This document shows, one piece after another, positions 1 through 64,000 of a DNA stretch of 64,000 nt. The position numbers were made by a program, and so were the translations under genes. This DNA is from a phage. Numbering within the stretch: the stretch's first letter is position 1; the number at the start of each line of letters is the position of its first letter. The DNA is taken from sequence record PZ445442.1; one strand, given 5' to 3'. The notes under the pieces were generated by a model. It was given only the letters and a program-made list of their open reading frames with translations. It had not been told where the DNA came from and did no database searches.

Positions 1-1118
1 TTTACATAGACCCACCATTCAATACTGGAAGGGCTTTTGAGCACTACGATGATAGCCTTGAGCATTCCATTTGGCTGGGCTTAATGAGGGATAGGTTAGA
101 AATAATTCGTAATCTTCTAAGTGATGATGGGGTAATATTCGTTCACTTAGATGATTGCGAAATGGCGTATTTAAAAGTTTTGATGGACGAGATTTTTGGT
201 CGTGCAAATCAGTTAAATACCATATCGATGACCACAAATTCCCCTTCGGGATTTAAGGCAACAGGAGCCACAGTTTTCTCCACAGCAAACTTTTTGCTTG
301 TATATGCAAAAGATCACACCCAGAAACCGCTTAACAAAATCTATATACCTAAAGGGTACGATACAGGATATAACAAATACCTATTAAACCCGGATGACCA
401 TTATAAAAATTGGACGTGGTGCAGTATTGCCGATGCGTTTGCAAAGGCCAATGGCTATAAGGATGCAAAAGAAGCCAAGAAAAAACTACCTGACACATTC
501 GATGATGAATTAGCACAATTCGCAATTGATAATGCAGAACGTGTATTTCAATCTGTTGCAATTGGTGGTGGTGCTAAAATAAAGAGAAAAGAAACTATCG
601 AGAAGTCAAAGAAAGATAGGGATAAGGTTTATGTACATCCAAATGAGGATGTTGAAGGATTTTATATCGCAAATGGTAGGCAAATGGTCTTTTACTCCAA
701 TAGGCTTTTGGAAATTGACGGTGAGATGCAACCTGCGGAACTAATAACTGATGTTTGGACAGACATTGGTTGGAATGGAATAGCAAATGAAGGCGGCGTT
801 AGTTTCAAAAATGGGAAAAAACCAGAAGCGCTTTTGAAGCGGATTTTCGAAATGTGCACGCGAGAAGGCGATTTGGTATTGGATTCATTCGGTGGTTCGG
901 GAACTACTGCTGCTGTAGCTCATAAGATGAAAAGACGCTGGATCTCAATCGAGCTAGGTGATCATTGTCATACCCATATTATTCCGCGCTTGGAAAAAGT
1001 GATCGATGGCGAAGATCAAGGTGGTATTTCTAAGTCTGTAAACTGGCAAGGTGGTGGTGGCTTCCGTTATTACAAACTTGCCCCGGCCTTAGTTGCGAAA
1101 GATAAGTCTGATCAATAA
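1..1118 (+). CDS. DNA methyltransferase, beta-class (N6-adenine or N4-cytosine), 5'-partial
   Basis: Reading frame is open from the window edge (frame of track ORF 84..1118); motif IV DPPF at nt 3-30 (YIDPPFNTG) precedes motif I FGGSGTT near the C-terminus, the order typical of beta-class amino-MTases. Confidence 0.7.
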   Translation, partial: YIDPPFNTGRAFEHYDDSLEHSIWLGLMRDRLEIIRNLLSDDGVIFVHLDDCEMAYLKVLMDEIFGRANQLNTISMTTNSPSGFKATGATVFSTANFLLVYAKDHTQKPLNKIYIPKGYDTGYNKYLLNPDDHYKNWTWCSIADAFAKANGYKDAKEAKKKLPDTFDDELAQFAIDNAERVFQSVAIGGGAKIKRKETIEKSKKDRDKVYVHPNEDVEGFYIANGRQMVFYSNRLLEIDGEMQPAELITDVWTDIGWNGIANEGGVSFKNGKKPEALLKRIFEMCTREGDLVLDSFGGSGTTAAVAHKMKRRWISIELGDHCHTHIIPRLEKVIDGEDQGGISKSVNWQGGGGFRYYKLAPALVAKDKSDQ

Positions 1119-1131
1119 AGAGTACAATCAA

Positions 1132-1437
1132 ATGATGAAACGTTATAAACCATACACTTTTGAAATCGATTTTGAACTTGACGATATGTTCACTGTGGAA
1201 GCTCAGGCAGTTGTCCAGTTGCCAGACCCAGAGTGTCGTGATTCTGATGTTGACTATTATGGATTTAGACAGATCACTGATGTGCATGTTTACCACAACG
1301 GTGAAGAGGTGGACTTCCACAAACTGCCAAACGATATGCGCCACTCAATTTACAAACGTGCAGCCCGTGAACTAGAGTCCTATCTTGATGCAGCGACGAC
1401 AGCAGCTGCATTTGCCGAAGAAGTGGGAGGTTTCTGA
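1132..1437 (+). CDS. hypothetical protein
   Basis: Track ORF 1093..1437 trimmed to first ATG (MMKRYKP...); start uncertain. Confidence 0.45.
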   Translation: MMKRYKPYTFEIDFELDDMFTVEAQAVVQLPDPECRDSDVDYYGFRQITDVHVYHNGEEVDFHKLPNDMRHSIYKRAARELESYLDAATTAAAFAEEVGGF

Positions 1438-1832
1438 TGATTACAGATGTGAAGATTGTCCAATACCACTTAACCAAGTTGGAAGATGCTGAGAAAGAGC
1501 TTGCAGAAGTTCTGAATAGTGGATATACTTTGCTATCATGCGCCTGCTCAGACACCTACGCTGTGTGGACACTTATCAGGAAGGAAGAGCCTGCAGGGAT
1601 CTTGGTGCCAAACCCTAAGATTATTAGTGAGGTGGATGACTACCCCCAGGACGGCCTGCCAGAAGGCTGGGAAGTATGGGAAGGTGGTGAAAACCCTGCA
1701 CCAGGTAAGTGGGTAAAATACAAACTACGTAGTGGTGCACAGTACGCTGACTACTCTGATGACCTAGACTGGAGTCATTCTTCACCAGGATCATCTGCAA
1801 GTTCATATGATATCGTTGCTTTTCAGGAATAA
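1437..1832 (+). CDS. hypothetical protein
   Basis: Track ORF; ATG overlaps upstream stop (TGATGA), suggesting translational coupling. Confidence 0.5.
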   Translation: MITDVKIVQYHLTKLEDAEKELAEVLNSGYTLLSCACSDTYAVWTLIRKEEPAGILVPNPKIISEVDDYPQDGLPEGWEVWEGGENPAPGKWVKYKLRSGAQYADYSDDLDWSHSSPGSSASSYDIVAFQE

Positions 1833-1844
1833 GGAGAGGGTGTT

Positions 1845-2327
1845 ATGTCAGATTTTATGTGGAAAGTAGGCTATGCCACTCCTGAAATGTGCGAGGCTTG
1901 CTTTGTGAAAATAGGCCGCGAGGATATCGACAAAGTGATCCTTAAGTTTCGTGATGTGGCTGTGATCGGCAACCGAGTGCTTAAGCACTTAAAGAATCTG
2001 AAGCTCACCAAAAAGAAGTTCTTCGGGCTTTTCGAAGAGAAAGTTGATGCTTGGACCCATTGCATTCAGGAAGCTAAATCTCACTACAGTGCTATCGTTA
2101 CTCCAGAACGGGTAGCTAAGATGGAAGGATTCATTAACAGCACAGAATTTGAGTGTCTGAAAGCTGCACTCGATAGTTATCCGAAATGCCTTAAGCACTT
2201 GGACAAGTATGCAGAAAAGGATGGGGAAATGTATCTAACCCTGGACGCATATTATGAGATGCAAGAAATTTTAAATTTAGATTTGACATTGGTATCCACC
2301 GAGTATACAATAGGTATCCGGGTTTAA
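1845..2327 (+). CDS. hypothetical protein
   Basis: Track ORF; AAGGAGAGGG Shine-Dalgarno about 6 nt upstream of ATG. Confidence 0.6.
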   Translation: MSDFMWKVGYATPEMCEACFVKIGREDIDKVILKFRDVAVIGNRVLKHLKNLKLTKKKFFGLFEEKVDAWTHCIQEAKSHYSAIVTPERVAKMEGFINSTEFECLKAALDSYPKCLKHLDKYAEKDGEMYLTLDAYYEMQEILNLDLTLVSTEYTIGIRV

Positions 2328-2333
2328 CACTAG

Positions 2334-2360
2334 GCCCTGCCCGAAAGGGTGGGGCTTTTT
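2334..2360 (+). terminator. rho-independent terminator (GAAA-tetraloop hairpin + T5)
   Basis: GCCCTGCCC-GAAA-GGGTGGGGC stem (with G-U pairs) followed by TTTTT; identical hairpin recurs at about 14611. Confidence 0.6.
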
Positions 2361-2378
2361 GCATTAGGAGACAGCAAA

Positions 2379-3140
2379 TTGAAATTTATCTACAAAGAAC
2401 ACTACCACAAAGGTGTTGTGTGGAGTCTATTTGACGGGTCTGGTGGTGCAGTCATTGACTGGGCAAAAGCTGGGTACCTGTGCCTGTGCTTTAATGCAGA
2501 AGGCGCTGATCACGGCAGTTATGCAGAGGTGATCACCGATCATCCCAACATTCACTATGTGGACTATTGGATTGACCCGTGGTTCCCTCAGGAAACTTTT
2601 TGCATGTATCCGGCTCCAGATTTTATTCTTGCATTTCCTCCGTGCACGCATTTAGCGGTATCAGGTGCTGCACATTTTAAGAAAAAGCTGGCTAAGGACC
2701 CCATGATCCAAATTAATGCTGTAAAGGATGCTCGGGTTGCGGAAGAGCTGGGAGAGATTTACGATTGCCCGTGGCATGTAGAGAATCCTGTGGGTGTTAT
2801 GTCCACACTGTGGCGCAAACCTGATTACCGTTTTCACCCTTCGGATTATGGCGGGTATTTACCGGAAGATGATGTAAACCCATGGTTTCCTGAATTTATA
2901 GCTCCACGTGATGCCTATCCAAAAATAACTTGCGGCTGGATAGGTAATGGATTTATAATCCCAGCCACAAAACCTGTCCCGCAAATAGTTGACGCGGTTA
3001 GTGGGTACTCCATGCAACACGCTAAGCTGGGTGGAAAGAGTGCAAGAACGAAGATGATCCGAAGCCTCACACCACGTGGCTGGGCAAAAGCTGTATTCTT
3101 AGCAAACGAGCCTGTAGTAAGGAGAAGGGCCAATGGTTGA
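2379..3140 (+). CDS. putative DNA (cytosine-5)-methyltransferase-like protein
   Basis: Track ORF 2349..3140 re-started at TTG 2379 (AGGAG SD at 2365-2369; the GTG at 2349 lies inside the terminator hairpin). Motifs resembling C5-MTase I (LFDGSGGA), IV (FPPCTHLAVSG) and VI (HVENPVG) in the right order; protein is short for this family. Confidence 0.4.
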   Translation: MKFIYKEHYHKGVVWSLFDGSGGAVIDWAKAGYLCLCFNAEGADHGSYAEVITDHPNIHYVDYWIDPWFPQETFCMYPAPDFILAFPPCTHLAVSGAAHFKKKLAKDPMIQINAVKDARVAEELGEIYDCPWHVENPVGVMSTLWRKPDYRFHPSDYGGYLPEDDVNPWFPEFIAPRDAYPKITCGWIGNGFIIPATKPVPQIVDAVSGYSMQHAKLGGKSARTKMIRSLTPRGWAKAVFLANEPVVRRRANG

Positions 3141-3804
3141 CTGGAGCAAGTATTTCACCTACAGTGACGGCAAACTGTTCTGGGCGTACACTGCAAAAGC
3201 CGGAAGGGGCAGGGTTATACATTACGCAGGTGAGGAGGCCACAGGCACAGATAAAAATGGCTATAGAGTGATATATGTGTCAGGTGTTGGGAGTGTTCGT
3301 AGGCATAGAATAGTTTGGGAGATGCATTACGGGGAGATACCTGAGGGACTTGTTGTGCGGCACAAGAACGACATAGCGGGCGATGATAGGGTAGAGAACT
3401 TAGTCCTAGGTACACAGGGCGATAATGCACGAGACATGATCTACAGTGACAAACTGAGCATTAACAATACCTCAGGGTGTAGAGGTGTACGCTACCATAG
3501 AGGCATAAAAAGATGGATTGCATCTGTTGGAGATATATACTTAGGGTGTTTTAAGACAAAAGAGGCTGCAATTGAATGCAGAAAGTTATGGGAGAAGGGA
3601 AAATTCGTCCCGCAAGAGTTGGATGTTAGAAACACTAGCGGTGTAACAGGGGTGTTCTATGTGCCGAGCTCTGGAAGGTGGAGAGTCAGAGTGCAAAGCG
3701 GCAAAAAGAGAAAGAGCTATGGCACTTACAATACTTTAGAAGAAGCAAAAACTGTAAGGGATAGAGTGATGAAAGAGATTGAGGAGTTTAAAGATGGGGA
3801 ATAA
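3133..3804 (+). CDS. HNH homing endonuclease (HNH + AP2-like DNA-binding domain), free-standing
   Basis: HRIVWEMHYGEIP...VVRHKNDIAGDDRVENL HNH signature and GVRYH..WIASV...LGCFKTKEEA AP2-like motif; sits between the MTase-like gene and primase-helicase. Confidence 0.7.
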   Translation: MVDWSKYFTYSDGKLFWAYTAKAGRGRVIHYAGEEATGTDKNGYRVIYVSGVGSVRRHRIVWEMHYGEIPEGLVVRHKNDIAGDDRVENLVLGTQGDNARDMIYSDKLSINNTSGCRGVRYHRGIKRWIASVGDIYLGCFKTKEAAIECRKLWEKGKFVPQELDVRNTSGVTGVFYVPSSGRWRVRVQSGKKRKSYGTYNTLEEAKTVRDRVMKEIEEFKDGE

Positions 3805-5872
3805 GTTTATATCCTCTGCATATAGCCGCTATGGAGAACCTAACCCAGTTGCAACAAGATACAAAAGTGGGGGTAGTATGAAACGAGACTATCGTGATGA
3901 AAAAGAGGTTGAAACTGTAGAGACTGTTTTAGAAAATACTAAAATTGTCCCTGTCCCACAACAAAATATCGGTCTGATGGCTGCACAATATTTTGGTGTG
4001 CGATCAGCATTGTCCCAAGAAGACGGTGTGACAGTCACTGCAACATATTTCCCATATTACGACCGATACGGAAATCTGTCCGGTTTCAAAAAGCGTGACT
4101 GGTCTAAGCCGAAAGAGCAGAAAGGGCACTGGTCTGTAGTAGGCATCGTAAAGGCCAACTCCCAGATGTTTGGTCAAAAGCTGTGTGCATCTTCCAACAA
4201 CCGTAAGCAGATCAACGTTTGTGAGGGAGAAGGTGATGTTATTGCAGCATGGCAGGCTGCATATCAGATACAAGTAAAAGGGATTCTCACCAATGCTAAA
4301 GCCCCGGCAAAGGTGAAGCAGTGGGCTAAAGAGGTCCAGGACGGGATCGATGCAGTTATCAACGGCGGTGATCTGGCAGGAAAACCCTGCCTGCCTTTTG
4401 TTGGAATTAACTGTGGATGTGCAAACGCAGTAGATACTTTTGCAAACAATGAGAAGTTTATCCGTAGCTATGGAACAGTTGTGCTGGCAATGGATAACGA
4501 TGCAGCTAACGAGGTAGAGAAGCAAAAACACGTCATTAAAGGTGTTGAGGCCACGCACAATATCGCAGCATTTTTAATGGCTGATAACGTTTACCACGTA
4601 GAATACCCTGGTGAAGTAAACGACCCTGACGGTGTAAAAGATATCCGAGACATGCTGAAGGCTAAAAAGCTGGAAGATATTGTCAACATGTTCCGGCATC
4701 CTGTTAAATATGTGCCTGATGCTGTGTCGGATTTAGAAGACTTCTCTATCGAGTCTTTGCGGAAAAAGACTTCCAACGGGGTAGATATCAGTGCAGAGTT
4801 CCCAAAACTGCAAAAAATGCTAAAAGGCTTGCACAAAGGGACACTCGTAATGCTTACAGGTCCATCAGGCGGCGGTAAAACAACCGTGGCTAAAAAACTG
4901 GAACACTGTATTGCAAGATACCTAATGGATCCGACATGCCAGAAGGCTGATGACTATGAAGAGGATGATCGTCTATGTATGATCCATCTTGAGGAGGACC
5001 CAGAGGAAGCAATTAACTCCTTGTATGCAAACCAGTTAGGGTTTGATGTTAAAGAGTTTGTTGAAGATCCTAGCCAGTTTTTAACTGATCAAGAACACGC
5101 AGAGATTCACCAATCATGGGCAAAAGCTGGAAAAATCAAAGTGTTCAAACATTTCGGGTCTATTCCGGTGGACGAGTTGATTACCAAGCTTAAGCAAATG
5201 GTTTGCCTGTACCATTGTCGTTATATTGTGCTGGATCACCTATCCATGGTAATTTCAGGGCTTAATGTTAAGGATGAGCGAAAAGAACTGGACATAGCTA
5301 TGACTCAGCTGGCTGCGTTTTGTAAGCAGTTTAATGTGTTTATCTTGGTGATCGCTCACCTCAAACGTACAGAGATTGTGCCTCCTAAGGACAAGGATGG
5401 TAACCCGTTACCTTTCTGGTATCCTGTGCGAAAAGAGAATTTGCGAGGATCGGCTGGGCTTGAGCAGTTGAGTTGGGTAGTCATAGGTGTCGAGGCCGAA
5501 GAAATGGTGGATCGTTCTCGTGGGCGTGTCCGTCTGGTAGGTCTTAAAAACCGTCCAGCAAAAACTTTAGGTATTGCTGACACTTTAGTTATGGACCCAC
5601 ACACAGGTAAGTTCCATGATGCCAGTAATTGGTACTGGGACAAAGAAATGCAAATGTTTACAGACGGAGAAGGTGGGGAGGTTGTTTGGAGACCTCAGGC
5701 TATGTTTGAGGATCAGGAGCATGCAGTTGTAGAAACACCTATGGGCAAGGTTGTGGCTGATAAGGTTGTAACTCCTACTGTTAAGTCTGTTGACACGCAG
5801 GAAGACCTCCAGTACGATGATCCATCCTCTGACCCGGTCCCCGGTTTTGAGGATGATGAAACGCCTTTTTAA
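3794..5872 (+). CDS. DNA primase-helicase (Toprim + DnaB-like helicase, T7 gp4-like)
   Basis: Toprim motifs CEGEGDV and LAMDNDAANE; Walker A GPSGGGKTT; Walker B/H2 IVLDHLS. Start moved to ATG 3794 with GAGGAG SD 7 nt upstream (track start 3779 is TTG). Confidence 0.85.
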   Translation: MGNKFISSAYSRYGEPNPVATRYKSGGSMKRDYRDEKEVETVETVLENTKIVPVPQQNIGLMAAQYFGVRSALSQEDGVTVTATYFPYYDRYGNLSGFKKRDWSKPKEQKGHWSVVGIVKANSQMFGQKLCASSNNRKQINVCEGEGDVIAAWQAAYQIQVKGILTNAKAPAKVKQWAKEVQDGIDAVINGGDLAGKPCLPFVGINCGCANAVDTFANNEKFIRSYGTVVLAMDNDAANEVEKQKHVIKGVEATHNIAAFLMADNVYHVEYPGEVNDPDGVKDIRDMLKAKKLEDIVNMFRHPVKYVPDAVSDLEDFSIESLRKKTSNGVDISAEFPKLQKMLKGLHKGTLVMLTGPSGGGKTTVAKKLEHCIARYLMDPTCQKADDYEEDDRLCMIHLEEDPEEAINSLYANQLGFDVKEFVEDPSQFLTDQEHAEIHQSWAKAGKIKVFKHFGSIPVDELITKLKQMVCLYHCRYIVLDHLSMVISGLNVKDERKELDIAMTQLAAFCKQFNVFILVIAHLKRTEIVPPKDKDGNPLPFWYPVRKENLRGSAGLEQLSWVVIGVEAEEMVDRSRGRVRLVGLKNRPAKTLGIADTLVMDPHTGKFHDASNWYWDKEMQMFTDGEGGEVVWRPQAMFEDQEHAVVETPMGKVVADKVVTPTVKSVDTQEDLQYDDPSSDPVPGFEDDETPF

Positions 5873-5930
5873 TGTTTAACAAAGAGTGGGAGGGGTAGTA
5901 CAACCGCCTCCCCTTTAAGGAGAACTGTAT

Positions 5931-8354
5931 ATGAGTATGTGGTCGTTCGATTTTGAGTCATCCGGTTTGCTGGAAGACCCAGATCTTTATTATCACTGCG
6001 GTCTGTTTAAAGAGCTGAATAAGAACCGTTTTATGCTGTTCCTTCCTCTAAATGACCGCACACACTACTCCGAGGAGGATATAGAAAAGGCTAAGAACTT
6101 CATTCTGGCAAAGAAAACTCTTTATAAAGATTTTGAAGTTCGCATAGCAGATTTTTCGGAGTTGGAAGGTTGGCTTACAGGCAATTCTGACTGGTCACCA
6201 ACAGCTTTGAACTGCCATAACTGCTACAGTTATGACTTTATGCTGATGGAAAGATTATCCGGTATTCATTTTGATATGTTCCGTGATCCTAAATGCATGG
6301 GGACTATCAACGATCACCAGGTTAACCTGTTTGATACGTTGGCGATGAGCCGAATCTTGTGGCCTGATCGCCCTTTACCAAAAGGTTGTCCGGACTCTGT
6401 ATTCAACCCGGTTACTAAGAAAATGCAGCCTGTTGGTCCCCACGGCCTTATGGCATGGGGCTACGCCCTTGGTAACCAGAAAGTTCAAATTGATGACTGG
6501 CGCGATCTTCCGTTGTGGAAGTATGTGGATCGTGTATTCGAGGACGTTATCATCCAGGAGCTGCTCTGGAAAGAGCTGGTAGCGGAATCAAAAGGTGTAT
6601 TCTACGGCAAATCTGACATGCAGAACTTTATGTACGATCCTGCCAAAGAGAAGCCGAAAGGGTTCAAGAAGATCACCTGGAAGAACGCATTACGCCGAGG
6701 CATGCTGCAGCACTTCCTGATGGAGCTGCAGGCCCGTCAGGGTGTGTATTTTGACATAGATGGAGCTATTGCTTTACGTGACCGTTGCGATGCGTGGATG
6801 AAAGAAATCGCTGATCGTGTTGAACCACAACTACCTTTAAAAGAGTTGTCAATGTCTCAGCGGCCCAAGTTCCCTGAAAAGCCGTTTAACCAAGATGGGA
6901 CAATCTCCAATAATGGTTGGAAATGGTTAAAAGATAAGCTTGGCTATCCTGTAGATATGAGCGCTTTAGAGTTCAAAGCCCCGCCTAAGCGAGCATTTAC
7001 CTCCACAGGGGATGTCAGCAAGATGGGGATAAAATGGTGTGAAGAGATGGGCTGCAAAGACCCTGATAAGATGGCTGATTTCTTGAGAGGCTATATTAAG
7101 GGCACTTCCACACCACAACCTTTACCTAAAGAGCTGATGGATCAGGCAATAAGTGATCTGCAGCAGAAGCGAATGCCTGACTGCAAGATACCTATGAAAA
7201 TCAGCAATCAGGACGACATTAAGCGGTATCTGATCAGTGCTGGCTGGCTCCCGACGATGTGGAGAACTAAGGATGTAACTAAAGACAGCAAGAAGAAAGC
7301 CCTACCTGATGCAGATGTTGATGCACGAGTATATGCATATATGGACGAGCTTTTAGAGTCAGAGTATTGTGATCTGATTATCAACTTCTGGAACAAAACT
7401 GATGCTAAGTTCCAGACAACCGTGCACAAGTTCCGAAGCTTTCCTAACTCCGAAAGGATTAAAAAGGAAGTATTCGGGAAAATACGTAGAAAAGCTAGGG
7501 CACTTATTACTTCTCCGCAACTGAAAGATACGTTTGGACACCTATGCCCGAATCTTGAAAAATTGAACGGAGAGATGGCTAAAGATATCGTCTTGTGGTT
7601 ATCTTTGCGAAACCGCAGATCGGTACTTGATCCAATCAAGGAGGATAAGGTTGATACTGGTCTTCTTAATCACCCACGTTTGAAGATTGACCATAAGCTT
7701 CCTGCTAAAAGCTCTGGATTAACAAACACTTCCAGACAGAAACACAGTATTTGTGCAAACATGCCTAAACCATCTCCTAAAGTGGTCATGGGTAAAGAGA
7801 TGCGTAGTCTGTGGGGTGTTCCTCCAGGATACTTTGAGATCGGTATTGACGGGTCCAACTTAGAGCAGCTTATCGGGGCTTGGGGTGCCTTTGAGTTCGA
7901 CAACGGATTGTATTATGATGTTGTAAGTAACGGGGACGCACACCAAAACAATGCTGAAGCATATACAAAAGTGGCAGGCAGAGAGGTGTCTCGTAACGAC
8001 GGTAAACCTATCACGTATGGGGTTATGTATGGGGCACAAAAAGATAAAGTTGCAGATATGCTGGACATCTCTCCAGAACTGGGGCAGAGAGTAATTGATG
8101 CTCTCTGGGATGCCAACCCAGGTCTTAAGGGGCGCAAAGAGGATCTGGAGAAATTCTGGGAAGCAACAGGTAAGAAATTTATCTACTCTTTTGACGGGCA
8201 TGCCATTTGGACCCGCTCTAAACACTCTTTGCTTAATGCATATCAGCAAAATGGCGGTGCATCGTTGTGCGACTTGGTCGGAATCCTCATGCACCACCAA
8301 ATGGTGAAGCGTGGATGGTATGATGAAGGTGTTCGTCGTATTATTTATTACCAT
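5931..8354 (+). CDS. DNA polymerase, family A, exon 1 (3'-5' exo + pol motifs A and B)
   Basis: Exo I FDFESSG at N-terminus; motif A-like GIDGSNLEQL; motif B KPITYGVMYGAQ; ORF halts at ...RRIIYYH just before motif C. Exon ends on T8354 (group I 5' splice-site U). Confidence 0.85.
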
Positions 8355-9196
8355 AAATAACATTGTGGCTTCGTGCAGTGATGCACGTCGAAAACCTCTT
8401 TAATTGACGGGAAGGCTAAGTTGACTTTTACACCTAAACATGGTAAAAGCTCAATATGCTAATCCGCAGCGAAGACTAAAGGGGTGTAGTTAAAATGGCT
8501 AGATCAGTTGATTATCACGGATATACCGTGTTTGATGATGGAACAATACCTTTATCGAAACGTGATCATACAACAATGTTCTGTTTTGATAATGGTCGAG
8601 GTTACCTTTGCGTAACCATGTTCATCGAGGGGAAGCAGTGCACAAAAGGTGTCCACCACTTGGTTGCTGAATGCTTTGTATCAAACCCTGATCCTGAAAG
8701 GCTCACATGGGTGAACCATAAGGACGGAAACAAATACAACAATGCATACTGGAACCTTGAATGGACCACCCCTGGTGGAAATATCAAACACGCTTATGAT
8801 AATGACCTCAGAGTAAGGCCAGTCGGTGAGTATAATGCCAACGCTGTACTGACCGAGGATGAGGTAACGGAGATTTGCGAACTGTTACAAAGTGGTTTAC
8901 GACAATGCGAGATTAGGGATCTTGGGTATCCTTATGAGACGGTCAGAGCCATAAAGCAAAGAAGACAGTGGAAACATATCTCTAAAAACTACACCTGGTA
9001 GTAACGTTCAGAGACTATCGAAAGCATAGCGCCAACATAAATTGGTGCGAAGAAGCGAGTAGAGTAGGCCAGCAAGTGCGGTCGAAATGGGAGGTGCCTT
9101 GGTAACAAGGTAGTGAGATAGTCCGATCCATACAGGAAACTGTATGGCTGTGCACGTAATGGTGCGGGGTAGCTTAACGACCTACCTGAACTATTG
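8355..9196 (+). mobile_element. group I self-splicing intron in DNA polymerase gene (contains HNH ORF)
   Basis: P1: exon CCAT (8351-8354) pairs with intron GTGG (8365-8368) giving the U-G splice-site wobble; P7 strands CAGAGACTA (about 9009-9017) and GAGATAGTCCG (about 9115-9125); intron ends in G9196; splicing restores motif C (...YYH|DEYQLQV). Confidence 0.7.
8495..9001 (+). CDS. intron-encoded HNH homing endonuclease
   Basis: Track ORF; HLVAECFVSNPDPERLTWVNHKDGNKYNNAYWNLEW HNH_3-like signature; located between P6-region and P7 of the intron. Confidence 0.75.
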   Translation: MARSVDYHGYTVFDDGTIPLSKRDHTTMFCFDNGRGYLCVTMFIEGKQCTKGVHHLVAECFVSNPDPERLTWVNHKDGNKYNNAYWNLEWTTPGGNIKHAYDNDLRVRPVGEYNANAVLTEDEVTEICELLQSGLRQCEIRDLGYPYETVRAIKQRRQWKHISKNYTW

Positions 9197-9550
9197 GATG
9201 AGTACCAACTTCAAGTGCCTGACACACCTAAGTATAAAACCGTATACACCTTCGACACAATTGAAGAGCTGGAAACATTTAAGGCCAAGCAGGAGGCTAA
9301 ACTTCATGTGTTCGACGGTCATAAGTACAAAAAGGCACGCAAGGATGAGGATGGAAACGAAGTGGTTGACAAGGACGGAAATACGGTGTACGATCCTATC
9401 CTGAACGATGACGGAAAGCTTGAACTTATCTGGAGCCCTGTGGGTGAAATGGTGGTGCATTGCTTCTGGCAAGCTTCTAAAATGATGGGAGTCCCGTTCC
9501 AGATCACAGGTGAATACTTGTGTGGTCGTAATTGGGGTGATTGTCACTAA
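9197..9550 (+). CDS. DNA polymerase, family A, exon 2 (motif C and C-terminus)
   Basis: Begins DEYQLQV (motif C HDE after splicing) and ends ...GRNWGDCH, resembling the C-terminal tail of family-A polymerases. Confidence 0.75.
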   Translation, partial: DEYQLQVPDTPKYKTVYTFDTIEELETFKAKQEAKLHVFDGHKYKKARKDEDGNEVVDKDGNTVYDPILNDDGKLELIWSPVGEMVVHCFWQASKMMGVPFQITGEYLCGRNWGDCH

Positions 9551-9599
9551 TGTAAACTATCAACACATGGAAGTGTTGTTGAGCAAAGAGGAGACTTTT

Positions 9600-9884
9600 A
9601 TGGTAGTAGAACCAACAAAAACATTTACATCCATGACTATCCCTGTTATTATGCAGGTGGAGTGTGTTCAGGTATCTCAAGTGTGGCCTGGCACCAAAAT
9701 CCCAACAGGGCCTGATTTCTTTCAGGTTGGGAAAGTGTACAATGTCTGGAAGGCACCAGATTGTTACCCTTTCATTAAAGATGACCGTGGGATGCTGTGG
9801 TACCTTGGAAATGACTTGACACTGCACCTTGGGAATACTATTATTGCAGTATTCAGACTTAACAAGAAGGAGACCGATCAATGA
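9600..9884 (+). CDS. hypothetical protein
   Basis: Track ORF 9510..9884 trimmed to ATG 9600 with AAAGAGGAG SD. Confidence 0.5.
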   Translation: MVVEPTKTFTSMTIPVIMQVECVQVSQVWPGTKIPTGPDFFQVGKVYNVWKAPDCYPFIKDDRGMLWYLGNDLTLHLGNTIIAVFRLNKKETDQ

Positions 9885-10108
9885 CGACTTTGGTTAAAGC
9901 TACCTTTGTAGAAGAAAAGATGACAGACCTGTCATTCTTTAAAGAAGGAAAGACCTACGAGGTTTATTACGATAAAGCTCGTGCAAACAAAATGATTAAA
10001 GACGAGGAAGGGGTTGCCTGGTATATCTCTCACCTGGCAAACGGTGAGTATCATATCTACGGAACCACTTTGCTTGCCAAGTTTGTAGTTGTTGAAGAGG
10101 ACCTATGA
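9881..10108 (+). CDS. hypothetical protein
   Basis: Track ORF; ATGA overlap with upstream gene. Confidence 0.5.
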   Translation: MTTLVKATFVEEKMTDLSFFKEGKTYEVYYDKARANKMIKDEEGVAWYISHLANGEYHIYGTTLLAKFVVVEEDL

Positions 10109-10299
10109 AAGTAAAGTATCTTGCTGAAGGTATGAATAGGTATTTTACCCTTGGTGAAGAATATTGGCCCTTTACAAACAACGGCGATGTCTACGTGAAA
10201 GATAATTTCGGCACGCCGTGGTTTCTGCACTCTAATGGGCTGGGATACTCCATTTACTGCGGTGCAGTGAACAACACAACTCTTGCAGAGTTCGTTTAG
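10105..10299 (+). CDS. hypothetical protein
   Basis: Track ORF; ATGA overlap with upstream gene. Confidence 0.45.
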   Translation: MKVKYLAEGMNRYFTLGEEYWPFTNNGDVYVKDNFGTPWFLHSNGLGYSIYCGAVNNTTLAEFV

Positions 10300-10309
10300 A
10301 GGAGGTAGG

Positions 10310-10681
10310 ATGTTAGTAAAAGGTACCCACACAGTCAAACAACGTATTGAAGTTGAGATTGATGATTGTGAGCTGAAGCATATTTTACGGTCATGCTCCA
10401 ACGTTTTGCTCCTTAGTATTCTTCAGGAGCGAGCGGAGAAAGAGTTCTTAAATGCATTGGCAGGCCGTCCCGGTGACTTCTGTGTGCGTAAGCGTGGTGA
10501 CAACAAGTCGTGGTTGTGGGAGATCGATGCCGACTGGGATTACCACAAAAATGAGGGTATAGATGAGCCTATTCGTGAACTGACGGACAAAGAGATTCAG
10601 ATGTACAATGAAGTTTGTCATTGGGCAACACGCCAACAAATTTACCTAGACCCTGTGTGGCTGATTGAAAATAGTCGTTGA
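10310..10681 (+). CDS. hypothetical protein
   Basis: Track ORF 10283..10681 trimmed to ATG 10310 after GGAGG SD. Confidence 0.5.
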   Translation: MLVKGTHTVKQRIEVEIDDCELKHILRSCSNVLLLSILQERAEKEFLNALAGRPGDFCVRKRGDNKSWLWEIDADWDYHKNEGIDEPIRELTDKEIQMYNEVCHWATRQQIYLDPVWLIENSR

Positions 10682-10757
10682 CAAGAAGTAAGGCTAGATG
10701 TAAGATACTCCCCACAAACAGAGTATTGATTGTTAAATAATTAAGGAGACCTCTAAG

Positions 10758-11012
10758 ATGAAAATCATGTTGAAACCAGAATGCGTTGCAAACGACCGAG
10801 CTTTTAAAGATTGCACACTTGGCGCTACTTATGAAGCAGAGTTTTGTGAGAACCCTTTGGTAAAAGCCCTTTTGGAAGAAGGGGCCCCTCTATCACAAGA
10901 AGAGCTTGATGAGCTGGAAAACTCAGCACAGTGCCTTACCTTTAAAGATGATGAAGGAGACTCTGTCTGGTGCACTGTTAATGAAGTAGTTTTTGTAAAA
11001 CCTGAACATTAA
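10758..11012 (+). CDS. hypothetical acidic protein
   Basis: Track ORF; AAGGAGACC SD; upstream TTGACA-N17-TAAGAT promoter-like element at about 10682-10710. Confidence 0.55.
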   Translation: MKIMLKPECVANDRAFKDCTLGATYEAEFCENPLVKALLEEGAPLSQEELDELENSAQCLTFKDDEGDSVWCTVNEVVFVKPEH

Positions 11013-11015
11013 TAC

Positions 11016-11044
11016 TTGACAACAGTGATGGGGCCTAATATAAT
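11016..11044 (+). promoter_or_regulatory. sigma70-type promoter (TTGACA-N17-TATAAT)
   Basis: Exact consensus -35 and -10 hexamers with 17-nt spacer read directly from sequence. Confidence 0.55.
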
Positions 11045-11075
11045 GGCCCTATCAAAACGAAAGGGGACCACAGCA

Positions 11076-11336
11076 ATGACCAAACAATATCAACGAATTA
11101 AAGCCAAGGTTAAGCCAGACTATCTGGAGAAAGACTCTGCTTTTCGGGACTGCACAGCCGACAAAGTTTACACAGGGGCTGTCCTGTTGAACGATAAACT
11201 TGAAGTAGATGTGCTGGGTAAAGAGGCCGTTATCGAGGATGACAACGGTGACTGTGTTTTCTGCACCACACGAGAGCTAGAAGTCTTAGAATATTTCGGT
11301 GAAATCTTCAACTCCTTAGACGACGAGGAAGCGTGA
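11076..11336 (+). CDS. hypothetical protein
   Basis: Track ORF 11016..11336 trimmed to ATG 11076, downstream of the consensus promoter (the track start is the TTG of the -35 hexamer). Confidence 0.5.
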   Translation: MTKQYQRIKAKVKPDYLEKDSAFRDCTADKVYTGAVLLNDKLEVDVLGKEAVIEDDNGDCVFCTTRELEVLEYFGEIFNSLDDEEA

Positions 11337-11725
11337 TGAAAAATATTTGGGATATCGATATCTTTGAAGCCTCTAAGCTTGACGGTGCTGATGGAGTGAT
11401 TATGGTGTCTGATGGCAAGGCAACACTAACTTCCGGAGATATCATCTATGCCTTGGACGAGCTGGCGCTTCTGAAATCTACCGGTAACACTTTGGAGGAG
11501 CGTCTTCAAGGATTCTCTTTCAAAGAAGGTACAAATACAGCCATGATGTGCACCACACGGACAGTTCAGGTTGGTAACGGTGTCTATATGATTATTGCTG
11601 TGTGTCCTAAATTCAGCAACGTCAACAAAGATGATGCTGACGCGGTCAACGATGTGGTTGTTCTCTTCGTGGGTGACGCTATGGCAGATCTGATGAATGC
11701 AGGAGAAGCAGCAAATGAAGACTGA
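11333..11725 (+). CDS. hypothetical protein
   Basis: Track ORF; ATGA overlap with upstream stop. Confidence 0.5.
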   Translation: MMKNIWDIDIFEASKLDGADGVIMVSDGKATLTSGDIIYALDELALLKSTGNTLEERLQGFSFKEGTNTAMMCTTRTVQVGNGVYMIIAVCPKFSNVNKDDADAVNDVVVLFVGDAMADLMNAGEAANED

Positions 11726-12017
11726 AAACATCACCCCAGCAGGGTTCTTAAAAGTATACCGTGAACTGCTATATACTACAGAGGACAGTGTTCTAGAGTA
11801 TCCAGAATATCTTTTGCTGTATAAGTATCTGCAGGAGGCTGGTGAAAATCTGCCAGTTAGTGCAGAAGGTGGTCCAAACTGGATATACAGCGCATGGAGA
11901 AAGGTTGACATTCTCCCAGACCCAGGTAAAGATATGGTAGTTTGGCAGCTTATCAACAACATCGGGATTCCAATCTTTGATGAAGCTGTTAAAATCTATT
12001 TTGAACTTGACGATTAA
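11715..12017 (+). CDS. hypothetical protein
   Basis: Track ORF 11697..12017; ATG 11715 preferred because of AGGAGAAG SD (alternative ATG at 11697). Confidence 0.45.
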   Translation: MKTENITPAGFLKVYRELLYTTEDSVLEYPEYLLLYKYLQEAGENLPVSAEGGPNWIYSAWRKVDILPDPGKDMVVWQLINNIGIPIFDEAVKIYFELDD

Positions 12018-12034
12018 TATCAGGAGACCTTAAG

Positions 12035-12280
12035 ATGACTGAAGCAGTTGCTCGCGCAGGACAGAAAGTACGTTGTGTTGAAGTAGGTTTTGGTGGCAAA
12101 GGGTGTCAAAACTTGACTCAAGGTAAGGAATACGCTGTTATCTCTGGGGGTGGAGACGAAAGTATTGTGTTCGAGGGCCACATCCTGGGTGCTGAAAACT
12201 TTGAAATCTTTGACGACGATGGGGACCCGATCACCTGCCTGCTGGACGGGAATTGGGGAACTTTCGAAGTGATTGGCTAA
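12035..12280 (+). CDS. hypothetical protein
   Basis: Track ORF; CAGGAGACC SD. Confidence 0.55.
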   Translation: MTEAVARAGQKVRCVEVGFGGKGCQNLTQGKEYAVISGGGDESIVFEGHILGAENFEIFDDDGDPITCLLDGNWGTFEVIG

Positions 12281-12363
12281 CAAATACCTATTGTAATTTA
12301 CAGAAGGGGATGCTAAAATAGTGTCTCCTTCTATGTTGTTCAAATAAAATCGGAGATTCCATA

Positions 12364-12729
12364 ATGGAACAAATGAACGATCAAGCGTCGGTTGCGATGA
12401 ACGAGCAAGAACAACCTCAAGAATTTTTCTTAGGGTTAAGTAAAGATCAAGTGTCTCTTCTGCTAGTGCTTTCTTCTTTCATGGGAAGACTTCAGGAGCT
12501 TACACAACAGCCAGAGGCTGAACAATTATTCCAGGCTCTGCGTGAAGAAGAAAAATATCGTCGTTTGGACTATGCCTTAGGTTGGGTAGCTCAACAACGA
12601 GATATGCTGATGGCCCTCTCTGGGACCACAAGTTTTGCAATGGGCCTGTTGGCTCAAGTTCAGGACAAATTAATTCAAGCAGGGTTTGCACACACGGCAA
12701 ACACTAACGAAGAACAAGGAGATAAATAA
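12364..12729 (+). CDS. hypothetical protein
   Basis: Track ORF; Q/E-rich helical protein. Confidence 0.5.
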   Translation: MEQMNDQASVAMNEQEQPQEFFLGLSKDQVSLLLVLSSFMGRLQELTQQPEAEQLFQALREEEKYRRLDYALGWVAQQRDMLMALSGTTSFAMGLLAQVQDKLIQAGFAHTANTNEEQGDK

Positions 12730-14000
12730 TGAGCGTTATTCAACAATTCGCTAACCCGATGAATCCGCGTGAAACTGTTTTACTAGCTCACGGCATGATT
12801 AAACGTGTCAGCATCAAGCCTATCAAAGGTGCTGATCCTACAACAGGTATTAAAACCACTGTGTGGCAAGGTAAGAAAATTGAATCCAGCCACACCATCT
12901 CTTTACTGATTTCTGAACTGGATTCCTCTGATAACCTACTTCAAGGTGGTGAAGAAGTTTGGATCAGTATGGGCGATAAGCTGCTTAAACCAGGTCATCA
13001 AGACTCTGTCTCTGTTAAAATTGATGACAAGTGGGAAACCGTAACGCCAGGATGGATCGTAAATATCCCTTTGAAGGCAAACGAGCATAACGGTAAGACC
13101 TACTACAAAGGCTCACTGGCTAAGATGGTTAAGCTGGGTGCAGGAGAGGCTCCAGCAGCGACTCAGCAGCAAAAACAGCAACAAGGTGCACAATCACAAG
13201 GCCAGAAGCAGAAACCTCAGCAGAATGCCAATCAGGGCGTTTTACGCATCTATGGTGATGTGACTCAGATTGTTGGCAACGTGGTTACTGTTAATGACCA
13301 CAAGATTGGCGAAGGTGCTATGGTTGTAACTGATGAGCAGCTTAAAGACCTAGTGGTAGGTGGTCGTGTTGCAGCCATTGTTGACAAAGACACCGGAAAC
13401 ATTATCAGTGGTTTCAAGGCCTATCCTCCTAAGGCAGAGAACGGTACTCAAGGCTCCGGTGGCAAGCGTAAATCCTCTTACGACCCTATTGGTGTGGAGA
13501 CGGGGCATAGCATCAATGCGTTGCAGATCATCCTGGATCGCGGGTTTAAGGTGGACGACCCACTAGGTGTGGCTAAAACACTGCACGTAGTCACCATTGA
13601 GCTTAAGAAAGAGTATGCTCAAGCCACCAACCGAACTGAAGATGAAGTAGGTGCCAGTGTCGGTAATGCGGTGTTGAACGCTTGTCGCCGTATTGACAAG
13701 AAAACGAAAGTTGATGATTTTGCAGCGGCAATTACTGCAGAAGCAAAAGATGTCTTGACTAATCTGGCTGAGCCGTTGTACGATTGGATCAAGAACGGTG
13801 CTGAGTCCACTGACCATCAAGAACCTCAAGCTGCCAAACAGGAAGCCGCTCCACAGCAAAACACTGTAGACGCACCTCCTGTAAATGATGAGGAAGATGA
13901 CCCGATGGGTCAGAATCCGGCGCAGTATGACTTCTGTGATGACATACCTTTCGCTCCGGTAGGTTTGCAATATGGCAAAAGTAGAATCCACGCATTGTAA
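12729..14000 (+). CDS. putative single-stranded DNA-binding (SSB-like) protein with C-terminal extension
   Basis: Inference only: Q-rich flexible linker ([20 protein letters not shown]) and acidic tail ending ...[17 protein letters not shown], resembling the bacterial SSB C-terminal DDDIPF tip, followed by 16 extra residues that overlap the next gene. Confidence 0.3.
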
Positions 14001-14595
14001 GAGGTGCATCAAGTGCGGAGAGGTGAAAGACATCTCCGAGTTCTACAAACACCCAAAGATGTCTGACGGTCATCTTAATAAGTGCAAAGAGTGTTGCAAG
14101 AAGGCCAGCAGGGAGGCTGACCAATTTTCCCACGACTCTTCAGAAAAAGGTGTAATACGCGTGCTGTACAAGGCTCAAAAGTGCAACAGCAAGCAAAGAG
14201 GTCACCCGCCTCCGACTTACACCAAAAAAGAGTTTAAGGAGTGGCTATACCTAAACGGTTACAAAGAGTTGTATGATCAGTGGGTAGCCAGCGGATACGA
14301 CAAAAGGAAAAAGCCTTCTTGTGACAGGATAGATGATTTCAAAGGGTACTCTTTTGATAATATCCGTTTAACGACTTGGGGAGAAAATAAAGACAAGCAG
14401 ACAGAGGATATTCTGTTGCATAGAAGCACCAGCGGTAGACGGTGTAAAAATGTAAGGAGGCTGGACATGAATGGCAACGTTCTTAAAGAATGGGTATCCC
14501 ACAATTCTTGTAGAAGAGAAACCGGAATATGTGTTGATTACTACATTCATGAAAAAATTCCAGCCCCAGATGGATACCTCTACGAATACTTTTAG
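13972..14595 (+). CDS. putative homing endonuclease (zinc-finger + HNH_3-like)
   Basis: N-terminal CxxC...CxxC cluster; [28 protein letters not shown] resembles the HNH_3 core (DHID..N...NLR..T..EN) with D in place of H; start overlaps 3' end of the SSB-like gene. Confidence 0.45.
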
Positions 14596-14610
14596 CACCT
14601 AACTAACATA

Positions 14611-14638
14611 GCCCTGCCCGAAAGGGTGGGGCATTTTT
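14611..14638 (+). terminator. rho-independent terminator (duplicate of the 2334 hairpin)
   Basis: Same GCCCTGCCC-GAAA-GGGTGGGGC stem followed by ATTTTT. Confidence 0.6.
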
Positions 14639-14657
14639 GTATAAGGAGATCTGAAAA

Positions 14658-15074
14658 ATGACATTAGAAGATATCATTGTTAAACCTGAGAACTATGACC
14701 AATACAACCTGTCAACTCAATCTGTAGACCTTGGATGCGCCACAGTTAGTGCGTGGCTGGTTAACGGAAAAGAGCTGGACAAGTGCTTAGAAGCTCACAT
14801 GTCTGTTAACAAGTTTCTGGATGAAAATACTCACTGGCTGGAAGGTGCAGGCGTATATGCTTCATGGTTGGAGAGCATGGGCTTTGACTATCAATCTGAT
14901 GAAGGGTGGTGGAGCTATCTAGCTATCTGTCCAGAAACACTGCAATGCTTCATGAAATACTCTGAAGATCTTGAGTACCGAGCGGTGGTTGATAGTGCTA
15001 TTGCCCGTTATAGCCGTAAACCTTTTTCCCACGACATTAAAACTGTGGAAGAGTTTGTTGAAGTTTTCTGTTGA
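14658..15074 (+). CDS. hypothetical protein
   Basis: Track ORF; AAGGAGATC SD. Confidence 0.55.
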   Translation: MTLEDIIVKPENYDQYNLSTQSVDLGCATVSAWLVNGKELDKCLEAHMSVNKFLDENTHWLEGAGVYASWLESMGFDYQSDEGWWSYLAICPETLQCFMKYSEDLEYRAVVDSAIARYSRKPFSHDIKTVEEFVEVFC

Positions 15075-15169
15075 CACAGGTTGAAAGGTGTGCAATTATA
15101 ACTTCATAGACGGGAGGACGTGATGAACGAAGAAAACTGGGATGTATAACTAACAGGAGGCCACTGCCC

Positions 15170-15367
15170 ATGATTTATCGAATCCGTGTAAGAGAAGATG
15201 CACCAGGCTGTTACTTTGACTGGCGTGGGTGGTGGTTTCTCCACCCAATGGATGGACTCACAGATAGAATGCTGGATGCTGCCCTTTATACAGATACCGA
15301 TATAGAATATAATCTCTATCTGAAGGACGGTATAGATAACGGCCTGTTTGAAGCAATTCCTGTGTAA
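15170..15367 (+). CDS. hypothetical protein
   Basis: Track ORF; CAGGAGGCC SD; upstream TTGACA..AATTAT promoter-like element near 15074-15105. Confidence 0.45.
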   Translation: MIYRIRVREDAPGCYFDWRGWWFLHPMDGLTDRMLDAALYTDTDIEYNLYLKDGIDNGLFEAIPV

Positions 15368-15435
15368 GAGGCTGTGATAGCTATGTTTTATGATCTTCCT
15401 GTAGCACCACCACCTGTTGAACCCGGAGAACTAAG

Positions 15436-15861
15436 ATGATCTATGAAATGCCAAAACTGATTCGCGACGATGCCCAAAACGCTCACACCATTATTATGGG
15501 CAAACGCATGGATATTATTTGTCATAGAGATTTCTGGGAAGGAAGTTACTTCACAGAGTATTTTGGTAAACTGGACAATGGTCTGCTGATCCAGTTCTAC
15601 ACCGATGCGGAAAACAACATTCCCTGGGAGTTCGAAACTGAAGATGTCCATAAACTTTTCACCTTCCTCGGTATTAAGGTTAAGGCCAAGTTTGAAGAAG
15701 GTGAGTGCGACGATTGTGGATTTTATGAGGTAACAGATTTCTACCTTCCTAGCGGTAAGAACCTTTACTATGAAAGCCACTTCGGTAACTCCAATATGCC
15801 ACAGTGCTGGACTGAGTTTTTTGAAATTGCGGAAGAGGAGCTGGCTTACCGTGATTATTGA
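15436..15861 (+). CDS. hypothetical protein (co-transcribed with macro-domain gene)
   Basis: Track ORF; 3' end overlaps start of the next gene. Confidence 0.5.
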   Translation: MIYEMPKLIRDDAQNAHTIIMGKRMDIICHRDFWEGSYFTEYFGKLDNGLLIQFYTDAENNIPWEFETEDVHKLFTFLGIKVKAKFEEGECDDCGFYEVTDFYLPSGKNLYYESHFGNSNMPQCWTEFFEIAEEELAYRDY

Positions 15862-16309
15862 TACTGTAGAGGGAGATTTAATCTCCCTTTTTAAGGGCGG
15901 TGCTGGTCACCTGATCCACGGTTGTAACTGCTTCCACACAATGGGCAAGGGTATAGCAAAACAGATTGCCCGTGAGTTTCCTCAAGCACTGTCAGCCGAC
16001 AAAGAGACTAGATACGGTTGCCTAAGTAAACTGGGTGCGTTCTCCCGATGGGAGCACTTATCTCCGATAGGTATTGTCTACGGAATCAATCTATATACCC
16101 AGTTCTACCCAGGACCTAATGCTGAGTATTTCTCAATCCTGAAAGGCTTTGAGCTAGTCAATGAAGTATTCAGCGGATCGACTTTACCATTCTACATCCC
16201 TAAGATCGGGTGCGGCATAGGCGGTTTGAAGTGGGAACACGTAGAGGACGTTATTAACCTTGCCACTTTCGACATAGATATTGTCGTGGTGGAGTACAAA
16301 AAGTGTTGA
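15851..16309 (+). CDS. putative macro-domain (ADP-ribose binding/hydrolase) protein
   Basis: Track ORF 15770..16309 re-started at GTG 15851 (GAGGAG SD 9 nt upstream). VEGDLIS...GAGHLIHGCNCFHTMGKGIAKQIAREFP and PKIGCGIGGL resemble the macro-domain GDIT...NAAN..GGGVAGAI and ISTGIYG motifs; call is from remembered motifs only. Confidence 0.45.
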   Translation: MIIDTVEGDLISLFKGGAGHLIHGCNCFHTMGKGIAKQIAREFPQALSADKETRYGCLSKLGAFSRWEHLSPIGIVYGINLYTQFYPGPNAEYFSILKGFELVNEVFSGSTLPFYIPKIGCGIGGLKWEHVEDVINLATFDIDIVVVEYKKC

Positions 16310-16560
16310 CGACCATCTTCTGAGGTGATATAGTTTCCACGACAACTAAGAGAGGAGAGCACTGTGGAGACTAAAATCTTAATTCTTGCTGTGGTAGATA
16401 CAACCGAAGGAGCTATATTCGAATCTGCAGGAGGGTATTTCTACCTACCATACGGAAAAAGAACTTCCGAGCCAAGTAAAGATTCAATCCTCAAAGTGTT
16501 CCCGTGTGCTTTCTGGCTGGAGATTTTGGTATAAGATTGCAGAGGATTTGGGAGAGAATT

Positions 16561-16755
16561 ATGAGAAACAAGAAAGAACTTTACTCCGGTGAGTGGATCA
16601 ACGATCAACAGGTGGGAGAGGTAACCTGCTTCCGATGTTTTACCAGGTACAATCTTAAAACTGCACCAAAAAGTGTTCCAAAGACTGACGGTTACTACAT
16701 AAAAGAACCTCATTGCCCAAAATGTAAATGCCGATTGTACTGGAGCAATCTGTAA
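16561..16755 (+). CDS. hypothetical zinc-ribbon protein
   Basis: Track ORF 16504..16755 trimmed to ATG 16561; CFRCF...CPKCKC cysteine pairs. Confidence 0.45.
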   Translation: MRNKKELYSGEWINDQQVGEVTCFRCFTRYNLKTAPKSVPKTDGYYIKEPHCPKCKCRLYWSNL

Positions 16756-16759
16756 GAGG

Positions 16760-16787
16760 TTGACATCTGAAAACTGCAGTGTATAAT
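16760..16787 (+). promoter_or_regulatory. sigma70-type promoter (TTGACA-N16-TATAAT)
   Basis: Consensus hexamers read from sequence upstream of gene 16819. Confidence 0.55.
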
Positions 16788-16818
16788 ATACGCATAAACT
16801 AACAGAGGGTGATGTATT

Positions 16819-17010
16819 ATGGTAATTTTTAACCGGGATGGTATCATAGTTAGACAGCACCCGTTCCTTGAATACTATCAAATTGAGCAATGGTGCTACG
16901 GGGATTGCAGTCACTCCTATGGGCAAAGTTGGGGATATCGTACAGTTTTTGAATCCACAGACCTTGACAAAGTAAAACAGAAAGTTTTAGAACTTCTTAA
17001 CAACAAGTGA
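16819..17010 (+). CDS. hypothetical protein
   Basis: Track ORF downstream of the consensus promoter. Confidence 0.5.
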   Translation: MVIFNRDGIIVRQHPFLEYYQIEQWCYGDCSHSYGQSWGYRTVFESTDLDKVKQKVLELLNNK

Positions 17011-17020
17011 GTATCGTGCC

Positions 17021-17353
17021 ATGGTAACATTGGAAAGACGTAAAGCTATTGCCGCCACACTGGCAGACATCTTTTGGGATTGTAATTTAAAATCTACCCG
17101 AAATTGTGGTGCATCTGTAGATGTATTATTCCCACGGCCTACTATTGTTGCAATGGGCAACCTGCTCGATGTGGTATATGGAGCATGGGACAAGGAAGGT
17201 GGATTCTATATCTGGCAACCTGACTACGGGACTTGGAAAGAGGTTAGTGGTTCTTCGGACTTCACTCCTGCAGTGGCTAAAATGGATGGCTGGAAAATCT
17301 ATGTCGGTAACGACATGGAACTGAAAGGCGAAATTGTTTACTGGTTACCTTAA
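17021..17353 (+). CDS. hypothetical protein
   Basis: Track ORF; weak SD. Confidence 0.45.
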   Translation: MVTLERRKAIAATLADIFWDCNLKSTRNCGASVDVLFPRPTIVAMGNLLDVVYGAWDKEGGFYIWQPDYGTWKEVSGSSDFTPAVAKMDGWKIYVGNDMELKGEIVYWLP

Positions 17354-17374
17354 GAAAGTCCAGGAGATAAAGTT

Positions 17375-17620
17375 ATGAACAAAGGGTGGACATTTGTAGA
17401 CGGCGTTAAAAACATGCCTCTAGGAAAGTATATTGTAGCCATGGCAGATGAGAATGGCAAGGTTGATTTCGGAGTTTGCGAGGTTGTTCTTGCAGGATCT
17501 GGTGACTATGCTCACAAAACTGGGATAATTAACGGTCATTTCTACTTTGATTACAACCCTGTTGTGGCGTATATGGCTATGCCAGAGTTCGAGCTCCCAA
17601 AGGAAGGTGCAGATGTTTAA
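17375..17620 (+). CDS. hypothetical protein
   Basis: Track ORF; CAGGAGATAA SD. Confidence 0.55.
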   Translation: MNKGWTFVDGVKNMPLGKYIVAMADENGKVDFGVCEVVLAGSGDYAHKTGIINGHFYFDYNPVVAYMAMPEFELPKEGADV

Positions 17621-17810
17621 GCTTAAATCTGCATGGAACATCGCTGTGGGGGACGAGATCCGTATCCCAGGTGGAAAGACCATTATGAAAATATCTCGTA
17701 TCGAGTACGAAGGTGATCGTGTATTTCATATCTTTGCAGAAGATGGTCGAGAAATTTATATACAGGCAGGCTCTCACATCTATATTCGTAAGAAAGGGGA
17801 GGACAAATGA
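17613..17810 (+). CDS. hypothetical protein
   Basis: Track ORF 17547..17810 trimmed to ATG 17613 (AAGGAAGG SD); overlaps upstream stop. Confidence 0.45.
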   Translation: MFKLKSAWNIAVGDEIRIPGGKTIMKISRIEYEGDRVFHIFAEDGREIYIQAGSHIYIRKKGEDK

Positions 17811-18136
17811 CAGAGATCATCATTTCAACTGCAGGGTATGTATTCCTGACAATCATTGCGCTGACTATTCTGGTGGCGGTGTATGGATTTGTTATCCTTC
17901 CTATTCTTGAGACATTTAGTTTGTGTCGGTGTTGGAGAAAAGCTTACGGTCCACAACCATGGAAGGACTGGCCCCACCTGGTGCGCTTAGCGTTCTCTTA
18001 TGCTTACGATCACTCCAGTAGTGCATGCATAACCGGATACCACGCCCACAACTGGAGCTGGGAAGGGTTGAGGAAATGGAATGTTACAAAGACCATACCT
18101 CTGCGCATGTACAAACCTAAAAACAAAGACAACTGA
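17807..18136 (+). CDS. hypothetical membrane protein
   Basis: Track ORF; N-terminal hydrophobic helix (IISTAGYVFLTIIALTILVAVYGFVILPIL). Confidence 0.5.
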   Translation: MTEIIISTAGYVFLTIIALTILVAVYGFVILPILETFSLCRCWRKAYGPQPWKDWPHLVRLAFSYAYDHSSSACITGYHAHNWSWEGLRKWNVTKTIPLRMYKPKNKDN

Positions 18137-18740
18137 TACTTGAAAATTCCTGGCATATCAAGTATAAGGGGGATTTCTAAAATGGATTTCCTCCTTTTGA
18201 TATTTCACCGGGCTGGATATTTTAAAATTCTTAGAAAATCAGAAAATGGATCGAAAACTAAAATGGATTTTTCAGAGTAGGCGCGACAAGCTGAATAGCT
18301 CATCCTATCGTTTGCACCATATTCCAGACCACCATTATAGATTTCCCACACATGCTAACCTCCCTCTACTAGAACTTCCTCCACTTACCCTTGACCTTCT
18401 ATGGTAACAATCTAACCACTATCTTGAAGTTGCGGTGCAGCTTTCCAGGTACTCGATCTACTTTTCATTTCAGGGCTTGGATTTTCTGAAAATTTTTCTC
18501 GATAAATTTCTCAGTACTCGATCTGTTTTTCGTTTTCTGAATCGGATTTTCTGGAAATCGTTCCGGATCTCGACCTGAAATTTTTGGGGACGAAATCTAT
18601 TTTTCGTTTTCAGAAATGGATTTTTAAAATTTCTATATGGGAATATTTTATGGGGCACTGTTTTATAGGAAATTGTTACGGAGGGTAATTAGCATGCTAA
18701 TTAAATTTATTAAATGCGAGGGATTCTTATTTAGAATTTT
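18137..18740. repeat. non-coding region with iteron-like direct repeats and palindromes
   Basis: Repeated AAATGGAT boxes (about 18181, 18244, 18260, 18612); degenerate 65-75 bp direct repeats starting GTACTCGATCT (about 18449 and 18514) containing GATTTTCTG(A/G)AAAT and TTTTCGTTTTC; 18-bp perfect palindrome TAATTAGCATGCTAATTA (about 18687-18704); inverted repeat ATACTTGA/TCAAGTAT near 18136-18165. Confidence 0.5.
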
Positions 18741-18769
18741 GAATGATAATTATTCTCGTTTGCAGAATA

Positions 18770-18960
18770 ACGGGCAGGCCCGGTGATTGTCTCCCGGCCC
18801 CTGCTGCCCCGGCTTGTTATTATAGTATCACACAGGACAAAGAAGGCAAGGATTTTTTGCATAAATTTTTAAATGATAATGATAACCGTTCTCATTTTAT
18901 GAAGCGCCCATCCCCGGTGGTTGTCTCCCCCGTCACCGGTGCCTGCCGTCCTTTCGATAG
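18770..18960 (+). repeat. two copies of a GC-rich stem-loop element (core GGTG(A/G)TTGTCTCC); third inverted copy at about 28343-28392
   Basis: GGCAGGCCCGGTGATTGTCTCC at about 18776 and CCGGTGGTTGTCTCCC...GGTGCCTGCCGT at about 18916; the reverse complement of both halves occurs at about 28343-28392. CCTGGCGGGG boxes at about 18973, 19040, 19227. Confidence 0.45.
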
Positions 18961-19358
18961 GTATATTATGCCGCCTGGCGGGGCCGCTGTCAACACTTTT
19001 CAAAAAATTTTTCTAACCTGATGCGCTAACCGTTGCAACCTGGCGGGGCCAGCCTGGCAGGTCCGCACTATAAAGTAAACAGCTACAGAAGAGGTACAAA
19101 AATGAAAGGTAATGCTACTCGCCTGGGAAATGTAGTGATTAATGATACGGAAGCTATCGCCCTGGTTGAAAAGGTTATGGCGGGAGCGTTGGAACATAAA
19201 GAAGAGTACGAAAAAAATGGTGGTTAACCTGGCGGGGGGCGGCAGGTGGATTCTATCATAAAAATAATTTAAAATAGTCGTTGACAACAAGGTTAATCAT
19301 GGTATTATTACCCTACAAGGTGAACAACACCGCACTAACCAGTAAAGAGGATAAATTT

Positions 19359-19556
19359 ATGAACGCATACGGGATCAAAGTACGTCGCAACACTCGCCAG
19401 GTGGTCACCAATCAAGTGATTTGCCGGGTGGATGTAACCATCAACAACGGGCAAGGCCTTTATAAATTTCGTCGCGGCCATAGCTATACCCTGCAACAGC
19501 TTAATCGTTGCGCCCTGACAAAAGGTCAGATCAACCACTGGTTTAATAAAAAATAA
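19359..19556 (+). CDS. hypothetical protein
   Basis: Track ORF 19281..19556 trimmed to ATG after AAAGAGGA SD; the track start is the TTG of an upstream TTGACA promoter hexamer. Confidence 0.5.
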   Translation: MNAYGIKVRRNTRQVVTNQVICRVDVTINNGQGLYKFRRGHSYTLQQLNRCALTKGQINHWFNKK

Positions 19557-19620
19557 GTATTGACATACAGTCCGACACCAAATACACTAAAAGCACAAAA
19601 GACACTAAGAGGATAAAATC

Positions 19621-20019
19621 ATGAAAACCACTACCTTTAATTTTGATAATGCAGACTTTTCTTTTTCTGATGTCAAGAACTGCCGCCGTGATCGTGGATT
19701 TTACAAGGCTTATAATCTGGTGGGCCTGGACGATGACAATAATTTGCACGAAGTAGCTGAGATCCGGTATTATGCCGCCGCCAGCGGGAACACTCACTAC
19801 TGCGTGTTTTGGATTCACGACAACAAGAACAATAAGTACGGTTATACTGGCGGCAAGGCGAGCGGTCACGGTTACGATAAAGCTAACGCAGCACTTGAGA
19901 GCGCATTAAATGCTATGGGGATCACTGCCGACGGCTGGATCTACGAAGAAGAGTTTTTGTCGGCACTTGCTGACCACCTGGGCTATAAAAAACACATTGT
20001 AACATGCGCCCACGAATAA
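19621..20019 (+). CDS. hypothetical protein
   Basis: Track ORF; AAGAGGATAA SD; upstream TTGACA-N17-TACACT promoter-like element. Confidence 0.55.
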   Translation: MKTTTFNFDNADFSFSDVKNCRRDRGFYKAYNLVGLDDDNNLHEVAEIRYYAAASGNTHYCVFWIHDNKNNKYGYTGGKASGHGYDKANAALESALNAMGITADGWIYEEEFLSALADHLGYKKHIVTCAHE

Positions 20020-20101
20020 AAATCATTGACACGCTGCAAAATTTAAGTAAACTAGACACAAAAGGCGGGAATGTTTCCCGCCAGCACAAAGGAAAAAGAT
20101 C

Positions 20102-20497
20102 ATGAATAAGAACGTACGCCGCATCATGAACGAACTGGCAAACGATGAAAAAATTATTGATATGCATTTGGTCAACATTTGCCGCCGTTGTGTAACATAT
20201 AACAACCGCGCCGCAAAAGCGCGTGAGATGAACGCAAAAGGCACCTTAAAGCCCTTTCAGGTGGTTGTAAAATCTATAACTAGCGCAGCAGGCCAGGCGC
20301 AGGACCACAACAACGAGAGCGCTAATATTGATCCGTCTTACGTAATGAAACGGATCCGGACTTGCAAGAATAAAGAGCAGGTATATAACGTCATAGATTG
20401 GCTGGACTCCCTGGGCGATGTGGTTTACAATAGGTTTTCTGCAGCTATCGAGATCCAGCTTGACAGATTGGACGGGAAAGTACTAAAAACTTATTGA
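20102..20497 (+). CDS. hypothetical protein
   Basis: Track ORF; upstream TTGACA..TAAACT promoter-like element and GGCGGGAATGTTTCCCGCC leader hairpin. Confidence 0.55.
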   Translation: MNKNVRRIMNELANDEKIIDMHLVNICRRCVTYNNRAAKAREMNAKGTLKPFQVVVKSITSAAGQAQDHNNESANIDPSYVMKRIRTCKNKEQVYNVIDWLDSLGDVVYNRFSAAIEIQLDRLDGKVLKTY

Positions 20498-20498
20498 G

Positions 20499-20545
20499 TT
20501 TATTTTTAGATGGCCTTGACACCAGGGCCATCAATAAAGTAAACT
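20499..20545 (+). promoter_or_regulatory. repeated 47-bp promoter cassette with palindrome over the -35 (copy 1)
   Basis: TTTATTTTTAGATGGCCTTGACACCAGGGCCATCAATAAAGTAAACT; GATGGCC/GGCCATC inverted repeat flanks TTGACA; TAAACT 18 nt downstream. Confidence 0.5.
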
Positions 20546-20576
20546 AACCACAGTTGAGCGGAAAGGGGGCTTAAAG

Positions 20577-20696
20577 ATGAGCACTACACGCCAGCACACA
20601 AAGGTAACCATCATCGTTTGCATCATTGGGTACATCCTGGCGCAAATGTTGATGGGTAGCGCCAACGGTGTCGCAAAATTTTTCTTAAACTTTTAA
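20577..20696 (+). CDS. small hydrophobic peptide (39 aa)
   Basis: ATG after AAAGGGGG SD; MSTTRQHTKVTIIVCIIGYILAQMLMGSANGVAKFFLNF; below track size cutoff. Confidence 0.35.
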   Translation: MSTTRQHTKVTIIVCIIGYILAQMLMGSANGVAKFFLNF

Positions 20697-20724
20697 TTGA
20701 CAAGCTAACTTAAATCGATATAAT
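20697..20724 (+). promoter_or_regulatory. sigma70-type promoter (TTGACA-N16-TATAAT)
   Basis: Perfect consensus hexamers; followed by leader hairpin and AAGGAG SD before gene 20776. Confidence 0.6.
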
Positions 20725-20775
20725 AAGCACATAAACGGGAAAACTTCCCAGAACACACAAAAGGAGAAAAACACC

Positions 20776-21117
20776 ATGACTACTATGACCGCCTCAGAAA
20801 AAGCTATGCAGATCGCTGAACTGAAAAAACAGATCGCAGACCTTGAGAATAAGATCGATAACTTTGAAATCGACGAGGACAAGTACGACGAAAACTATGA
20901 TGAATGGTTAGACGAGATCTACGGCGAAATTATGATCGGAAACATTTCTTTTCTTCCGTCGCGTATCCTCAAGGAGCTAGATCCTATCGCTTACCGCTGC
21001 GGATTTAGCGACTACATCGACAGCCTGGATATTGAGGACGATGAAGAATACCAGGAATTACAGACAGAGTTAGAAGAAGCAAAAGAAGAGCTTGCGGAGC
21101 TGGAAGAAAACGAGTAA
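20776..21117 (+). CDS. hypothetical highly acidic coiled-coil protein
   Basis: Track ORF; Asp/Glu-rich throughout (EDKYDENYDEWLDEIYGEI...DIEDDEEYQELQTELEEAKEELAELEENE). Confidence 0.55.
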   Translation: MTTMTASEKAMQIAELKKQIADLENKIDNFEIDEDKYDENYDEWLDEIYGEIMIGNISFLPSRILKELDPIAYRCGFSDYIDSLDIEDDEEYQELQTELEEAKEELAELEENE

Positions 21118-21118
21118 G

Positions 21119-21165
21119 CTTATTTTTAGATGGCCTTGACACCAGGGCCATCAATAAAGTAAACT
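21119..21165 (+). promoter_or_regulatory. repeated 47-bp promoter cassette (copy 2)
   Basis: Identical to the 20499 copy by eye; degenerate relative at about 21455-21502. Confidence 0.5.
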
Positions 21166-21206
21166 TTATACTGTTAACACTGAACTAATGCATAGGAGTT
21201 AAAACC

Positions 21207-21452
21207 ATGGCAGCACTAATCACCAAATATTATGCCCCTACCAACACCAAAAGCGCCCGTATCATGGTAAAAGGCTTCGGACGTAAAAAGGTGTACACCT
21301 GGGATTATGCCTTAGACACGGAAGACAACTACACCAACGCAATGACCGATTTTATTAATGAACTAAATAAGCAGATCTTGACAAGTTATAAAGTGACCGA
21401 TATTGCTTATATAGGTGAAGGCGGGATCTGTTTTGTAGGCATTGTGAAATAG
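21207..21452 (+). CDS. hypothetical protein
   Basis: Track ORF; ATAGGAGTT SD. Confidence 0.55.
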   Translation: MAALITKYYAPTNTKSARIMVKGFGRKKVYTWDYALDTEDNYTNAMTDFINELNKQILTSYKVTDIAYIGEGGICFVGIVK

Positions 21453-21526
21453 TTATTTTTTCGGTGGTCCTGGTTGCAGGGCCATCTATAAAGATAATTT
21501 ATTAACACCATGAAAGGAGAAAGTAC

Positions 21527-22066
21527 ATGATCAGCGGGGCAAGTTTTATTATTGGCGCTATTGCTACGGCTTTAATTGTAAATAAGATCCAGGATAAAAA
21601 GGAAAGAGGAAGTACCGCCCTTGCAGAATATCCATTTTGGGCATTCAACGATAACGAAGATTATATTATAAAGTATAAAAATAAAGAAGGTGACCAAGTA
21701 ACACCGCGACCGATCCCGGCTTACAAAATGCAGGAAACACTATACCGCCTGGAGGCGGGAGGCGCAAAAATTGTAGACTTTTGGGGATACGACCACACAG
21801 ATCAGGAAGTTATAAAGCGCCGTATCCGGGCTATTCAGGCCAATATTGAAGTTAGCAAGGGGGAATATATGAAAATTAATTTCGAGAAAATTGTAAAGCG
21901 CCCTCATGATTCCGAAGAGCTGCCAGAACGCCGCCAGCGTAACAATAAACTGAATAAGCCAAAAAGGTTTGGGAAGATCTGGCGTAATCATTATGATCGT
22001 AAATTGCCCGGCCTACTTTTGGAACGTGAACGACAGGCAGAACGATACCGCCATAAAGACAAATAA
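21527..22066 (+). CDS. hypothetical membrane-anchored protein
   Basis: Track ORF; N-terminal hydrophobic helix, basic C-terminus; GAAAGGAGAAAG SD. Confidence 0.55.
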   Translation: MISGASFIIGAIATALIVNKIQDKKERGSTALAEYPFWAFNDNEDYIIKYKNKEGDQVTPRPIPAYKMQETLYRLEAGGAKIVDFWGYDHTDQEVIKRRIRAIQANIEVSKGEYMKINFEKIVKRPHDSEELPERRQRNNKLNKPKRFGKIWRNHYDRKLPGLLLERERQAERYRHKDK

Positions 22067-22074
22067 CAACCAAC

Positions 22075-22103
22075 GCCCCGCCATTGTGCGGGGCTTTTTA
22101 TTT
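22075..22103 (+). terminator. rho-independent terminator
   Basis: GCCCCGC-CATTGT-GCGGGGC stem followed by TTTTTATTT. Confidence 0.6.
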
Positions 22104-22307
22104 CTATCCTACGAATAGCGCCCCTGGTTGGCCCCACAAACGCCACAAAAGCCCCTACCTATGCAATCCCCTTTCTTGACCTGAAAACAACGTCTAGGGC
22201 CGTTTTATGGCGTTAAAAATATTATTGACAGTGATTTTATTCAAAGCTTGACACCTTGGAATAGTCCGGATATACTAACCACATCAAAGCAAGAAGGAGT
22301 AAACGCC

Positions 22308-22568
22308 ATGCGTAAATTAAAAAATTTTGATAAAGTAGATGTTGTCCTGAATAATTTTTACTACTGCAATAATAAAGCCGTTTGGTGGCGTGATAGCTCC
22401 ACCGATAAAGTTAAAGCGCGCTTTCTCCAGGGGCACTGGCAAGGCCGCCCAGTGATTAAAATCTTAGGGCAATTGGTAGCGTTTAAAAATTGCCACCGTG
22501 TTGACGACGTTGAAGATATTTTGAACATTTTACGCCACAATAATTTAAAAAATAGTGTTGACAAGTAA
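22308..22568 (+). CDS. hypothetical protein
   Basis: Track ORF 22248..22568 trimmed to ATG 22308 after AAGGAGT SD; TTGACA-N17-TATACT promoter-like element upstream (about 22248-22276). Confidence 0.5.
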   Translation: MRKLKNFDKVDVVLNNFYYCNNKAVWWRDSSTDKVKARFLQGHWQGRPVIKILGQLVAFKNCHRVDDVEDILNILRHNNLKNSVDK

Positions 22569-22585
22569 GCCTCAATAAGTATACT
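22558..22585 (+). promoter_or_regulatory. sigma70-type promoter (TTGACA-N16-TATACT) with GC leader hairpin
   Basis: Hexamers read from sequence; followed by GGCGGG-AAAACTT-CCCGCC hairpin and AGGAG SD before ATG 22643. Confidence 0.55.
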
Positions 22586-22642
22586 TAAACACACAGGCGG
22601 GAAAACTTCCCGCCACTAACAAAGAAAATAGGAGAAAATATC

Positions 22643-23266
22643 ATGACCACCGTTAACATTACTACAGGTTACAATTTATCTTTCGACGTGCTGACCGACG
22701 AACAAAAAGAAAAAGCCGTTGAAATGGTCCGCGAAAGAGAAGAACACAGCGGGGATAATTTTTTTGCAGAAAGTGTAATTGAATACTATAAAGAATATGT
22801 TTTTCCAGAGTATGGCCTTGAAGATACCGAAGTACATTGGTCAGGCTTTTGGTGCCAGGGTGACGGCGCGTCAATCAGTGCGGAAAACGTGGATTTAGAA
22901 AAATTCTTGCGTAAAGTAAAGGCCCTGACCAAGTTCCGATCAATTCGTCACTTGTTCGGCACAATGCACGATGGCGAGCTATCCGCAAGTGTTGAGCGTG
23001 ATCCATATAGCCGCTATAGTCACGAAAACACTGTAAGCGGGTACATCGATACTACATGGCTAGACCTGACCGCCAAACAAGAAAATAAAGTGGAAGATCT
23101 GGAAGAGCTGATCACCGAGACGGTACGGGAGCTATCCCGCAAGGTTTACGTAGACCTGGAGGAGGCCTATCTTGAGCAATTTACCGCCGAAAACTTGATC
23201 GGCCTTATCGAGGCAAATGATTGGCGGTTTGATGTGGATGAGCATGGCGAGATGAGTTTTTCATAA
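22643..23266 (+). CDS. hypothetical protein
   Basis: Track ORF with promoter, leader hairpin and SD upstream. Confidence 0.55.
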   Translation: MTTVNITTGYNLSFDVLTDEQKEKAVEMVREREEHSGDNFFAESVIEYYKEYVFPEYGLEDTEVHWSGFWCQGDGASISAENVDLEKFLRKVKALTKFRSIRHLFGTMHDGELSASVERDPYSRYSHENTVSGYIDTTWLDLTAKQENKVEDLEELITETVRELSRKVYVDLEEAYLEQFTAENLIGLIEANDWRFDVDEHGEMSFS

Positions 23267-23355
23267 ATAAAGTGTTGCAATAATCTAAAAACCTGCTATA
23301 TTAAAACTCAAGGGGCAAGACGTTTGCCCCCACACAAAACAAAGAGGAAAACATC

Positions 23356-23736
23356 ATGAAAAACACTACTAAAGCTATTGACACCGTCATGTTTAACCTG
23401 GTTACATTCCGTGAAGATATGAAAGATCTTCCTCGTGAAACAGTGTGCGACCATATCGAAAACTATCGCAAACTAATCAAAGAGTTGCCTTTAAAACGTG
23501 ATCAATATGCGGCTAACGCCATGCTTAATGCCATGATCAAAAAGATGATCCAGTGTGATTTAACCCTGGCCTATGATTATGCAGGCGGTCGTTTTGCAGT
23601 ATACAATCAGCCCGTGCCCGGTATGAGCACCACCGAAGAATTGCACGCGCTCAATCTAAAACAAGACGTGTGGGATAGTATGCCTCGCGTGGTGGTATGG
23701 GTAGAAAGCGGAAAGATTTACGGCGATAATTTTTAA
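23356..23736 (+). CDS. hypothetical protein
   Basis: Track ORF; AAAGAGGAAAA SD; GGGGCAAGACGTTTGCCCC leader hairpin. Confidence 0.55.
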   Translation: MKNTTKAIDTVMFNLVTFREDMKDLPRETVCDHIENYRKLIKELPLKRDQYAANAMLNAMIKKMIQCDLTLAYDYAGGRFAVYNQPVPGMSTTEELHALNLKQDVWDSMPRVVVWVESGKIYGDNF

Positions 23737-23800
23737 TCAGGTAGCAGGCGGCATATTTGCCGCCTTATTGTTAATCAGAACTGTAAAAGAGGTACATAGA

Positions 23801-24172
23801 ATGGAATTTATTATTTTGGCTGTATTTGTTGCCTTGTTCAACGCCTGGATCGCTGGCAAGATGGGTAGATCCGCCTTTTTATGGTTTATTATATCTATTT
23901 TCCTGGGGGTGGTTGCAACTATTGTACTTGTTATCCTTGCAATTGTTGACAAGGGGAATAATAGAAAGGGTAAAGTATTTTCAGACCTGTACGACGCTCA
24001 AACGTTTGTCAACGCCTATTATAGTGATCTTCCAGTCTCCCTACGCTGCAGCCTGGCACAACAAGTTTTCGATGAGGCTAAAACCAGAGATCAAGCCCAT
24101 GAGATATGTTTAACTGAGGCGGATCGCCTATTTGAGAGGAATAGAAAATATGTGGGCCAACCGTTTAAATAA
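23801..24172 (+). CDS. hypothetical membrane protein
   Basis: Track ORF 23768..24172 trimmed to ATG 23801; two predicted TM helices in first 55 aa. Confidence 0.5.
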   Translation: MEFIILAVFVALFNAWIAGKMGRSAFLWFIISIFLGVVATIVLVILAIVDKGNNRKGKVFSDLYDAQTFVNAYYSDLPVSLRCSLAQQVFDEAKTRDQAHEICLTEADRLFERNRKYVGQPFK

Positions 24173-24371
24173 TGCCACATTAATTAATCCCTTTAGTGAA
24201 GATTTGAAGCCAGCCGCCTGGCGTGATGGATTCAATAACGAACGCTTTATTTTCAAGCCTGATCTTGAGGAATTTTATAACAATGGATCGAACAACGACA
24301 GAGATAATTTTTCTTGTGGTGTGCGTAGTGATGGTACTCCTGGGGGCCATTGTAAACCACGTCACTACTAA
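24150..24371 (+). CDS. hypothetical protein
   Basis: Track ORF 24132..24371 trimmed to ATG after GAGAGG SD; an alternative overlapping small TM ORF (in track ORF 24223..24408) cannot be excluded. Confidence 0.4.
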   Translation: MWANRLNNATLINPFSEDLKPAAWRDGFNNERFIFKPDLEEFYNNGSNNDRDNFSCGVRSDGTPGGHCKPRHY

Positions 24372-24391
24372 CAGGGGGAAAGGGGGAGACG

Positions 24392-24511
24392 ATGACACCC
24401 AAGGATAAGCCCCGCACCGATAAGGCGCGCCGTGTTATGGTATGGCTTGAGATCATCGCCCTTGAAATATTGTTAGGGGTAGGGATGTACTTTATCGCTG
24501 TAAGTAACTAA
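24392..24511 (+). CDS. small hydrophobic peptide (39 aa)
   Basis: ATG after GGGGGAGACG SD; MTPKDKPRTDKARRVMVWLEIIALEILLGVGMYFIAVSN; below track cutoff. Confidence 0.35.
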   Translation: MTPKDKPRTDKARRVMVWLEIIALEILLGVGMYFIAVSN

Positions 24512-24515
24512 GAAC

Positions 24516-24544
24516 GGCCCCCCGATCATGGGGGCCTATCTTTT
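24516..24544 (+). terminator. rho-independent terminator
   Basis: GGCCCCCC-GATCAT-GGGGGCC stem followed by TATCTTTT. Confidence 0.5.
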
Positions 24545-24648
24545 AAAAAAATTCTTCCGGGGTGTTGCAATCCGGTCCGGAATGTGGATAATAACAATCA
24601 ACGGGGAGCTAATCCCCACCACCACAAAAACCAGAAAGGAGAAACAAA

Positions 24649-24849
24649 ATGAGCAACAATATCCGCGTTATTAACTTCAAAAAAGAAGAAAAAATTGCCG
24701 TGCTGATTGACGGTCAAGAAATCTTCAAGGGCGACTATGAAGATCATCAAACGGCGATTAGTATCACTCGCGTGATTGGTTACCATAATTTTTACCCCCA
24801 AGGCGCTGAGGCAGCGGTTAAACGAATCAAAGAGATTGTAGGCCTGTAA
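24649..24849 (+). CDS. hypothetical protein
   Basis: Track ORF; AAAGGAGAAAC SD. Confidence 0.55.
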   Translation: MSNNIRVINFKKEEKIAVLIDGQEIFKGDYEDHQTAISITRVIGYHNFYPQGAEAAVKRIKEIVGL

Positions 24850-24851
24850 AA

Positions 24852-24898
24852 TTTATTTTTAGATGGCCTTGACTCCAGGGCCATCAATAAAGTAAATT
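24852..24898 (+). promoter_or_regulatory. repeated 47-bp promoter cassette (copy 3, TTGACT variant)
   Basis: ATTTATTTTTAGATGGCCTTGACTCCAGGGCCATCAATAAAGTAAATT. Confidence 0.5.
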
Positions 24899-24943
24899 TA
24901 AACCCTGTTAAAAATACCACGCAGTTAACAAGGAGTGATAGAC

Positions 24944-25243
24944 ATGTTTATCCAGGCTAATAATCTTTATTTCTTTGATGGTCAGATCGTAGACGGCGTG
25001 GAGGTGGAAATCACCGGGTGCCCTAGCGGTCAGGTTATGACTTTTCGGAATAATGCCTTTGATGATTCTCATATCGTTATGAGAATGGAAGTTAGTAAGC
25101 TGGATGACAAGAAAACACTTATCGACTATTCCGTCAAAGATCATCCAGACTACCACATGATCTATGGTGATTTGTGCATTGTTGACCGTGACAAGGTTGG
25201 CGGCATTGTGATCGCTATTGTGAACGATGTTTTCTCAAACTAA
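24944..25243 (+). CDS. hypothetical protein
   Basis: Track ORF 24935..25243 trimmed to ATG 24944 after AAGGAGTG SD. Confidence 0.5.
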   Translation: MFIQANNLYFFDGQIVDGVEVEITGCPSGQVMTFRNNAFDDSHIVMRMEVSKLDDKKTLIDYSVKDHPDYHMIYGDLCIVDRDKVGGIVIAIVNDVFSN

Positions 25244-25260
25244 TTTCAGCAGGTAATTTT

Positions 25261-25611
25261 ATGAAAGTAAAACTATATTACCTTAATGAGCTTAACCCCC
25301 TTGCCCAGGTCCGCGCCCTGGCTAATACCTTGATTTGTGAGAAATCTGTATATTGTGTTGAGCTTAACGCCATGCGTGAACGTCTCAAAGGTGGTTACTT
25401 TGACATCCATGCTGCAATCAACGGCCTGAATATAGAATTTATCCGCTTACGTAACAGCCGCCAGAATCTGGCAAGAATGGAACAAGATCCGGCCCACCTT
25501 CGTAAGCTGGTTATTGAAAATCATCTGATGTTTAATGCCGATGGTGATTATTACCATTTTCACCGTAAACGCTGGTACCGTAGCGGCAATATAGGAAAGA
25601 ATGCAAAATAA
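25261..25611 (+). CDS. hypothetical protein
   Basis: Track ORF. Confidence 0.55.
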   Translation: MKVKLYYLNELNPLAQVRALANTLICEKSVYCVELNAMRERLKGGYFDIHAAINGLNIEFIRLRNSRQNLARMEQDPAHLRKLVIENHLMFNADGDYYHFHRKRWYRSGNIGKNAK

Positions 25612-25646
25612 GGCCCCTGGCAGGGCCTGCAGCGATATAATCACAT

Positions 25647-25680
25647 AAAGGCTATGCGGTTGCATAGCCTTTATTATTTT
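25647..25680 (+). terminator. rho-independent terminator
   Basis: AAAGGCTATGC-GGTT-GCATAGCCTTT stem followed by ATTATTTT; a second hairpin GGCCCCTGGCAGGGCC lies just upstream. Confidence 0.55.
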
Positions 25681-25820
25681 GGCGTTACAGCGGCCCCCAA
25701 GGCGCTTAAAAAATTTTTAAAGAAGTACTTGCATCAAGTCCTACAATATGGATAATAAAGGGTGTCGGGGGGGGGCGGTGAGGCCTCCAATCATTAACCG
25801 GATAGATAGGAGTTAAAACC

Positions 25821-26105
25821 ATGGCTATTGTTACCGTTGGCGATGTAGTGGAAATGGAAGCAAAATACTTAAAAGCGGGTATGCATATCCTACGCAACGA
25901 TCTTGAACTAGTCCTGACAATGGTTGACTATAACCCAGGGCAAGATTATCCAAGCATCGACTACTTTTTTGAGTATGTTGATGAAGAGTTGAAAGAGGAT
26001 GAGGCCTATTGCGGTGAGTTCTGCAATTTCTTTTGTCCTGATGAGGTTGTAAAGGTTATCTATCAACCTGGCGTACCTTTCCCGCTGCACGCTATCAATA
26101 AATAA
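25821..26105 (+). CDS. hypothetical protein
   Basis: Track ORF; ATAGGAGTT SD. Confidence 0.55.
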   Translation: MAIVTVGDVVEMEAKYLKAGMHILRNDLELVLTMVDYNPGQDYPSIDYFFEYVDEELKEDEAYCGEFCNFFCPDEVVKVIYQPGVPFPLHAINK

Positions 26106-26168
26106 ACCTGGTGGGGCCGAAAAGGCCCCCTCCTGAAACTATGAAAAAATAAAGAGAGGTAAATCATC

Positions 26169-26402
26169 ATGATGGAACAAATTAAACGCGCTGAGTCTAT
26201 TAATGGCAATGTGATCTATTTTGTCAGCAAAAACGAAAAAGGCGTACCATATGCGGCGGTAATAGTACAACCTGACGGCGATTATTGGTTTACTGTATAC
26301 GGATCTTATTCTTTCGGGCGTCCGGTTCATGATAGAATTTTGAAAGTAGCAAATCCGACCGGGAAAAATATCACAGCAGAAAAATTTTTTGAAAATAGTT
26401 GA
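26169..26402 (+). CDS. hypothetical protein
   Basis: Track ORF; AAGAGAGG SD. Confidence 0.55.
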   Translation: MMEQIKRAESINGNVIYFVSKNEKGVPYAAVIVQPDGDYWFTVYGSYSFGRPVHDRILKVANPTGKNITAEKFFENS

Positions 26403-26478
26403 CATGACCATATAAGACTGTAATATATAAATCAAAGGGGGGCAACAAGCCCCACCAACCACAAAGAGGATAAAAATC

Positions 26479-26658
26479 ATGGCTATTATTGCAAAGACTG
26501 AGATCGTAGGCTTAGATTCTATTCTCCTCGCATATGAGGAAGCTATAGAAATGTATGTGGTTTCCTATGGTGAGTATATTCGTGAATATAAATCTATTGA
26601 TCTGGCTTTTGAATGTTATATTCGCCAGGTAAATAAAGCATATGATGATTATCGTTAA
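26479..26658 (+). CDS. hypothetical small protein (59 aa)
   Basis: ATG after AAGAGGATAA SD, preceded by TTGACA-N16-TAATAT promoter-like element (26399-26426) and GC leader hairpin; just below track cutoff. Confidence 0.45.
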   Translation: MAIIAKTEIVGLDSILLAYEEAIEMYVVSYGEYIREYKSIDLAFECYIRQVNKAYDDYR

Positions 26659-26743
26659 AATAGTTTGACAACAATTACAAATCGGGTAGAATGTATTTCG
26701 TAGGGCGGCAATGATGCCGCTCACAACTAAAAGAGAGATCATC

Positions 26744-26938
26744 ATGGCGCTTAAAAAACTAACAAGCAATACTCGTTGGGATGAAATCGACGGGGAAGTT
26801 TACATTTTTGCCCGTAAACCAGGGGATCAAAAATGGTCAAAGGCTTTTACTTGCCATCCTGCAACAATAGATCTGATAAAAAGTCAAGGACTACGTGAAG
26901 CAGTAGCAAGAAGTTTACTGATCCCTTGTAAAAATTAG
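26744..26938 (+). CDS. hypothetical protein
   Basis: Track ORF 26711..26938 trimmed to ATG 26744; TTGACA-N16-TAGAAT promoter-like element (26665-26692) and GCGGCAATGATGCCGC leader hairpin. Confidence 0.5.
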   Translation: MALKKLTSNTRWDEIDGEVYIFARKPGDQKWSKAFTCHPATIDLIKSQGLREAVARSLLIPCKN

Positions 26939-27015
26939 TTTGACAACAGTCAACAATCTGGTAAAGTGTACTACATAGCGCGGGAATACTTCCCGCCATT
27001 AATGAGGGTAATTTA

Positions 27016-27153
27016 ATGAAAACTTTCAACGCAACAGCCTCGACAATTGGTTATATTATTACAGTACAAGCCGTGGATCTGGTAGCAGCAGCAAACAAGA
27101 TTAAAAAGATGATTCCGCCAGGTAGTGAATTTTCCGTTTGGGAAGTAAAATAA
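27016..27153 (+). CDS. hypothetical small protein (45 aa)
   Basis: ATG after GAGGG SD; TTGACA-N16-TAAAGT promoter-like element (26940-26967) and GCGGG-AATACTT-CCCGC leader hairpin. Confidence 0.4.
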   Translation: MKTFNATASTIGYIITVQAVDLVAAANKIKKMIPPGSEFSVWEVK

Positions 27154-27236
27154 ATCTTGACAATAGTTTATTACTTGATAGACTGTATTTCGTAGGGCGG
27201 GGCAATAAGGCAACGCCCATTAATGAGGGTAGAATC

Positions 27237-27341
27237 ATGTTAGAGAAAATTTTCACGGTTGTAGTAGTTGGCCTGGCATTATCGGTTGGAGTGGTTGCAA
27301 CTATGGCTAACATGATCCTATCTTCCCACGGTATCGGTTAA
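27237..27341 (+). CDS. small hydrophobic peptide (34 aa)
   Basis: ATG after GAGGGTAG SD; TTGACA-N16-TAGACT promoter-like element (27157-27184); MLEKIFTVVVVGLALSVGVVATMANMILSSHGIG. Confidence 0.4.
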   Translation: MLEKIFTVVVVGLALSVGVVATMANMILSSHGIG

Positions 27342-27351
27342 GGTGAATCAA

Positions 27352-27567
27352 ATGATCACGAATAAGACAGGTAAAACAGAATTTTTACGCGGCTTGCAAA
27401 TAGGTAAGCCTGAGATCTGGCATTGCACTAAAACACCACGTGACGAAATGAAAGACTTCACCGCCACGCTGCAACGGGTAAAGATATCCATCACGCAGAA
27501 AAAGGCCTTGATAGTGGTGGAAGGTGAGATCCCTCAAACCGTTGTTATAGTTGAGCGTACAGCATAG
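27352..27567 (+). CDS. hypothetical protein
   Basis: Track ORF 27343..27567; ATG 27352 preferred (AAGGTG SD), GTG 27343 possible. Confidence 0.45.
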   Translation: MITNKTGKTEFLRGLQIGKPEIWHCTKTPRDEMKDFTATLQRVKISITQKKALIVVEGEIPQTVVIVERTA

Positions 27568-27658
27568 TTTAATTTATAGCGATACCTGAAAATTAACCAA
27601 TAAATCATAAACAGGCGGTTACCGCCGCCTTAAACGTAGCAGAAAGAGGCTAGACACA

Positions 27659-27943
27659 ATGAAAAAGATGATCGCAGTAGTTGCCCTGGTTGTTGGACTT
27701 AATGCGCCTGTAATGGCTAAAGAGCTGGCAAAAGAGGTTAATCTAACGGATATCCATGCCGTCAATCAAATCGGGGTTACTTATCGCTTATGCCTTGCCG
27801 CTAAAACTTTTAATGACGGCACAACAGAGTACTACGGATTCGAGGGTATCCGGTGCGGTAAGCTTGCTCGCGACCTTAAGGAAGATCCAGACCTGGAAGA
27901 TCTGCCCATCACCGTAAACGGTAAAGCTTACGTAAACCGTTAA
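27659..27943 (+). CDS. hypothetical secreted/periplasmic protein
   Basis: Track ORF; N-terminal signal-peptide-like segment MKKMIAVVALVVGLNAPVMA|KE. Confidence 0.5.
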   Translation: MKKMIAVVALVVGLNAPVMAKELAKEVNLTDIHAVNQIGVTYRLCLAAKTFNDGTTEYYGFEGIRCGKLARDLKEDPDLEDLPITVNGKAYVNR

Positions 27944-27945
27944 CC

Positions 27946-28080
27946 ATGAGAAAGATAATCATCACCTTGGGGATTGTGGCTGGATCGCTGGCGCTCTTTC
28001 CCCTTATGGTTAGGTATGTGCTGATCAGTATTGTCCTGGTAGTCAGTGATCTATTGGGAACGGTTGGCACCTTGTTTTAA
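27946..28080 (+). CDS. small hydrophobic peptide (44 aa)
   Basis: ATG immediately after upstream stop; MRKIIITLGIVAGSLALFPLMVRYVLISIVLVVSDLLGTVGTLF; weak SD. Confidence 0.3.
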   Translation: MRKIIITLGIVAGSLALFPLMVRYVLISIVLVVSDLLGTVGTLF

Positions 28081-28092
28081 AGAGCGATAAAA

Positions 28093-28284
28093 ATGAATAT
28101 CGAACAAGTTAGAAAGGTATTGGCGGTACTGCGTTATCATAATCATAGAAAGGTTATAGACGATCCTGATTATGTTGATTCAAGTCTGGAAGGGGATACA
28201 CTGCAAGCCATAAGCAACATGCAAGAATTGCTCAAGCGCATGACAGAGAAAAACCGACCGGACTACATAGGCGAAAAAATATAA
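28093..28284 (+). CDS. hypothetical protein
   Basis: Track ORF. Confidence 0.5.
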   Translation: MNIEQVRKVLAVLRYHNHRKVIDDPDYVDSSLEGDTLQAISNMQELLKRMTEKNRPDYIGEKI

Positions 28285-28300
28285 TCCTTATAAACTACAA

Positions 28301-28329
28301 AACAGGGCTTGCAATGGTCCTGTTTTTTG
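28301..28329 (+). terminator. rho-independent terminator
   Basis: AACAGG-GCTTGCAATGGT-CCTGTT stem followed by TTTTG. Confidence 0.5.
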
Positions 28330-28495
28330 TTATACTTGTTTCACGGCAGGCACCTGGCGACGGGTGGAGACAATCACCGGGCCTGCCTGTCATATAAGAA
28401 CTATAAAAACCGTTGACATCTGCCAGGTGGTGGGGTAACATTTATCTTGAAGGGGCAAAAGTGCCCACACAACAACCAGAAGAGAGGAAAACATT

Positions 28496-28768
28496 ATGTC
28501 AAGCTGGATTAATCAAGAAGTCGAATCACGTTTTAATGCTATTTGGGATCTCATCGAAAAAGAGGACGGAACATCAAGCCCTTATCTCAATAATCTTGAA
28601 TTCCATTTCGTGGAAGCGATGAACGCAGAACATGATCACGAAGGTGGTGCGGATGAGTTCGCTAAAGGGTATGGCTTCAACAATGCCAACGAAATGATCG
28701 AGGCGGTTGTACTCCAGGCTGAGGAAGATTATCAATTAAAAACGCTTGAATTCTGCCGCCGTAAGTAA
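28496..28768 (+). CDS. hypothetical protein
   Basis: Track ORF; TTGACA..TAACAT promoter-like element, GGGGCAAAAGTGCCC leader hairpin, AGAGAGGAAAA SD. Confidence 0.55.
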   Translation: MSSWINQEVESRFNAIWDLIEKEDGTSSPYLNNLEFHFVEAMNAEHDHEGGADEFAKGYGFNNANEMIEAVVLQAEEDYQLKTLEFCRRK

Positions 28769-28828
28769 TAAGATAATGACACGGGCCAAAAGGCCCACTA
28801 ATCAGAACCACACAAAGAGAGAAAGAAA

Positions 28829-29047
28829 ATGACAACCCGTAAAATTAAAGTTGTTTGCATTGAATCGACTGGGGGCGCTTTTGTAGTTGGTCAGGAATAT
28901 AATGCGGTTTTAATGGGTACGGATTGGAAGGTTAAAGGCCTTAATGGTTACGAGTACGGCACTACTTGCGGCTTGCGTGGTCGAATCGGATACGTGAGTT
29001 TAGACAACAAAGAAAAATTTGTTTTCGACACCGTTGTGAGTAAATAG
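28829..29047 (+). CDS. hypothetical protein
   Basis: Track ORF; GGCCCAAAAGGCCC leader hairpin and AAAGAGAGAAAG SD. Confidence 0.55.
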   Translation: MTTRKIKVVCIESTGGAFVVGQEYNAVLMGTDWKVKGLNGYEYGTTCGLRGRIGYVSLDNKEKFVFDTVVSK

Positions 29048-29125
29048 CATGAATTGCTAAAGACTGATCTGCGAACTGCTGTATTATCAACTAATCAAAA
29101 CGAACCGCATAAAGAGGAAAACATC

Positions 29126-29389
29126 ATGAAACGTCTGGATCAGCTTAAATTAGTTCAGTACATGGCCTACAGAATTCTTGAAGTCCAAAAAGGTAGCAAA
29201 AAAGAGGTTTGCGAGAAAGCTTATAAGATCTTTACTCGCAAAAAAGATGACTGGATGCTACGCCAGACCAAAAAATCCGATATCCTGGGGTACCTGGAAG
29301 AAGAGATCCGGCTTGAAGAACAAGAAGAGATCCGCCGCAGTGAGGCAGATTATCAGGCAGCTTGGGAAAACTGGATGAGCAACAAATAA
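29126..29389 (+). CDS. hypothetical protein
   Basis: Track ORF 29054..29389 trimmed to ATG 29126 after AAAGAGGAAAA SD. Confidence 0.5.
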   Translation: MKRLDQLKLVQYMAYRILEVQKGSKKEVCEKAYKIFTRKKDDWMLRQTKKSDILGYLEEEIRLEEQEEIRRSEADYQAAWENWMSNK

Positions 29390-29455
29390 TACAACAAGTT
29401 ACGGTCAGGGGGGTAATAAAGCCCCTTGATCACATAAAAATTATGCTATCCCTGG

Positions 29456-29484
29456 TTGACAGGGATCGGCAGTTTTGCTATATT
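29456..29484 (+). promoter_or_regulatory. sigma70-type promoter (TTGACA-N17-TATATT)
   Basis: Hexamers read from sequence upstream of gene 29534. Confidence 0.5.
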
Positions 29485-29533
29485 CTTTTTTGAAGGGGAG
29501 TTGTAAGAAAATTAACTAAGAGGTAAAAACACC

Positions 29534-29953
29534 ATGAACATTAAATCTAATAATCCGGCATATAGCTTTGATAACGCTTTTTGTCACGGTCCGGCGGCGA
29601 AAGGATTCGAAATCGATGGTAAACTAATTATTGTCAATGTTGACGGGGAAGAGGTTGCAGTATATCCGGTGGCAGACGTTAAAAGCCGTCTACAATGCCG
29701 CATGGATGTTACCGCCTATCAGCTTGATCCGGTCCGCATAGTTGCCCTGGTCCTGGAAGAAGAAATTAAAGCCATGCACCATAGCAACAGATTTATTGGT
29801 GACGCGCAGGATAATATGAAAGTATGCCGCCATAAAGTTAATGAAGTGCTTAAAGAGTACGGCTATAAAGATCTTATGATCAAACGCGAGGAAAAATTCC
29901 GCTACCGTAACGACCTGGCAAATCGGATTTTTGAAATATACGAATCATTATAA
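29534..29953 (+). CDS. hypothetical protein
   Basis: Track ORF; AAGAGGTAAAAA SD. Confidence 0.55.
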   Translation: MNIKSNNPAYSFDNAFCHGPAAKGFEIDGKLIIVNVDGEEVAVYPVADVKSRLQCRMDVTAYQLDPVRIVALVLEEEIKAMHHSNRFIGDAQDNMKVCRHKVNEVLKEYGYKDLMIKREEKFRYRNDLANRIFEIYESL

Positions 29954-29971
29954 TTTTTTAACTGAATTATC

Positions 29972-29997
29972 AAGGGGCTTAGGCCCCTTTCTTTTTG
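29972..29997 (+). terminator. rho-independent terminator ending the rightward block
   Basis: AAGGGGC-TTAG-GCCCCTT stem followed by TCTTTTTG. Confidence 0.55.
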
Positions 29998-30599
29998 TCT
30001 GCTCTTCCCCCTACCATAAACGGCCCTACCTGGCAAGTGGAATAATTGACGAGCCATCAATCCCACACACTGTACAAACATACATATAAAATAACTATTG
30101 CATAATTTTTCATTGTGTGGTAGCAGGGCCATTTTTACACATTTTTCCTTCCAAAATTGCACGTAATGCAGCATTTGCACAAAATTTAACCTGATGCATA
30201 TATTCAATAGCTTGTCAACAACTAAAAATCTTTATAAGTCATACACTTACATAACTACAAAAGCGTTTTCTACGTGAAAAATCGAGTATAACTATAGCCG
30301 CCAGATCTCAGAATTTACGTACGCTCGCCATTCTATAGCCTGCTAAGCATTTATTCCAACCATAGAATAACGGAATAGTCAATACCTGCATAAAATAATT
30401 ATTCGTGTAAACTGCATAACATAAATCGGCCCAGGTGTCAACATTTTTCGTAAACAGTCTGGAATTGTCACGTTAGGTTACCATAAGCAGAGAAATCTTT
30501 AGTCGTCTAATGTTTACTGTACGTTACTATATTAACTGAAATCATTAGATGACTAATAGAAAGATAAGAAATAATTAACAATACAATTATTTTATCTGT

Positions 30600-30960
30600 A
30601 ACAATAAGGCAACTATGCAAACGAATGGCATGGCGCGACGGAGTCGCGACATAATATAAAAGCAGTAACCATCACCCCCGTGATAGTTTGTCTGCAAACT
30701 ATTAATCAGATCATAGTTGCCTTGTATTTAGTTAATCATGACATAACAAGCAAGGCAACTATAGATCTTCTAATAGTTGCCCTGCTTTTATATTATGTCA
30801 TAAATTATTAACATGCAAACGAATGGCATGGCTTATAATTTTTGAGAAAATAGTCTATACGTGAACAGTAAGGCATGCAATAGTAACAATTGTTATTGTA
30901 TCCAGTGTGTTGAGTATGCCCAGTATGTCACCATTGTGTCCAGTATGTCAGACAAGTTTT
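30600..30960. repeat. cluster of inverted and direct repeats in the convergent non-coding region
   Basis: 9-bp site GGCAACTAT at about 30608 and 30754, its complement ATAGTTGCC at about 30713 and 30773; 19-bp direct repeat TGCAAACGAATGGCATGGC at about 30616 and 30814; 18-bp inverted pair GACATAATATAAAAGCAG (about 30648) / CTGCTTTTATATTATGTC (about 30782); CCAGTATGTCA x2 at about 30920-30950. Confidence 0.5.
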
Positions 30961-32399
30961 CCTCCTCTTTGTCAAGTGCTGCATGAAAAATTTACAAACT
31001 GGTATGGTAGCATTTTTGCGGCCCTGTTTACATTCAGTAATGTATGTATAATCCTTGTTGTGTGGGCGTTTAGACGTCTAGACGGTTGGAAGTCTACAGG
31101 TCAATATCTAATCTATTGGCTGCTAACTATATCCCACACAAATAGTAAGAAATATGATTGTTATATGCGTAAACTGTAACTCATGTTATCAATCCCTGTA
31201 TGTATCACCAGTGGTGCGCATAATGGGTATTATGTTAAATTGCCCGTAATGATAACTATTCTCACAATGATAGGTATTCTCATTCACCCCAACAAAATAG
31301 GTTGCAAATGTTGTGCCACTGTGTGAACGGCCTCACCTATTAATTTGCCTCACTGCCTCGATATTTGAGAATTATTATAAAAATGAGAAGTATTCCCATT
31401 CCGTCCGCCTGGCAGCACTCCAGTCGCTACGGCTCCTGACAGGGCAGCACTCCTGTAGGTCAGGTCAAAATCGGGGTAGAACTGGACCTGTTCAGATATT
31501 TCTGGCTGACTCTTCAGGTCTGTGTGGGAAAAGCCAACCTCTCCGGCGGGGCAGGGGAGGTAAATTAAAAAATTTACGTGGTGTATGAAGAGCCCTTCAG
31601 GTAAGGCATGTATTATAGGATGAAACCCTCTTCAGGCATGATATTTGTGGGTGTGATATTTGCTGGAAAGCCAGATATGACGGGACTCCCGGCGGGGCAG
31701 GGGTAGTACAGACGGGGAAATATGGGGATGTAGTTGGGGAAATTGATCAGGCAGGTGGGGTATAGGATATGTTACAAGTATGTTAAATATGGAGGTTGAA
31801 TATCTGTAGGATTTGTGTGTAAAATCAAAGACTTAAGTGGTGTTGTGGTATTTTCTATAAATAATTCAAGTTTAATAGGTAATATTTGCCTCTATCCACT
31901 TTGTGTGGTAAACAGATTCAGATGAGATTAGTTTACAAGTGTATACATAATATACAAATTAAAGATACAGGAAACCCCCCTCCCCCTTCGGCTACCATTC
32001 ACCTTTTCCTCTGACTGGTACTTAAACACTTATTCAGACTCTTCAGGTTATCACCCATATATCATATGGCAGTGACTGGTGTCCTCCGGCCCCTCTTTCG
32101 TCACCCGTCCGCTTCGCCATGCTAATGCCATAGCCAAAGGTTCGGTTGTTCACCCTGTTCACTCAGGTGTATCTCCATACCCCTTCAAACCGAAGAGAAC
32201 AGAAAACCCGAATTACTCGGTAAAAGAAAAGAGAAGAACTTAATTTTATCAGGATAGGCAAGAATGTCAAGGCATGACTGCTCACTAAACAAGCAAACAG
32301 TCATGTGTGGGAGGTAAGTGATTGTGGTGGTGGGAAATTTAGTTGAAAGATGTGTTATAGGTGCGCTTCCAGCACTTTAGCCGGGCAGCTAATTGTGTG

Positions 32400-32615
32400 T
32401 CAGTCCAGCGGTTCATCCTCTACTTCACTGAAATCAATGTTCATGGTCTCTTCCCAACCATCGATCTCAGCACAAGAGTGGAGTTCTTTAGGGTTTACTC
32501 CCAAAGCCTCAGCAACAGAGTCTATATTTAACACCTCTGGCAGGTATGATTCATCGAATTCAAGGTAAATCAGGCCACGAGTGTTGTCAGCTCCACCAAA
32601 TATTTCTATCTTCAT
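32400..32615 (-). CDS. hypothetical small acidic protein
   Basis: Track ORF; last gene of the leftward block. Confidence 0.5.
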   Translation of the reverse strand: MKIEIFGGADNTRGLIYLEFDESYLPEVLNIDSVAEALGVNPKELHSCAEIDGWEETMNIDFSEVEDEPLD

Positions 32616-32736
32616 GAAATCTCCTCTGGAAATGAGAGTGTGAACAGGGTTTTATACGTTCCAATACGCTGGAATTATGCTCGTTTTCCTCTTCAGGCCA
32701 TGCTTTAGCATGAGGAACCTGTGTGGGCTCGGTGCT

Positions 32737-33150
32737 TCATAGTCTACCACCTCTGAACTCTTCGTGCTCAGGCATAATAGAGAACCAGATATCTACGATG
32801 TCCTCCCACGTCAGGTCATTAGCCTCAGGATCTGTCTGGGGCGAAGATGAAGAATCTTCAGAATCGAAGTTTTCCTCTTTCACTGGCTCAGTCAATGGAC
32901 ATATGGTCACTCCTTCAGATGTTTCTTCAGATGCATGTGTGTTGATCATGTTCCACCCGTGAGTATTCCGGCAACAGCCGCTATGGACGTAATGATCATC
33001 AGGATCACCACTAAAACTTCGGACAATGTTCTCATTGTGTATCCCATATTCTCCAAACGATGTGTGGATACTATCACGAGAGCGGTAATGTGTCAACAGA
33101 AACGCCGCGAGGGTTTGGTTAAAATCCGAGCGTATGGTGATTTGGGTCAA
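32737..33150 (-). CDS. hypothetical protein
   Basis: Track ORF. Confidence 0.5.
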   Translation of the reverse strand: MTQITIRSDFNQTLAAFLLTHYRSRDSIHTSFGEYGIHNENIVRSFSGDPDDHYVHSGCCRNTHGWNMINTHASEETSEGVTICPLTEPVKEENFDSEDSSSSPQTDPEANDLTWEDIVDIWFSIMPEHEEFRGGRL

Positions 33151-33309
33151 AACGGACGTGCGTTCTCGCTACGCTCGAAAGAGAGATTTGTTTGTAGGAA
33201 GCTCTTAAACGCTCTGTAATTAGATTATCTGTCTAAGGTAGGCAATCGTGCACCAGATAAAGAAAAGGACGCCACAGAGCGTCCTAGGTGTCTTAAATTT
33301 GATATTTTG

Positions 33310-33621
33310 CTATACCCATGAGGGCTTATCAAGGTTGGAGTAGCTGAAAGGTGTCAAAAGGTGACTGTCAAAATCTCTCAAACTATCCAAATCTTTTTCC
33401 TCGTCCTGACACCATCTGTGCCTACACTTATTGTTGTAGTGCATAGAATGCATAGCGTTCTGCAACTTAACAGGCACAAGTGATTCAGGAGTAGATAGTA
33501 TTGTCGGGTATGCCAGAACCACCTCAAACAGTGGAAACACATCGAAACTAAAGTCTACCTCTGCAGAGGTTGATGGCATGTAAGAGTATTTAGCCGCCTT
33601 TGTAGACATAATCCACCTCAC
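33310..33621 (-). CDS. hypothetical protein
   Basis: Track ORF. Confidence 0.5.
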   Translation of the reverse strand: MRWIMSTKAAKYSYMPSTSAEVDFSFDVFPLFEVVLAYPTILSTPESLVPVKLQNAMHSMHYNNKCRHRWCQDEEKDLDSLRDFDSHLLTPFSYSNLDKPSWV

Positions 33622-33944
33622 ACAGGTTTGATAATACCTTTACCGAATAACTCTTCGTATCTAATCTTATCCGGATCCCACTCCTGGATAATTTCGAAGA
33701 CAATATCCAACCCAGGGATAATCACTTCTCCAGTGTCAAGTTTGGCAAGAACAAAACCAGAAGGCTGAATGGTTTCCCAGTTGCGACGATTGGAATAGAA
33801 GACCTCGAAAATATCACCGACCTTGATCTGTTGATCAAGATGTTCAAGATTCTCTTTCATATAGACGCAGCGTATTTTTCGTGCAGGCCATAGACCGCCT
33901 GCATCACGTTCATTCAATTCTTTTACAGTAATCGGTATACCCAT
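33618..33944 (-). CDS. hypothetical protein
   Basis: Track ORF; 4-nt overlap with downstream gene. Confidence 0.5.
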   Translation of the reverse strand: MGIPITVKELNERDAGGLWPARKIRCVYMKENLEHLDQQIKVGDIFEVFYSNRRNWETIQPSGFVLAKLDTGEVIIPGLDIVFEIIQEWDPDKIRYEELFGKGIIKPV

Positions 33945-33965
33945 CTCAAATCTCCTTCATAGATA

Positions 33966-33991
33966 GTAAAAAGAGGGGCCCAAGCCCCTCT
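33966..33991 (-). terminator. rho-independent terminator (minus strand)
   Basis: On the minus strand: GAGGGGC-TTGG-GCCCCTC stem followed by TTTTTAC. Confidence 0.5.
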
Positions 33992-33999
33992 CTTTGTCA

Positions 34000-34305
34000 T
34001 TATTCTACAGAGCGTTTGAACAGAATGTCTGCCTCAGACATGTGCTCAACCTCTTCTTCGATTTTAGCTCGACGTTTTTCAGCCTCATAGCGAATATCGA
34101 ACTCGGTAGCCACCAGGGATTTGATGAATTTAGGAGAATACAGGTGATCCTGCTTCTCTACGAGAATGATATCCTTAATGGCATCTTTCAGATCTTTAAT
34201 CTGAAGTTGGAGTTCTACCAGTTCTTCGATTGTTTTGCGAAGGCGATCACGCTCTGCAGTGTCAGAAGGAAGAGAGGTGAACAGTTCAACTTTAGATTTA
34301 GCCAT
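34000..34305 (-). CDS. hypothetical coiled-coil protein
   Basis: Track ORF; heptad-like charged sequence. Confidence 0.5.
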   Translation of the reverse strand: MAKSKVELFTSLPSDTAERDRLRKTIEELVELQLQIKDLKDAIKDIILVEKQDHLYSPKFIKSLVATEFDIRYEAEKRRAKIEEEVEHMSEADILFKRSVE

Positions 34306-34333
34306 AGTAAGAGTCTCCTTATGTTGTTTTAAA

Positions 34334-34651
34334 TTAACGTTCTACAAAAATACCGTTCAGTTCAATAACCAGGAATTTCTGGTCTTCGCTATCGTCTCGT
34401 GCCAGCACCTCACAGACGTATCGGTCATCCCCATCATCATCGCAGTCAAATACAAGACTGAGGACTTTATCATGATAAACCTTCGCCACTACCGCCTCGT
34501 AAGTATTGCCGATTGTGAATCCAAGATAATCTCCAATGCATTTGACAACAACATGATCGCCAGCATTTAAGTCAATCTTCGTCATTACTGCGCTCCTTGG
34601 GTAATAATACTGTATGTAAAACTTTAACCAGAGATGTGAATAACGCCCCAA
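34334..34651 (-). CDS. hypothetical protein
   Basis: Track ORF. Confidence 0.5.
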   Translation of the reverse strand: MGRYSHLWLKFYIQYYYPRSAVMTKIDLNAGDHVVVKCIGDYLGFTIGNTYEAVVAKVYHDKVLSLVFDCDDDGDDRYVCEVLARDDSEDQKFLVIELNGIFVER

Positions 34652-34740
34652 AACACACCGATAGCGCTAAAACAGACAAGGCCATCATTAAAGCTTCAGT
34701 AAAATCAGTCATTCCTCACCTCTTGTTAGTCACTATACTA

Positions 34741-35004
34741 TCATTTATCCTTGTCGTCAAGAACTTTTTTAAATCTTTCAGGGATATCTCCCGTTCTTAG
34801 ATAGTTCATGACCTCGCAAGGTTCCCACTTGAATTTCTTACAGAGTAGGGCGGCTGAGATTGTTTCATTGCGAAAAGAAAGGATATTAATATCCCACTCT
34901 GAGAACCCCAACTTCCGAAGGGTAGCTACAGAAATCCTTACCGCAACCCAGCAGCAAAAACATGCAACAAACGCCACTGCTACAACCCACATCAGGATGT
35001 TCAT
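34741..35004 (-). CDS. hypothetical membrane-anchored protein
   Basis: Track ORF; N-terminal hydrophobic helix MNILMWVVAVAFVACFCCWVAV. Confidence 0.45.
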   Translation of the reverse strand: MNILMWVVAVAFVACFCCWVAVRISVATLRKLGFSEWDINILSFRNETISAALLCKKFKWEPCEVMNYLRTGDIPERFKKVLDDKDK

Positions 35005-35093
35005 ATAAGCACCTTACTGAAATACAAGACACAGTGTTAAGGTTACTGACCAGCAAATAATTAACAGTGCCGTTGCAACCTTGGCAAGATTTA

Positions 35094-35381
35094 TCATAGT
35101 GCCTCTAAGATTTCATATCCTTCGGGTCGGAATACAAGCCACTCCGTGGCTCCGTTTGGTCGATACGCTTTATACAGAACAACCTGGTCTCGGCACATGC
35201 ACATGGCTACATAGTTTTCATCCACACCTGCAGCCTGCATTGCATCTTCTTCTCCGGCAACTGCTTTGCTTACAACTTCCTTGGTAGGCAAGTGTGCGAT
35301 CAGCTCGTCACCATCATTAATTCCAAAATGGCTGAGTTCGCCGTTGGTATCTTTAATCTTAATCTTAACCAGATCTTTCAT
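35094..35381 (-). CDS. hypothetical protein
   Basis: Track ORF. Confidence 0.5.
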   Translation of the reverse strand: MKDLVKIKIKDTNGELSHFGINDGDELIAHLPTKEVVSKAVAGEEDAMQAAGVDENYVAMCMCRDQVVLYKAYRPNGATEWLVFRPEGYEILEAL

Positions 35382-35710
35382 TAGTCTTCCCCCAGGTTCA
35401 AAGGTCCTAAGATTTCATATGCCAGATTAGAAGTTACAAGAGGGTCTTCTGCGTCTTTAGTATTATACCACCCGTGAATAACCAGAGTCCCACTTTGTTT
35501 CATGTCCAACTGGAACTCTTCTGCCGTTTCCTCATCCAGCTCCAAGATTTCCATAAGGTATTTGATGTTAGGGAGGTATGCAGCTGTTACAGTCCCCTCT
35601 ACCAGACCTTCAGGCCAACCTACATCTGGATGACAAGTAGGAACCAGGTTGGTCAGCTTAATGGTGTACGCTTTTTCTGCACGAGCCTTCAGTAACGGGT
35701 CAATCTTCAT
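35381..35710 (-). CDS. hypothetical protein
   Basis: Track ORF; abuts neighbours. Confidence 0.5.
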   Translation of the reverse strand: MKIDPLLKARAEKAYTIKLTNLVPTCHPDVGWPEGLVEGTVTAAYLPNIKYLMEILELDEETAEEFQLDMKQSGTLVIHGWYNTKDAEDPLVTSNLAYEILGPLNLGED

Positions 35711-36060
35711 TATTCGTCCTCCTCTTCGGTACCTGCTTCCAGTAATAAGTTAAGAATATCTTCTGCACAAGGCTCATAGAACTCTTGGCCTTCATTATCG
35801 ATGATTTTATAGTCATCTCCACGAATAATCAGGGGATCACTCTCAAAATTATCGAGACCTTTAACAACGACAACACGATCGATTGCCATCATTGTAAGAA
35901 CTTTATCGACATCTTCCTCTGCTACACCATACTGCAGCAGAATGTCTTTGGTAGGAGGAACAGCATCCACCACAACACCGTTACCAAAACCTTCCGGGAG
36001 TTTAGCTAAAATATCTTCCGGAACCACATTCACATCAAAACCAGTAATTTCTACTTTCAT
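35710..36060 (-). CDS. hypothetical acidic protein
   Basis: Track ORF. Confidence 0.5.
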   Translation of the reverse strand: MKVEITGFDVNVVPEDILAKLPEGFGNGVVVDAVPPTKDILLQYGVAEEDVDKVLTMMAIDRVVVVKGLDNFESDPLIIRGDDYKIIDNEGQEFYEPCAEDILNLLLEAGTEEEDE

Positions 36061-36321
36061 TTACAGCACCTCTTCGTCAACTACTTCATAAAAATGGCTT
36101 GGGATTGCAATAGCGTTCTCACCTTCACCCAAGAACACTGTCCCACTAACGATTAACATTAGAAGAACGTCTGCGATACCTTCCTCGGGGACGTTGCCAA
36201 AACCTTTGATCAGCTCGTAGGTTGGAATATTTACCTCTAAGATGTCACCATCTTTAGAACGGAAATCAACACCGTCCTGAATCTCTGCCGTTTCAAGGTT
36301 TTTCAATTTAATCTTCATCAA
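36061..36321 (-). CDS. hypothetical protein
   Basis: Track ORF. Confidence 0.5.
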   Translation of the reverse strand: MMKIKLKNLETAEIQDGVDFRSKDGDILEVNIPTYELIKGFGNVPEEGIADVLLMLIVSGTVFLGEGENAIAIPSHFYEVVDEEVL

Positions 36322-36397
36322 TCGGTCTCCTGTCTTGTTAAGATGAAGGTATTATTTCACACAGGGTTGGCGTTGTCAACACCTGTGTGCAAGAAAA

Positions 36398-36793
36398 TTA
36401 CTGAAACAGTGCAGATAAATTACCTTCTGGTGGGAACTTATCTGCCAAAAACGGTGTTAGCACAGTAGCCTTCTGAAGATCTGGGGTCCACTCGTTGTTC
36501 AGAACATCCCAGTAGTACGCAATATTGCTGTGTGGGTGCCGCATTACGAACTTTTTCCCTTCGTAGTCATCTGAAACCTCTACAGAAGAAATAACAACAG
36601 AATCTTCAAGGGTTTCTTCATAGAAAGATCCACCTTCAAATTTCCAACGAGATGCAAGAGCCCCTGCCTTGAACGCTGCAGATAACGGACTGTCGGCAAG
36701 AACATACATTTCTTGCACTCTGTCGCTGCGATCTTTGCTTCTTACGTTGTATACAGTATCTGAACTATACTCAACACGGTATAGGCTTACCAT
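36398..36793 (-). CDS. hypothetical protein, paralog family A
   Basis: Track ORF; shares a ..HP.S...YW.....W.TP....AT.L.. pattern with ORF 38600..38998. Confidence 0.55.
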   Translation of the reverse strand: MVSLYRVEYSSDTVYNVRSKDRSDRVQEMYVLADSPLSAAFKAGALASRWKFEGGSFYEETLEDSVVISSVEVSDDYEGKKFVMRHPHSNIAYYWDVLNNEWTPDLQKATVLTPFLADKFPPEGNLSALFQ

Positions 36794-37152
36794 TACCGCA
36801 CCTCCTCAATAACTTCCACATCTGAACCTACCACAAATGCAAAAGGGCAGGTTTCATGAAAGACATCCGGATCGCCGCCAAGCTTGCTAACAATCTCTCC
36901 ACCACTAATAAACACAAGCTCACCGATATTCATCAAATTGCTGAAATAGTACCCATAATGATTAAAGAATGCAGCAGGGTCAGGTAGACTGGTAGCCTCA
37001 AGCACTACATCGGTTAAGGTTACTTTCTTATCATAACCTCTCGCCTTTTGAGATGCAAGATCTGCAGAATCCTCAGGCGACCGGAGATGCACAGGGATTG
37101 TTTCACCAATAAAGCGTACTTTCATATTATCACCCAACAACCATAGCTTCAA
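36793..37152 (-). CDS. hypothetical protein
   Basis: Track ORF. Confidence 0.5.
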   Translation of the reverse strand: MKLWLLGDNMKVRFIGETIPVHLRSPEDSADLASQKARGYDKKVTLTDVVLEATSLPDPAAFFNHYGYYFSNLMNIGELVFISGGEIVSKLGGDPDVFHETCPFAFVVGSDVEVIEEVR

Positions 37153-37393
37153 AAGGAGTCATGAACGAATAAACGGCATCATCATCAGCTTCAGGGAATG
37201 CTCCCAAAGACTTCATGTCTGAGCCCTTGACAAATACAAGGTTTTGATCAAAAGCTTCTTGGGGATCAATCCGATACATATTACGTAGAATATCGCTTAC
37301 CTCCTCATCAAGAGGTGAGTATGCTGTGCACGTTTTTCCGATCAAGCTTTGAGAATCAGGGTATCCACCTGAAGTTTTAAAATAAACAATCAT
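37130..37393 (-). CDS. hypothetical protein
   Basis: Track ORF. Confidence 0.5.
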   Translation of the reverse strand: MIVYFKTSGGYPDSQSLIGKTCTAYSPLDEEVSDILRNMYRIDPQEAFDQNLVFVKGSDMKSLGAFPEADDDAVYSFMTPFEAMVVG

Positions 37394-37484
37394 ATAGTAT
37401 CACCTCTGGCAAGAGATTGGGATTCCTTTCCCACAAATAATTACAAACCTTCCTTATCGAGGAAGTATGCTAATCTAAGCAGGA

Positions 37485-37754
37485 TTATTCCTCTACAATC
37501 TCATACACATCAGGAGTTACAATCAACTCTTCTCCGTTACCAGGTGCAACAAACACCACCAAACCTTCAGGTGTGTGCTTTTTAGCCATCTCGATAACAT
37601 CTTCCCGCAGAGCTGGCTCCATCAGATCAAAACCTTCACCCAGGGCATCACGAACCACCTTCATATAGTCCACTGGTTGTGCTTCAACAATCATGCCTTC
37701 AACCAGACCACAATTTTTGTCTGCCAGCTCAGTTTTGAATAATTTAATTTTCAT
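37485..37754 (-). CDS. hypothetical protein
   Basis: Track ORF. Confidence 0.5.
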   Translation of the reverse strand: MKIKLFKTELADKNCGLVEGMIVEAQPVDYMKVVRDALGEGFDLMEPALREDVIEMAKKHTPEGLVVFVAPGNGEELIVTPDVYEIVEE

Positions 37755-37780
37755 TTGGAGGTCTCCTCAATTATTTGATA

Positions 37781-37882
37781 TTAATAGCCGTAACCTAACA
37801 CATTAACTACAACTGCGATTGCAAACATAATTTCAAAGCATGCAATCTCTACATTTGGGACTAATTTCTTAATCACACCCAT
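37781..37882 (-). CDS. small hydrophobic peptide (33 aa)
   Basis: Minus-strand ATG after GAGGTG SD; MGVIKKLVPNVEIACFEIMFAIAVVVNVLGYGY; below track cutoff. Confidence 0.3.
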   Translation of the reverse strand: MGVIKKLVPNVEIACFEIMFAIAVVVNVLGYGY

Positions 37883-37891
37883 TGTAGCACC

Positions 37892-38209
37892 TCATTCTCC
37901 AAAGTCAATCTTTACTTTGCCTTTCCCCTTACCTTTCTTTCCACCGCATTTAGCCAGCTGACGTGCTGCAACATCTACCATACGGTCAGTTGCCTCGTAA
38001 GCATCACTGCCTTTAGCCTTGGCAATAACTTCTTTTCCAGAATTGTCAAAAATGAACGCCATAACTTCCTGGTGATCATTTTCAACTTTTACACTCACAC
38101 GTGCATAGTTGGCAGAGGGGTGCAAACGCTCCAGCTTAGACATTTTGTGGGAAATGAAAGACACCATACCTTCAGTGATTTCTACGTTGCCAGTGATTTC
38201 AATTTGCAT
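37892..38209 (-). CDS. hpf: ribosome hibernation promoting factor (HPF/RaiA/YfiA family) homolog
   Basis: MQIEITGNVEITEGM...KLERL...VSVKVE...AKAKGSDAYEATDRMVDVAARQLAK aligns by eye along its length with E. coli HPF/YfiA (MQLNITGNNVEITEALREFV..KLEQ...VVLKVE...AEGQDMYAAIDGLIDKLARQLTK); Lys/Gly-rich tail is extra. Confidence 0.75.
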   Translation of the reverse strand: MQIEITGNVEITEGMVSFISHKMSKLERLHPSANYARVSVKVENDHQEVMAFIFDNSGKEVIAKAKGSDAYEATDRMVDVAARQLAKCGGKKGKGKGKVKIDFGE

Positions 38210-38291
38210 AACGTGTTCCTTTTAAAGAAGAGGGAACCAAACCCTCTTTGAAAACAATGATACTAAATCTGAAGCGTTGTGTCAACAGTTT

Positions 38292-38582
38292 TTACAGCTT
38301 GTTGTCGATAGTTCTTAAAATATCTACAGCAAGATCTGCCATTTTTCGAACATACTCTGCAAACTCAACAGGATCCTTGATCGAAGAATTCACAGGGTCG
38401 TACCCTAGAGCGTTCAAAATGGCTGCAGCATCTACAACCTTCTCATCATTTGCGAAGATCTCTCCGTCAAACTTGTAGGTCCATTTTGAGTCAACCTTAG
38501 CAGAGCAGGGTTTGTCCATGCTTGTTACACCATCGTCTTTAAACTCTCCTGCGTTATCAATATTTAGAATTAAATCCATCAT
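38292..38582 (-). CDS. hypothetical protein
   Basis: Track ORF. Confidence 0.5.
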   Translation of the reverse strand: MMDLILNIDNAGEFKDDGVTSMDKPCSAKVDSKWTYKFDGEIFANDEKVVDAAAILNALGYDPVNSSIKDPVEFAEYVRKMADLAVDILRTIDNKL

Positions 38583-38599
38583 AGTGACACCTCACTGTT

Positions 38600-38998
38600 T
38601 CAGTTTAGCTTTTCTTCAACAACCCCATAGCTCGGGGCAGAGTCAAGAGCTTTTTGGTTTAAAAGTGGTGTAGCAGAATCTGCAAACGGTGTCCAAGTTT
38701 TTGTTCTGGCATTCCAGTAATGCTTCACTCTGGAATCTGGATGCACTATAACAAAAACTTTTTCACTTGTCAACACATTAATTTCTTCTACACCCTTGCT
38801 GATAATTTCTCCGTCATAGCCTCCAGTCTGGTATCCTTCGTACCAGGTTCTTGCATAGGCATAGCCAGCCTGCCAGCATGCAGCCTCCTCCGAGGTGGAG
38901 ACTACGTAGAAGTCTTTCTCAAATTCCGGAATACGCCCTTGCTTTACGCTCCAAGCTCCGCGAATTTTCATTGTAACTTTGAATAGTTTATTTTTCAC
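38600..38998 (-). CDS. hypothetical protein, paralog family A
   Basis: Track ORF; paralog of 36398..36793. Confidence 0.55.
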   Translation of the reverse strand: MKNKLFKVTMKIRGAWSVKQGRIPEFEKDFYVVSTSEEAACWQAGYAYARTWYEGYQTGGYDGEIISKGVEEINVLTSEKVFVIVHPDSRVKHYWNARTKTWTPFADSATPLLNQKALDSAPSYGVVEEKLN

Positions 38999-39010
38999 AA
39001 CGGTTACCCA

Positions 39011-39295
39011 TCACAGCTCTACAATATCTGCATCTGACCCTGCCCCAAAGGCATAATAGGACTCTTCCCCGAAATAATATTCCGGTGCACCAGCAGCGAT
39101 CAGGTCTGATCCCAAAATAAACACCACGTTGTGGCCTACATAGCTGTGATGTTGCCGCACAGGATCATCCCACGGCAACCCTTCAAAGTATACCGCAGGA
39201 ACGACCTTTCCTTTCAGGAAGGATTGCCCCAAGTAGACGTTAGAATCAAGAATTTTAACCTTCATGATCGTCCTCCACGATCTCCACATCCTCAC
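39011..39295 (-). CDS. hypothetical protein, paralog family B
   Basis: Track ORF; MKVK(I/V/F)LD...GKV......DLIAAGA core shared with 39255..39482 and 43009..43242. Confidence 0.5.
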   Translation of the reverse strand: MRMWRSWRTIMKVKILDSNVYLGQSFLKGKVVPAVYFEGLPWDDPVRQHHSYVGHNVVFILGSDLIAAGAPEYYFGEESYYAFGAGSDADIVEL

Positions 39296-39482
39296 CTAGG
39301 GCAAAGTTGTAGGTCCACTGACTGTCAAAGCAGTCCTGAGATGCACCAGCGGCAATAAGATCTGCCCCTTTTATTTTTAAAAGGTCAGGGTAATCTTCGT
39401 TAGGTACAGCAGTAAACACTTTCCCTACTAAAGGCTCCTGACCAATATAGAAGCTTGAATCTAAAACTTTAACTTTCATCAA
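39255..39482 (-). CDS. hypothetical protein, paralog family B
   Basis: Track ORF; see family B motif. Confidence 0.5.
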   Translation of the reverse strand: MMKVKVLDSSFYIGQEPLVGKVFTAVPNEDYPDLLKIKGADLIAAGASQDCFDSQWTYNFALGEDVEIVEDDHEG

Positions 39483-39766
39483 CGGTCTCCATCAGGTGGT
39501 TGTGGGACGTAAACACTGTTACGAATATCGTCCGCAGTATAGTAATAAGTGTCTCCAACCCTATCTCTGGCTGCAATGTACTCTGCTATACCAATAAGTG
39601 CCATTGATTTGGTGGCGTATCTTCCCAACTCGTTAGCTCCCCAGTAGAATTTAGACCAGTAGGGAATAAGACCGAACAAATATACCTTTTGACGAACTTC
39701 CCAGTAAGTGCCTTTTCCGACAAGTTTAAACTCGACTTCACTACTGTTAATCTTTTTCATTATCAA
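39479..39766 (-). CDS. hypothetical protein
   Basis: Track ORF. Confidence 0.5.
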   Translation of the reverse strand: MIMKKINSSEVEFKLVGKGTYWEVRQKVYLFGLIPYWSKFYWGANELGRYATKSMALIGIAEYIAARDRVGDTYYYTADDIRNSVYVPQPPDGDR

Positions 39767-40059
39767 TCTCCCTCTACCGTGGTCGGATTGTCAGTAAGAA
39801 ATTGAGCATTGGCTGGAGGCACGCCTGACATTTTCCACACAACCATAAGTTTGTAACCCGGCACCCTGTTAAGTGCAGATCGAGTAGAGTTTGTGCACGT
39901 ATACTTTCGCTTTCCAAACCCGTTCTCCATCATAATCCAGTACCCAGTATCTTTGTCACCAGGTATCGGTAGACCACCTTCATCAACCCACTGAATGGAC
40001 CACGGCACGATGGCTACAGCTTTATATTTAAACTTTTTAAACCACTCAAAAAGTTTCAT
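39763..40059 (-). CDS. hypothetical protein
   Basis: Track ORF; the tandem repeat lies immediately upstream. Confidence 0.5.
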   Translation of the reverse strand: MKLFEWFKKFKYKAVAIVPWSIQWVDEGGLPIPGDKDTGYWIMMENGFGKRKYTCTNSTRSALNRVPGYKLMVVWKMSGVPPANAQFLTDNPTTVEGD

Positions 40060-40063
40060 AATT

Positions 40064-40255
40064 CAGCCTCGCATAGACATAATCACTATAAACAGGCAAA
40101 CAATGAATCCGAATGCCACGCCACCCATAAACGTTAATATTGATGCAATCATAGTCAATCAGCCTCGCATAGACATAATCACTATAAACAGGCAAACAAT
40201 GAATCCGAATGCCACGCCACCCATAAACGTTAATATTGATGCAATCATAGTCAAT
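40064..40255. repeat. perfect tandem direct repeat, 2 x 96 bp (plus 9-bp start of a third unit)
   Basis: Unit CAGCCTCGCATAGACATAATCACTATAAACAGGCAAACAATGAATCCGAATGCCACGCCACCCATAAACGTTAATATTGATGCAATCATAGTCAAT appears twice back-to-back; intergenic on the minus strand. Confidence 0.8.
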
Positions 40256-40436
40256 CAGCCTCGCTTGGCAACTCTTCTACCTTAACATGCCGAAAAGTGT
40301 TACCGTAATGGTTGATCCATGACATCAGCTCGCTTTCTTGCTCTTCCTCTGGGATGAACTCTCGAATGCTGACAAGTTTTAAGAAAACCCAATCACAATC
40401 TGCACCCATTCTACCAGACAGGCAATAGTGCTTCAT
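40251..40436 (-). CDS. hypothetical protein
   Basis: Track ORF. Confidence 0.45.
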   Translation of the reverse strand: MKHYCLSGRMGADCDWVFLKLVSIREFIPEEEQESELMSWINHYGNTFRHVKVEELPSEAD

Positions 40437-40454
40437 AAAACCCTCCCGCCTGGT

Positions 40455-40649
40455 TTAGAATATTGCTTCTTCCATTGCGCCTGAGAGCAACAAAGAGGTG
40501 ATCTGGCTAACATTCATCTCAGACTCTACTTCCTCCCCTTTGAAAGGTTCGCGGCAGAATAGGACTGTTTCAGGACTTTTACTTCGAACAATATAATACA
40601 AATCATTCAATGTGTTGTAGTAATAAGTGTTAAAATGTAAGTTTTTCAT
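40455..40649 (-). CDS. hypothetical protein
   Basis: Track ORF. Confidence 0.45.
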   Translation of the reverse strand: MKNLHFNTYYYNTLNDLYYIVRSKSPETVLFCREPFKGEEVESEMNVSQITSLLLSGAMEEAIF

Positions 40650-40933
40650 TTTCTAGTCCTCTTCTTAGATTTTTGTGCAGAAACGCTTTCTGCAATACGA
40701 GACAGGCGTTCTTCTGAAGCTTTACCTATCCCAGGTTTCTTGAGCGGGTTATCTTTATGACCGCAATCCAATTGGATATTGGATACCTCCCCAACCTTGT
40801 AAGTCAATTCTAGCAAAAGGTTGTCGTCCTTGTCAAATGTTCTTACGATAAATTTTTTATCGTTCTCCTGAACTTCATATCTGGTACCTGCAGTATACAA
40901 CATGGTACCATCAGCATAGGATATCCAGATCAT
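40646..40933 (-). CDS. hypothetical protein
   Basis: Track ORF. Confidence 0.5.
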   Translation of the reverse strand: MIWISYADGTMLYTAGTRYEVQENDKKFIVRTFDKDDNLLLELTYKVGEVSNIQLDCGHKDNPLKKPGIGKASEERLSRIAESVSAQKSKKRTRK

Positions 40934-41277
40934 TGAGCCTCCTTCTGCTGCAACAGCATTAACTCTTTGTTAGAGATCTTTACTGCTGTTTTTATTGTTC
41001 CATCTTTACGGAACCACGACCAGAACTCTACAGTGTCCCCACTATCAAGCAAAGCATACCCGTGGTAGAAGTCTTTGTCCTTAGACAGTTTCTCATCTAT
41101 GTCTGCATCGACACATTCATGATCCATAGCATTTTGCCTGAATGCATCGGTTATGCCAATGCACGCCTTGCTCTCAAGACTGGTATATCCGATATCTTTT
41201 AATTCAGTTTCCCAAGTCCAGTACCCTATAAAAGCTAAAACAGCTACCCACAGTAATAACGTTTTAATCTTTGGCAT
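40930..41277 (-). CDS. hypothetical secreted or membrane-anchored protein
   Basis: Track ORF; N-terminal MPKIKTLLLWVAVLAFIGYWTW hydrophobic segment. Confidence 0.5.
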   Translation of the reverse strand: MPKIKTLLLWVAVLAFIGYWTWETELKDIGYTSLESKACIGITDAFRQNAMDHECVDADIDEKLSKDKDFYHGYALLDSGDTVEFWSWFRKDGTIKTAVKISNKELMLLQQKEAQ

Positions 41278-41339
41278 TCTCTCTACCTCTTTCTTAGTTT
41301 ATTTCACTATGGCACATCCTTTGTGCCATATCTCAACTA

Positions 41340-41810
41340 CTACTTAAATAGTAGTTCAAAATAGTGCAAAATTAACAGAAGTTGAACTACACCTAGTGCA
41401 ACGGCAAGTATGTTAATCTTAGAATCGAAAAACTTCTTAACTTTTACTCTAAAAGGTTCCTTAATGTCCTTTACGATCCTATCTATAGATGACCTCATAT
41501 CTCTGATTACCATCCTGAACATTAAAGACGGATGCTCCCCCATCTCTGTAACGGAATCGAAAACATACTCTCTTCGGTCATAAGGGCCGCCAGCTCTGCG
41601 TATTAACCTCTCCACAGAGACCTCGAACGTCACACCTGTAACGTAATCATCTATAACAAGTCGTGACGGGTCTTTACCTTTACTATCAAGAGGTATCAAA
41701 GTTATCTTTCCAGATTTTGTTAAAATTTCCCCTTTTTCAAGCAAGGTGTACCAATGCTCTCTGCCAAGACTGTTGAGGCACGTTTTTACATATTTAACAA
41801 ACATCGTCAC
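41340..41810 (-). CDS. hypothetical protein
   Basis: Track ORF; C-terminal hydrophobic helix. Confidence 0.5.
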   Translation of the reverse strand: MTMFVKYVKTCLNSLGREHWYTLLEKGEILTKSGKITLIPLDSKGKDPSRLVIDDYVTGVTFEVSVERLIRRAGGPYDRREYVFDSVTEMGEHPSLMFRMVIRDMRSSIDRIVKDIKEPFRVKVKKFFDSKINILAVALGVVQLLLILHYFELLFK

Positions 41811-42010
41811 CCCTCATCGCACGTCTGATATAACCACTCTATAAAATCTTGATACCATTCTCCCTCTGAGCGCTCCGTAGGCCAATAATCTTCACCCTCT
41901 CGTGCATTAAAATCTGAGTATTCAACTTTCCACTCCTTTACCAGCTCGTGGAGAAGGTTTTCAGCCTGCTCTAAAGATTTATTTTTTACCATTGCTGTCT
42001 CCTTTTTCAA
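41807..42010 (-). CDS. hypothetical protein
   Basis: Track ORF; start uncertain. Confidence 0.45.
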   Translation of the reverse strand: MKKETAMVKNKSLEQAENLLHELVKEWKVEYSDFNAREGEDYWPTERSEGEWYQDFIEWLYQTCDEG

Positions 42011-42211
42011 GATAGTTATACATCAGAACTGCACCACCTAAGATGGCTACCAGTAACAATACCCCAGATAGCATCTCAATAAACATGGCTTGAAACACTG
42101 GAAGGCCTCCCTAAATTAACGCACCATTTTAAATACATGCTCTTTTCCCATAAAGGTGCCTGGCTAAGATCTGCGTAGAACGCAATCTCTTTAAGAACAG
42201 TATAAACAGTT

Positions 42212-42448
42212 TTAGGTGCGGTCTCCATCCCTACCCTCCTTTTTCTCCTTACGGATATTCTTGTAGTAATCAACCAGGCACATTATCACGATGAAGATAA
42301 CAACAGGCCAAAAAGGTGCAGCAGTGATGATGGTGATAAAATCATCAAACTTCACCCTTCGTCTGGACACGATGCATACACCTGTCAAGAATACCGCTGT
42401 TATAACGGACATTACCAGGTAACCTATTAGCACAACATTTATACTCAT
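42212..42448 (-). CDS. hypothetical membrane protein
   Basis: Track ORF; two hydrophobic helices. Confidence 0.45.
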   Translation of the reverse strand: MSINVVLIGYLVMSVITAVFLTGVCIVSRRRVKFDDFITIITAAPFWPVVIFIVIMCLVDYYKNIRKEKKEGRDGDRT

Positions 42449-42478
42449 TGGTCCTCCCTTTGTAGGTTAAATTGTATA

Positions 42479-43012
42479 CTACGGATGGTTGCTGATGGTG
42501 TTAAGAAAATTATCCCGTTCTTTCTCAGAGTTTTCACGAGTGTAGCTGAAAAACATGTCTAGAATAACCTTATTGATATATTCCAGCTCCTCTGTGTTCA
42601 GGTACTTAGCAGGATCTGCAATGACATCCCAAGTCTCATACAGACCGCACTCATGATACCCCCAACGCTGCTCAATTGTCAAGCTGAGTGGCAAATCTTT
42701 ACCGTCACAAACAACCTTCCATCTACAAATGCTGGTATCTGGGCGTATCTGTGCACGGTATATCTGTACAAAATCCAATTTGAATTTGAGGTACTCGTCA
42801 TACAATTTAAGCACAAAGCTCTCGATTTGTGGAGACACTTTTGCAGCAAACTGTGCGTATTTGTACTTGCACTGGATGATCTTTCTGCGTTTTGCAGTTA
42901 AATTTTTTGCCGCCAGTTGTTCTTCAGTGTATCTCCACCTACGATCAACAAACGCAACAGGGTCTTTGTCCCCATAGAGGTCTTCCCAGTTAATCAGAAG
43001 CATACCTGTCAC
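42479..43012 (-). CDS. hypothetical protein
   Basis: Track ORF. Confidence 0.5.
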   Translation of the reverse strand: MTGMLLINWEDLYGDKDPVAFVDRRWRYTEEQLAAKNLTAKRRKIIQCKYKYAQFAAKVSPQIESFVLKLYDEYLKFKLDFVQIYRAQIRPDTSICRWKVVCDGKDLPLSLTIEQRWGYHECGLYETWDVIADPAKYLNTEELEYINKVILDMFFSYTRENSEKERDNFLNTISNHP

Positions 43013-43242
43013 TCCTCCACAACTTCAAGGCCTTTACCGCCTCGCTCTGGCAGATTACTTAAAGATAGGTAATACATATAATCAGGAGAGATCCTGCCAG
43101 ACTCTGCACCTGCAGCTAGTAAATCCTTCCCTTTAACCAGGACAACATTCTCGTTTGCAGATAGCCGTTTTGCTTCCACAATTTTACCAACACAGTCAAC
43201 CAAGGAAGGGTACCCTAAATCTGTAAGAAATTTAACTTTCAT
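43009..43242 (-). CDS. hypothetical protein, paralog family B
   Basis: Track ORF; MKVKFLTD...VGKIVEA...GKDLLAAGAE. Confidence 0.5.
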   Translation of the reverse strand: MKVKFLTDLGYPSLVDCVGKIVEAKRLSANENVVLVKGKDLLAAGAESGRISPDYMYYLSLSNLPERGGKGLEVVEE

Positions 43243-43281
43243 GCTACCTCCTGCTTCTACCGTCCCTGGTAAGATAAATTA

Positions 43282-43680
43282 TTACTGAACAGAGCGCGGG
43301 GCTGGGAAGGATAACTCTTCTAAAGAGAAGATTTCATTTCCTACCACCCAAGTTGCTGGATCATCTGGGTTGACGGGATAGATAATCATCACCTCGTCAG
43401 TGTTACATACCCGCTTTTTACCTGTGGAGTCATCAGCAACCAGCATGCGCGGTTCTTCAGAAATGCACAGGTAGCCTCCTCGGCCCACTGTTCCTTCCAC
43501 AGGGTCTTGCCCTTTGATCACGATGATTATCTTCTCTCCTGAGGCGATATTACCTTGCACACTCACCGTTTGACCAACCTTGGATGTGCCAATCTTAGTG
43601 ACTTCGAACATTACATCCCGAATTACTGTTGCATAATCGCCAGACACTTTCTTACCTTCTTTAGTGATCTCAATCTTCAT
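43282..43680 (-). CDS. hypothetical protein
   Basis: Track ORF. Confidence 0.5.
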   Translation of the reverse strand: MKIEITKEGKKVSGDYATVIRDVMFEVTKIGTSKVGQTVSVQGNIASGEKIIIVIKGQDPVEGTVGRGGYLCISEEPRMLVADDSTGKKRVCNTDEVMIIYPVNPDDPATWVVGNEIFSLEELSFPAPRSVQ

Positions 43681-43943
43681 ACACTGGGCTCCTTAAATGA
43701 ATCTATGTAATCAATTAAATCCCAAGCATCGCGATGGGCTGTCAGAGGGTATACTTCCCCAAGAGGGATCATGGCAATAAGTCTATCAAAAACCCAATCT
43801 GGACGCAACATTTTATGGTGATATTCCCACTCACCTTCTACAGATTTTTTCTGAGTAATCAGGATCTCTGTGTAGTGTTTCGCCTGTCTTGAGTAAATTG
43901 AGAATGACTTGTACATAAATGACCCCCTTGTTGAGAACAACAA
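43677..43943 (-). CDS. hypothetical protein
   Basis: Track ORF. Confidence 0.5.
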   Translation of the reverse strand: MLFSTRGSFMYKSFSIYSRQAKHYTEILITQKKSVEGEWEYHHKMLRPDWVFDRLIAMIPLGEVYPLTAHRDAWDLIDYIDSFKEPSV

Positions 43944-43950
43944 TACACAA

Positions 43951-44265
43951 CTACCAGGTTACTGTCAAGTAGGCAACCGTGTTATTTTTCTCTGGAGAGA
44001 TGCCGACAACATCTACCTGCAAACCTCCTGCCCTTAAATCTCCAACAATGTGCGGGAAGTAATCTGAGAGATGCGACGGTAGATTTATCGAAAATCCGCA
44101 TCCCAGAAAGCCTGCTAACGCTTTATTTTGTATCTCCCCTACAATCGCATCATAAATGGAGTTAAGCTCGTCAGGGAGCGTTACAGGACGTTTTAGCGCT
44201 AACTGGTGTAATTTGTCCTTAGCACTCATTTTCATTTCAGGTCTACCTCTGGGGGTGCCAACCAC
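43951..44265 (-). CDS. hypothetical protein
   Basis: Track ORF. Confidence 0.5.
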   Translation of the reverse strand: MVGTPRGRPEMKMSAKDKLHQLALKRPVTLPDELNSIYDAIVGEIQNKALAGFLGCGFSINLPSHLSDYFPHIVGDLRAGGLQVDVVGISPEKNNTVAYLTVTW

Positions 44266-44765
44266 ATAAATGGCGGCAAGTCTAAACGGTTTTTCTTATC
44301 CCACACAAAATATGCATATGCTTGCCCGTCAGTTCTACCATTTGATTGAAATGATGGACGCTTAGATATTGTGATCACAGTAGTAGGTGCATTATCAAGC
44401 CACCATTCAAATCTGGCTTTGCTTTCCAGAAAATTAAGACGCAAAAGCATAATAACTACGTCAGCATCTTTCAACGCCTTGTCTACGAACTCACGGGCCA
44501 GACTGTATGGTGGGTTGGTGATAATACAGTCAACATGGTTGTATTCTGTATTCAGATAGTCAACACCTTCTTGGATTTCTCCCCATGCAGATCCTAACGG
44601 CATACGGGAGTAGAACACACCTGAGGCACTATTCCTGCAAGGCTCTAAGTAGGTCCAGTCTTCTGGGAACGGAATAAGGTCATACAGCCCTTCTGCACAC
44701 CACTCCGGTGTCACATACTCATCGTAGGCGTTACGTTGTTCATCAGGTTTTCTAGCACAAGTCAT
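44232..44765 (-). CDS. DNA N6-adenine methyltransferase (small NPPY-type)
   Basis: Catalytic motif IV IITNPPY; compact 177-aa protein. Confidence 0.65.
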   Translation of the reverse strand: MTCARKPDEQRNAYDEYVTPEWCAEGLYDLIPFPEDWTYLEPCRNSASGVFYSRMPLGSAWGEIQEGVDYLNTEYNHVDCIITNPPYSLAREFVDKALKDADVVIMLLRLNFLESKARFEWWLDNAPTTVITISKRPSFQSNGRTDGQAYAYFVWDKKNRLDLPPFMWLAPPEVDLK

Positions 44766-44783
44766 GCAAATCTCCAGATCATA

Positions 44784-44805
44784 AAAGCCCTCCGAAGAGG
44801 GCTTT
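44784..44805 (-). terminator. terminator-like hairpin downstream of ClpP-like gene
   Basis: AAAGCCCTC-CGAA-GAGGGCTTT palindrome with flanking A/T runs. Confidence 0.45.
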
Positions 44806-44816
44806 AGAATTAATGT

Positions 44817-45866
44817 TTAAGCTTCTTCGACAATTCCTGCACCCAGGATTTTTTCATTGAGCTCTTTTGCTGTTTTAATAATATTGTCCACCAGGCGCTT
44901 GCGAGTCTTATCTTTCACCTTAACCTCTTCACCGCCGTTCAGAGTAGTCTTCAATTGAGACAGAATATCCTGAAGTTCAACGACAGAGAATCTCTGCAGA
45001 TCTTCTGAAGTAATCTCACCCAGGGCAATTCTGATGGTCTCGCCACTTTCCATCTGCAGATTCAGGAACACAGTGTGAACATCACCTTTCGAACCACCCG
45101 CTTTTGCAGATTCAACAGCATGAACTAACTCATCTAAAGATGTGCACTGGTGAATCTCCGGGAGACCTGCTTCACCTAACACGCCTTCTTCATCACCTTT
45201 TGCCAGAAGCTTTTTCGGTTTTTGTCCGTTCTGGATGCGTTGTATGTTGCCTTCATCCAGAATAATAGCTCCAGTGCGTGCTGCCAGCTCTTCTCCGTCC
45301 AACCACACTTCGCCACCAGCTGTGATGGATGCGATCTCATCTTCTGTCAGCACCCCACCGTAGTATTTTTCAATCAGGCGTTCAAAACGTTTTTTCCAGT
45401 AGCTGACCTGAGTATTCATGTTCACACCGTTACCATAAGTGCCACCTTGATAGTAGTGGAACATAAACTCTGTGTCCGGAGCCACAGTGCGTTCTTTGCA
45501 ACCCAGCCATAAGATTGTTCCCGCAGAGCAGCACATTCCTTCAGCATGTGCAACAACGCTTGCCTGAGACTCGCGGAATGCCTGCAGATAAGCCATCGCA
45601 ATGTGCACGCAACCACCAGGGCTGTTAATGATCACTCGAATGCTTTCTTCAGGCTGAGCCATACGGATCGTCTGCAGGCGAGACATATGATCCTGCAGGT
45701 CTTCCAAATCGTCGATATAAAGAACGTGGTCAACAACAGGTGTTGGGTAGCTGTATGTTTCCATGATACCGCCCGGCATACCAAACATTTTATTACTCAT
45801 AGGTTCGAAACCGTTCTGTTTCTCTTTCATGCCGTGTACCATGGTGCTGCGAGGTGTTAAATTCAT
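44817..45866 (-). CDS. ClpP-family (S14) serine protease-like protein with long C-terminal extension
   Basis: VIINSPGG, GMCCSAGT and MFHYYQGG match ClpP signature blocks (INSPGG, GQAASMG, MIHQPLGG); about 150 extra charged C-terminal residues. Confidence 0.65.
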   Translation of the reverse strand: MNLTPRSTMVHGMKEKQNGFEPMSNKMFGMPGGIMETYSYPTPVVDHVLYIDDLEDLQDHMSRLQTIRMAQPEESIRVIINSPGGCVHIAMAYLQAFRESQASVVAHAEGMCCSAGTILWLGCKERTVAPDTEFMFHYYQGGTYGNGVNMNTQVSYWKKRFERLIEKYYGGVLTEDEIASITAGGEVWLDGEELAARTGAIILDEGNIQRIQNGQKPKKLLAKGDEEGVLGEAGLPEIHQCTSLDELVHAVESAKAGGSKGDVHTVFLNLQMESGETIRIALGEITSEDLQRFSVVELQDILSQLKTTLNGGEEVKVKDKTRKRLVDNIIKTAKELNEKILGAGIVEEA

Positions 45867-45926
45867 GAGAAATCCTTAATATTGGAAGTTGAAAGCTATT
45901 TATTTAAACCTGATTCACATTTACCT

Positions 45927-46238
45927 TTATTTAGCAATCACTATGGAATACTTACGATTGTCAGAAGCATCACAACTCAATGATTGCCAGTCTACCACAT
46001 ACCACGTATCATTGTCAACAATTACTTTATCGCCTGTTCTGTAGCAAGTGCTGCTTTCAATAATTCGAGACTCGATAAAGAATCTGTGTCGGCGCTCACG
46101 TAGCAACGCTAAGTTAATTATATTACCACCGCTGTCCTTGGTCCACACATTCTTGGATCCTTTATTTGCCAAAATTGTCTCGCCGTTATAGACAAACAGG
46201 CAGTATATTTTATTCAGTTTCTCTTGTATTGTAGCCAT
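45927..46238 (-). CDS. hypothetical protein
   Basis: Track ORF. Confidence 0.5.
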   Translation of the reverse strand: MATIQEKLNKIYCLFVYNGETILANKGSKNVWTKDSGGNIINLALLRERRHRFFIESRIIESSTCYRTGDKVIVDNDTWYVVDWQSLSCDASDNRKYSIVIAK

Positions 46239-46267
46239 ACTGTCCTTCTCTCTGTTTTGTCCGATAA

Positions 46268-46296
46268 TAATATCTAAAGCTTACCTATTTGTCAAC
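46268..46296 (-). promoter_or_regulatory. sigma70-type promoter on minus strand (TTGACA-N17-TATTAT)
   Basis: Seen on the plus strand as ATAATA...TGTCAA; sits between phoH and the next leftward gene. Confidence 0.5.
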
Positions 46297-46339
46297 AACT
46301 GTTTTAGATATTTAAGGGTGGAATAACCACCCTTCTGTA

Positions 46340-47128
46340 TTACTCGGAAACAGGGGTCCAAATATGATTTGCACGATCCTCAATAAGATTGAGTGCGATC
46401 TGACGGCCCAACCCGGAACGAACGACATCGTCTGGACTATCAAAGCTGATCATTCCAACCTCAGGATCTGGATGACGAGTAAAGAAATCCGTCACCCACG
46501 CAAGGCCAGATTTACCAGGGATGTCACGTTGGCTATTATCACCCATAATTACAAGGGTGGCTTGATCAGAGATCCTTGTGATAATTGACAACATTTCTTC
46601 AGGGTTAGTTTGCTGTGCCTCGTCAATCAGGACAAAGCATCGCTCATCGAAACTACGACCACGAATGCTTTCAACCTCACAAATCTCGATACGACTGTTC
46701 TGACCGTCTCCCAGCATTGCGGCAAAAGCACCTTTGCCAACACGACGACAAATCGTGTCCATCATGCTTCGAAGATAGGGCCACAGTTTCTGCATTGCAT
46801 TTCCGGGTTTAAATCCTGAAGTCTTTCCTGTCTGGACGTAAGGACGTGCAACAATGATCTTATCAATCTCGTTCTTACGCAGAAGATCACCTGCATATGC
46901 AGATGCCATAAATGTCTTACCGGATCCAAACACACCGTTTACAATAATAATCTTACGTGACCCTAGATAATCAAGATACTTTTGCTGCTTCTTATTCATT
47001 GGTCGGAGAGCTGGAGCGGTGTGCTCTCTTTCGTCAGCAAATTTCTCAGCAGCCTTACGCAAGCGATCAGATTTGCGAGCCTCTCTAGCTTCATCACGCA
47101 TGCGTTTTGTTTCTTTAGCTCGACCCAT
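46340..47128 (-). CDS. phoH: PhoH-like ATPase
   Basis: Walker A GVFGSGKTF, Walker B FVLIDEAQ, and overall PhoH-like block order. Confidence 0.85.
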   Translation of the reverse strand: MGRAKETKRMRDEAREARKSDRLRKAAEKFADEREHTAPALRPMNKKQQKYLDYLGSRKIIIVNGVFGSGKTFMASAYAGDLLRKNEIDKIIVARPYVQTGKTSGFKPGNAMQKLWPYLRSMMDTICRRVGKGAFAAMLGDGQNSRIEICEVESIRGRSFDERCFVLIDEAQQTNPEEMLSIITRISDQATLVIMGDNSQRDIPGKSGLAWVTDFFTRHPDPEVGMISFDSPDDVVRSGLGRQIALNLIEDRANHIWTPVSE

Positions 47129-47166
47129 GTTGGGACTCCTTTCAGATTGAGATGTGCCAAGTACTT

Positions 47167-47517
47167 TTACTGCAACAGTTTTTCAATAGCCGCTTCCATG
47201 CTGCTTGCAACAGCCTGAACTCGGATATTCATCTCTTCTTGGTGGATCAGCTCCTTAAGCTCTTTAATGGTAAATTCTTTAGAGAAACCTTCCACCATAA
47301 TCTTGTGCAAGGCTTCTTGCGTGTCTACTTGCAAGAACTTTTCCAGTTTGTTGGCAGAGGCTTCTAAATCAGCCCGAATACGAGGGTCATCTGTGCGATT
47401 CAGCATTAGGCGTAAGCCATCAAGATTAGTAGAAATAGCATCTGCATGTTGAGTAACTAACCGTGGCAAAATGAGATCTACAAACTTATTAGCCAAATCG
47501 ATACGTTCTTGTGTCAC
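47167..47517 (-). CDS. hypothetical protein
   Basis: Track ORF; GTG start overlapping upstream stop. Confidence 0.5.
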   Translation of the reverse strand: MTQERIDLANKFVDLILPRLVTQHADAISTNLDGLRLMLNRTDDPRIRADLEASANKLEKFLQVDTQEALHKIMVEGFSKEFTIKELKELIHQEEMNIRVQAVASSMEAAIEKLLQ

Positions 47518-47627
47518 TGTTGCACCCCCTCTTCATCTCCATGATGTTTCTTTTCACGCTTGTGTTTTTTCTTAAGCTCAAGCGCAATCTCTTTCTTGTA
47601 CGCCTTCTTCAAGGCTTTTTTAGCCAT
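47514..47627 (-). CDS. small lysine-rich basic protein (37 aa)
   Basis: ATG after GGAGGTG SD; MAKKALKKAYKKEIALELKKKHKREKKHHGDEEGVQQ; below track cutoff. Confidence 0.4.
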   Translation of the reverse strand: MAKKALKKAYKKEIALELKKKHKREKKHHGDEEGVQQ

Positions 47628-47691
47628 TTGGCACCTCCTCTGCTTTCATTTTACGATAATTATACCTATCTAAACAAAGCTTTGTCAACAA

Positions 47692-48165
47692 CTAGTCTAC
47701 CTGAACCCAACCGCCTGATACTTTTTTAAACATTCTTTGGTTATCACTGCCTCGGAACGGTTTCTTGGTTGGTAAATCTTTTACATACTTACCGTCAATG
47801 ATGATATCAGCCAGTTTAAGAACATCACTAGAGATATGGTCAAATGTGAACCCAGTATATACAAGAATAGTTTTCTTGTCACCAAATTTTTCCTTAATTT
47901 TCTCCATCAGGCTAATAATATCTGGCTCATTATAGTATGCTAAGGGTTCTCCACCCAGCAGAGAGATACCGCACACAGACGGGTTATCTAAATCTGACAA
48001 GATTTTTTGCAAGTCTTCTTCAGTGAACTCCCTCCCCTTATCTTTTGACCAAAATGCCTGATTAAAGCAACCAGGGCAAGCGTGTGGGCACCCAGATACC
48101 CACAAGGCAGTTCTAATACCTGGCCCTTCGGTGTAAGATATTTCTGTGTATCCGACAATGTTCAT
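47692..48165 (-). CDS. nrdG: anaerobic ribonucleotide reductase activating protein (radical SAM)
   Basis: CxxxCxxC radical-SAM cluster (GCPHACPGC) in a roughly 157-aa protein immediately downstream of nrdD. Confidence 0.8.
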   Translation of the reverse strand: MNIVGYTEISYTEGPGIRTALWVSGCPHACPGCFNQAFWSKDKGREFTEEDLQKILSDLDNPSVCGISLLGGEPLAYYNEPDIISLMEKIKEKFGDKKTILVYTGFTFDHISSDVLKLADIIIDGKYVKDLPTKKPFRGSDNQRMFKKVSGGWVQVD

Positions 48166-48278
48166 AGATACTCCGCATCACATTTAGGGCAATGCCAAAT
48201 AAAATCGTCTAGTGCCTTGCACCAACGAAGATTGCAACTACAGCCGCACTTGCAAATTTTATAAATACCTGATGACAT
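48162..48278 (-). CDS. small zinc-ribbon protein (38 aa), translationally coupled to nrdG
   Basis: GGAGG SD; MSSGIYKICKCGCSCNLRWCKALDDFIWHCPKCDAEYL; stop overlaps nrdG ATG (ATGA). Confidence 0.45.
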   Translation of the reverse strand: MSSGIYKICKCGCSCNLRWCKALDDFIWHCPKCDAEYL

Positions 48279-48341
48279 ACTGCACCTCCTAGCTCACTGT
48301 GTGTCAATAATATGCCACATCCTTGTGGCTTTTGTCAAGAA

Positions 48342-49604
48342 TCAGCAACCACAACTTCCGTAGTGCTTAACTCGCTCGATAACTTCCGCTTGCTTACCTT
48401 TATTGTAAGGACGGGAGTTAGGACTGGAAAGATATCCAGACACTCTTCGGATCACTGAGATATATTGTTCATCGTGGCATCCGCACGCAGGGCAGCAGAA
48501 CCCTTTAGCTGTTGCACTGAACTCACCAGAGAAACCACACTTGAGACATTTATCCACAGGTTGGTTAATACCAAAATACATAATGTGTTTATACCCGAAG
48601 TCAACAAGAGCCTCTAAAGCATCCAGGTTGTTTTTCAGGTTAGGTGTCTCTACGTATCCGATGTTGCCACCAGAGGAGATCATAGCAAAACCTTCCTCAT
48701 ACTCCCACTTATCAAAAGGAGAGCTATTTATCCATACTGGCTGATGGAAACTGTTGGTGAGATATTCATGCTCGTGCTTCAACACTTCCGGATATTCACG
48801 ATCCAGACAGGTTGCAGCTTTATAGCATAGACTCTCAGAAGGAGTGCCGTACAAGCTAAATGCTAGTCTACTTTCCTTCTTGTATCGCTCACAAGCATCT
48901 CTCATGTGCTGAAGGATTCTAAGAGCTAAAGCCTTGTCACCCTCTCTACCCAAAATCTGACAGGTTTCATACACACCAATATACCCAATACTGATGGAAG
49001 CGTACCCGTCATAGAAGAGTTTATCAATACTCTCTTCAGGACCCAGGCGAGCAAGAGCGCCTTCACACCACATGATAGGGTTCTGCCCTGCCTTGGTGCC
49101 TTTCAGACGGTTAACCCTTACAAGGTGAGCTTCATATGCCAAATCCAGATACTCGTCAAGAACGGCAAAGAAATCAACACCTTCCGTCTTAGCTTTTGCC
49201 GCAATCATTGGTAGGTTAAGGCTAACAACACCCAAGTTGAATCTGCCGAGGTATTTCTCCTCACCTGTTTCCAAGTCATTGTATTTGCTAAGAAAACTCC
49301 GGCAACCCATGCTCGTTACTTTGCCATCTGTCGATCCTGTTACTTTACGATTTAGTGGAACAGAAACAAAGTCAGGATAAATCCGCTCTGCAGAGCATTC
49401 CAGAGCTAATCGTTTCAAATCATAGTTAGGATCTCCAGGGTTCATGTTGACACCCTCTTCTAGGAAGAACAACACTTTAGGGAACACAGGTGTGATACGT
49501 TCTTCACCAAGACCCATTTTGTGGACTTTCAAGTAGTTTTTGGTAATCATTCTACCAAAGACTGAGGTGTCCAGACCTAAACTTAATGTGATGAATGGAG
49601 TCTG
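48342..49604 (-). CDS. nrdD: anaerobic ribonucleoside-triphosphate reductase, exon 2
   Basis: Begins QTPFITLSLGLDTS... (E. coli NrdD: QTPFVTFGFGLGTS); contains GCRSFL and the C-terminal Cys cluster plus glycyl-radical-like RRVSGYL. Confidence 0.8.
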   Translation of the reverse strand, partial: QTPFITLSLGLDTSVFGRMITKNYLKVHKMGLGEERITPVFPKVLFFLEEGVNMNPGDPNYDLKRLALECSAERIYPDFVSVPLNRKVTGSTDGKVTSMGCRSFLSKYNDLETGEEKYLGRFNLGVVSLNLPMIAAKAKTEGVDFFAVLDEYLDLAYEAHLVRVNRLKGTKAGQNPIMWCEGALARLGPEESIDKLFYDGYASISIGYIGVYETCQILGREGDKALALRILQHMRDACERYKKESRLAFSLYGTPSESLCYKAATCLDREYPEVLKHEHEYLTNSFHQPVWINSSPFDKWEYEEGFAMISSGGNIGYVETPNLKNNLDALEALVDFGYKHIMYFGINQPVDKCLKCGFSGEFSATAKGFCCPACGCHDEQYISVIRRVSGYLSSPNSRPYNKGKQAEVIERVKHYGSCGC

Positions 49605-50401
49605 CTGTCTCCTCCCTGTGTTTCCACAGGGCCAGACTATCTCTTACTCTACTTCAATAAGATAATAACCCTTTATTGTGAGATGCTTACCTTCGGCATT
49701 TCCTTCGATAGCCCTATGAACGTTACCTACGTTCAAGTTTAAGGCTTTTGCACAGGCATAGAGTGAAGGATATTCACCCACCAAGGTTTTCCCTTTGTAT
49801 GCCTGCACTTTCCTATAGCACTTACCTGGACAAAGTCCTGTTCGGAAAGCATGTCTCTTATTATCTTCCGGCAAAACCCACTCTAGGTTAGACGGATGAT
49901 CATTCAATGTATTGCCATCTTTATGATTCACTTCCCAGTTTTCAGGGTCTTCTGGGACATCCGGCAAACAATACAAGGCAACAACCCTTGAGGTTTGGAT
50001 TCGAATCTTTTTACCTTTGTGGTTGAAAGAGTACATATAACGGCGTTTAACATGCTTGTTACCTTTTCCATAACCTCCCCACAATATTGGGTGTAGCATT
50101 CCACGTTTCCCGTATACGTTTCCAACCTCATCAATCACATAGTTTGATTCTTCACCATTAAGAATGATCTTTTTCATAGAGCCTCTCCATTTCGAAGTTA
50201 GTATTTCAACTAACCCCTACACTACTTGGTTCAGAAATGTTTGTCAAGCATCTCTGCCTTTCGTTAGTCGTTACAACCGTTCCAACTCCTGTAAGAACTA
50301 GTCACGGGATTGGCATAGCTTTCGCCTTAGCGTTCCCCGTTAGCCGGATTTACCGACCCCTCTTATGAGGTTAGGAGAGTTTTACAACGGCCAGTTTGTT
50401 A
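49605..50401 (-). mobile_element. group I self-splicing intron in nrdD (contains HNH ORF)
   Basis: Exon 1 ends ...AACGGU; intron GCCGUU pairs with it (P1, U-G at splice site, 10-nt loop as in the pol intron); P7 strands GACUA-ACGAAAGG and GAGAUAGUC; GAAA-tetraloop hairpin CCCTGTGGAAACACAGGG; intron ends in G; splicing gives ...SVNG|QTPF.... Confidence 0.7.
49644..50177 (-). CDS. intron-encoded HNH homing endonuclease
   Basis: WEVNHKDGNTLNDHPSNLEWV HNH signature; located between P7 5' strand and P7' 3' strand of the intron. Confidence 0.75.
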   Translation of the reverse strand: MKKIILNGEESNYVIDEVGNVYGKRGMLHPILWGGYGKGNKHVKRRYMYSFNHKGKKIRIQTSRVVALYCLPDVPEDPENWEVNHKDGNTLNDHPSNLEWVLPEDNKRHAFRTGLCPGKCYRKVQAYKGKTLVGEYPSLYACAKALNLNVGNVHRAIEGNAEGKHLTIKGYYLIEVE

Positions 50402-51262
50402 ACCGTTGACAGAGGTTAACGTATTGATTTGATAGAGCAAAGTCTGCATGCTGTCAAATACATCTTTATCTGTCATTTGCATTGCAACAGTTTCAGCATC
50501 CGGCAACCAATGTTCCTGGCAAAATTTAAGGTTCTTCTCATAGGTCGCTCCAGCATACTGTGCCAGATAATGATCAATATGGCTCATAGTCTGACCTCCA
50601 TATTGAGCACTAGCTACAGCACTAGAGATTTGGCTAAGGATTGTTGTTGCAACCCCTATTGACTTCGGCTTACTGACATGGGCGTTACCAATGTTGAATC
50701 CGTTTTCCAACATATCTGGATAATTTACCAAACAACAGTTTGTTAACGGACTGATCAAGTAGTCAAGATCATGCACATGGATGAAGCCTTTATTGTGCTC
50801 TTCTGAAACACGGTCTGGCAGGATCTGTGTTGATGCAAGGTGTTTGCTAAGGATGCCTGCAAGCAGGTCACGATGAGTGTGTACATGATTAGTAGGCTTA
50901 TTTGCGTTTTCTTTTGTAAATTCATCACAAGTTCGATCCAAGAAGCCACTAATATCTGCAAGCAGTTTTCCACCTGCCTCTCTGTTATTATCTCTTGTCT
51001 GTCTATACTGGATGTATTCTCTGGCTGCACATTTTAAACCCATATCCATAAGAGCATCTTCAACAAGGATATGGATATTTTTTACAGAGATCGTGCACTG
51101 GTCGGTTGGTAGATTGTTAGCCACAACTTCATTAACCGCGCAGGCGATCCGGTAAGCTTCTTCTTCAGTATGTCCAGACTCAAGTAAGGCGGACTCTGCC
51201 GCCTTGATCACCTTAATTCCGTTATAGAACTCTTCTCTACCGTCCCGTTTTACAACTTTCAC
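50402..51262 (-). CDS. nrdD: anaerobic ribonucleoside-triphosphate reductase, exon 1 (ATP-cone + N-terminal catalytic region)
   Basis: VVKRDGREEF ATP-cone start; NENANK...RDLLAGI, IHVHDLDY and GNAHVSKPKSIGVATT blocks match E. coli NrdD from memory. Confidence 0.8.
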
Positions 51263-51537
51263 TTTTTCTCTCCAAAACCATTCTTAACAAAAGAGATGAA
51301 ATCGTCGGCACCGCCTATATGGACACTGTCAAGATCGCTTTCTAAGAAGATCTGCGGCAACGTTCTGGGGACAATTGGACTGCACTTCTCAATAAGCTCT
51401 TCTTTTGTGTAGCCCTCGCCAAGTGTCTTATATACAAAAGGCAGACCTTTGCTGATTGCAAATTCTTTTGCTCTGACACAATGTGGGCAGTTATCCTTAC
51501 CGTAAATGATGATGAAAAAAGATTTTTCGCAGCTCAT
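51259..51537 (-). CDS. glutaredoxin
   Basis: CPHC active site and TLPQIFL....HIGGADD glutaredoxin fold signature. Confidence 0.75.
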   Translation of the reverse strand: MSCEKSFFIIIYGKDNCPHCVRAKEFAISKGLPFVYKTLGEGYTKEELIEKCSPIVPRTLPQIFLESDLDSVHIGGADDFISFVKNGFGEKK

Positions 51538-51540
51538 ATA

Positions 51541-52629
51541 TTAAAACTCCCAAATTTCTTCTTCAGCGTCGTTAACAGTTGTGTTGACGCGGTAGTCAGT
51601 GTTCGACATTTCTTGGTTCGCCGTCTGTTGTAATGAAGGTTTCATCCACACCTGCATAAACGGTAGCGGGTCCTTTGTTGGCGGCACAAAGTCTTTGTCG
51701 ATGTCGTAGTAATCATAAATCGGTGAGCAGTTATAGTCAACCCACTCTTTAAGCAACGGTGAGTTAAGACCTATAATCGCTCTTCCTTCGCTGAAAATAT
51801 AGTCACTCCAACCGTACTCTTTGGTTCGTACTTCATCAAGAATCTCTTTTAACTCCCCCTTTATCTCAAGGAAGCTTTTCTCCCATGCGGGATCATTAAG
51901 CAAGATATCAATGATGGCAAAATCACCTTTCGAATGTAGCATTTCGTCAAGCATGATTTTTTGAACAAGCTGCGCCACCTGAACAAAGATACCCTGTTCA
52001 GCTACTGCGAAAGTGCATGCAAAACTTGCAATAAACTCAATACTTTCCAGAGCTAAAAGTGCAAAAAGCGCTCTAAGAATGCATTTCCGCACAACATCTT
52101 CTTCAACACTAGAAGGATCCAGGCGGTATTTTGCACCAATAACCTCAAGCTCTTGCATGTATTTGACAATAACGCCGGATCTGCTCAGAACGTTTTGGTT
52201 TTCCTGAATCTCTTCTATAATCTCACGGGCATTGGGGAGGCATTGTCTAACAATCTCTGAGTAAGTTAGTGCGTGAAGAACTTCAATCTCTGACTGTTTC
52301 ATCAATAGAGTGAAAAGCTCACTATTAGTGATGAATGGTGAAAAGAGGCAGATGATCGATCTTGCCGCAACGCTATCAGCCTCCCATTGCCACATCAAGG
52401 TCTGCACCATCACGTCATAAGTTGACTTTGAGCATGTTACAAAATCTGAAATAGATTGCGACAAATCCACTTCATCCTCTGCCCAATCTTGCTCTTTTTG
52501 TTTTTTGTATAGTTCAAACAGTTGTGGATATTTTTTGTTGATAGAGTCGTACATACCCATTTGCTGTCCCAGAAACAGCGGATAGTCACCAGTTTTATGA
52601 GCGGTGTTCTCAGCATTAAATACAGCCAT
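51541..52629 (-). CDS. nrdB: ribonucleotide reductase class Ia beta subunit
   Basis: Track ORF 51541..52689 trimmed to ATG 52629 (GAGG SD); iron-ligand region ALESIEFIASFACTFAVAEQG resembles R2. Confidence 0.85.
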   Translation of the reverse strand: MAVFNAENTAHKTGDYPLFLGQQMGMYDSINKKYPQLFELYKKQKEQDWAEDEVDLSQSISDFVTCSKSTYDVMVQTLMWQWEADSVAARSIICLFSPFITNSELFTLLMKQSEIEVLHALTYSEIVRQCLPNAREIIEEIQENQNVLSRSGVIVKYMQELEVIGAKYRLDPSSVEEDVVRKCILRALFALLALESIEFIASFACTFAVAEQGIFVQVAQLVQKIMLDEMLHSKGDFAIIDILLNDPAWEKSFLEIKGELKEILDEVRTKEYGWSDYIFSEGRAIIGLNSPLLKEWVDYNCSPIYDYYDIDKDFVPPTKDPLPFMQVWMKPSLQQTANQEMSNTDYRVNTTVNDAEEEIWEF

Positions 52630-52646
52630 TATTCTACCTCTAAAAT

Positions 52647-52660
52647 GGGGCCGAAGCCCC
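52647..52660 (-). promoter_or_regulatory. stem-loop in 38-nt nrdA-nrdB intergenic spacer
   Basis: GGGGC-CGAA-GCCCC hairpin between nrdA stop and nrdB SD. Confidence 0.4.
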
Positions 52661-52667
52661 TTTAAAA

Positions 52668-54983
52668 TTATAGTGCACAGCTTTCGCAATACGGATCTTC
52701 AACTGAACTATCTGCAATCAAAGGATAGTTCTTTCTGGTTTCATCTTCAGCCTGTTTCTTGGCATGAAGTTCCTCTGCCAAGGAGTCACCAGCACCAACC
52801 CTAGAGTTTAAATAATACCATGTCTTCATCCCGAATTTAGTGGCACGGATAAGGTACCCTAACTGCTCCTTCATTGAAATTTTACCATCTTTCAACTTGG
52901 TGTAGTCTATGTATAAATCCGCGCTGATTGCCTGACCTGTGAATTTTTGAATCACGGCATACATATCGATCATGTCGTTAGTATCAACGTCCCAAGCCGA
53001 GGTGTAATACTCTTTCAACTCATCATAGTCAGGAACGATAAACAGCACCTGCCCTTGTGGCGACTTTTTAAAGATAATGTGCTCACGGACAGGATAAACC
53101 CCGTTAGTGGTGTTTGTTGCCAGCGAAGAGCTTTCATTAGGCATATATGCTTCAAGAACGCTATTACGTAGCCCACCATTCTCAATGATTTCTTTACGTA
53201 ACCCTTCCCAATCCTGTTTAAGAGAAGGATCTTTCACCACGCTATCGACCTCTTTGTTATAGGTGTCGATTGGTAACCAACCTTCTGGATATTTTGTTTT
53301 ATGCATCCACTCGCAGACACCACGCTCTTTTGCCAACCGTAAACTTGCCTTATGCAAGCTGTAGCTGTGAAGTTCTGCAAGATCGTGAACGAGCTGTTTA
53401 CTTTCAGGAGACCCGTAAGTAACCTTGTGGCTGGCAATAAAATGTGCAACATTGGTAAGGCCAACCCCGATGGATCTGCGTTTTTTAACTGTGCTTTCCA
53501 TATTTTCATACGGATATGTCATGATTTCCATAACATTGTCAATCATAAGCACCGTATAGTATGCAACATCCTCATACTCCTCTGGAGTAACCCTCCCAGC
53601 TACAAGAGATGACAGGAAGCACAATGCAACCTCTCCATCATCAGCATCGTACTTGAAGATATTACGCATATCTGAATAGCCTTTTGTCGGGAGGGCTATT
53701 TCTGCACACAGGTTGCTTGAATAGATCACATCTTTAAAAGGTGTATGTCTATTCATCTCATCTGTCCAGTATACGTACAGCCTTCCCACCTCAGTGCGCT
53801 GCGTGATCAGTTCAACAGCAAGATCTCTGGCTCGGATCCATGTTTTAGGAATACTGTCATCTTTAGCAATACGATCAACCTCTGCATCAAACTCCTCCAT
53901 AGACATGGTGAAGATACCCTCATGCAGTTGAGGCGCGTGCTTATAAGAAACAAGCATCCAATCTAAATTCTTAGCCACACGGTTGATAAACGACCTATTA
54001 ATACCGATGGAGTAGTCCATGGTGTTGATTCTTTTTGAAGCAACAGTCATAGGGTTTCTCAAACGGATTAGCTCATCAATCTGCGGGTCCAGTGCAAGGA
54101 ATGATACTGTTGCAGAACCACCACGTGATTGTTGTCTGTTCTCCTTAACCCCAGCATCAATACCTCGATAATATGGAATCTTACCCATATGTTTAATAGT
54201 GTTACCACGAACACCATCGCCTGCAGATCTTGAGGATAAGTAGTAGCCGATACCTGCTTGATTAACCGTCATTGTGTACGCAACTTCACGTGCCACACCA
54301 ATAGATTTTGCTGTATCGTCAGCTTTTATTACACAACAAGATGCATATCCTGTCTTACCTGTGCGCAGCCCGTTTAAGTACGGTGTCGGGGCATTGATCT
54401 TTAAGTCGGACAGATAAGTGTATAATTTTACAACATCGTTGATACGACGTTCTTTCGGCATATTCTTCATGACAGCCATTGCTATCCCCATAAACATCAT
54501 CTGGGGAGATTCAAACAAGGTGTCTTTAAGAGTATCCTTGATCCCATATTTGTCGCGAAACTGTTTAAGGACTGCATAGCCATAACCGAGATCTTTACTG
54601 TGGTCAATAACAGCGTCTAAAGTGTTTAGCTCGGTAAAGCTATAACCCATATCCTCCCAATAACCTTTCTCAACCATGTCATTGTAAAATGATGGTAAGG
54701 AAGGGATCTTTGTAAACCCTCCAAAAGCCTCTTTATAGATCTGACCAATAAGAACACGACCAGCCATACAGGAATGTGCTTCGTCTTTACGGCTAACACA
54801 AGAGTCTATAATAGCTTGGTTAACTTCTTTGGTTGTACATCCATCATACAACCGCTTGTAGGCATCCAGTGCAATATGTGACCAATTGCCGTTACCATCG
54901 TCACCGAAAATAGCTGCCTTATTTAAACGTTCTGGATCGAATGCCACTTCACATCCGTTGCTTTTAATTACCTTGGTGATCAA
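52668..54983 (-). CDS. nrdA: ribonucleotide reductase class Ia alpha subunit
   Basis: N-terminal ATP-cone (VIKSNGCEVAFD), active-site SNLCAEI block, PNESSSLATNTTNG, C-terminal Cys pair. Confidence 0.9.
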   Translation of the reverse strand: MITKVIKSNGCEVAFDPERLNKAAIFGDDGNGNWSHIALDAYKRLYDGCTTKEVNQAIIDSCVSRKDEAHSCMAGRVLIGQIYKEAFGGFTKIPSLPSFYNDMVEKGYWEDMGYSFTELNTLDAVIDHSKDLGYGYAVLKQFRDKYGIKDTLKDTLFESPQMMFMGIAMAVMKNMPKERRINDVVKLYTYLSDLKINAPTPYLNGLRTGKTGYASCCVIKADDTAKSIGVAREVAYTMTVNQAGIGYYLSSRSAGDGVRGNTIKHMGKIPYYRGIDAGVKENRQQSRGGSATVSFLALDPQIDELIRLRNPMTVASKRINTMDYSIGINRSFINRVAKNLDWMLVSYKHAPQLHEGIFTMSMEEFDAEVDRIAKDDSIPKTWIRARDLAVELITQRTEVGRLYVYWTDEMNRHTPFKDVIYSSNLCAEIALPTKGYSDMRNIFKYDADDGEVALCFLSSLVAGRVTPEEYEDVAYYTVLMIDNVMEIMTYPYENMESTVKKRRSIGVGLTNVAHFIASHKVTYGSPESKQLVHDLAELHSYSLHKASLRLAKERGVCEWMHKTKYPEGWLPIDTYNKEVDSVVKDPSLKQDWEGLRKEIIENGGLRNSVLEAYMPNESSSLATNTTNGVYPVREHIIFKKSPQGQVLFIVPDYDELKEYYTSAWDVDTNDMIDMYAVIQKFTGQAISADLYIDYTKLKDGKISMKEQLGYLIRATKFGMKTWYYLNSRVGAGDSLAEELHAKKQAEDETRKNYPLIADSSVEDPYCESCAL

Positions 54984-55288
54984 TTTGCTTCCTCCACTTC
55001 ACTAACGTATTTATCAAGGCAGGTATCAGTATCTTGCTGGATAAAAGTATCCTCTTCTACAGAGATATTTATAATTTTACCTGTATACTCGTCATAATAG
55101 ACATCATCATACATTTTAATATCGTTTGTCAGGCCATTGAACCAAAGCCAACCAACATACTCTGCCCGACTTGCAAAACCAAGATCCTTCCACTTGGAGT
55201 TATGACTCATCTTCACCACCTTAGCTTTCAATACCGAATAATTTTTCCAGGCGATGCAGATCTTCAAAATTGAAAGGTTCATCAACAA
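54980..55288 (-). CDS. hypothetical protein
   Basis: Track ORF. Confidence 0.5.
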   Translation of the reverse strand: MLMNLSILKICIAWKNYSVLKAKVVKMSHNSKWKDLGFASRAEYVGWLWFNGLTNDIKMYDDVYYDEYTGKIINISVEEDTFIQQDTDTCLDKYVSEVEEAN

Positions 55289-55721
55289 TATGAATATCTT
55301 CAGCCTTTTCAGATTGTTTTGTATACTTTCTTACATTAACACGATCCTCTACAGGGATATCATACGGGAGATCTTGAACAAGCATTGCCTCACCAGGTGC
55401 TTTATCTACATCTAAAATATCTACACCGTTATACATTTGTGGGTATCTAAAGTCTGCACGCATGACACCAGCAAATACATCTGCCTTTCGATAATGTGTT
55501 GGCTTATTTTTGCATCGAACGTTTTTTCCACGAAGAACATCAATACTTTTTAAATCAAACCCTACGGCAAAGAGTGCAGCTCGGAGACCGTTTCGTGTGC
55601 GAACGTTAAACCCGGGGACGGTAGATAGAAAATCTAAAGTAACTGAAATAAATGTCTTTTTAGGAATCATAACATTACTCATATCTGTCTCCATTTCTGG
55701 CTCACCAACAAAGTGAGCCAT
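55221..55721 (-). CDS. hypothetical protein
   Basis: Track ORF; start uncertain. Confidence 0.45.
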   Translation of the reverse strand: MAHFVGEPEMETDMSNVMIPKKTFISVTLDFLSTVPGFNVRTRNGLRAALFAVGFDLKSIDVLRGKNVRCKNKPTHYRKADVFAGVMRADFRYPQMYNGVDILDVDKAPGEAMLVQDLPYDIPVEDRVNVRKYTKQSEKAEDIHIVDEPFNFEDLHRLEKLFGIES

Positions 55722-55780
55722 TATTATAGATTATCTAATACTATTAGTCAACACAAAAGTTACCTATCGCTGTGATAGGA

Positions 55781-56764
55781 TTAACCTTTCACGAAGTGGT
55801 TATTAAGCAGTTGTCTGTGCTGAACCCACCCACAAAAGTTGGCAGACCAGAATTTACCATCACGGTCTTGATGGGTTACACCTTCCTGCCAAGTACTGAT
55901 GTCTTGTGTGATTTCACATGAAGACAGGTAGTAGTTTAAACGTTCCATTGCGTTATCGTGATCCATAGGTGTTGCCTGGTGCTCGTAAGGGCTTGCATGA
56001 ATACGATCCCCACCAATCAATTTTTTAGCCACACTATCTGCCTTTTCAAACGTGCTGTCAATATTTCGATAAGATACTTGTGCACAGCAACTAGCACTGA
56101 TAGACAGAGCTTCTTTAGTATCGAGAATGCAGAGCTTTCCTTCTGTGTCACGTACAGCGTAGTTAAACTCTCCGTCCAAATAAACGTGCTCTACATATGG
56201 GGTGTGCCATTGACCCGGTTTAAGGATTTCAGGAGTGCTATTCTCAAGAGCCTCCCACATACAATTAGCTAACATCTGAATCGTAGGATCCGCATCGTGC
56301 CAGCAACGGAGGTGGAAAAAATTATTCCACTCGGTGCTTGTTACAACTGTTTTCATGCGCTGGAACGGCTCCACTAAGCGGTTACATACTTGCTTATGGT
56401 AACCAGCAAGGGCGAACTTCTCTGCATGCCAAGCGGCGTTTTTTGCAGCTTCTTTCCAAAACTCTTCAGGAGTTAGCTCCATGTCAGTGTACTCTACACG
56501 GATCTTTTGATCGTGTTCCCCACCATCTTCCATTCCTCGCTTATTTACACCGAAGCGAACTGGCATTGCCGGATTCTCCACAATCTGTTGCAGCATCTTG
56601 CCGACAGGTACTGCACGGGAAGACATGGCGTTTCGGCTGAACACTCGGTGCGTCATAAGCTCTGAGTGAATAATTCGAGGATACTCTAGTTCAAAAGTGG
56701 TGATACGCTTACCTTTCTCGGAAATGCTGTCAGCAATAATCTTTGCAGTGCACAGTTTTAGCAT
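55781..56764 (-). CDS. thyX: flavin-dependent thymidylate synthase (ThyX-like), long form
   Basis: ThyX-like RHR-S...S.R signature region (ELMTHRVFSRNAMSSRA); 327 aa, longer than typical ThyX. Confidence 0.7.
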   Translation of the reverse strand: MLKLCTAKIIADSISEKGKRITTFELEYPRIIHSELMTHRVFSRNAMSSRAVPVGKMLQQIVENPAMPVRFGVNKRGMEDGGEHDQKIRVEYTDMELTPEEFWKEAAKNAAWHAEKFALAGYHKQVCNRLVEPFQRMKTVVTSTEWNNFFHLRCWHDADPTIQMLANCMWEALENSTPEILKPGQWHTPYVEHVYLDGEFNYAVRDTEGKLCILDTKEALSISASCCAQVSYRNIDSTFEKADSVAKKLIGGDRIHASPYEHQATPMDHDNAMERLNYYLSSCEITQDISTWQEGVTHQDRDGKFWSANFCGWVQHRQLLNNHFVKG

Positions 56765-56964
56765 TATTTAGCTCTCCTTGTTTTAATTTTGGAAATTTCG
56801 TCTGGGTTTATGTTGGCCTTAAATGCAAGGTATCTGTTGAACATGTCAGAGCACATATCTTGGGTGATCCTAGAGGCATACACTAGCTTACCTCCTAGAT
56901 CATACACCTCTAGCCAGTCACCGTATCTGACTACAGGATCGCCACCTTTAGAACATCTGCCCAT
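56764..56964 (-). CDS. hypothetical protein
   Basis: Track ORF. Confidence 0.5.
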   Translation of the reverse strand: MGRCSKGGDPVVRYGDWLEVYDLGGKLVYASRITQDMCSDMFNRYLAFKANINPDEISKIKTRRAK

Positions 56965-56965
56965 T

Positions 56966-57559
56966 TCAAATACCTTCTAAAAATTTTCCTATTTTATACC
57001 AGCTATTAGCGGTATAGTCAACACTGACCTTTAACTCCTCGAATTGCTCATAAGGCGTATCTTTTAGGATTTTAATAACTTCAGGTCGTGAAGCGAATTG
57101 GTTCAGGTATTCATGCCTGTCGTCAATTATAACATCTACAGCCACATTCCCTTTGAAATGTGTGGCGTAGAAGCCGTGGCCCTGGGTGTGATCGTCCAGA
57201 TCCATAAAATCACTGGTCCAACGCTTTAAGAACCTTGATTTAGATGCAAGGTGACCTTTCTTGCATACCGAGATAAATGCAAGCTTGTGACCACGAGCCA
57301 CCAAATCTTTCATAACCTCAATAGCCCCCTCTTCAGGCTTAAGGAAGTCGTAGAGGAACGGATCACTCCAGAAATCAAAAGGTCCTATGATGTTTTCTTT
57401 GGGACGATCAGGCCAATACTTTGACAGATCGTAATACATTAGCCCATTAGATGGTTTAGCCACTGTCTTACTGGCTGGACCATACAAACGCTCCAACCAC
57501 TCCCACCATGCTGTTCCTGAATCTACCAGTGTCAGATCTACATCAATTCCGATTAACAT
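56966..57559 (-). CDS. HAD-superfamily phosphatase (putative 5'-deoxynucleotidase)
   Basis: HAD motif I IGIDVDLTLVD (DxDxT) at N-terminus; sits among nucleotide-metabolism genes. Confidence 0.55.
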   Translation of the reverse strand: MLIGIDVDLTLVDSGTAWWEWLERLYGPASKTVAKPSNGLMYYDLSKYWPDRPKENIIGPFDFWSDPFLYDFLKPEEGAIEVMKDLVARGHKLAFISVCKKGHLASKSRFLKRWTSDFMDLDDHTQGHGFYATHFKGNVAVDVIIDDRHEYLNQFASRPEVIKILKDTPYEQFEELKVSVDYTANSWYKIGKFLEGI

Positions 57560-58167
57560 TCTTCTTGGGCCTCTTTAGCATCAATATACTTGCACACAAT
57601 CTCCGATGCACACTCCCAAGGTGCACCTTCAGGGTTTACAACATCAAACTCAACCCCTTTTATTCCGTTCTTTTCCAGACTTAGATAGGTTCTGGAATCA
57701 TTTCCCCAGTCATATCCTACACGGTGAATACGGAACAACAACAGATCTCCACCTGTGCTGTATGCGTACTCGCTAAGGCATGCCAGCTCCTCTTTGAATC
57801 CCCCATCGGAGTAAACAATAACCCCTTTACCTTCAGGGAAATCTTTCTTCAAAGATGCGACTGCGGCTTTACCGAAAGCATCTTCACCAAAGATAGGTTT
57901 AATCAGATTTTCACTACAATGGATCATCCATTCTCGCGGAGAAACATGCTTGCCGTCTATCATTAAGAAAGGGCAAGGCTCTTCTTTGTAGTGGCGGTCA
58001 TAAAGTGCATTCCAGAGTTGAGGAGTTACACCAGCTGCCTTAATTGCCACACTGAAGAGCATTTCCTTAACCTCACGGTGGTGTGAGTTAGGAATAGCTT
58101 CCAACAAGAGATCTGCAATGTGATCCTTACCACTGCTGGGTGGGGCGTTAAGAACAATAATATCCAT
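57553..58167 (-). CDS. deoxynucleoside monophosphate kinase-like P-loop kinase
   Basis: P-loop LNAPPSSGKDHIADLL resembles T4 gp1 dNMP kinase (GVKRSGKDTTADFI). Confidence 0.6.
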   Translation of the reverse strand: MDIIVLNAPPSSGKDHIADLLLEAIPNSHHREVKEMLFSVAIKAAGVTPQLWNALYDRHYKEEPCPFLMIDGKHVSPREWMIHCSENLIKPIFGEDAFGKAAVASLKKDFPEGKGVIVYSDGGFKEELACLSEYAYSTGGDLLLFRIHRVGYDWGNDSRTYLSLEKNGIKGVEFDVVNPEGAPWECASEIVCKYIDAKEAQEEC

Positions 58168-58370
58168 TAAAAACCTCCGTGGTATTCTTCAACTGCATCA
58201 ATAATACTTTTACACTTATCTACCAGCTCGTTAGCCACTACAGCATCGTCTTCCCAAACAGCTTCCTCGATCTGATCAAGCAATGATCGCATCTTACCCA
58301 TCATTTCTGGGATAAAGTCTTCTGAAAAGCTGTCTGGAATTGTTAACTTTAGTGTCATTGCGTTCTCCAA
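58167..58370 (-). CDS. hypothetical protein
   Basis: Track ORF. Confidence 0.5.
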   Translation of the reverse strand: MENAMTLKLTIPDSFSEDFIPEMMGKMRSLLDQIEEAVWEDDAVVANELVDKCKSIIDAVEEYHGGF

Positions 58371-58385
58371 TCATACTATGCGTTA

Positions 58386-58844
58386 TTAGAAGTTTGTTTT
58401 TACACGTCCCTTTTCATCAACCTCGTTGTTGGCTAGAAGCGTTACAAAGTCTGTGAAACGGACATGAAGAACTCTTTTCTTATCAAGGTATCCTAAAGCC
58501 ACCCCTGAGAAATTTAGCATCAAAGGGGCTAAAGAAGCTCTGGCACTGAAATGCTGTTGTTCTACCCTTCCAACACCCTTAGTGTAGGATGGGTTAAGAT
58601 TGTAAGTTCTGAATCCCAGTTTTGTTGGAGCTTTAGAATTAAAAACAACTTTATAGCGTTTCTTACTCAACTTATGCTCCAGGATAAGCATTCCCTTATC
58701 ACCCTTGATAAGTTGAAAATCTGTAAAGTGCTCTTTTAATACGAAAGGTAGTGCCAGTCCCATCGCCTGCCCCCTTTGTACCGCTGTCTCACCAAAAGCT
58801 TTTGCATCAGTAAGTTCTTTGGTCAAGTCTATGCTTTTGATCAT
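58386..58844 (-). CDS. hypothetical protein
   Basis: Track ORF. Confidence 0.5.
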   Translation of the reverse strand: MIKSIDLTKELTDAKAFGETAVQRGQAMGLALPFVLKEHFTDFQLIKGDKGMLILEHKLSKKRYKVVFNSKAPTKLGFRTYNLNPSYTKGVGRVEQQHFSARASLAPLMLNFSGVALGYLDKKRVLHVRFTDFVTLLANNEVDEKGRVKTNF

Positions 58845-59625
58845 ACCTAGTCTCCAAAATGTATTGTAGTTCTTTCTTACCTATACTCTTCATTCCGGCA
58901 GTCTTACCTGCTTCTTCTTGAAAAGAAGAATAGCATTCAGCAAACACTCTGTCAACACCGTCAACTAAAGATTTTATGAAATATGTTGATTCTTCAGATT
59001 TTGGGTCATCCTCCCCCAATACTTTTCCAGCATTATACCCAACACGTCTTACACAGAAGTCGTAGTCATCTGGAGTGCTAAAAGAAAATAACTTATTCTC
59101 CCCAATCTCTACAGGATCCCTGTTGCACGCCTTTTTCTCCCAAATTTGGAAAACACACGGCACGTCATAAGGTTTGCCATTAAGTAGAAACGAGTTCTTA
59201 GGGCACCTTTCACTGTAGACAAGGTGCATCGACATGTCCAGTTTGTTTGCAAAAAATATTTTTTCAAATGTCCGTGGCAAGATGAAGGCTATAGCCCCTC
59301 CAAGCTCTAGCAATGATGCACAATGGTTAAAGAATTTGCAAGCTAAAGATGAATTCTTGCCAAATGGTGGGTTACCTATGAAGACATCTGCCTTGGGATG
59401 CACCTCCAAGAAGTTTGCCTGAATGCACGGTGTTGGTCCTTCAAATTCAGGATCTGGTACTAGATCGTAAGACAGTATCTCTGAAAATAGTTTTGAAAAA
59501 GAACCCCTTCCAGCAGAAGGCTCAACGTATGCACAATTTCCATACTTATCTTTTACTTTACCAACAAGATATTCTGCATACTCAGGGTTTGTGTAATATT
59601 TGTCGTTGGACTCTTTCTTGCTCAA
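58807..59625 (-). CDS. DNA N6-adenine methyltransferase, gamma-class-like
   Basis: YYTNPEYAEYLV, motif I VEPSAGRGSF and motif IV FIGNPPFG; track ORF 58807..59655 starts inside a terminator hairpin, so the start is tentatively moved to in-frame TTG 59625 after GGAGG. Confidence 0.6.
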   Translation of the reverse strand: MSKKESNDKYYTNPEYAEYLVGKVKDKYGNCAYVEPSAGRGSFSKLFSEILSYDLVPDPEFEGPTPCIQANFLEVHPKADVFIGNPPFGKNSSLACKFFNHCASLLELGGAIAFILPRTFEKIFFANKLDMSMHLVYSERCPKNSFLLNGKPYDVPCVFQIWEKKACNRDPVEIGENKLFSFSTPDDYDFCVRRVGYNAGKVLGEDDPKSEESTYFIKSLVDGVDRVFAECYSSFQEEAGKTAGMKSIGKKELQYILETRYDQKHRLDQRTY

Positions 59626-59644
59626 AGTGCCTCCAAAAGGAAAA

Positions 59645-59662
59645 GGGAGGCGCAAGCCTCCC
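59645..59662 (-). terminator. rho-independent terminator (minus strand)
   Basis: GGGAGGC-TTGC-GCCTCCC stem followed on the minus strand by TTTTCCTTTT. Confidence 0.55.
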
Positions 59663-59671
59663 TATACTTGA

Positions 59672-60661
59672 TTAGATTATCTGAATCAGGGTGTTTTTCA
59701 TTTCTTCTCTGGTACGGATGTTGTTACGGTCACGAACAACAGATCCACAACCTTCGCAGCGATATGTTTTAAATGCACTCAGTTGAGTATACGCCAAAGC
59801 TTCTTCCTCGTGAAGGTGTTCTCCACCGCAGCGTGGGCAACGAACTTTTGGCTCCTCATCCTGGTAGTACAATGACATGTTGGGGTGCTGCTTAGCAAAC
59901 GGGCGTGCCAGCAAATACAGGCCTTCCAGAGATAGGATATCACCAACATTGTACTCCCGCATCTGTTTAAACGCCTCAAGATCACCATGAACACACTTGA
60001 TCCACATTTCAAATGTGTGGTCAATCAGTTTCTGTCGGGCAAGTTGGAAGTATTTGCAGGCATACTCCAAAGTGTTTGCATTCAAACGGAATGCCTTCTT
60101 GATCATTTTAAGGGTGTCAACCTCTTTGTATGGGCTTGTTGGAGGCAACCCGTGAAATGCAAATCGTTGGTTTGCCCACCCACAGTCAAAACCTGAATTG
60201 TGGGCTACTGCGACATCACATTTATCCAGATAATACCACAAGTCCTGAATCAATTCGAGGTCATTGTGAATATCCTCATCCCACATTTTGCAATCGGGAA
60301 GAGCGCAGTCAACCACACTAGGACTGTCTAACCACTTACCTGCGAAAGTTAGCATATAGGGCATAATTTCAATACCGCAGGTTTGAATGTTGGTCTTATA
60401 GTGCCCAAAGAACCAGCCGTTTGTTGGTGATGTTTCTGTATCATACACCCAAACTTTAGCTCCTTTGTGTTCTTCAAGGAAGCGCTCCGTTGCTTCTCCT
60501 ACAATCTCTGACATATTCTCTTGTGCACGTTTAAGCTGTAGTCGGATCCAACTCTCACGTGACTCACGGCCTAAAAATTCACGAGCAATTTGTCTATTAG
60601 TGTATCCCTGCTGCTTTAGTGTTAAAATTTGCTCAAGAGTTAACTTTGTCATCATCGTCAA
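59672..60661 (-). CDS. DEDD-family 3'-5' exonuclease (DnaQ-like) with N-terminal HTH and C-terminal zinc ribbon
   Basis: Exo I VYDTETS, Exo II VAHNSGFD, Exo III H..D; C-terminal CPRCGG...CEGCG. Confidence 0.65.
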   Translation of the reverse strand: MTMMTKLTLEQILTLKQQGYTNRQIAREFLGRESRESWIRLQLKRAQENMSEIVGEATERFLEEHKGAKVWVYDTETSPTNGWFFGHYKTNIQTCGIEIMPYMLTFAGKWLDSPSVVDCALPDCKMWDEDIHNDLELIQDLWYYLDKCDVAVAHNSGFDCGWANQRFAFHGLPPTSPYKEVDTLKMIKKAFRLNANTLEYACKYFQLARQKLIDHTFEMWIKCVHGDLEAFKQMREYNVGDILSLEGLYLLARPFAKQHPNMSLYYQDEEPKVRCPRCGGEHLHEEEALAYTQLSAFKTYRCEGCGSVVRDRNNIRTREEMKNTLIQII

Positions 60662-60667
60662 AATTCC

Positions 60668-60889
60668 TTAGTAAAACTGAAGAATGTCTTTTAAAGCGAA
60701 GTCACGATATTCGCCCTTGTCTACATCAAAGGCATGCATCAACCACTGCTCTTCTTTATGATACTCTGTAGAGCCAAACCATAAATTAGGCTCAGTAACG
60801 CAGCGATCTGCAACAACACCTTTCCAGTTACGGTATTTCATCCTGATCAGGACTGAGTCGCAAGGATTGAATACCTTTTTCATCCCCAT
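60668..60889 (-). CDS. hypothetical protein
   Basis: Track ORF; overlaps start of next ORF, boundaries uncertain. Confidence 0.4.
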   Translation of the reverse strand: MGMKKVFNPCDSVLIRMKYRNWKGVVADRCVTEPNLWFGSTEYHKEEQWLMHAFDVDKGEYRDFALKDILQFY

Positions 60890-61433
60890 AGAAATCTCTC
60901 TCCTCAGTTTTCTTTATAAACTCCTGCATGTAGGACTCAATAGCCTCATGCTTGGTGCACTCTGGATTAATGACAAGATTGAGATCTGATTCTGCTCGTG
61001 CAATAATCGTAGCTTTAGAGCATCTCCTCAAGAACTTTGTCATATCATCTCTGTAGTTTTTGTGGAGCGGGAAGTCGCTGTAGTCTTTCTCCAGATAGTC
61101 AGCCATCCGGCGCAACGCCTCTGATAAACTGCAATCTGTATACTCGTTACAGTATTTCATCCAGTATTTAAGCACATACCCCTCAAAGGTATTAGTGCAC
61201 TGAGACAAAACACCCCTGCAACGACCAGTCAGATGATCATGATCTAAACAAGGCTTACGAAGTGGCTCGCACAAGATCGGATCAAGACCATCCTGCTCCT
61301 CTGACAATTCTTTTCGAAAGTTGGCTATGTCCTTAGAATCTTTTAGCCACCCGCTATGAACGGGGGCTTTGACAGCTTTCTTTCTTATTTTACGCTTTGC
61401 GATAACCCCTCCAGATGCGCCCTGCCTATCCAA
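60828..61433 (-). CDS. endonuclease VII-like (T4 gp49-type) junction-resolving nuclease
   Basis: PCLDHDHLTGRCRGVLSQCTNTFEG matches the T4 endo VII zinc/HNH core (NHLDHDHELNG...RGLLCNLCNAAEG). Confidence 0.65.
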   Translation of the reverse strand: MDRQGASGGVIAKRKIRKKAVKAPVHSGWLKDSKDIANFRKELSEEQDGLDPILCEPLRKPCLDHDHLTGRCRGVLSQCTNTFEGYVLKYWMKYCNEYTDCSLSEALRRMADYLEKDYSDFPLHKNYRDDMTKFLRRCSKATIIARAESDLNLVINPECTKHEAIESYMQEFIKKTEERDFYGDEKGIQSLRLSPDQDEIP

Positions 61434-62014
61434 TAAGCATCTGCGAGATCGGCCTTACCTTGTACCAAATTGATCCCATCTAGGAACCCTGGTTCAGATA
61501 CTTCGCAGGCCTTAACCATCAACTTTTTATCCATCGTAACAGGTTTCTTCACAGTATGCTCTTTACCTGTCTTTTTGTCAAGCTTTTTCTTCTCCTCGAA
61601 AGCAAGTTCCTCAGGAAGATGACTACGAGCAAACTTTTTGGCAGTTGTTGGTGTCACTGTGTGGACCTTAAACAGGCCGTCATTTTCACAATCAGCTAAG
61701 GCATCCCAAAGCATAACTTCAAGACCGTAAAACAACCCAGCCAGTTCACGTGTGGCATCCCCGCGTGATCCAAAGGAAAGCCCTTCCATAACTACGGTGT
61801 CAACGCCGTGCGTGTGGATATAATATCTGACCTGTTTGCAGATCCAGTCAATACGCTCAGCAGCTGTTGCAAAAGAAACCGTCCCTGGTTTCTTCTCTTT
61901 TGCAGATGAGCTTTGAGTTCGTAACACAACCTTATGAACAGGCTTTCCATCGTCCCATACAACGCAAGCTGTGTGTGTCAACGACTGGTCTATGGATAAT
62001 AGACGCTCTCTCAT
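61385..62014 (-). CDS. RuvC-like Holliday junction resolvase
   Basis: N-terminal LSIDQSLTHTACVVW resembles the RuvC catalytic start (GIDPG...G.AV); C-terminal LADAYWIGRA acidic-residue motif. Confidence 0.5.
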   Translation of the reverse strand: MRERLLSIDQSLTHTACVVWDDGKPVHKVVLRTQSSSAKEKKPGTVSFATAAERIDWICKQVRYYIHTHGVDTVVMEGLSFGSRGDATRELAGLFYGLEVMLWDALADCENDGLFKVHTVTPTTAKKFARSHLPEELAFEEKKKLDKKTGKEHTVKKPVTMDKKLMVKACEVSEPGFLDGINLVQGKADLADAYWIGRAHLEGLSQSVK

Positions 62015-62346
62015 GCTTCCTCATCCTCCTCTCCTTCATCAGGAGCATAAGCCTTATCTTTGAACAATACGAGAGAGCAAAGCTTAACATCTGTTTCCAC
62101 ACTGGTGAACATGCATAACCGCTCGCCCTCAATCAGCTCACAATCCTCTTTTAAAACAGCAGACCATACACGGTCATCTGCGTAATCATCCGTGTACAGG
62201 ATGTATGAAATGGTGTCATCTTCATACAACCGCCACATACCTGTGGCAACAACGAATGTATTTTTTGTTTTAAGTGTCCCTGTTGTGTGATCATCCTCAA
62301 AAACAGCTTCCATAATTGCGTTATCTACAGAATTTTTAGTCATCAA
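62011..62346 (-). CDS. hypothetical protein
   Basis: Track ORF. Confidence 0.5.
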   Translation of the reverse strand: MMTKNSVDNAIMEAVFEDDHTTGTLKTKNTFVVATGMWRLYEDDTISYILYTDDYADDRVWSAVLKEDCELIEGERLCMFTSVETDVKLCSLVLFKDKAYAPDEGEEDEEA

Positions 62347-63482
62347 ATTGCTCCAACATTTCTAAGAACGTTAACAAGTTTTGTTTGATCATTGAATGTT
62401 CGCTTCATATACAAACAGTCAAAAATTATACTCATCCATTGACCTACGGAAATTCTACGATCAATACCATTGAAGTCAGTATACTTAACAACACCTTTCG
62501 GGAACCACTTCTTGTACTGATCAATAATAGCCATCCACATCTCCTTTGGAGTGCTGCACTGAGACAGTAGGTAGAATGCTGAGGCATCTCCGAACTTACC
62601 CTTACCGATAAGTCCCTGATACGGCTTGATGTTGTCAGCAGAGTCACCACACAGCATTTGGTATCCGAAGAACAGCATTCCGTAACCACCAACCTCTCCA
62701 TTAGGCTTCATGAAGATGTTCCCCATACCGTTATCGATCAGCATAGGGGTTTCTCTTACAAAATCTCCCTTATCGTTCCGCATGGGATCGAACACAAGCC
62801 CCGGTAGTGTTCTTTGGTCCTTATCAATAGAGATAATAAACTTGTTGAACTTACCTGTTTTTTGGTAGTGGTTCCAACCTTCAAATTGCTGGATAGCTAA
62901 CCAGTCGTCAGCCTCGATACCGTTGATCACTTGAGCATTATACTGCTTTTGGAGATACTGTCTTGCATCTCCAAGCAGCAGTGGTCGAAGAGTATTGTTA
63001 CGGTTGGCTTTATATCTTTCCGGCATGGGAAGATCTAGTCTGAAATTACCTGTGCCTCCAAGTACCCCCACGCACCGATCTTCCGGAATACCGAGATAAT
63101 TAAGGACTGCATTAGCTTTACACTTAATTGTGTGCAAGCAGTTCTCTACAGGATCAGGGGTTTGGATATCCAAGACATCGAAATCTTCTCGTGTCCACGG
63201 AATAAACTCCTTGCCAGCCTTTTTACATGCAGCTTCACGGTTGGTATTCTCAGCTTTTAACCAACCTCCAACGGTGTTCTTCTGCCGCCCCCAGAACTCT
63301 GTTCGTGTTTTAAACATCTTCTTACGTCCGGAGGCTTTGTGTGTTACCTCAATTGTCCTTTTTTCACAACTTGCTGCAGCTTGATATGCAACCTGATCGA
63401 AGTCATAATAAACTATAGCGTCAGGTTCAAGAAGATCAGCCAGACAATCTATGGACTCAATAAGTGGATATTCTCTACTCAA
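62343..63482 (-). CDS. 5'-3' exonuclease / flap endonuclease (T5 D15-like)
   Basis: GIEADDWLA and LCGDSADNIKP (H3TH) motifs of FEN-family nucleases. Confidence 0.8.
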   Translation of the reverse strand: MSREYPLIESIDCLADLLEPDAIVYYDFDQVAYQAAASCEKRTIEVTHKASGRKKMFKTRTEFWGRQKNTVGGWLKAENTNREAACKKAGKEFIPWTREDFDVLDIQTPDPVENCLHTIKCKANAVLNYLGIPEDRCVGVLGGTGNFRLDLPMPERYKANRNNTLRPLLLGDARQYLQKQYNAQVINGIEADDWLAIQQFEGWNHYQKTGKFNKFIISIDKDQRTLPGLVFDPMRNDKGDFVRETPMLIDNGMGNIFMKPNGEVGGYGMLFFGYQMLCGDSADNIKPYQGLIGKGKFGDASAFYLLSQCSTPKEMWMAIIDQYKKWFPKGVVKYTDFNGIDRRISVGQWMSIIFDCLYMKRTFNDQTKLVNVLRNVGAI

Positions 63483-63783
63483 AGACCCTCCTGTTAGTTA
63501 TTCTGCAAGATGGTTGGATGCTGTAATGGAATGCATCATCACTCTCTGCAATAAGTGACTCAACATCCCAATACTTTTCAAAAAGGAACGGATTAGACCC
63601 CCAGTGGTGGGTTATTTTCATCAAGGAGTCTGGTATCATATAACCACAGATCTTAATTACATCGCCAGGTTGAATTGTGTTTTCATGAAGGTTGCTTGCC
63701 TTCTTCAGAATCATACCTTTATGATTCTCGTTTGCATACAACTGGACAATATCTTTATCTTCAACAATAAAAATTTTAAGCAT
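63475..63783 (-). CDS. hypothetical protein
   Basis: Track ORF. Confidence 0.5.
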   Translation of the reverse strand: MLKIFIVEDKDIVQLYANENHKGMILKKASNLHENTIQPGDVIKICGYMIPDSLMKITHHWGSNPFLFEKYWDVESLIAESDDAFHYSIQPSCRITNRRVFE

Positions 63784-64000
63784 ATCTAGTTCTCCTAGTT
63801 TATAGATATCTGACCGATAATATCAGATTAATAACACTTTTGTCAAGACTTTTTAGTCTTTCTTGGAGAGCTTTTTGTTGATCTTTTCCTTTTGTGGTAG
63901 ATTCCAAGTGCAGCGTTTTCTTGGGCGCACGTTTTAACAGTTCTCAGAGAAGAACTTTCAGCTTTAGGCAGGTTTAACTCCCACCAACCGAGCCAGTAAA

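Follow-up and report, generated by a model that had tools for sequence, protein, structure and literature searches.

A clustered intergenic cassette in the early region of phage EmilHeitz

The window analyzed here, a stretch of 64,000 nucleotides (sequence record PZ445442.1), corresponds with 100% identity to Escherichia phage EmilHeitz (Vequintavirus, rV5-like). Four copies of a 49-nt cassette lie on its + strand at 20497-20545, 21117-21165, 21451-21499 and 24850-24898 (copies 1 to 4), clustered in one 4.4-kb stretch of the early-gene region of this coliphage. The original prediction had described a 47-bp repeat at three sites with a degenerate fourth relative, and this was borne out: the 47-mer matched at 20499, 21119 and 24852 with 0, 1 and 2 mismatches respectively, 100 dinucleotide-preserving shuffles yielded no match, and copy 3 was found to be 71% identical in register. 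Copy 3 scored 71 bits (E 3.5e-14) with a covariance model that was itself built from all four copies, so that this score is partly circular. Searching with this type of model detected no further copy in the window or in the rest of the 140-kb EmilHeitz genome. Furthermore, BLAST of the cassette against 50,697 phage records returned matches in Vequintavirus only, a pattern scan of IMG/VR followed by the covariance model recovered Vequintavirus contigs only, and no Rfam family matched at the cassettes at E ≤ 1.

The cassettes are surrounded by small + strand genes of 39-207 codons encoding hypothetical proteins, a variable intergenic setting such as that described for the PeSLs (promoter-early stem-loops) discussed below. 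Their expected position at gene stops was confirmed, each cassette starting at most one base away from where an annotated + strand gene terminates. Copy 1 begins on the final base of the TGA that closes gene 20102-20497 and copy 2 on the final base of the TAA that closes gene 20776-21117, while copy 3 overlaps the TAG stop of gene 21207-21452 and copy 4 lies directly 3' of the TAA stop of gene 24649-24849. The next start codons are found 27-45 nt past the cassettes, all on the + strand: bas49_0109 (20577-20696) is the first gene 3' of copy 1, 31 nt past it; bas49_0111 (21207-21452), which has homologues in unrelated phages, begins 41 nt past copy 2; bas49_0112 (21527-22066) lies 3' of copy 3 and is followed by a canonical intrinsic terminator (22075-22094); and bas49_0120 (24944-25243) begins 45 nt past copy 4.

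Copies 1 and 2 delimit a 620-bp unit (20546-21165, + strand) comprising genes 20577-20696 and 20776-21117 and a canonical promoter at 20697-20724. According to the gene tables and the junction sequences, this unit is missing in four relatives, magaca, ime, ECP26 and phiWec189, which carry instead a single chimeric cassette, flanked as copy 1 is on the left and as copy 2 is on the right; BLAST coverage ends at query base 76, corresponding to position 20545 of the window. These four phages display two different upstream-flank haplotypes. The exact absence of 620 bp together with the single chimeric cassette shows that recombination took place between cassettes and deleted or inserted the intervening genes.

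Hairpin structure and comparative evidence

As + strand RNA, the whole 49-nt element folds into a bipartite hairpin in which two stems of 10 bp each, the lower one A/U and the upper one G/C, are separated by a 2x3 internal loop and capped by a tetraloop. In copy 1 the lower stem pairs 20497-20506 with 20536-20545, the internal loop is made of 20507-20508 and 20533-20535, the upper stem pairs 20509-20518 with 20523-20532, and the tetraloop ACAC occupies 20519-20522. The 7-bp inverted repeat initially reported around TTGACA is indeed present, GATGGCC (20509-20515) and GGCCATC (20526-20532) bracketing TTGACA (20516-20521) in copy 1, but it is only the core of this larger 10+10 bp structure, which includes G-T(U) pairs. 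The common fold was obtained for 4/4 copies at -22 to -25 kcal/mol (z -4.8 to -6.6): -25.1 kcal/mol (z -6.6) for copy 1, -22.3 kcal/mol for copy 2 with the same hairpin, -24.0 kcal/mol for copy 3, whose two-tier hairpin carries a GUUG loop, and -23.6 kcal/mol for copy 4. The - strand folded much more weakly (-10.3 kcal/mol for copy 3). Over the 36 distinct sequences available from related phages, the mean values were -22.3 kcal/mol for the + strand and -13.7 kcal/mol for the - strand, the + strand folding better in 36/36, and it is because of the G.U pairs that the hairpin is far more stable as + strand RNA. The asymmetric 2x3 internal loop, which can be redrawn as one mismatch and one bulge, is kept in all copies, its bases differing in copy 3. 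Folding with DNA parameters, which covered copies 1, 3 and 4, gave almost equal values for both strands of copies 1 and 4 (-12.3/-12.6 versus -10.7 kcal/mol) and poor values for copy 3 (-7.6 and -4.9 kcal/mol), in which the lower stem was lost.

In 36/36 distinct sequences the bases after the stem read AATAAAG (TATAAAG in copy 3), and a T-tract is absent from every copy in every phage compared. In a terminator scan none of the four EmilHeitz copies was called; the real terminators nearby possess a T-tract. Since it has no U-tract, the hairpin is probably not an efficient intrinsic terminator.

We compared 59 copies, representing the 36 distinct sequences, from 16 Vequintavirus loci. Out of 720 pair cells 98.8% were paired, as against 33-58% when the partners were slid by 1-3 columns. 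Thirty cells were changed on both sides, and the observed values were reached in 0/500 shuffles, a control that ignores relatedness and was run on an alignment fitted to the model; the compared genomes are close relatives (about 87-100% identical) and the independent substitution events are few. Compensatory series were observed at columns 8/50 (A-U/G-U/G-C), 6/52 (U-A/C-G) and 5/53 (G-C/A-U), and swapped A-U/U-A pairs also figure among the differences between copies and phages. Gene conversion could be part of the cause of the near-identity of copies 1, 2 and 4. The orthologues of copy 3 covary among themselves, and copy 3 is, judging by its divergence, too distant for homogenization by the other copies. 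Additionally, the cassette was better conserved than the neighboring coding DNA at 4/4 sites, with a diversity of 0.03-0.07 compared to 0.065-0.11 in the upstream coding DNA and 0.07-0.21 in the downstream spacer. We conclude from this comparative evidence that base pairing of the 49-nt hairpin is under selection on the sense strand.

In phage Gotham, a 5-nt deletion destroys the upper stem of copy 1, and this phage is evidently viable.

Promoter signals and competing interpretations

Copies 1, 2 and 4 carry TTGAC(A/T) and TAAA(C/T)T separated by an 18-bp spacer, with 9-10/12 matches to the consensus, all on the + strand. In copy 1 (10/12 matches) the TTG of the -35-like TTGACA (20516-20521) closes the upper stem and its ACA lies in the loop, the -10-like TAAACT (20540-20545) being located in the 3' arm of the lower stem. 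Copy 2 has TTGACA at 21136-21141 with TAAACT at 21160-21165, and copy 4 has TTGACT at 24869-24874 with TAAATT at 24893-24898. The proposal of a promoter with its -35 in a hairpin holds up for these three copies but not for copy 3, which displays CCTGGTTGCAGG where TTGACA would be expected and has no -35 hexamer. The -35/-10 hexamers are kept in 27/28 distinct sequences of copies 1, 2 and 4 across the 16 loci; TTGAC is invariant and the sixth -35 base takes all four values, so that the two loop bases within the -35 (A, C) are fixed and the following loop base can be any of the four. PhagePromoter, run on phage Gotham, called 2/3 equivalent sites, those of copies 2 and 4. TTGACA is also the exact -35 of EmilHeitz early promoters, TAAACT is the -10 of a PeSL-like promoter at 20026, and the chance of encountering TTGAC with a correctly spaced TAnnnT in 49 nt is, by a rough estimate, about 1 in 1000. 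TTGAC-N19-TAAAYT in copies 1, 2 and 4 is a plausible candidate sigma-70 promoter. It is to be noted that this promoter would be atypical for EmilHeitz: its spacer measures 18 bp, its -10 has 4/6 matches, the DNA directly 5' of its -35 is G/C-rich, and a 5' hairpin is missing downstream. In the clear early promoters of the vicinity the spacer is 16-17 bp long, and the start is often followed by a G/C hairpin. The first T of the -35 is engaged in a U.G pair that is replaced by C-G in the promoterless copy 3, which looks like a compromise between promoter and hairpin functions. The literature searched contained no Vequintavirus transcript data.

These features bear on several alternative interpretations. 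The cassette might be a pure RNA element, either an RNase III processing site or a 3' stabilizer of polycistronic early messages, in which TTGACA and TAAACT are not used as a promoter. The hairpin is the sole feature common to all four copies, copy 3 having no -35, and the strand asymmetry, the covariation, the atypical promoter and a two-turn helix with internal loop, the architecture of RNase III substrates, all agree with such an element. We nevertheless regard it as rather unlikely, given the low probability of the spaced hexamers arising by chance, the identity of TTGACA with the early -35 sequence, the fixed A and C next to a freely varying loop base and the exchange of U.G for C-G precisely in the copy that has no promoter. 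Considerably less credible is the arrangement first proposed, a sigma-70 promoter with a built-in operator, where a dimeric regulator bound to GATGGCC-N10-GGCCATC would switch the units together. Compatible with it are the perfect 7-bp inverted repeat that surrounds the -35 of three copies and the presence, elsewhere in EmilHeitz, of genes for a putative transcriptional regulator and for an anti-sigma factor; furthermore, stem-loop palindromes at -35 can double as transcription-factor sites. The LexA site at yobI/ruvA, which overlaps a terminator palindrome, is such a case and shares with the cassettes an inverted repeat overlapping the -35. However, the complementarity extends over 20 bp per arm and not 7, with compensatory changes in its A/T-rich outer part, and in contrast to operator palindromes the substitutions preserve RNA pairing and break the symmetry of the DNA half-sites: in copy 3 the left half-site is GGTGGTC and the right GGCCATC is unchanged, so that G.U pairing is kept and DNA symmetry is lost. 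The strong preference for the + strand in all 36 distinct sequences also speaks against an operator. Copy 3 has no TTGACA and yet retains the hairpin; the constraint common to the copies is therefore pairing, not an operator. The half-site centers are 17 bp apart, a spacing unusual for a dimer on one helix face, no candidate binding protein was identified, and the sequence analysis gave no sign of co-regulation by which one factor would switch the units together.

About as hard to sustain as the operator is the idea that the cassettes are decayed terminator remnants, the scenario that the original prediction had itself named as its refutation, or functionless selfish intergenic repeats kept similar by gene conversion. 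Their stem looks like that of a G/C terminator, the copies recombine with one another as direct repeats, and the Gotham deletion was tolerated; against this stand the conservation of the cassette relative to adjoining coding DNA at 4/4 sites, the compensatory changes among orthologues of a copy 3 too diverged to be homogenized, and the missing T-tract in all copies of all phages, present in real terminators nearby. Structures formed by the DNA itself appear the least probable of all, whether a supercoiling-extruded cruciform hiding the promoter or a single-stranded hairpin promoter of the N4 virion-polymerase or F-plasmid Frpo kind. Copies 1 and 4 do fold as DNA on both strands and A/T-rich flanks favor cruciform extrusion, but copy 3 folds poorly as DNA, and a G-T pair on one strand corresponds to an A-C mismatch on the opposite one. 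Moreover, a hairpin promoter made of single-stranded DNA would have to form on the template strand, whereas it is the coding strand that folds better. The cassettes lack an N4-type stem of 5-7 bp closed by a 3-nt loop, and the annotation of the EmilHeitz record lists no phage RNA polymerase.

Relation to known modules and proposed function

The nearest known counterparts of the cassettes are the PeSLs, found in the T4-like phages RB49/phi1, PST/T4 and nt-1/KVP40 (Arbiol et al. 2010, PMC2839356; Comeau et al. 2014, PMC4122927), along with the promoter-coupled terminators treated below. PeSLs begin at the upstream stop codon in A/T-rich DNA, contain a sigma-70 promoter together with a G-T-paired stem-loop that can extend over the -35, and allow genes to be shuffled (PMC2839356). 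The EmilHeitz cassettes likewise are repeated intergenic motifs among small early ORFans that start, A/T-rich, at the upstream stop codon and are followed by a Shine-Dalgarno sequence and a start codon. Both have sigma-70-like -35/-10 elements (matched in sequence by copies 1, 2 and 4, not by copy 3) and a stable stem-loop with G-T pairs overlapping the -35, which in the cassette runs from the end of the upper stem into the loop, and in both, recombination between copies removes or inserts the flanked genes. In contrast to the T4-like hosts of PeSLs, the cassettes reside in a Vequintavirus and showed no sequence relationship to published PeSLs in the BLAST and IMG/VR searches; the entire promoter, A/T tract and -10 included, lies within their two-tier helix of about two turns, they have no U-tract, one copy is promoterless, and only four copies exist, all inside a single 4.4-kb stretch. 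Some PeSLs have had their terminator and promoter activities measured; the promoter of the cassettes is a prediction from sequence. As PeSL denotes a functional class and not a homology family, we limit our claim to the cassettes being of the same kind in an independent lineage. A further parallel is provided by the promoter-coupled intrinsic terminators of bacteria, in which a stem-loop coincides with the -35 (Fletcher et al., bioRxiv 10.64898/2026.08.19.745784). There too, a palindrome lies at the -35 of the next tandem gene and one DNA stretch serves as the end and the start of units, but these terminators have a T-tract between stem and -10, where the cassettes have AATAAAG, and RNA 3' ends mapped about 10 bp before the start site.

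RNase III substrates measure about two turns, and internal loops restrict the enzyme to a single cleavage, after which protective 3' hairpins remain (Pertzev and Nicholson 2006, PMC1540722). The helix needed, about two turns with at least 11 bp from cut to loop (PMC1540722), corresponds to the 10 + 10 bp and 2x3 loop of the cassette, and an internal loop, of the kind that limits cleavage at a target site to one strand, is found in all copies. T7 R1.1-type sites resemble the cassettes in being intergenic hairpins on polycistronic early messages from host polymerase, of about two turns split by an asymmetric internal loop and with a UA/UG step near the loop; they have no promoter and no sequence relationship to the cassettes, for which the RNase III role is predicted. 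Near the loop of copies 1, 2 and 4 a U-A pair adjoins a U.G pair, the U.G being C-G in copy 3. If UA/UG is taken as the distal box, a G-C pair, a binding antideterminant, would fall at or near position 2 of the proximal box, in a mapping that is ambiguous and uses our own register. From the two-turn length, the asymmetric internal loop and the covarying A/U lower stem, we infer that a site for double-strand-RNA processing or protection would fit the hairpin best.

Altogether, the repeats resemble the cassettes known from T4-like phages and not a new operator-controlled switch, and we consider it reasonably probable that they are composite PeSL-type cassettes between small early genes, combining RNA hairpin and sigma-70 promoter roles. 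In such composite cassettes, read-through from upstream early promoters (e.g. 20026, 20697, 24565) would make the hairpin a 3' end structure of the upstream cistron RNA. A candidate event, in the style of T7 early sites, is that RNase III cuts the internal loop once, on its 3' side, so that the upstream message would keep a protective 3' hairpin. In copies 1, 2 and 4, host sigma-70 RNA polymerase would read TTGACN, the 18-bp spacer and TAAAYT on the DNA, and a start about 7 nt beyond the cassette would re-prime transcription of the next gene; copy 3 would have lost its promoter and serve as a hairpin only.

More tentatively, the cassette may be a self-contained boundary module, a possibility to which we lend limited credence, in which the host promoter recognition region from the A/T tract to the -10 lies inside a selected two-turn RNA hairpin, read-through RNA would be cut or capped by RNase III or another double-strand-RNA reader where the new transcript starts, and the same 49 bp would act as a crossover site for single genes. 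Should this be true, PeSL-like modular shuffling would have arisen independently outside the T4-like phages, with RNA processing replacing termination.

Four copies of a hairpin-forming cassette

Bases 20000-25500 of the window share 100% identity with Escherichia phage EmilHeitz (Bas49 of the BASEL collection, MZ501062.1), a Vequintavirus and rV5-like myovirus, the window coordinate being the MZ501062.1 record coordinate minus 64682. A repeat finder delineated in this region a 49-nt family of four members, termed copies 1 to 4, located at 20497-20545, 21117-21165, 21451-21499 (71% identity) and 24850-24898. The 47-mer of the original prediction was matched exactly at 20499, with one mismatch at 21119 and with two at 24852, and found no match in 100 shuffles. 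When a covariance model built from the four copies was run with its filters off, only those copies were matched in the window and no further cassette was found in the remaining 76 kb of the EmilHeitz genome. Tandem duplication of a longer segment could be ruled out, as the copies resemble each other only up to the 49-nt borders. All four start at most one base away from an annotated gene's stop codon, and the next start codon lies 27-45 nt past the cassette end. They reside within a series of short + strand genes annotated as hypothetical proteins, where near-consensus sigma-70 promoters abound alongside several ordinary intrinsic terminators, a layout indicating an early region transcribed by the host polymerase. 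G/C hairpins at 22075-22094 and 24516-24536, called as terminators on both strands (the second with T-poor tails), delimit the cassette-containing transcription units.

The + strand RNA of all four copies folds into one common 49-nt hairpin, with energies of -22 to -25 kcal/mol and z-scores of -4.8 to -6.6 relative to shuffles. A 10-bp A/U-rich lower stem forms the base of the structure and is followed by an asymmetric internal loop, with 2 nt in the 5' strand against 3 nt in the 3' strand, and by a 10-bp G/C-rich upper stem capped by a tetraloop. The fold of the reverse strand is far weaker (-17.2 kcal/mol for copy 1 and -10.3 for copy 3) because the G.U pairs of the hairpin become A-C mismatches on the opposite strand. 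The 7-bp inverted repeat originally described is thus present, its size and nature having been misjudged: it is just the core of the 49-nt hairpin. The accompanying proposal that the -35 hexamer sits inside a hairpin was borne out, with TTG closing the upper stem and ACA in the loop. The putative promoter lies wholly within the structure, its spacer corresponding to the 3' arm of the upper stem plus the internal loop and its TAAACT -10 to the end of the lower stem, where it pairs with the A/T tract upstream of the -35.

Other repeats were encountered in the window. A short stretch at 30118-30142, TGGTAGCAGGGCCATTTTT, is similar to copy 3 in the latter's 3' half and has a T-run after it; no corresponding hairpin forms (-9.6 kcal/mol, z -0.07), and the resemblance is probably fortuitous. 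At 40063-40254, between two - strand ORFs, a 96-bp unit is perfectly duplicated in tandem; by manual reading, each unit carries on the - strand TTGACT and a 29-codon hydrophobic mini-ORF, MIASILTFMGGVAFGFIVCLFIVIMSMRG, so that the duplication would give adjacent, identical genes for two tiny membrane peptides. Annotated genes are missing from a gap of roughly 300 bp (18137-18435), after which three imperfect direct repeats, each 47-62 nt long, occur at intervals of 65-74 bp (18439-18624; repeat families D5 and D8). The repeats overlap very short annotated ORFs, and Tandem Repeats Finder detects only a 12-bp fragment of them. The map in the rV5 paper likewise shows a "non-coding" box, and the gap and repeats together could constitute an origin or iteron-like region.

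Selection on base pairing in the sense-strand RNA

We compared 59 copies from 16 loci, corresponding to 36 distinct sequences. In an alignment derived from the covariance model itself, with gap-free stems though, standard pairs occupied 98.8% of the 720 pair cells, as compared to 33-58% when the 3' partners were slid by 1-3 columns. Both sides had changed in 30 pair cells, a count that reflects few independent substitution events since the compared genomes are close relatives. The observed pairing, double-change count and covariation score were each reached by 0 of 500 shuffles, in a control that ignores the relatedness of the genomes. Among orthologues of copy 3, columns 8/50 pair as A-U, G-U or G-C and columns 6/52 as U-A or C-G; among paralogues, A-U and U-A are swapped at columns 8/50 and 9/49, and G-C alternates with A-U at 5/53. 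The + strand RNA folded better than the - strand in all 36 distinct sequences (means of -22.3 and -13.7 kcal/mol, respectively). At all four sites, between-phage variability was lower in the cassette (0.03-0.07) than in the upstream coding DNA (0.065-0.11) and not above that of the downstream spacer (0.07-0.21).

Copy 3 separates the hairpin from the promoter. TTGACA is absent from this copy and from all its orthologues, in which the loop region reads CCTGG(T/C)(T/A/G)(G/A)CAGG and no correctly spaced -35/-10 pair was found. Both stems and the internal-loop geometry are nevertheless kept, and copy 3 bears most of the covariation, indicating that base pairing is the constraint common to all copies. 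Relative to copy 1, the 5' arm of its upper stem carries three differences, each opposite G or U, which change A-U to G.U, C-G to U.G and U.G to C-G; pairing is preserved and the DNA palindrome is broken. This is the prediction of an RNA helix and not of a symmetric operator, and the suggestion of a built-in operator for a dimeric regulator consequently found no support. We conclude that the repeat is real, conserved and functional-looking and that a sense-strand hairpin is under selection at the 3' end of four cistrons.

By BLAST against 50,697 phage genomes, the cassette was restricted to Vequintavirus records, and in IMG/VR it occurred in Vequintavirus contigs only: 40 pattern matches contained real copies in just one additional Vequintavirus contig, and a model search of eight loci encoding relatives of the neighbouring gene (seven of them distant) gave no further copies. 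The distant loci held no analogous repeat family in the corresponding positions. A host origin is ruled out by the absence of any match among 5,426 complete E. coli genomes, and a known RNA family by the absence of any Rfam match. Seventeen UNVERIFIED "Campylobacter phage" records, with Campylobacter jejuni given as host, share 87-98% identity with E. coli Vequintavirus genomes over the cassette region and are probably mislabelled or contaminant assemblies. The copy-1 orthologue of phage Gotham (MT682716, 5025-5074) lacks 5 nt (GGGCC) in the 3' arm of the upper stem, which destroys the hairpin and cuts the promoter spacer to 13 bp; here either one cassette has been knocked out naturally or the sequence is in error.

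Probable promoter activity and possible roles of the hairpin

Copies 1, 2 and 4 likely function as promoters, judging from their sequence. They match the consensus at 9-10 of 12 positions with an 18-bp spacer. Of 28 distinct sequences, 27 retain TTGAC, whereas any of the four bases can follow at the sixth position of the hexamer. Nearly all clear early promoters nearby use TTGACA as their -35, the early promoter at 20026 shares the TAAACT -10, and in phage Gotham PhagePromoter calls the sites corresponding to copies 2 and 4. Counting against this assignment are the spacer length (18 bp versus 16-17 in neighbouring promoters), the G/C-rich DNA directly upstream of the -35 and the lack of the 5' hairpin seen after many neighbouring promoters. 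The first T of the -35 forms a U.G pair in the promoter-bearing copies and is replaced by a C-G pair in the promoterless one, which fits a compromise between promoter and hairpin functions. The rV5 paper derived promoters from a consensus search only and does not annotate the cassette sites, and a literature search for transcript maps of rV5-like phages found none. A Frpo-type or N4-type single-stranded DNA promoter is ruled out by strand and geometry.

A second, commoner cassette class was apparent from repeat families D3, D6 and D11 and from folds, at 20026-20090, 20697-20760, 22558-22620, 26399-26460, 26665-26720, 26940-27000, 27157-27215 and 28413-28470. It consists of a near-consensus TTGACA-N16/17-TAnnnT promoter and, about 10 nt past the -10, a G/C-rich hairpin of -13 to -15 kcal/mol, of which GCGGGAAAACTTCCCGCC is one example. 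The class either belongs to the subclass of the promoter-early stem-loop cassettes (PeSLs) of T4-like phages in which the stem-loop lies beyond the -10, or has a hairpin that stabilises the 5' end.

Transcripts reading through from promoters further upstream would form the 49-nt hairpin, and at copies 1, 2 and 4 the host polymerase would restart just beyond the cassette. An intrinsic terminator is improbable, as no T-tract follows the stem on either strand and the terminator scan was negative; genuine terminators nearby do have T-tracts, and without a U-tract, unlike these, the hairpin is unlikely to terminate transcription efficiently. The weak A/U lower stem and fixed internal loop under selection, in a helix of about two turns, would suit dsRNA recognition and not merely a stable plug. 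RNase III of E. coli acts on substrates about two turns long, and internal loops confine cleavage to one strand, leaving protective 3' hairpins (PMC1540722); the T7 early processing sites follow the same logic as the cut envisaged here. Placement of the proximal and distal boxes on the hairpin is ambiguous and would include a possible antideterminant. By this analogy the hairpin may be processed by RNase III, which we consider possible rather than probable, the fallback being a role as a 3' exonuclease barrier or partial attenuator.

Recombination junctions and relation to other promoter/stem-loop modules

Phages magaca, ime, ECP26 and phiWec189 lack both genes located between copies 1 and 2 (20577-20696 and 20776-21117). 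The deletion junction is a single cassette that begins as copy 1, preceded by that copy's upstream flank, and that is followed by the flank found after copy 2; BLAST coverage of the copy-1 region ends exactly on the last base of the cassette. The deletion allele is present on two differing versions of the upstream gene, implying that it arose repeatedly or that recombination spread it afterwards. Cassettes are therefore recombination junctions, and the deletion needs no mechanism beyond ordinary homologous recombination over 47 identical bases. An integron attC-like site had been a candidate because the cassette is an imperfect palindrome with a bulged base directly after a stop codon. It was ruled out, since the cassette ends do not fit what we take to be the attC R-box consensus, no integrase is annotated in the examined portions of the EmilHeitz feature table and homologous recombination is sufficient. 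The 81-codon gene following copy 2 (21207-21452) has 35-46% identical homologues in unrelated phages, namely 60-kb Escherichia siphoviruses (e.g. slur01), Pseudomonas myoviruses and Klebsiella 40-kb phages. It is widely travelled, as mobile ORFans should be.

The closest described elements are the PeSLs (Arbiol et al. 2010, PMC2839356; Comeau et al. 2014, PMC4122927), which are repeated, start at the upstream stop codon in A/T-rich DNA as do the Vequintavirus cassettes, combine a sigma-70 promoter with a stem-loop containing G-T pairs placed between, over or beside the -35 and -10, and also mediate modular gene shuffling. Five of the seven listed PeSL features are found here if the sigma-70-like promoter, putative in copies 1, 2 and 4, is counted. 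The Vequintavirus cassettes differ in belonging to a different host lineage, in having no detectable sequence similarity to PeSLs, and in a hairpin that encloses the whole promoter, lacks a U-tract and in one member is promoterless. According to a 2026 preprint (bioRxiv 10.64898/2026.08.19.745784), terminator stem-loops across bacteria commonly share their DNA with the -35 of the following promoter, and regulators can also bind such palindromes; the cassette has the same geometry as these promoter-coupled terminators but lacks their defining T-tract.

The cassette extends PeSL-like modules beyond T4-like phages and supplies a natural promoterless control copy. Its sites are unannotated or labelled as plain promoters in about 120 deposited genomes, and for phage engineering the cassettes are natural junctions for gene removal. 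With four copies, one of them naturally promoterless, and natural deletion alleles, Vequintavirus offers a clean test case in which what the hairpin does as RNA could be told apart from what the promoter does as DNA. If the reading is true, promoter/stem-loop cassettes that insulate and shuffle small early genes would not be confined to T4-like phages, and such composite cassettes would be a recurrent solution in large lytic phages.

What the first reader, a model, noticed from the sequence alone, without database searches (positions are those of the whole stretch)
20577..28080. Recurrent tiny hydrophobic peptides (33-44 aa) scattered among the early genes
Seen in sequence: at least five short ORFs with good SD sequences encode single-helix hydrophobic peptides (20577-20696, 24392-24511, 27237-27341, 27946-28080, and minus strand 37781-37882). 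Inference: membrane-targeting modulators such as superinfection exclusion, toxin-like inhibitors or transporter blockers.
Basis: inference. Interest (0 to 1): 0.45.

Follow-up and report, generated by a model that had tools for sequence, protein, structure and literature searches.

The report
Tiny membrane-peptide genes of rV5-like phage
The five tiny hydrophobic ORFs are real, conserved phage genes for 33-44-residue membrane peptides, already listed as "membrane protein, 1 TMD" in the related phage rV5; they are unrelated to one another and nobody knows what they do.

Summary
The window is Escherichia phage EmilHeitz (Bas49, Vequintavirus, rV5-like). It is 100% identical to the GenBank record except for one extra 96-nt tandem duplication.

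All five ORFs exist at the stated coordinates and are annotated as hypothetical proteins (bas49_0109, 0118, 0126, 0129, 0154). The 2013 rV5 paper already lists their orthologues as "membrane protein, 1 TMD".

They are genuine genes:
- Each is kept full-length in 113-164 phage genomes.
- Length is invariant even between alleles only 50-70% identical.
- dN/dS is 0.12-0.49.
- Four have Shine-Dalgarno sites. The fourth ORF has none but starts 2 nt after the upstream stop codon.

The pattern is not chance. Ten of 15 annotated 29-50-aa ORFs carry a TM-like helix, against 4 of 169 unannotated ORFs (p = 3e-10). The window holds nine such families, not five.

They are not paralogues. Each has its own PHROG of unknown function, with no Pfam, NCBIfam or PADLOC match. 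One new lead is that ORF4 looks distantly related to T4 gp52.1 (DUF7396).

Function is untested. My best guess is that they are early-expressed, single-helix inner-membrane peptides, each binding a different membrane protein. The finding is real but ordinary and already catalogued.

The parts
20577..20696 (+). o1 = bas49_0109, a 39-aa peptide. Basic N-terminus (+2), TM helix VTIIVCIIGYILAQMLMGS, 11-residue C-tail. Orthologue of rV5 ORF193 ('membrane protein, 1 TMD'). phrog_16391.
   Evidence: Full-length in 113 Vequintavirus records. dN/dS 0.15.
24392..24511 (+). o2 = bas49_0118, a 39-aa peptide. Strongly basic N-terminus (+6/-2). The TM helix carries two conserved Glu residues (LEIIALEILLGVGMYFIAV). 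Last gene before a terminator. rV5 ORF181. phrog_13629.
   Evidence: 119 records. dN/dS 0.12. Residues 16-39 are invariant despite 5 codons with synonymous variants.
27237..27341 (+). o3 = bas49_0126, a 34-aa peptide and the first gene after a promoter. It has two alleles about 50% identical, of the same length, with the same C-terminal ATMxNMILSSxGIG. rV5 ORF173 (annotated there from a longer start). phrog_14631.
   Evidence: Allele A occurs in 157 records across Vequintavirus, Phapecoctavirus and Justusliebigvirus. dN/dS 0.34.
27946..28080 (+). o4 = bas49_0129, a 44-aa wholly hydrophobic peptide. It has no SD and starts 2 nt after the stop of the signal-peptide protein gene. rV5 ORF170. phrog_16005. 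Possible distant relative of T4 gp52.1 / Pfam DUF7396.
   Evidence: Matches in 164 records, 122 of them full-length by tblastn. Cleanly absent in Murica, C12 and EI-SP-GF. dN/dS 0.49.
37781..37882 (-). o5 = bas49_0154, a 33-aa peptide. N-terminal KK, TM helix with two Glu residues (VEIACFEIMFAIAVVVNVL). It lies 9 nt downstream of the HPF-like 'ribosome hibernation factor' gene, whose stop codon lies inside the o5 SD. rV5 ORF145. phrog_15151.
   Evidence: 118 records, 91-100% aa identity. dN/dS 0.14, based on few changes.
   Evidence: dN/dS 0.13.
34572..34712 (-). o7 = bas49_0144, a 46-aa TM peptide with an acidic N-terminus and a charged C-tail, so probably N-out/C-in. rV5 ORF156 ('membrane protein, 1 TMD'). 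phrog_16755.
40063..40254 (-). o8 = bas49_0162, a 29-aa TM peptide (MIASILTFMGGVAFGFIVCLFIVIMSMRG). It is present twice because of a perfect 96-nt tandem duplication (copies at 40063-40158 and 40159-40254). The duplication is absent from the GenBank record and from the 30 best-matching of 117 matching phage records.
   Evidence: A 10-nt direct repeat GCGAGGCTGA flanks the single-copy gene.
41979..42086 (-). o9 = bas49_0169, a 35-aa TM peptide. rV5 ORF131 ('membrane protein, 1 TMD'). phrog_15251. It lies near a 78-aa two-TMD protein (42212-42448, rV5 'putative holin') and a putative glycosidase (42479-43003).
20497..20545 (+). Repeated 49-nt promoter-in-hairpin element directly upstream of o1 (GATGGCC-TTGACACCAG-GGCCATC, then TAAACT). 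Further copies lie at 21117, 21451 and 24850.
20697..20724 (+). Perfect sigma-70 consensus promoter (TTGACA-16-TATAAT) starting at the first base after the o1 stop codon. Equivalent to promoter P192 in the rV5 annotation.
24516..24536 (+). Strong intrinsic terminator-like hairpin (7 G-C pairs followed by a T-run) 5 nt after the o2 stop.
27157..27184 (+). Sigma-70-like promoter (TTGACA-16-TAGACT with extended TG). It belongs to a 56-nt repeat family (copies starting at 26657, 26932 and 27149) and appears to drive the o3...o4 operon.
27659..27943 (+). bas49_0128, a 94-aa protein with an N-terminal signal-peptide-like segment (MKKMIAVVALVVGLNAPVMA). It is the upstream gene to which o4 appears translationally coupled. 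phrog_9845, function unknown.

Best explanation
These are bona fide, separately evolved phage genes for very small (29-46 aa) single-helix inner-membrane proteins. Nine unrelated families lie in the two divergent 'small-gene' arms of the rV5-like genome.

Proposed mechanism:
1. Host sigma-70 RNA polymerase transcribes them early, from the dense array of consensus promoters.
2. They are translated from their own SD, or by coupling in the case of o4.
3. They insert post-translationally through SRP/YidC/SecYEG, as shown for the 27-aa E. coli protein YohP.
4. Each then packs its helix against the transmembrane helices of a particular larger membrane protein, host or phage, and changes that protein's activity. 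This is how AcrZ, MgrB, MgtS, T4 Ac or the levivirus protein LysM work.

The likely outcomes are host-envelope takeover functions such as superinfection exclusion, transporter or efflux modulation, or signalling blockade.

Shown here: the genes are real, conserved and under purifying selection; they are TM-like; they sit in a promoter-rich context; and they are unrelated to each other. Inferred: early timing, membrane insertion, topology (o1, o2 and o5 N-in; o7 and o9 N-out by the positive-inside rule), and the binding-modulator mode of action. The confidence of 0.45 refers to the mechanism. Confidence that they are real membrane-peptide genes is about 0.9.
For: Identity and annotation.

Conservation: full-length copies in 113, 119, 157, 164 (122 full-length) and 118 phage records.

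Coding signature: length is invariant across alleles 50-70% identical, hydrophobicity is preserved, and SD sites are conserved. dN/dS is 0.12-0.49.

Selection on the exact helix sequence: in o2 all amino-acid changes fall in the N-terminal 15 residues, while the helix is invariant despite 5 codons with synonymous variants. o3 keeps its C-terminal half invariant across alleles and genera. This points to selection beyond mere hydrophobicity.

Conserved polar or charged residues sit inside the helices: o2 E20/E25, o5 E12/E17, o4 R23/S34/D35.

Enrichment of TM helices among the annotated mini-ORFs: p = 2.8e-10.

All 15 promoter-like sites scoring 10 or more of 12 are on the coding strand, and rV5 has sigma-70 promoters annotated in the equivalent region.

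rV5 TMHMM/Phobius prediction: 1 TMD.

Precedents: small membrane-protein regulators (PMC12648545); post-translational SRP insertion of YohP (PMC7549839, abstract); T4 Ac assumed to act on AcrAB-TolC (PMC13250531).
Against: There is no experimental evidence of translation, localisation, partner or phenotype for any of them. The rV5 mass spectrometry covered virions only.

There is no homology to any characterised small membrane regulator, and all neighbours are of unknown function.

Conserved polar residues in a helix fit self-oligomerising pores as well as specific binding.

o4 is dispensable in nature, being cleanly deleted in Murica, C12 and EI-SP-GF.

The dN/dS estimates rest on only 4-8 distinct sequences per gene, and o5 and o7 show too few substitutions to be informative.
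Confidence: 0.45

Rival explanations
1. They are small subunits or assembly factors of phage-encoded membrane or periplasmic complexes, acting with the larger membrane or secreted proteins encoded beside them rather than on host targets. Candidate pairings are o4 with the signal-peptide protein bas49_0128, o2 with the two-TMD protein bas49_0116, and o9 with the two-TMD 'holin-like' protein and the glycosidase.
For: o4 starts 2 nt after the stop of a gene for a protein with a signal-peptide-like N-terminus. o2 is the last gene of a unit that also contains a 123-aa two-TMD protein annotated 'putative holin'. o9 lies two genes downstream of a 78-aa two-TMD protein that itself adjoins a putative glycosidase. 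Bacterial precedents from my own knowledge are KdpF and CydX.
Against: bas49_0128 is retained in phages that have lost o4 (Murica CDS 18071-18361). o1, o3 and o5 have no membrane-protein neighbour. No interaction was tested.
Confidence: 0.2
2. They are toxin-like or holin-like peptides that oligomerise in the inner membrane and dissipate the proton-motive force. Comparable examples are type I toxins such as TisB, Hok, Ldr and DinQ, and pinholins. The effect would be to shut off host metabolism or to time lysis.
For: Size, a single TM helix and short tails match the general description of type I toxins (PMC12648545). Acidic or polar residues inside the helices could line a pore. NCBIfam gives a very weak holin_phiLC3 hit for o6 (E = 0.099, 12.9 bits against a cut-off of 39.7).
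Against: There are no Pfam or NCBIfam matches to Hok, Ldr, TisB, Ibs, ShoB, DinQ or holin families at threshold. No convincing antisense promoter overlaps any of o1-o4. The genes sit behind consensus sigma-70 promoters in the small-gene arms, and none of o1-o5 is next to a lysin. Early depolarisation would deprive a 140-kb lytic phage of energy for replication, although this is inference.
Confidence: 0.12
3. The peptides themselves have no function. The ORFs would be translated leader or spacer ORFs whose translation, not product, matters (coupling, mRNA stability or attenuation of downstream genes). Alternatively they would be young de novo ORFs whose hydrophobicity merely reflects T-rich intergenic DNA.
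For: o3 is the first ORF after a promoter and ends 10 nt before the next gene. o4 and o5 are tightly coupled to upstream genes. Intergenic DNA tends to encode hydrophobic peptides (PMC11188072). Several genome annotations omit o1 and o4.
Against: dN/dS is 0.12-0.49, with amino-acid-level conservation of particular segments. The two o3 alleles have diverged to 50% identity yet keep the same length, the hydrophobic helix and the C-terminal motif. o3 and o4 are conserved across two phage subfamilies. Unannotated ORFs of the same size in the same DNA are rarely TM-like, 4 of 169.
Confidence: 0.07

Closest known systems
rV5 ORFs 193, 181, 173, 170 and 145 (rv5_gp188, gp176, gp168, gp165 and the 33-aa ORF next to the sigma-54 modulation factor), listed as 'membrane protein, 1 TMD' in Kropinski et al. 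2013 (PMC3606486)
   Same: Direct orthologues. They have the same positions, the same lengths (39, 39, 34 (annotated as 46 in rV5), 44 and 33 aa), and 53-100% aa identity (o3 about 53%, o4 about 73%, o1 and o2 about 92%). They fall in the same PHROGs.
   Different: EmilHeitz carries the other o3 allele (about 50% identical to rV5's, and shared with Phapecoctavirus) and the other o4 C-terminal tail (GTVGTLF versus LYINSLF). No function is known for either set.
T4 gp52.1 / Pfam DUF7396 (PF24129) / phrog_3595, a 46-aa predicted membrane protein encoded next to ac in a T4 early region
   Same: This applies to o4 only. Shared features: nearly the same length (44 versus 46 aa); an M-x-K-(I/K)-I start; a shared core (V)LI(S/N/Q)(I/V)VL(V/F)(V/I)SD(L/V); and the -SL- near the C-terminus. 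The match is colinear over the full length: hmmscan E = 0.004-0.1 to DUF7396 and 0.016 to phrog_3595. hhalign score is 24, against 9.9 +/- 2.1 (maximum 18.2) for 300 column shuffles.
   Different: All scores are below the Pfam gathering threshold (13-18 bits against 27). hhalign probability is only 68% and covers 22 columns. The EmilHeitz allele itself gives no DUF7396 hit. The function of gp52.1 is also unknown.
T4 Ac (51 aa, 'acridine resistance protein, predicted membrane protein')
   Same: A small, early, non-essential phage membrane peptide. It is assumed to act on a host membrane machine, the AcrAB-TolC efflux pump (PMC13250531; T4 annotation). This is the 'transporter blocker' precedent.
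   Different: There is no sequence similarity to any of the nine peptides, and it belongs to a different PHROG (2501). Its mechanism is itself only assumed.
E. coli small membrane-protein regulators (AcrZ 49 aa, MgrB 47 aa, MgtS 31 aa, KdpF 29 aa, CydX 37 aa)
   Same: Size of 50 aa or less, a single TM helix and short tails. They act by binding a larger membrane protein (PMC12648545).
   Different: There is no homology. The phage peptides are phage-encoded and have no known partner.
Type I toxins (TisB, Hok, Ldr, Ibs, ShoB, DinQ)
   Same: Hydrophobic single-helix peptides of under 60 aa (PMC12648545).
   Different: No homology, no antisense RNA or promoter seen, an ordinary SD-led or coupled operon context, and conservation as part of a lytic phage gene set.
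Phage superinfection-exclusion membrane proteins (T4 Imm 83 aa and Sp 97 aa) and single-gene lysis peptides (levivirus M LysM, 37 aa, MurJ blocker). Cited from my own knowledge.
   Same: Small phage-encoded membrane proteins that act on the host envelope.
   Different: No sequence relationship (no Pfam hit). Imm and Sp are two to three times larger. The single-gene lysis peptides belong to ssRNA phages and cause lysis.

Membership tests
PHROGs 16391 / 13629 / 14631 / 16005 / 15151 (rV5-type mini membrane ORFs, function unknown) | Full-length significant match to the family HMM | tested here: met
   E = 1.8e-31, 7.3e-32, 2.1e-22, 1.1e-25 and 3.7e-26. Each covers the whole peptide and the whole profile.
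PHROGs 16391 / 13629 / 14631 / 16005 / 15151 (rV5-type mini membrane ORFs, function unknown) | Syntenic orthologue in rV5 predicted to have one TM domain | tested here: met
   rV5 ORFs 193, 181, 173, 170 and 145 are listed as 'membrane protein, 1 TMD'. Positions and sequences were matched in locus L015.
Pfam DUF7396 (T4 gp52.1), tested for o4 only | Score at or above the Pfam gathering threshold (27 bits) | tested here: not met
   Allelic variants P0004, P0005 and P0007 score 17.7, 16.1 and 13.1 bits. The EmilHeitz allele gives no hit. T4 gp52.1 itself scores 81 bits.
Pfam DUF7396 (T4 gp52.1), tested for o4 only | Profile-profile similarity beyond compositional bias, with the same length and colinear motifs | tested here: inconclusive
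   hhalign probability 68%, score 24.0 over 22 columns. 0 of 300 column-shuffled controls reach it (mean 9.9, sd 2.1, maximum 18.2), and the reversed control scores 10.9. phrog_3595 is the second-best PHROG for one o4 allele (E = 0.016, full length). An exhaustive profile search of 1.84 billion representatives did not reach the T4 family.
Type I toxin-antitoxin toxins | Hydrophobic peptide of under 60 aa with one TM helix | tested here: met
   Definition taken from PMC12648545.
Type I toxin-antitoxin toxins | Homology to a known toxin family (Hok, Ldr, TisB, Ibs, ShoB, DinQ, Zor) | tested here: not met
   No Pfam or NCBIfam hits at threshold.
Type I toxin-antitoxin toxins | Overlapping or adjacent antisense RNA antitoxin with its own promoter | tested here: not met
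   The consensus promoter scan shows no minus-strand promoter-like site overlapping o1-o4. All sites scoring 10 or more of 12 are on the coding strand. This is a weak test, since no RNA data exist. There are no Rfam hits in 18000-43000.
Type I toxin-antitoxin toxins | Toxicity or depolarisation on expression | not testable with these tools
   Needs induced expression with membrane-potential and viability read-outs.
Holins / antiholins | Gene adjacent to an endolysin in a late lysis cassette | tested here: not met
None of o1-o5 is next to a lysin gene. They lie behind sigma-70-type promoters in the small-gene arms. The rV5 lysin is gp89, outside the small-gene arms (rV5 ORFs 124-212) that hold these peptides.
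Holins / antiholins | Homology to a holin family | tested here: not met
   The only hit is o6 against TIGR01598 holin_phiLC3, at 12.9 bits against a cut-off of 39.7.
Superinfection-exclusion proteins (T4 Imm/Sp type) | Homology to Imm or Sp families | tested here: not met
   No Pfam or PHROG match other than each peptide's own unknown-function PHROG.
Superinfection-exclusion proteins (T4 Imm/Sp type) | Blocks DNA entry of a superinfecting phage | not testable with these tools
   Needs plating or efficiency-of-plating assays on cells expressing each peptide.
Small membrane-protein regulators (AcrZ / MgrB / MgtS type; a functional class, not a homology family) | 50 aa or less, a single TM helix and short tails | tested here: met
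   The AF2 model of o4 is one continuous helix over residues 2-43, pLDDT 92.7.
Small membrane-protein regulators (AcrZ / MgrB / MgtS type; a functional class, not a homology family) | Direct binding to a larger membrane protein that alters its activity | not testable with these tools
   Needs pull-down/MS, bacterial two-hybrid or AlphaFold-Multimer screening, none of which is available here.
Anti-phage defence proteins (PADLOC) | Match to a defence-system model | tested here: not met
   0 hits for all nine peptides at E <= 1.

The most novel reading that the evidence does not exclude
The nine unrelated mini-peptides would form a 'membrane takeover kit', in which each helix disables a different host inner-membrane machine early in infection. 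One would act like T4 Ac on an efflux pump, which would explain why Vequintaviruses (Bas48-59) are unusually sensitive to DNA intercalators (PMC13250531). The perfect 96-nt duplication of the o8 mini-gene in this window, seen in no database genome examined, would then be a recent dosage adaptation of one such effector.
Probability: 0.1. Interest if true: 0.6.

Novelty: already known. Interest (0 to 1): 0.25.

Why it matters
Small phage membrane peptides are a large, mostly uncharacterised class. Where one has been solved (T4 Ac, Imm/Sp, levivirus LysM), it revealed a specific host membrane target. A set of nine conserved, unrelated peptides in a genetically tractable BASEL phage (Bas49) that grows on E. 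coli K-12 is a convenient panel for finding new peptide inhibitors of membrane machines.

As a genomic observation, however, it is not new. The genes are annotated, placed in PHROGs, and flagged as 1-TMD membrane proteins in the 2013 rV5 paper. Similar mini membrane ORFs are typical of the early regions of large lytic phages such as T4.

What this analysis adds:
- Coding and selection evidence for the genes.
- The full count of nine families.
- The demonstration that they are not paralogues.
- A candidate link between o4 and T4 gp52.1 (DUF7396).

Tried and rejected
1. Paralogy among the peptides ('recurrent' as a gene family). All-against-all hhalign gives at most 3.8% probability, and the top pairs are only marginally above column-shuffle controls. 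blastp agrees. Rejected.

2. Known-family membership. Pfam, NCBIfam and PADLOC gave nothing at threshold. PHROGs gave only each peptide's own unknown-function family.

3. Functional hints from neighbours. Ten flanking genes all fall in unknown-function PHROGs, and none has a Pfam hit at threshold.

4. Remote relatives of o4. The word-indexed search found 7 clusters, all from rV5-like phages. The exhaustive profile search of 1.84 billion representatives found 3 clusters. No bacterial relatives appeared. A UniRef label 'DUF3096' on one homologue was not reproduced by hmmscan.

6. o4 as a two-helix hairpin. AF2 gives one continuous helix. This is not decisive, because the model was built without a membrane.

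7. The junction of the 96-nt duplication was searched in IMG/VR and gave 0 matches. No other source for the variant was found.

8. Literature. No transcriptome, Ribo-seq or functional study of these ORFs in Vequintaviruses turned up. Fremin et al. 2022 is not held in the library.

9. tRNA and Rfam scans of the region, including the ORF-free gap of about 2.4 kb, found nothing.

10. My first gene table failed for 43 genes. The cause was that the window carries 96 nt more than the GenBank record, which is how the duplication was discovered.

Full report
**Identity of the window.** Megablast of 20000-29000 gives a 100% match to Escherichia phage EmilHeitz (Bas49, MZ501062.1; Vequintavirus, rV5-like). 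About 250 related records also match. Window position equals record position minus 64682 up to window 40158. After that the window carries 96 extra bases. The GenBank annotation of the record shows the layout. A plus-strand arm of replication genes is followed by about 65 mostly small genes (window 1-29950). An ORF-free gap of about 2.4 kb follows. Then comes a minus-strand arm of small genes followed by nucleotide-metabolism genes. GC skew changes sign at the gap.

**Check of the observation.** All five ORFs are present at the stated coordinates, and each encodes a peptide dominated by one hydrophobic stretch. The best 19-residue Kyte-Doolittle means are 2.08-2.49.
- Four have good Shine-Dalgarno sequences at the right distance.
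- The fourth ORF (27946-28080) has none. Its ATG follows the upstream stop by 2 nt (TAA-CC-ATG), and its start codon is GTG in phage naswa.
- All five are already annotated as hypothetical proteins: bas49_0109, 0118, 0126, 0129 and 0154.
- The rV5 genome paper lists the orthologues (ORFs 193, 181, 173, 170, 145) as 'membrane protein, 1 TMD' on the basis of TMHMM and Phobius. It also remarks on '88 mainly small ORFs' in this part of the genome (PMC3606486).

**Is it more than chance?** I took every ATG ORF of 29-50 aa in all six frames of the window. Ten of the 15 that coincide with annotated genes have a 19-residue window of 2.0 or more. Only 4 of the 169 others do: 0 of 45 overlapping a gene on the same strand, 3 of 108 antisense, and 1 of 16 intergenic. 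Fisher p = 2.8e-10. Gene callers do not use hydrophobicity, so this is a real enrichment.

The additional mini TM genes are 32946-33047, 34572-34712, 40063-40152 (with a second copy at 40159-40248) and 41979-42086, all on the minus strand. That makes nine families.

**Are they genes?** tblastn of each peptide against 50,697 phage records gave the following.

| Peptide | Records | Distribution | aa identity |
|---|---|---|---|
| o1 | 113 | Vequintavirus only, all full-length | 82-100% |
| o2 | 119 | Vequintavirus only, all full-length | 77-100% |
| o3 | 157 | also Phapecoctavirus and Justusliebigvirus | 76-100% |
| o4 | 164 (122 full-length) | also Phapecoctavirus-like phages | 64-100% |
| o5 | 118 | Vequintavirus only | 91-100% |

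About 117-119 Vequintavirus genomes are in the collection, so o1, o2 and o5 are nearly universal in the genus.

In loci fetched from 12 related genomes, the ORFs keep exactly the same length, start and SD. Two cases are especially telling:
- o3 exists as two alleles only about 50% identical: MLEKIFTVVVVGLALSVGVVATMANMILSSHGIG and MKQKLIDAVILVIALGIGLIATMSNMILSSNGIG. Both have 34 codons, the same hydrophobic profile and the same C-terminal motif.
- o4 exists with two different C-terminal tails, both giving 44 aa.

Nei-Gojobori dN/dS is 0.15 (o1), 0.12 (o2), 0.34 (o3), 0.49 (o4), 0.14 (o5, few changes) and 0.13 (o6).

In o2 all four amino-acid-variable positions lie in the N-terminal 15 residues. 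Residues 16-39 are invariant despite five codons with synonymous variants. This is selection on the exact helix sequence, not just on hydrophobicity.

o4 is nevertheless dispensable in nature. It is cleanly deleted in Murica, C12 and EI-SP-GF, while its upstream neighbour is retained.

**Are they related to each other or to anything known?**
- Each falls in its own PHROG (16391, 13629, 14631, 16005, 15151), all 'unknown function'.
- There are no Pfam, NCBIfam or PADLOC hits at threshold.
- All-against-all hhalign of the nine families gives at most 3.8% probability.

'Recurrent' therefore describes a class, not a gene family.

**A possible link for o4.** While comparing with T4 small membrane ORFs, I found that o4 aligns colinearly with T4 gp52.1, a 46-aa predicted membrane protein encoded next to ac. 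The evidence:
- T4 gp52.1 is the founding member of Pfam DUF7396 (81 bits).
- Allelic variants of o4 hit DUF7396 at E = 0.004-0.1 over the full length, but only at 13-18 bits against a threshold of 27.
- They hit phrog_3595, the gp52.1 family, at E = 0.016.
- Profile-profile comparison of eight o4 sequences with thirteen gp52.1 sequences gives 68% probability and a score of 24.0 over the C-terminal 22 columns.
- None of 300 column-shuffled controls reaches that score (mean 9.9, sd 2.1, maximum 18.2).

I regard a distant relationship as likely but not established. It brings no function, because gp52.1 is itself uncharacterised.

An exhaustive profile search of 1.84 billion representative proteins found only three clusters, all 44 aa. 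The o4 family is therefore confined to rV5-like and phAPEC8-like phages.

**Context.** The plus-strand small-gene arm is dense in sigma-70-type promoters. All 15 sites scoring 10 or more of 12 are on the coding strand, nearly all with a perfect TTGACA. rV5 carries annotated sigma-70 promoters at the equivalent places. The position of each ORF is as follows.
- o1 lies between a repeated 49-nt 'promoter-in-a-hairpin' element (20497-20545, four copies in the region) and a perfect consensus promoter starting right after its stop (20697-20724).
- o2 is the last gene of a unit that also encodes a 123-aa two-TMD protein. A strong terminator follows it (24516-24536).
- o3 is the first gene behind a promoter belonging to a 56-nt repeat family (27149-27204).
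- o4 is four genes downstream in the same unit, coupled to a 94-aa protein with a signal-peptide-like N-terminus.
- o5 follows the HPF-like 'ribosome hibernation factor' gene by 9 nt.

All ten neighbouring genes examined are of unknown function. Early expression is therefore inferred from promoter type, not shown.

**Topology (inference from the positive-inside rule).** o1, o2 and o5 have basic N-termini and almost no C-tail, so they are probably N-in/C-out. o7 and o9 have acidic or no N-termini and charged C-tails, so they are probably N-out/C-in. AF2 models o4 as one continuous helix over residues 2-43 (pLDDT 92.7). That does not decide between one long, tilted span and a hairpin.

**Mechanism.** I commit to the following at about 45% confidence. 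The peptides are made early, and they insert post-translationally, as shown for the 27-aa E. coli protein YohP (PMC7549839). Each then binds a particular larger membrane protein through helix-helix packing and alters its activity. Bacterial precedents are MgrB and AcrZ (PMC12648545). A phage precedent is T4 Ac, which is assumed to block AcrAB-TolC (PMC13250531).

Arguments for this reading:
- Selection acts on exact helix sequences.
- Conserved polar or charged residues lie in the helices.
- The families are mutually unrelated, which suggests different targets.
- An early-made depolarising toxin would be counter-productive for a large lytic phage. This last point is inference.

Rivals:
- Subunits of phage-encoded membrane complexes that act with the neighbouring gene products (about 20%).
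- Toxin-like or holin-like pore formers (about 12%).
- Translation-only or functionless ORFs (about 7%). This reading is contradicted by dN/dS and by the o3 allele pair.

Nothing here distinguishes superinfection exclusion from transporter blockade.

**Verdict.** They are, however, already annotated, classified and described as 1-TMD membrane proteins in this phage group. Such mini membrane ORFs are a familiar feature of the early regions of large lytic phages; the T4 stretch examined alone has 52.1, ac, motA.1 and ndd.2. Interest is low to moderate. The main value is as a tractable panel for experiments.

Noticed in passing
window 40063-40254 (minus-strand genes): A perfect 96-nt tandem duplication gives two identical copies of the 29-aa TM mini-gene bas49_0162. 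The GenBank EmilHeitz record and all 30 best-matching Vequintavirus records have a single copy, and the junction is absent from IMG/VR. A 10-nt direct repeat (GCGAGGCTGA), which also carries the SD of the downstream gene, flanks the single-copy gene. This offers a slippage or unequal-recombination route to the duplication.
   Followed up: partly
window 20497-20545, 21117-21165, 21451-21499, 24850-24898: A 49-nt repeat sits immediately after stop codons. It is a 7-bp hairpin (GATGGCC...GGCCATC) whose loop holds a TTGACA -35 box, followed by a TAAACT -10-like box. It resembles the promoter-early stem-loops (PeSL) of T4-type phages, which are thought to mediate shuffling of early gene cassettes (from my own knowledge). 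o1 sits directly behind one copy.
   Followed up: partly
window 26657-26712, 26932-26987, 27149-27204: Three copies (66-100% identity) of a 56-nt promoter module (TTGACA...TAGAAT followed by GTATTTCGTAGGGCGG). The third copy precedes o3.
   Followed up: no
window 18439-18624: Three tandem repeats of about 65-74 nt overlap the annotated 47-aa and 34-aa 'hypothetical proteins' bas49_0102 and 0103 (18435-18578, 18584-18688). Neither is TM-like, and they may be repeat DNA rather than genes.
   Followed up: no
window 29950-32400: An ORF-free stretch of about 2.4 kb lies where the two transcription arms converge and GC skew changes sign. It is equivalent to the 'non-coding' box of rV5 (104013-106618). 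No tRNA and no Rfam family were found in it.
   Followed up: partly
window 24392-24511 and 37781-37882: o2 and o5 share an 'E-I-x3-E-I' motif at the cytoplasmic end of the helix (LEIIALEIL and VEIACFEIM), following a basic N-terminus. The profile comparison is only marginal: score 13.2, with 2 of 100 shuffles reaching it.
   Followed up: partly
window 27237-27341; loci L006, L008, L009, L011, L013, L015: o3 is dimorphic. The EmilHeitz allele is 97% identical to that of a Phapecoctavirus-like phage (PsgM04F), but only about 50% identical to the allele in rV5, Murica and others. This suggests that the 26.1-28.3 kb module has been exchanged between phage subfamilies.
   Followed up: partly
window 41979-43003 (minus strand): Mini-peptide o9 lies in a cluster with a 50-aa ORF, a 78-aa two-TMD protein (rV5 'putative holin') and a putative glycosidase. 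This could be a lysis-type or cell-wall module. The BASEL annotation instead gives the label 'putative holin' to a different two-TMD protein, at 23801-24172.
   Followed up: no
window 26711-26938: A 75-aa ORF is annotated in phage naswa (naswa_148) but not in the EmilHeitz record. Conversely, o1 and o4 are annotated in EmilHeitz but not in naswa. Small-gene annotation across this genus is inconsistent.
   Followed up: no
window 20724-20761 and 22586-22623: A repeated 38-nt 5'-leader hairpin (CGGGAAAACTTCCCG core) lies just downstream of two strong promoters.
   Followed up: no
phage collection records MG0656xx ('Campylobacter phage C12, C5, A112b, A140 ...'): About 20 records labelled as Campylobacter jejuni phages (UNVERIFIED) are 92-96% identical to this E. 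coli Vequintavirus. They are presumably mislabelled or contaminant sequences.
   Followed up: no

Follow-up and report, generated by a model that had tools for sequence, protein, structure and literature searches.

What function is served by about 2.4 kb of gene-free DNA, dense in inverted and direct repeats, at the point where the two gene blocks of a phage chromosome converge? The stretch analysed here (64,000 nucleotides, called the window throughout) comes from Escherichia phage EmilHeitz (Bas49, Vequintavirus; an rV5-like E. coli phage) and is identical to the record MZ501062, in which each position equals the window position plus 64,682. The two blocks do converge, as the original prediction, made from the letters of the window, had described: the plus-strand block ends at 29953 and the minus-strand block with its stop codon at 32400, and no CDS is annotated in the EmilHeitz record between 29953 and 32400. 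The proteins encoded on both sides were assigned nearly all to PHROGs of unknown function and contained no Pfam domain; one PHROG 'transcriptional regulator' is encoded 1.6 kb away. Sequence comparison with relatives suggests, with a probability of roughly 0.78, that the phage chromosome is linear and carries a short direct repeat at its termini, the region being where these termini, or the concatemer junction, lie. The gene-free 2.4 kb is real but, read in this way, largely ordinary, namely the place where the linear chromosome begins and ends, and its core feature, the 459-bp terminal repeat, was already known from close relatives. The features discussed below are collected in Table 1.

Table 1. 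Features of the gene-free region between the converging gene blocks (window coordinates).
Feature	Position	Strand	Characteristics	Basis
Intrinsic terminator closing the left gene block	29972-29989	+	AAGGGGCTTAGGCCCCTT followed by TCTTTTT	Terminator scan
Left arm	29990-30598		Gene-free, Vequintavirus-specific, near-neutral evolution	Identity 0.914
Palindromic module	30599-30835		Four GGCAACTAT sites; 20-bp direct repeats 30615-30634 / 30813-30832; 18-bp inverted repeat	
Hypervariable left flank	30836-30950		Short degenerate repeat arrays, copy number varying between phages; CCAGTATGTCA twice	
Direct terminal repeat	30951-31409		459 bp, single copy in the collapsed record	Homology to Gotham, EdH4, HdK5
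Hypervariable right flank	31410-31500		GGCAGCACTCC twice, 32-nt spacing	
Right-arm box array	31486-31800	+	G-rich; GATATTTC at 31494, CTCTTCAGG at 31510/31628, GATATTTG at 31640/31655, CCGGCGGGGCAGGGG at 31543/31689	
AT-rich spacer	31801-31950		27-29% GC; local GC skew changes sign (strongly positive before, strongly negative after)	
Ultra-conserved non-coding block	31951-32350	-	400 nt	Identity 0.983, equal to second codon positions

The non-coding character of the 2.4 kb, which had been claimed at the outset, was confirmed by comparison with 14 relatives. All open reading frames of at least 30 aa inside the region had a synonymous fraction of 0.08-0.39, as compared with 0.57-0.83 for the real genes on the flanks, and many of them are broken in relatives; on these two grounds hidden small genes were rejected. 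A 39-aa frame at 32043-32162 on the minus strand was likewise dismissed, being shortened in an uncultured clade (clade B) when the sequences were compared by eye. ARAGORN found no tRNA in the region, in agreement with the reported lack of tRNA-like structures, and a search of the region against Rfam 15 gave no match at the gathering threshold and just two chance-level miRNA matches (E ≥ 0.42) at relaxed thresholds.

The central part of the region matches the published direct terminal repeat of Gotham, EdH4 and HdK5 with 95-97% identity. Repeats of 458-459 bp have been published for close relatives (PMC7471380, PMC6563267), EdH4 and HdK5 having terminal redundancies of 458 bp (Korf 2019). The 459-bp repeat of Gotham, annotated at both ends of its record, aligns to 30951-31409 with sharp boundaries, which read ...TATGTCA/GACAAGTTTT on the left and ...CCGTCCGCC/TGGCAGC on the right. 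At least nine GenBank records from several laboratories begin or stop exactly at the homologous positions, among them EdH4, YN3, ECP2309, ECP2303 and bov10K2/11CS3/22_2/25_3; the termini are fixed and unpermuted and lie at conserved sequences, the boundary sequences being invariant in 15 phages. The Mydovirus KPP-1 has a 514-bp repeat that was mapped with PhageTerm and classified as T7-type; its boundaries align to 30951/31409 within 0-2 nt, a GATATTT box is in register, and the gene blocks converge there as well. The same architecture was found in clade B, in which the homology with the window ends at the right boundary. It is because of the homology to the 459-bp repeat, the record ends located there and the close agreement of the KPP-1 boundaries that we assign the region to the chromosome ends and the concatemer junction. 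The ends of EmilHeitz are deduced from these relatives at 95-97% identity. By this homology 30951-31409 is the repeat found at either end of the virion DNA, of which the record shows a single, collapsed copy; the packaged molecule would begin at 30951, extend rightwards round the genome and end at 31409. The repeat itself has an identity of 0.946, and the stretches on its two sides are the most variable within 5 kb. It contains a 17-nt sequence (AATGATnnnTATTCTCA) in tandem at 31248-31282 with a third copy at 31382, as well as a GATATTTG box at 31360.

Fixed ends and a defined 459-bp repeat, as reported for the genus, led us to reject headful (pac) packaging with circular permutation. This contradicts the rV5 paper, in which the genomes were taken as circularly permuted (PMC3606486), an assumption that counts against the fixed-end reading. 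A terminus-proximal or pac/cos region had been among the functions originally proposed; the homology to the 458-459-bp repeats upholds the terminus and packaging part of this proposal, whereas the ends are terminal repeats and neither cos nor headful pac. In the mechanism we envisage, replication would join genomes head to tail via one repeat copy, and the terminase would recognise fixed sequences at or around both boundaries. By analogy with T7-type packaging it would cut at the boundaries, and synthesis would duplicate the repeat. Candidate terminase signals are the invariant junctions TGTCA/GACAAG and GTCCGCC/TGGCA together with GATATTT boxes, one of which lies some 45-50 nt inward from the right boundary and others, along with CTCTTCAGG boxes, directly beyond it. 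Transcription of the converging blocks would be kept from crossing the junction by the terminator at 29972 and by the hairpin-plus-U-tract units of the module, and the conserved host-type promoter at 32270-32243 may send a non-coding transcript towards the repeat, with possible roles in junction processing, in priming or as a regulatory RNA.

All repeats listed in the original prediction exist, and their density is far above chance: exact 12-mer pairs in 29954-32399 numbered 14 direct and 9 inverted, as compared with 0.3 and 0.4 in dinucleotide shuffles. The paired copies of CCAGTATGTCA (inside 14-nt repeat copies at 30917-30930 and 30937-30950) and of GGCAGCACTCC (starting at 31411 and 31443) fall in the hypervariable stretches of about 100 bp on either side of the terminal repeat. 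In 50-nt bins the left flank had an identity of 0.59-0.77, the value being 0.688 when gaps are left out, and its final bases before the boundary, TGTCA, are invariant; the identity of the right flank was 0.67-0.81 with gaps counted, and the GGCAGCACTCC pair is reduced to one copy in several relatives (L010, L013 and L020). A hairpin mini-element of about 50 bp is inserted at differing places among the relatives. Further to the right, the two predicted copies of CCGGCGGGGCAGGGG start at the positions given in Table 1, and CTCTTCAGG recurs at 31510, 31628 and 32039 with four more copies elsewhere in the window (7 copies, 7/7 on the plus strand, versus 0.55 expected). The box array shows a periodicity of about 146 bp and a GC skew of +0.5 to +0.77; its island at 31620-31702 is 78% conserved in clade B, which elsewhere is unalignable, and KPP-1 carries two copies of TGATATTT together with G-runs at the equivalent position. 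Genome-wide, the box counts are not enriched (GATATTTG, 3 versus 3.5 expected; TGATATTT, 8 versus 3.9 expected). The boxes proposed as terminase sites are short, and they are candidates put forward from their clustering and cross-clade conservation.

To the left of the repeat, the terminator closing the plus-strand block folds at -12.9 kcal/mol (z -2.5) and appears to correspond to terminator t164 of the rV5 supplement, which it resembles in sequence and position. The left arm that follows carries no coding signal, its identity lies within the 0.82-0.93 found at third codon positions, and it ends in a stretch of 23% GC (30500-30599); no homologue of it was found in clade B or KPP-1. The palindromic module consists of two inverted copies of a unit formed by a hairpin and CUGCUUUUAUAUUAUG, which are candidate terminators on both strands, and as a whole it folds at -83 kcal/mol (z -7.9). 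The four GGCAACTAT sites were found in alternating orientation as described (30608 +, 30713 -, 30754 +, 30773 -), with a fifth copy at 29738 (-) within the upstream gene; the 5 copies in the window compare with 0.51 expected, and 5 was reached in 0/100 shuffles. The inverted pair of 18 bp is perfect (30648-30665 / 30782-30799), and the direct repeat is present too, with a length of 20 bp (ATGCAAACGAATGGCATGGC at 30615 and 30813) rather than the 19 bp given previously. The plus-strand hairpin 30748-30787, followed by UUUUAUAUU, folds at -20.5 kcal/mol (z -5.4) and is a predicted intrinsic terminator, at about the position of which the Murica record annotates a terminator; on the minus strand, the terminator scan predicted another one at the hairpin 30688-30667, where the U-tract begins 5 nt past the stem. 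A stable stem-loop with a direct U-tract was accordingly predicted at 29972-29989, at 30748-30787 and, on the minus strand, at 30688-30667.

The module was found in 118 records at ≥95% identity. Phage FV3 lacks it through a deletion exactly between the direct repeats, and because of this the module is not essential for packaging. Both the flanking 20-bp direct repeats and the empty site of FV3 would fit a transposable mini-element, yet this origin was rejected: a gap of 13 nt separates the inverted from the direct repeats and the module was not found a second time anywhere, which makes recombination between the direct repeats the simpler explanation. These data also bear on the view that the region consists largely of spacer or decayed, insertion-tolerant DNA, in which most repeats are products of slippage or debris of mini-elements without function. 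The left arm, evolving at about the rate of third codon positions (0.914), the hypervariable flanks of the terminal repeat with their shifting repeat copy number, the mini-element of about 50 bp at varying places in relatives and the loss of the module tolerated by FV3 are all consistent with such a view. The module (0.976), the terminal repeat (0.946) and the stretch 31951-32350 (0.983), however, are all well above the neutral benchmark, and three islands persist in the otherwise unalignable clade B, which makes this explanation improbable.

The GGCAACTAT sites had been taken as possible iterons of a replication origin, an interpretation for which we found no support in this form. They are 9 bp long, alternate in orientation and form the hairpin arms of the two inverted hairpin-plus-U-tract units, unlike iterons, which would be several phased direct repeats, about 17-22 bp long and uniformly oriented, to which a Rep initiator binds, and they are missing from FV3 together with the module. 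No recognisable initiator gene adjoins the region, and no DnaA box was found in 29954-32400 with ≤1 mismatch; in clade B, three perfect ones border the repeat-like block. AT-rich elements are present (23% GC at 30500-30599, 29% at 30800-30899), a feature not confined to origins. The cumulative GC skew peaks in the region and thus has the polarity of a terminus, as expected if replication forks and transcription run towards the ends.

On the opposite side of the repeat, the identity of the ultra-conserved block reaches 0.98-1.00 over 32002-32301. Read along the minus strand, the block contains a hairpin (32305-32273), a predicted promoter, a predicted start at about 32236, a CU-rich leader and a second hairpin (32220-32208), followed by two copies of GUGAACA (32166-32147), CCUGAAGAG (32047-32039) and a G5AG6 run (31986-31975). 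The predicted sigma-70 promoter has a -35 element TTGACA at 32270-32265 and an extended -10 element TGaTAAAAT at 32248-32243, separated by a 16-nt spacer, matches the consensus at 11/12 positions and points at the terminal repeat. Sigma-70 hexamers at a suitable spacing were also predicted at the same place in clade B (TTGCAA-17-TGcTATAAT), which keeps both hairpins of the block via changes on both sides of the stems and keeps the motifs. Three islands of the region survive in clade B, for which no phage relative was found in GenBank, and KPP-1 has no counterpart of the block. Viral and metagenome scans with a conserved 20-mer retrieved only Vequintavirus and clade B, plus chance matches, and a sensitive blastn search for DNA-level homologues beyond the genus returned only the same 122 records. 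A host-derived origin of the block was rejected, as no homologue was found among 5,426 E. coli genomes.

One alternative, ncRNAs having been among the functions originally proposed, is that the functional product of the region is one or several ncRNAs acting on host or phage targets, either of about 270 nt from about 32236 (-) to the G-run or of about 1.6 kb, crossing the concatemer junction to the minus-strand hairpin 30688-30648. The near-consensus promoter with its extended -10, its retention in clade B with different bases, the two hairpins kept there by changes on both stem sides, a CU-rich 5' leader that could pair with the G-rich 3' run, and the extreme conservation in the absence of a coding signal all point in this direction. 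The fold z-scores for 31950-32350 (-0.57 and +1.06), however, are not significant and are no better than those of shuffles, on which ground a structured RNA in this interval was rejected, and no Rfam family matches. RNAalifold with five sequences gave 16 pairs changed on both sides, which is not convincing as evidence of covariation because just two lineages are involved; the metagenome scan added no further lineage. A literature search on vequintavirus transcriptomics, origin or non-coding region returned no expression data and only the rV5 'non-coding' box and notes on terminal repeats. We regard an ncRNA with targets of its own as unlikely.

The same promoter can be read in favour of a replication origin in or at the region, with the GGCAACTAT module and its AT-rich neighbour as initiator sites and unwinding element, or with the transcript from 32270-32243 forming an R-loop at G5AG6 and priming synthesis in 31800-31950. 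The latter would resemble ColE1 RNA II, T4 oriF/ori(uvsY) and mitochondrial CSBII. The module is conserved (0.976) and adjoins the stretch of 23% GC. In the ultra-conserved block the promoter leads via a G-rich RNA strand to G5AG6 and then 150 bp of 27-29% GC; these elements of the block are all kept in clade B, which also has the three perfect DnaA boxes beside its repeat-like block. Set against this are the points raised above for the GGCAACTAT sites, FV3, the initiator gene and the DnaA boxes, together with the lack of a counterpart of the block in KPP-1. In addition, leftward synthesis from 31900 would leave the linear end after about 1 kb, and both the global and the local GC skew are terminus-like, although skew is confounded with transcription. 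A replication origin here appears rather unlikely.

Terminal function alone leaves the 0.983 conservation of 31951-32350 unexplained. Speculatively, and with a quite low likelihood in our estimate, the block could be a transcription-dependent cis element, from which host RNA polymerase makes a G-rich RNA towards the repeat; the RNA or its transcription would then prime R-loop synthesis at the G5AG6 run and the AT-rich spacer, or license the processing of the junction by the terminase. If true, this would represent a novel type of signal, for replication or for packaging, in a large myovirus lacking its own RNA polymerase. The promoter-bearing block is undescribed, and with a conservation beyond what the terminal function accounts for it is the one element here worth an experiment.

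For the terminal repeat, the practical consequence is that the EmilHeitz (Bas49) record, in common with most records of vequintaviruses, was deposited in an arbitrary permutation and shows the repeat collapsed. With the true ends at window positions 30951 and 31409 (record positions 95,633 and 96,091) the genome length would be corrected to about 140,439 bp, and the end positions are useful when the genome is to be engineered or rebooted and in studies of packaging and entry. The comparison of three clades moreover yields candidate terminase signals for this phage subfamily in the form of the invariant boundary sequences and the GATATTT box inside the right boundary.

Among known systems, the repeats of Gotham, EdH4 and HdK5 (458-459 bp) are the closest, agreeing in sequence (95-97% identity), in boundaries and in their location between converging blocks; the EmilHeitz record differs in that the repeat is neither annotated nor duplicated. 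The 514-bp repeat of KPP-1 shares the boundaries to within 0-2 nt and the site between converging blocks. In the genome map of rV5 the same locus, between genes 163 and 164, is drawn as a 'non-coding' box, for which a change in GC skew was noted (Kropinski et al. 2013, PMC3606486); no function was assigned to the box, and no terminators or promoters were found there (PMC3606486). We found no published work on the flanking elements (module, box array, promoter block).

The injection-stop region of T5, which lies in the terminal repeat, has been described as large and untranslated and as containing DnaA boxes as well as numerous repeats, inverted repeats and palindromes (bioRxiv 10.1101/866236). 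The EmilHeitz region is likewise a large untranslated, repeat- and palindrome-rich stretch adjoining a chromosome end, and its clade B relatives have consensus DnaA boxes, three of them at the repeat edge. It could accordingly be asked whether the region controls DNA entry in a similar way, the incoming end being held, for instance by membrane-bound DnaA, until early functions act. The general resemblance and the clade B boxes are in favour of such a role, whereas the EmilHeitz repeat is 459 bp long as compared with about 10 kb in T5, the region in the window is without DnaA boxes, ordered or otherwise, and sequence similarity to T5 is absent. Since the 459-bp repeat is gene-free, there are no pre-early genes to express, and to our knowledge no two-step injection is known for vequintaviruses. 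A role in DNA entry is highly improbable.

In the cos site of lambda (cosQ-cosN-cosB), the cut site is accompanied by adjacent terminase-binding boxes. The EmilHeitz region resembles it in its invariant putative cut site and the one-sided array of short putative protein-binding boxes, and differs in that the ends are terminal repeats instead of cohesive single-stranded ends. The concatemer junction of T7 has a short repeat, flanking arrays of short repeats, a promoter directed towards the end and an inverted repeat that can form a hairpin and is used in duplicating the repeat. EmilHeitz is a myovirus with promoters for host RNA polymerase and shares no sequence with T7; both adjacent blocks point towards the ends, so that, unlike T7, it lacks an early operon directed inwards from one of them. 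The two junctions are nevertheless alike in having a short repeat with fixed ends, arrays of short repeats on both flanks, a promoter directed towards the repeat and, at a distance of 115-350 bp from one boundary, a large inverted repeat.

The 2.4-kb region is 100% identical to the corresponding stretch of Escherichia phage EmilHeitz (Bas49; MZ501062.1, 139,980 bp), a Vequintavirus of the rV5-like group in whose record positions equal window positions + 64,682; 122 phage records carry the same stretch at 90-95% identity. Nineteen GenBank records titled 'Campylobacter phage' (MG0656xx) match E. coli vequintaviruses at 90-95% identity over the region; the one opened (A147) is marked UNVERIFIED and has no annotation, and these genomes are probably mislabelled or contaminant. 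The annotation of MZ501062.1 is gene-free from 29953 (end of bas49_0135, +) to 32400 (stop of bas49_0136, -). In the rV5 genome paper the locus is drawn as a grey 'non-coding' box between genes 163 and 164 with a change in GC skew, no function was given and circular permutation was assumed (PMC3606486). The sole flanking gene with a functional label encodes a 101-aa protein (34003-34305, -) matching PHROG 639 'transcriptional regulator' (E 1e-21) and called DsbA-like in some records. Further into the - strand gene block, a perfect 96-bp tandem duplication (40063-40264, 2.1 copies, 100% match) corresponds to 32 codons and may be an in-frame duplication.

The original prediction of a non-coding, repeat-dense region was borne out. 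All of its repeats were recovered at the same positions or a few bases away, and the direct repeat described as 19 bp is present with a length of 20 bp. GGCAACTAT occurs five times in 64 kb (0.51 expected), four copies lying within 175 bp in alternating orientation, and the region holds 14 direct and 9 inverted pairs of exact 12-mers, against 0.3 and 0.4 in shuffles. Searches of the region for tRNAs and Rfam families found none. Synonymous codon changes and ORF integrity were determined in an alignment of 15 vequintaviruses: in the flanking real genes 57-83% of codon changes are synonymous and the frames are unbroken in 12 or more of the 14 relatives, and all ORFs of at least 30 aa in the region show 8-39%, many of them broken. 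The repeat counts, the lack of tRNA and Rfam hits and the low synonymous fractions together indicate that the region is truly non-coding and repeat-rich.

Several relatives' GenBank records break inside the region. In the Gotham record, a 459-bp repeat is annotated at each end; it aligns to window positions 30951-31409 with sharp edges (left, ...TATGTCA followed by GACAAGTTTT; right, ...CCGTCCGCC followed by TGGCAGC). In a search with these 459 bp alone, the repeat block also coincided exactly with a start or end of the EdH4, YN3, ECP2309 and ECP2303 records and of those of four 'bov' phages, and terminal redundancies of 458 bp were reported for EdH4 and HdK5 (Korf et al.; PMC6563267). For KPP-1, a Mydovirus phage from another genus of the subfamily, coverage and PhageTerm analysis gave a 514-bp repeat of T7 type (PMC9862379); we placed it in a similar ORF-poor gap between converging gene blocks, and both of its boundaries align to those of the window within 0-2 nt. 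From this homology to the relatives' terminal repeats we conclude that EmilHeitz virion DNA would start at 30951 and end at 31409, with the repeat collapsed in the record. Of the options originally proposed, the terminus-proximal or packaging region is thus the one upheld by the alignment. The tandem 17-nt repeat inside the terminal repeat appears, by position, to be the 34-36-bp 'repeat_region' annotated in Danish phage records, and the KPP-1 repeat keeps ATTCTCATTC-type copies.

Identity to the window was calculated over 14 relatives, with the flanking genes as a neutral benchmark (third codon positions 0.82-0.93; first and second positions 0.95-0.99). Within the 5 kb examined, variability is highest in the two stretches on either side of the conserved terminal repeat. 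Both consist of arrays of short, degenerate repeats that differ in copy number among phages; the duplicated CCAGTATGTCA and GGCAGCACTCC sit in them, and the GGCAGCACTCC pair is reduced to a single copy in several phages.

Features of the non-coding region (window coordinates) and of relatives' sequences (L-numbers)
Feature	Position	Strand	Identity	Remarks
Left arm	29990-30598		0.914	near neutral
Palindromic module	30599-30835		0.976	
Module hairpin	30688-30667	-		
Module hairpin	30748-30787	+		-20.5 kcal/mol, z -5.4
Left flank of repeat	30836-30950		0.688	
Terminal repeat	30951-31409		0.946	
Tandem 17-nt repeat AATGATnnnTATTCTCA	31248-31282 and 31382-31398			inside terminal repeat
Right flank of repeat	31410-31500		0.67-0.81	with gaps
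Right-arm boxes	31501-31800		0.921	
AT-rich spacer	31801-31950		0.919	
Ultra-conserved block	31951-32350		0.983	0.98-1.00 over 32002-32301
Sigma-70 promoter, near-consensus (predicted)	32270-32243	-		TTGACA-16-TGaTAAAAT; faces terminal repeat
Clade B DnaA boxes	L004 7845-7884; L022 11959-11998(-); L024 1004-1043			
Mini-element, ~50 bp	L003 ~4800-4850; L011, L015, L019, L020 ~3790-3870; L005 9326-9341(-); L022 three sites; L024 252-267			

In the palindromic module, a unit that reads CAAGGCAACTAT, 10-nt loop, ATAGTTGCC and CTGCTTTTATATTATGTC occurs in two inverted copies. Each copy is a hairpin with a U-tract behind it, and both U-tracts come from the 18-bp inverted repeat. An alternative fold of the whole module is a single long hairpin or cruciform (-83 kcal/mol, z -7.9). 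At about the position of the + strand hairpin, a terminator is annotated in the Murica record. Most simply, the module would be a back-to-back terminator pair, whose hairpins would prevent transcription that starts in either converging gene block or at the promoter of the ultra-conserved block from passing through the junction. Bidirectional terminators had been expected at this locus by the rV5 authors, who found none (PMC3606486). In 118 records the module is found with ≥95% identity. FV3 (L010, NC_019517) lacks the 198 bp between the 20-bp direct repeats (window 30635-30832) and keeps one repeat copy, so at least one deposited isolate can do without the module; SYGMH1, of the same species, retains it. 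In T7, a hairpin was proposed to act during terminal repeat duplication. Since its loops are highly conserved and it lies 115-350 bp from the repeat, the module could alternatively provide a hairpin in repeat duplication or a protein-binding array.

Clade B, a group of uncultured relatives (IMG/VR contigs L004, L022 and L024 and several metagenome contigs), has the 139-aa flanking gene and almost no non-coding DNA in common with the window. The layout is the same, with a ~400-bp conserved block amid hypervariable DNA. Its promoter stands at the same place in other bases (TTGCAA-17-TGcTATAAT), with one hairpin just upstream and one ~20 nt downstream in the same order, the stems of both being entirely different in sequence from those of the window. 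Also kept are a CU-rich leader, CUCUUCGGnUUGAAGG, two copies of GUGAACA, CCUGAAGAG, GUUUAAGUACCAG and a G5-6-N-G5-6 run, after which AT-rich DNA follows. In the window, a spacer of 27-29% GC separates a stretch of positive local GC skew (+0.5 to +0.77, 31650-31850) from one of negative skew (-0.48, 31950-32050). The predicted RNA of the ultra-conserved block is no more stable than shuffles, and the block gave no match in Rfam, no homologue in E. coli and no counterpart in KPP-1. The block could act in priming or form an R-loop, couple junction processing to transcription, serve to load terminase or give rise to a regulatory RNA.

Three clade B islands can be aligned to the window (31352-31410, 31620-31702 and 32141-32254), and homology in the first ends at the right boundary of the terminal repeat. 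The CTCTTCAGG copies are retained in both clades, as are the three of GATATTTG, which has no others in 64 kb; all three lie in the region and on a single strand. In EmilHeitz, clade B and KPP-1, a GATATTT box is placed ~45-50 nt inward of the right boundary, with two others just outside. These cross-clade boxes and the invariant boundary sequences are candidate terminase recognition signals, the box motifs being short and without genome-wide enrichment. Four further copies of CTCTTCAGG (32689, 49032, 56462, 57329), again all on the + strand, are antisense to - strand genes whose coding strand reads CCTGAAGAG; this bias may be a codon-usage coincidence or a signal. A hairpin-rich mini-element (...CACCCGAAGGGGTG...GGTCACCTGGCaTAGCCAGtGAAAG), absent from the window, varies in position within the non-coding region among relatives of both clades and resembles a family of small mobile insertions. 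A 256-aa ORF within the clade B non-coding region (L004 8716-9486) has a 41-bp match to 22 T7-like phage records, one of which annotates the matched region as HNH homing endonuclease, and may be a homing endonuclease insertion.

A replication origin within the region would be compatible with a terminal function, and the AT-rich flanks of the module, the order of promoter, G-run and AT-rich DNA resembling transcription-primed origins, and a cluster of three perfect DnaA boxes (TGTGGATAA), spanning no more than 40 bp on the left edge of the terminal-repeat-like block in clade B, all point that way. We nevertheless consider it unlikely. The GGCAACTAT sites, originally taken for origin iterons, are not phased direct repeats, neither DnaA boxes in the EmilHeitz region nor an initiator gene nearby were found, and the window's cumulative GC skew has its maximum here, the polarity of a terminus. 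In rV5, skew was reported to track transcription direction (PMC3606486).

The core finding is already known for the genus, since the non-coding region (2013; PMC3606486) and the 458-459-bp repeat (2019, PMC6563267; 2020, PMC7471380) are in print. Added here are the location of the repeat in the region, the hypervariable flanks on both sides, the boundary and box signals common to the clades, and an interpretation of the 'iterons' as a pair of terminator-like hairpins. A further addition is the promoter-bearing ultra-conserved block, which looks to be the only undescribed part. The likeness to the T5 injection-stop region is one of general appearance only. In Vequintavirus, this region corresponds to a concatemer junction of the T7 type: it has a short fixed-end direct terminal repeat, short-repeat arrays on both sides, predicted terminators and an end-facing promoter. 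In contrast to T7, EmilHeitz has host-type promoters, neighbouring gene blocks that are both directed outwards to the ends, a large palindromic module and the 400-nt ultra-conserved block.
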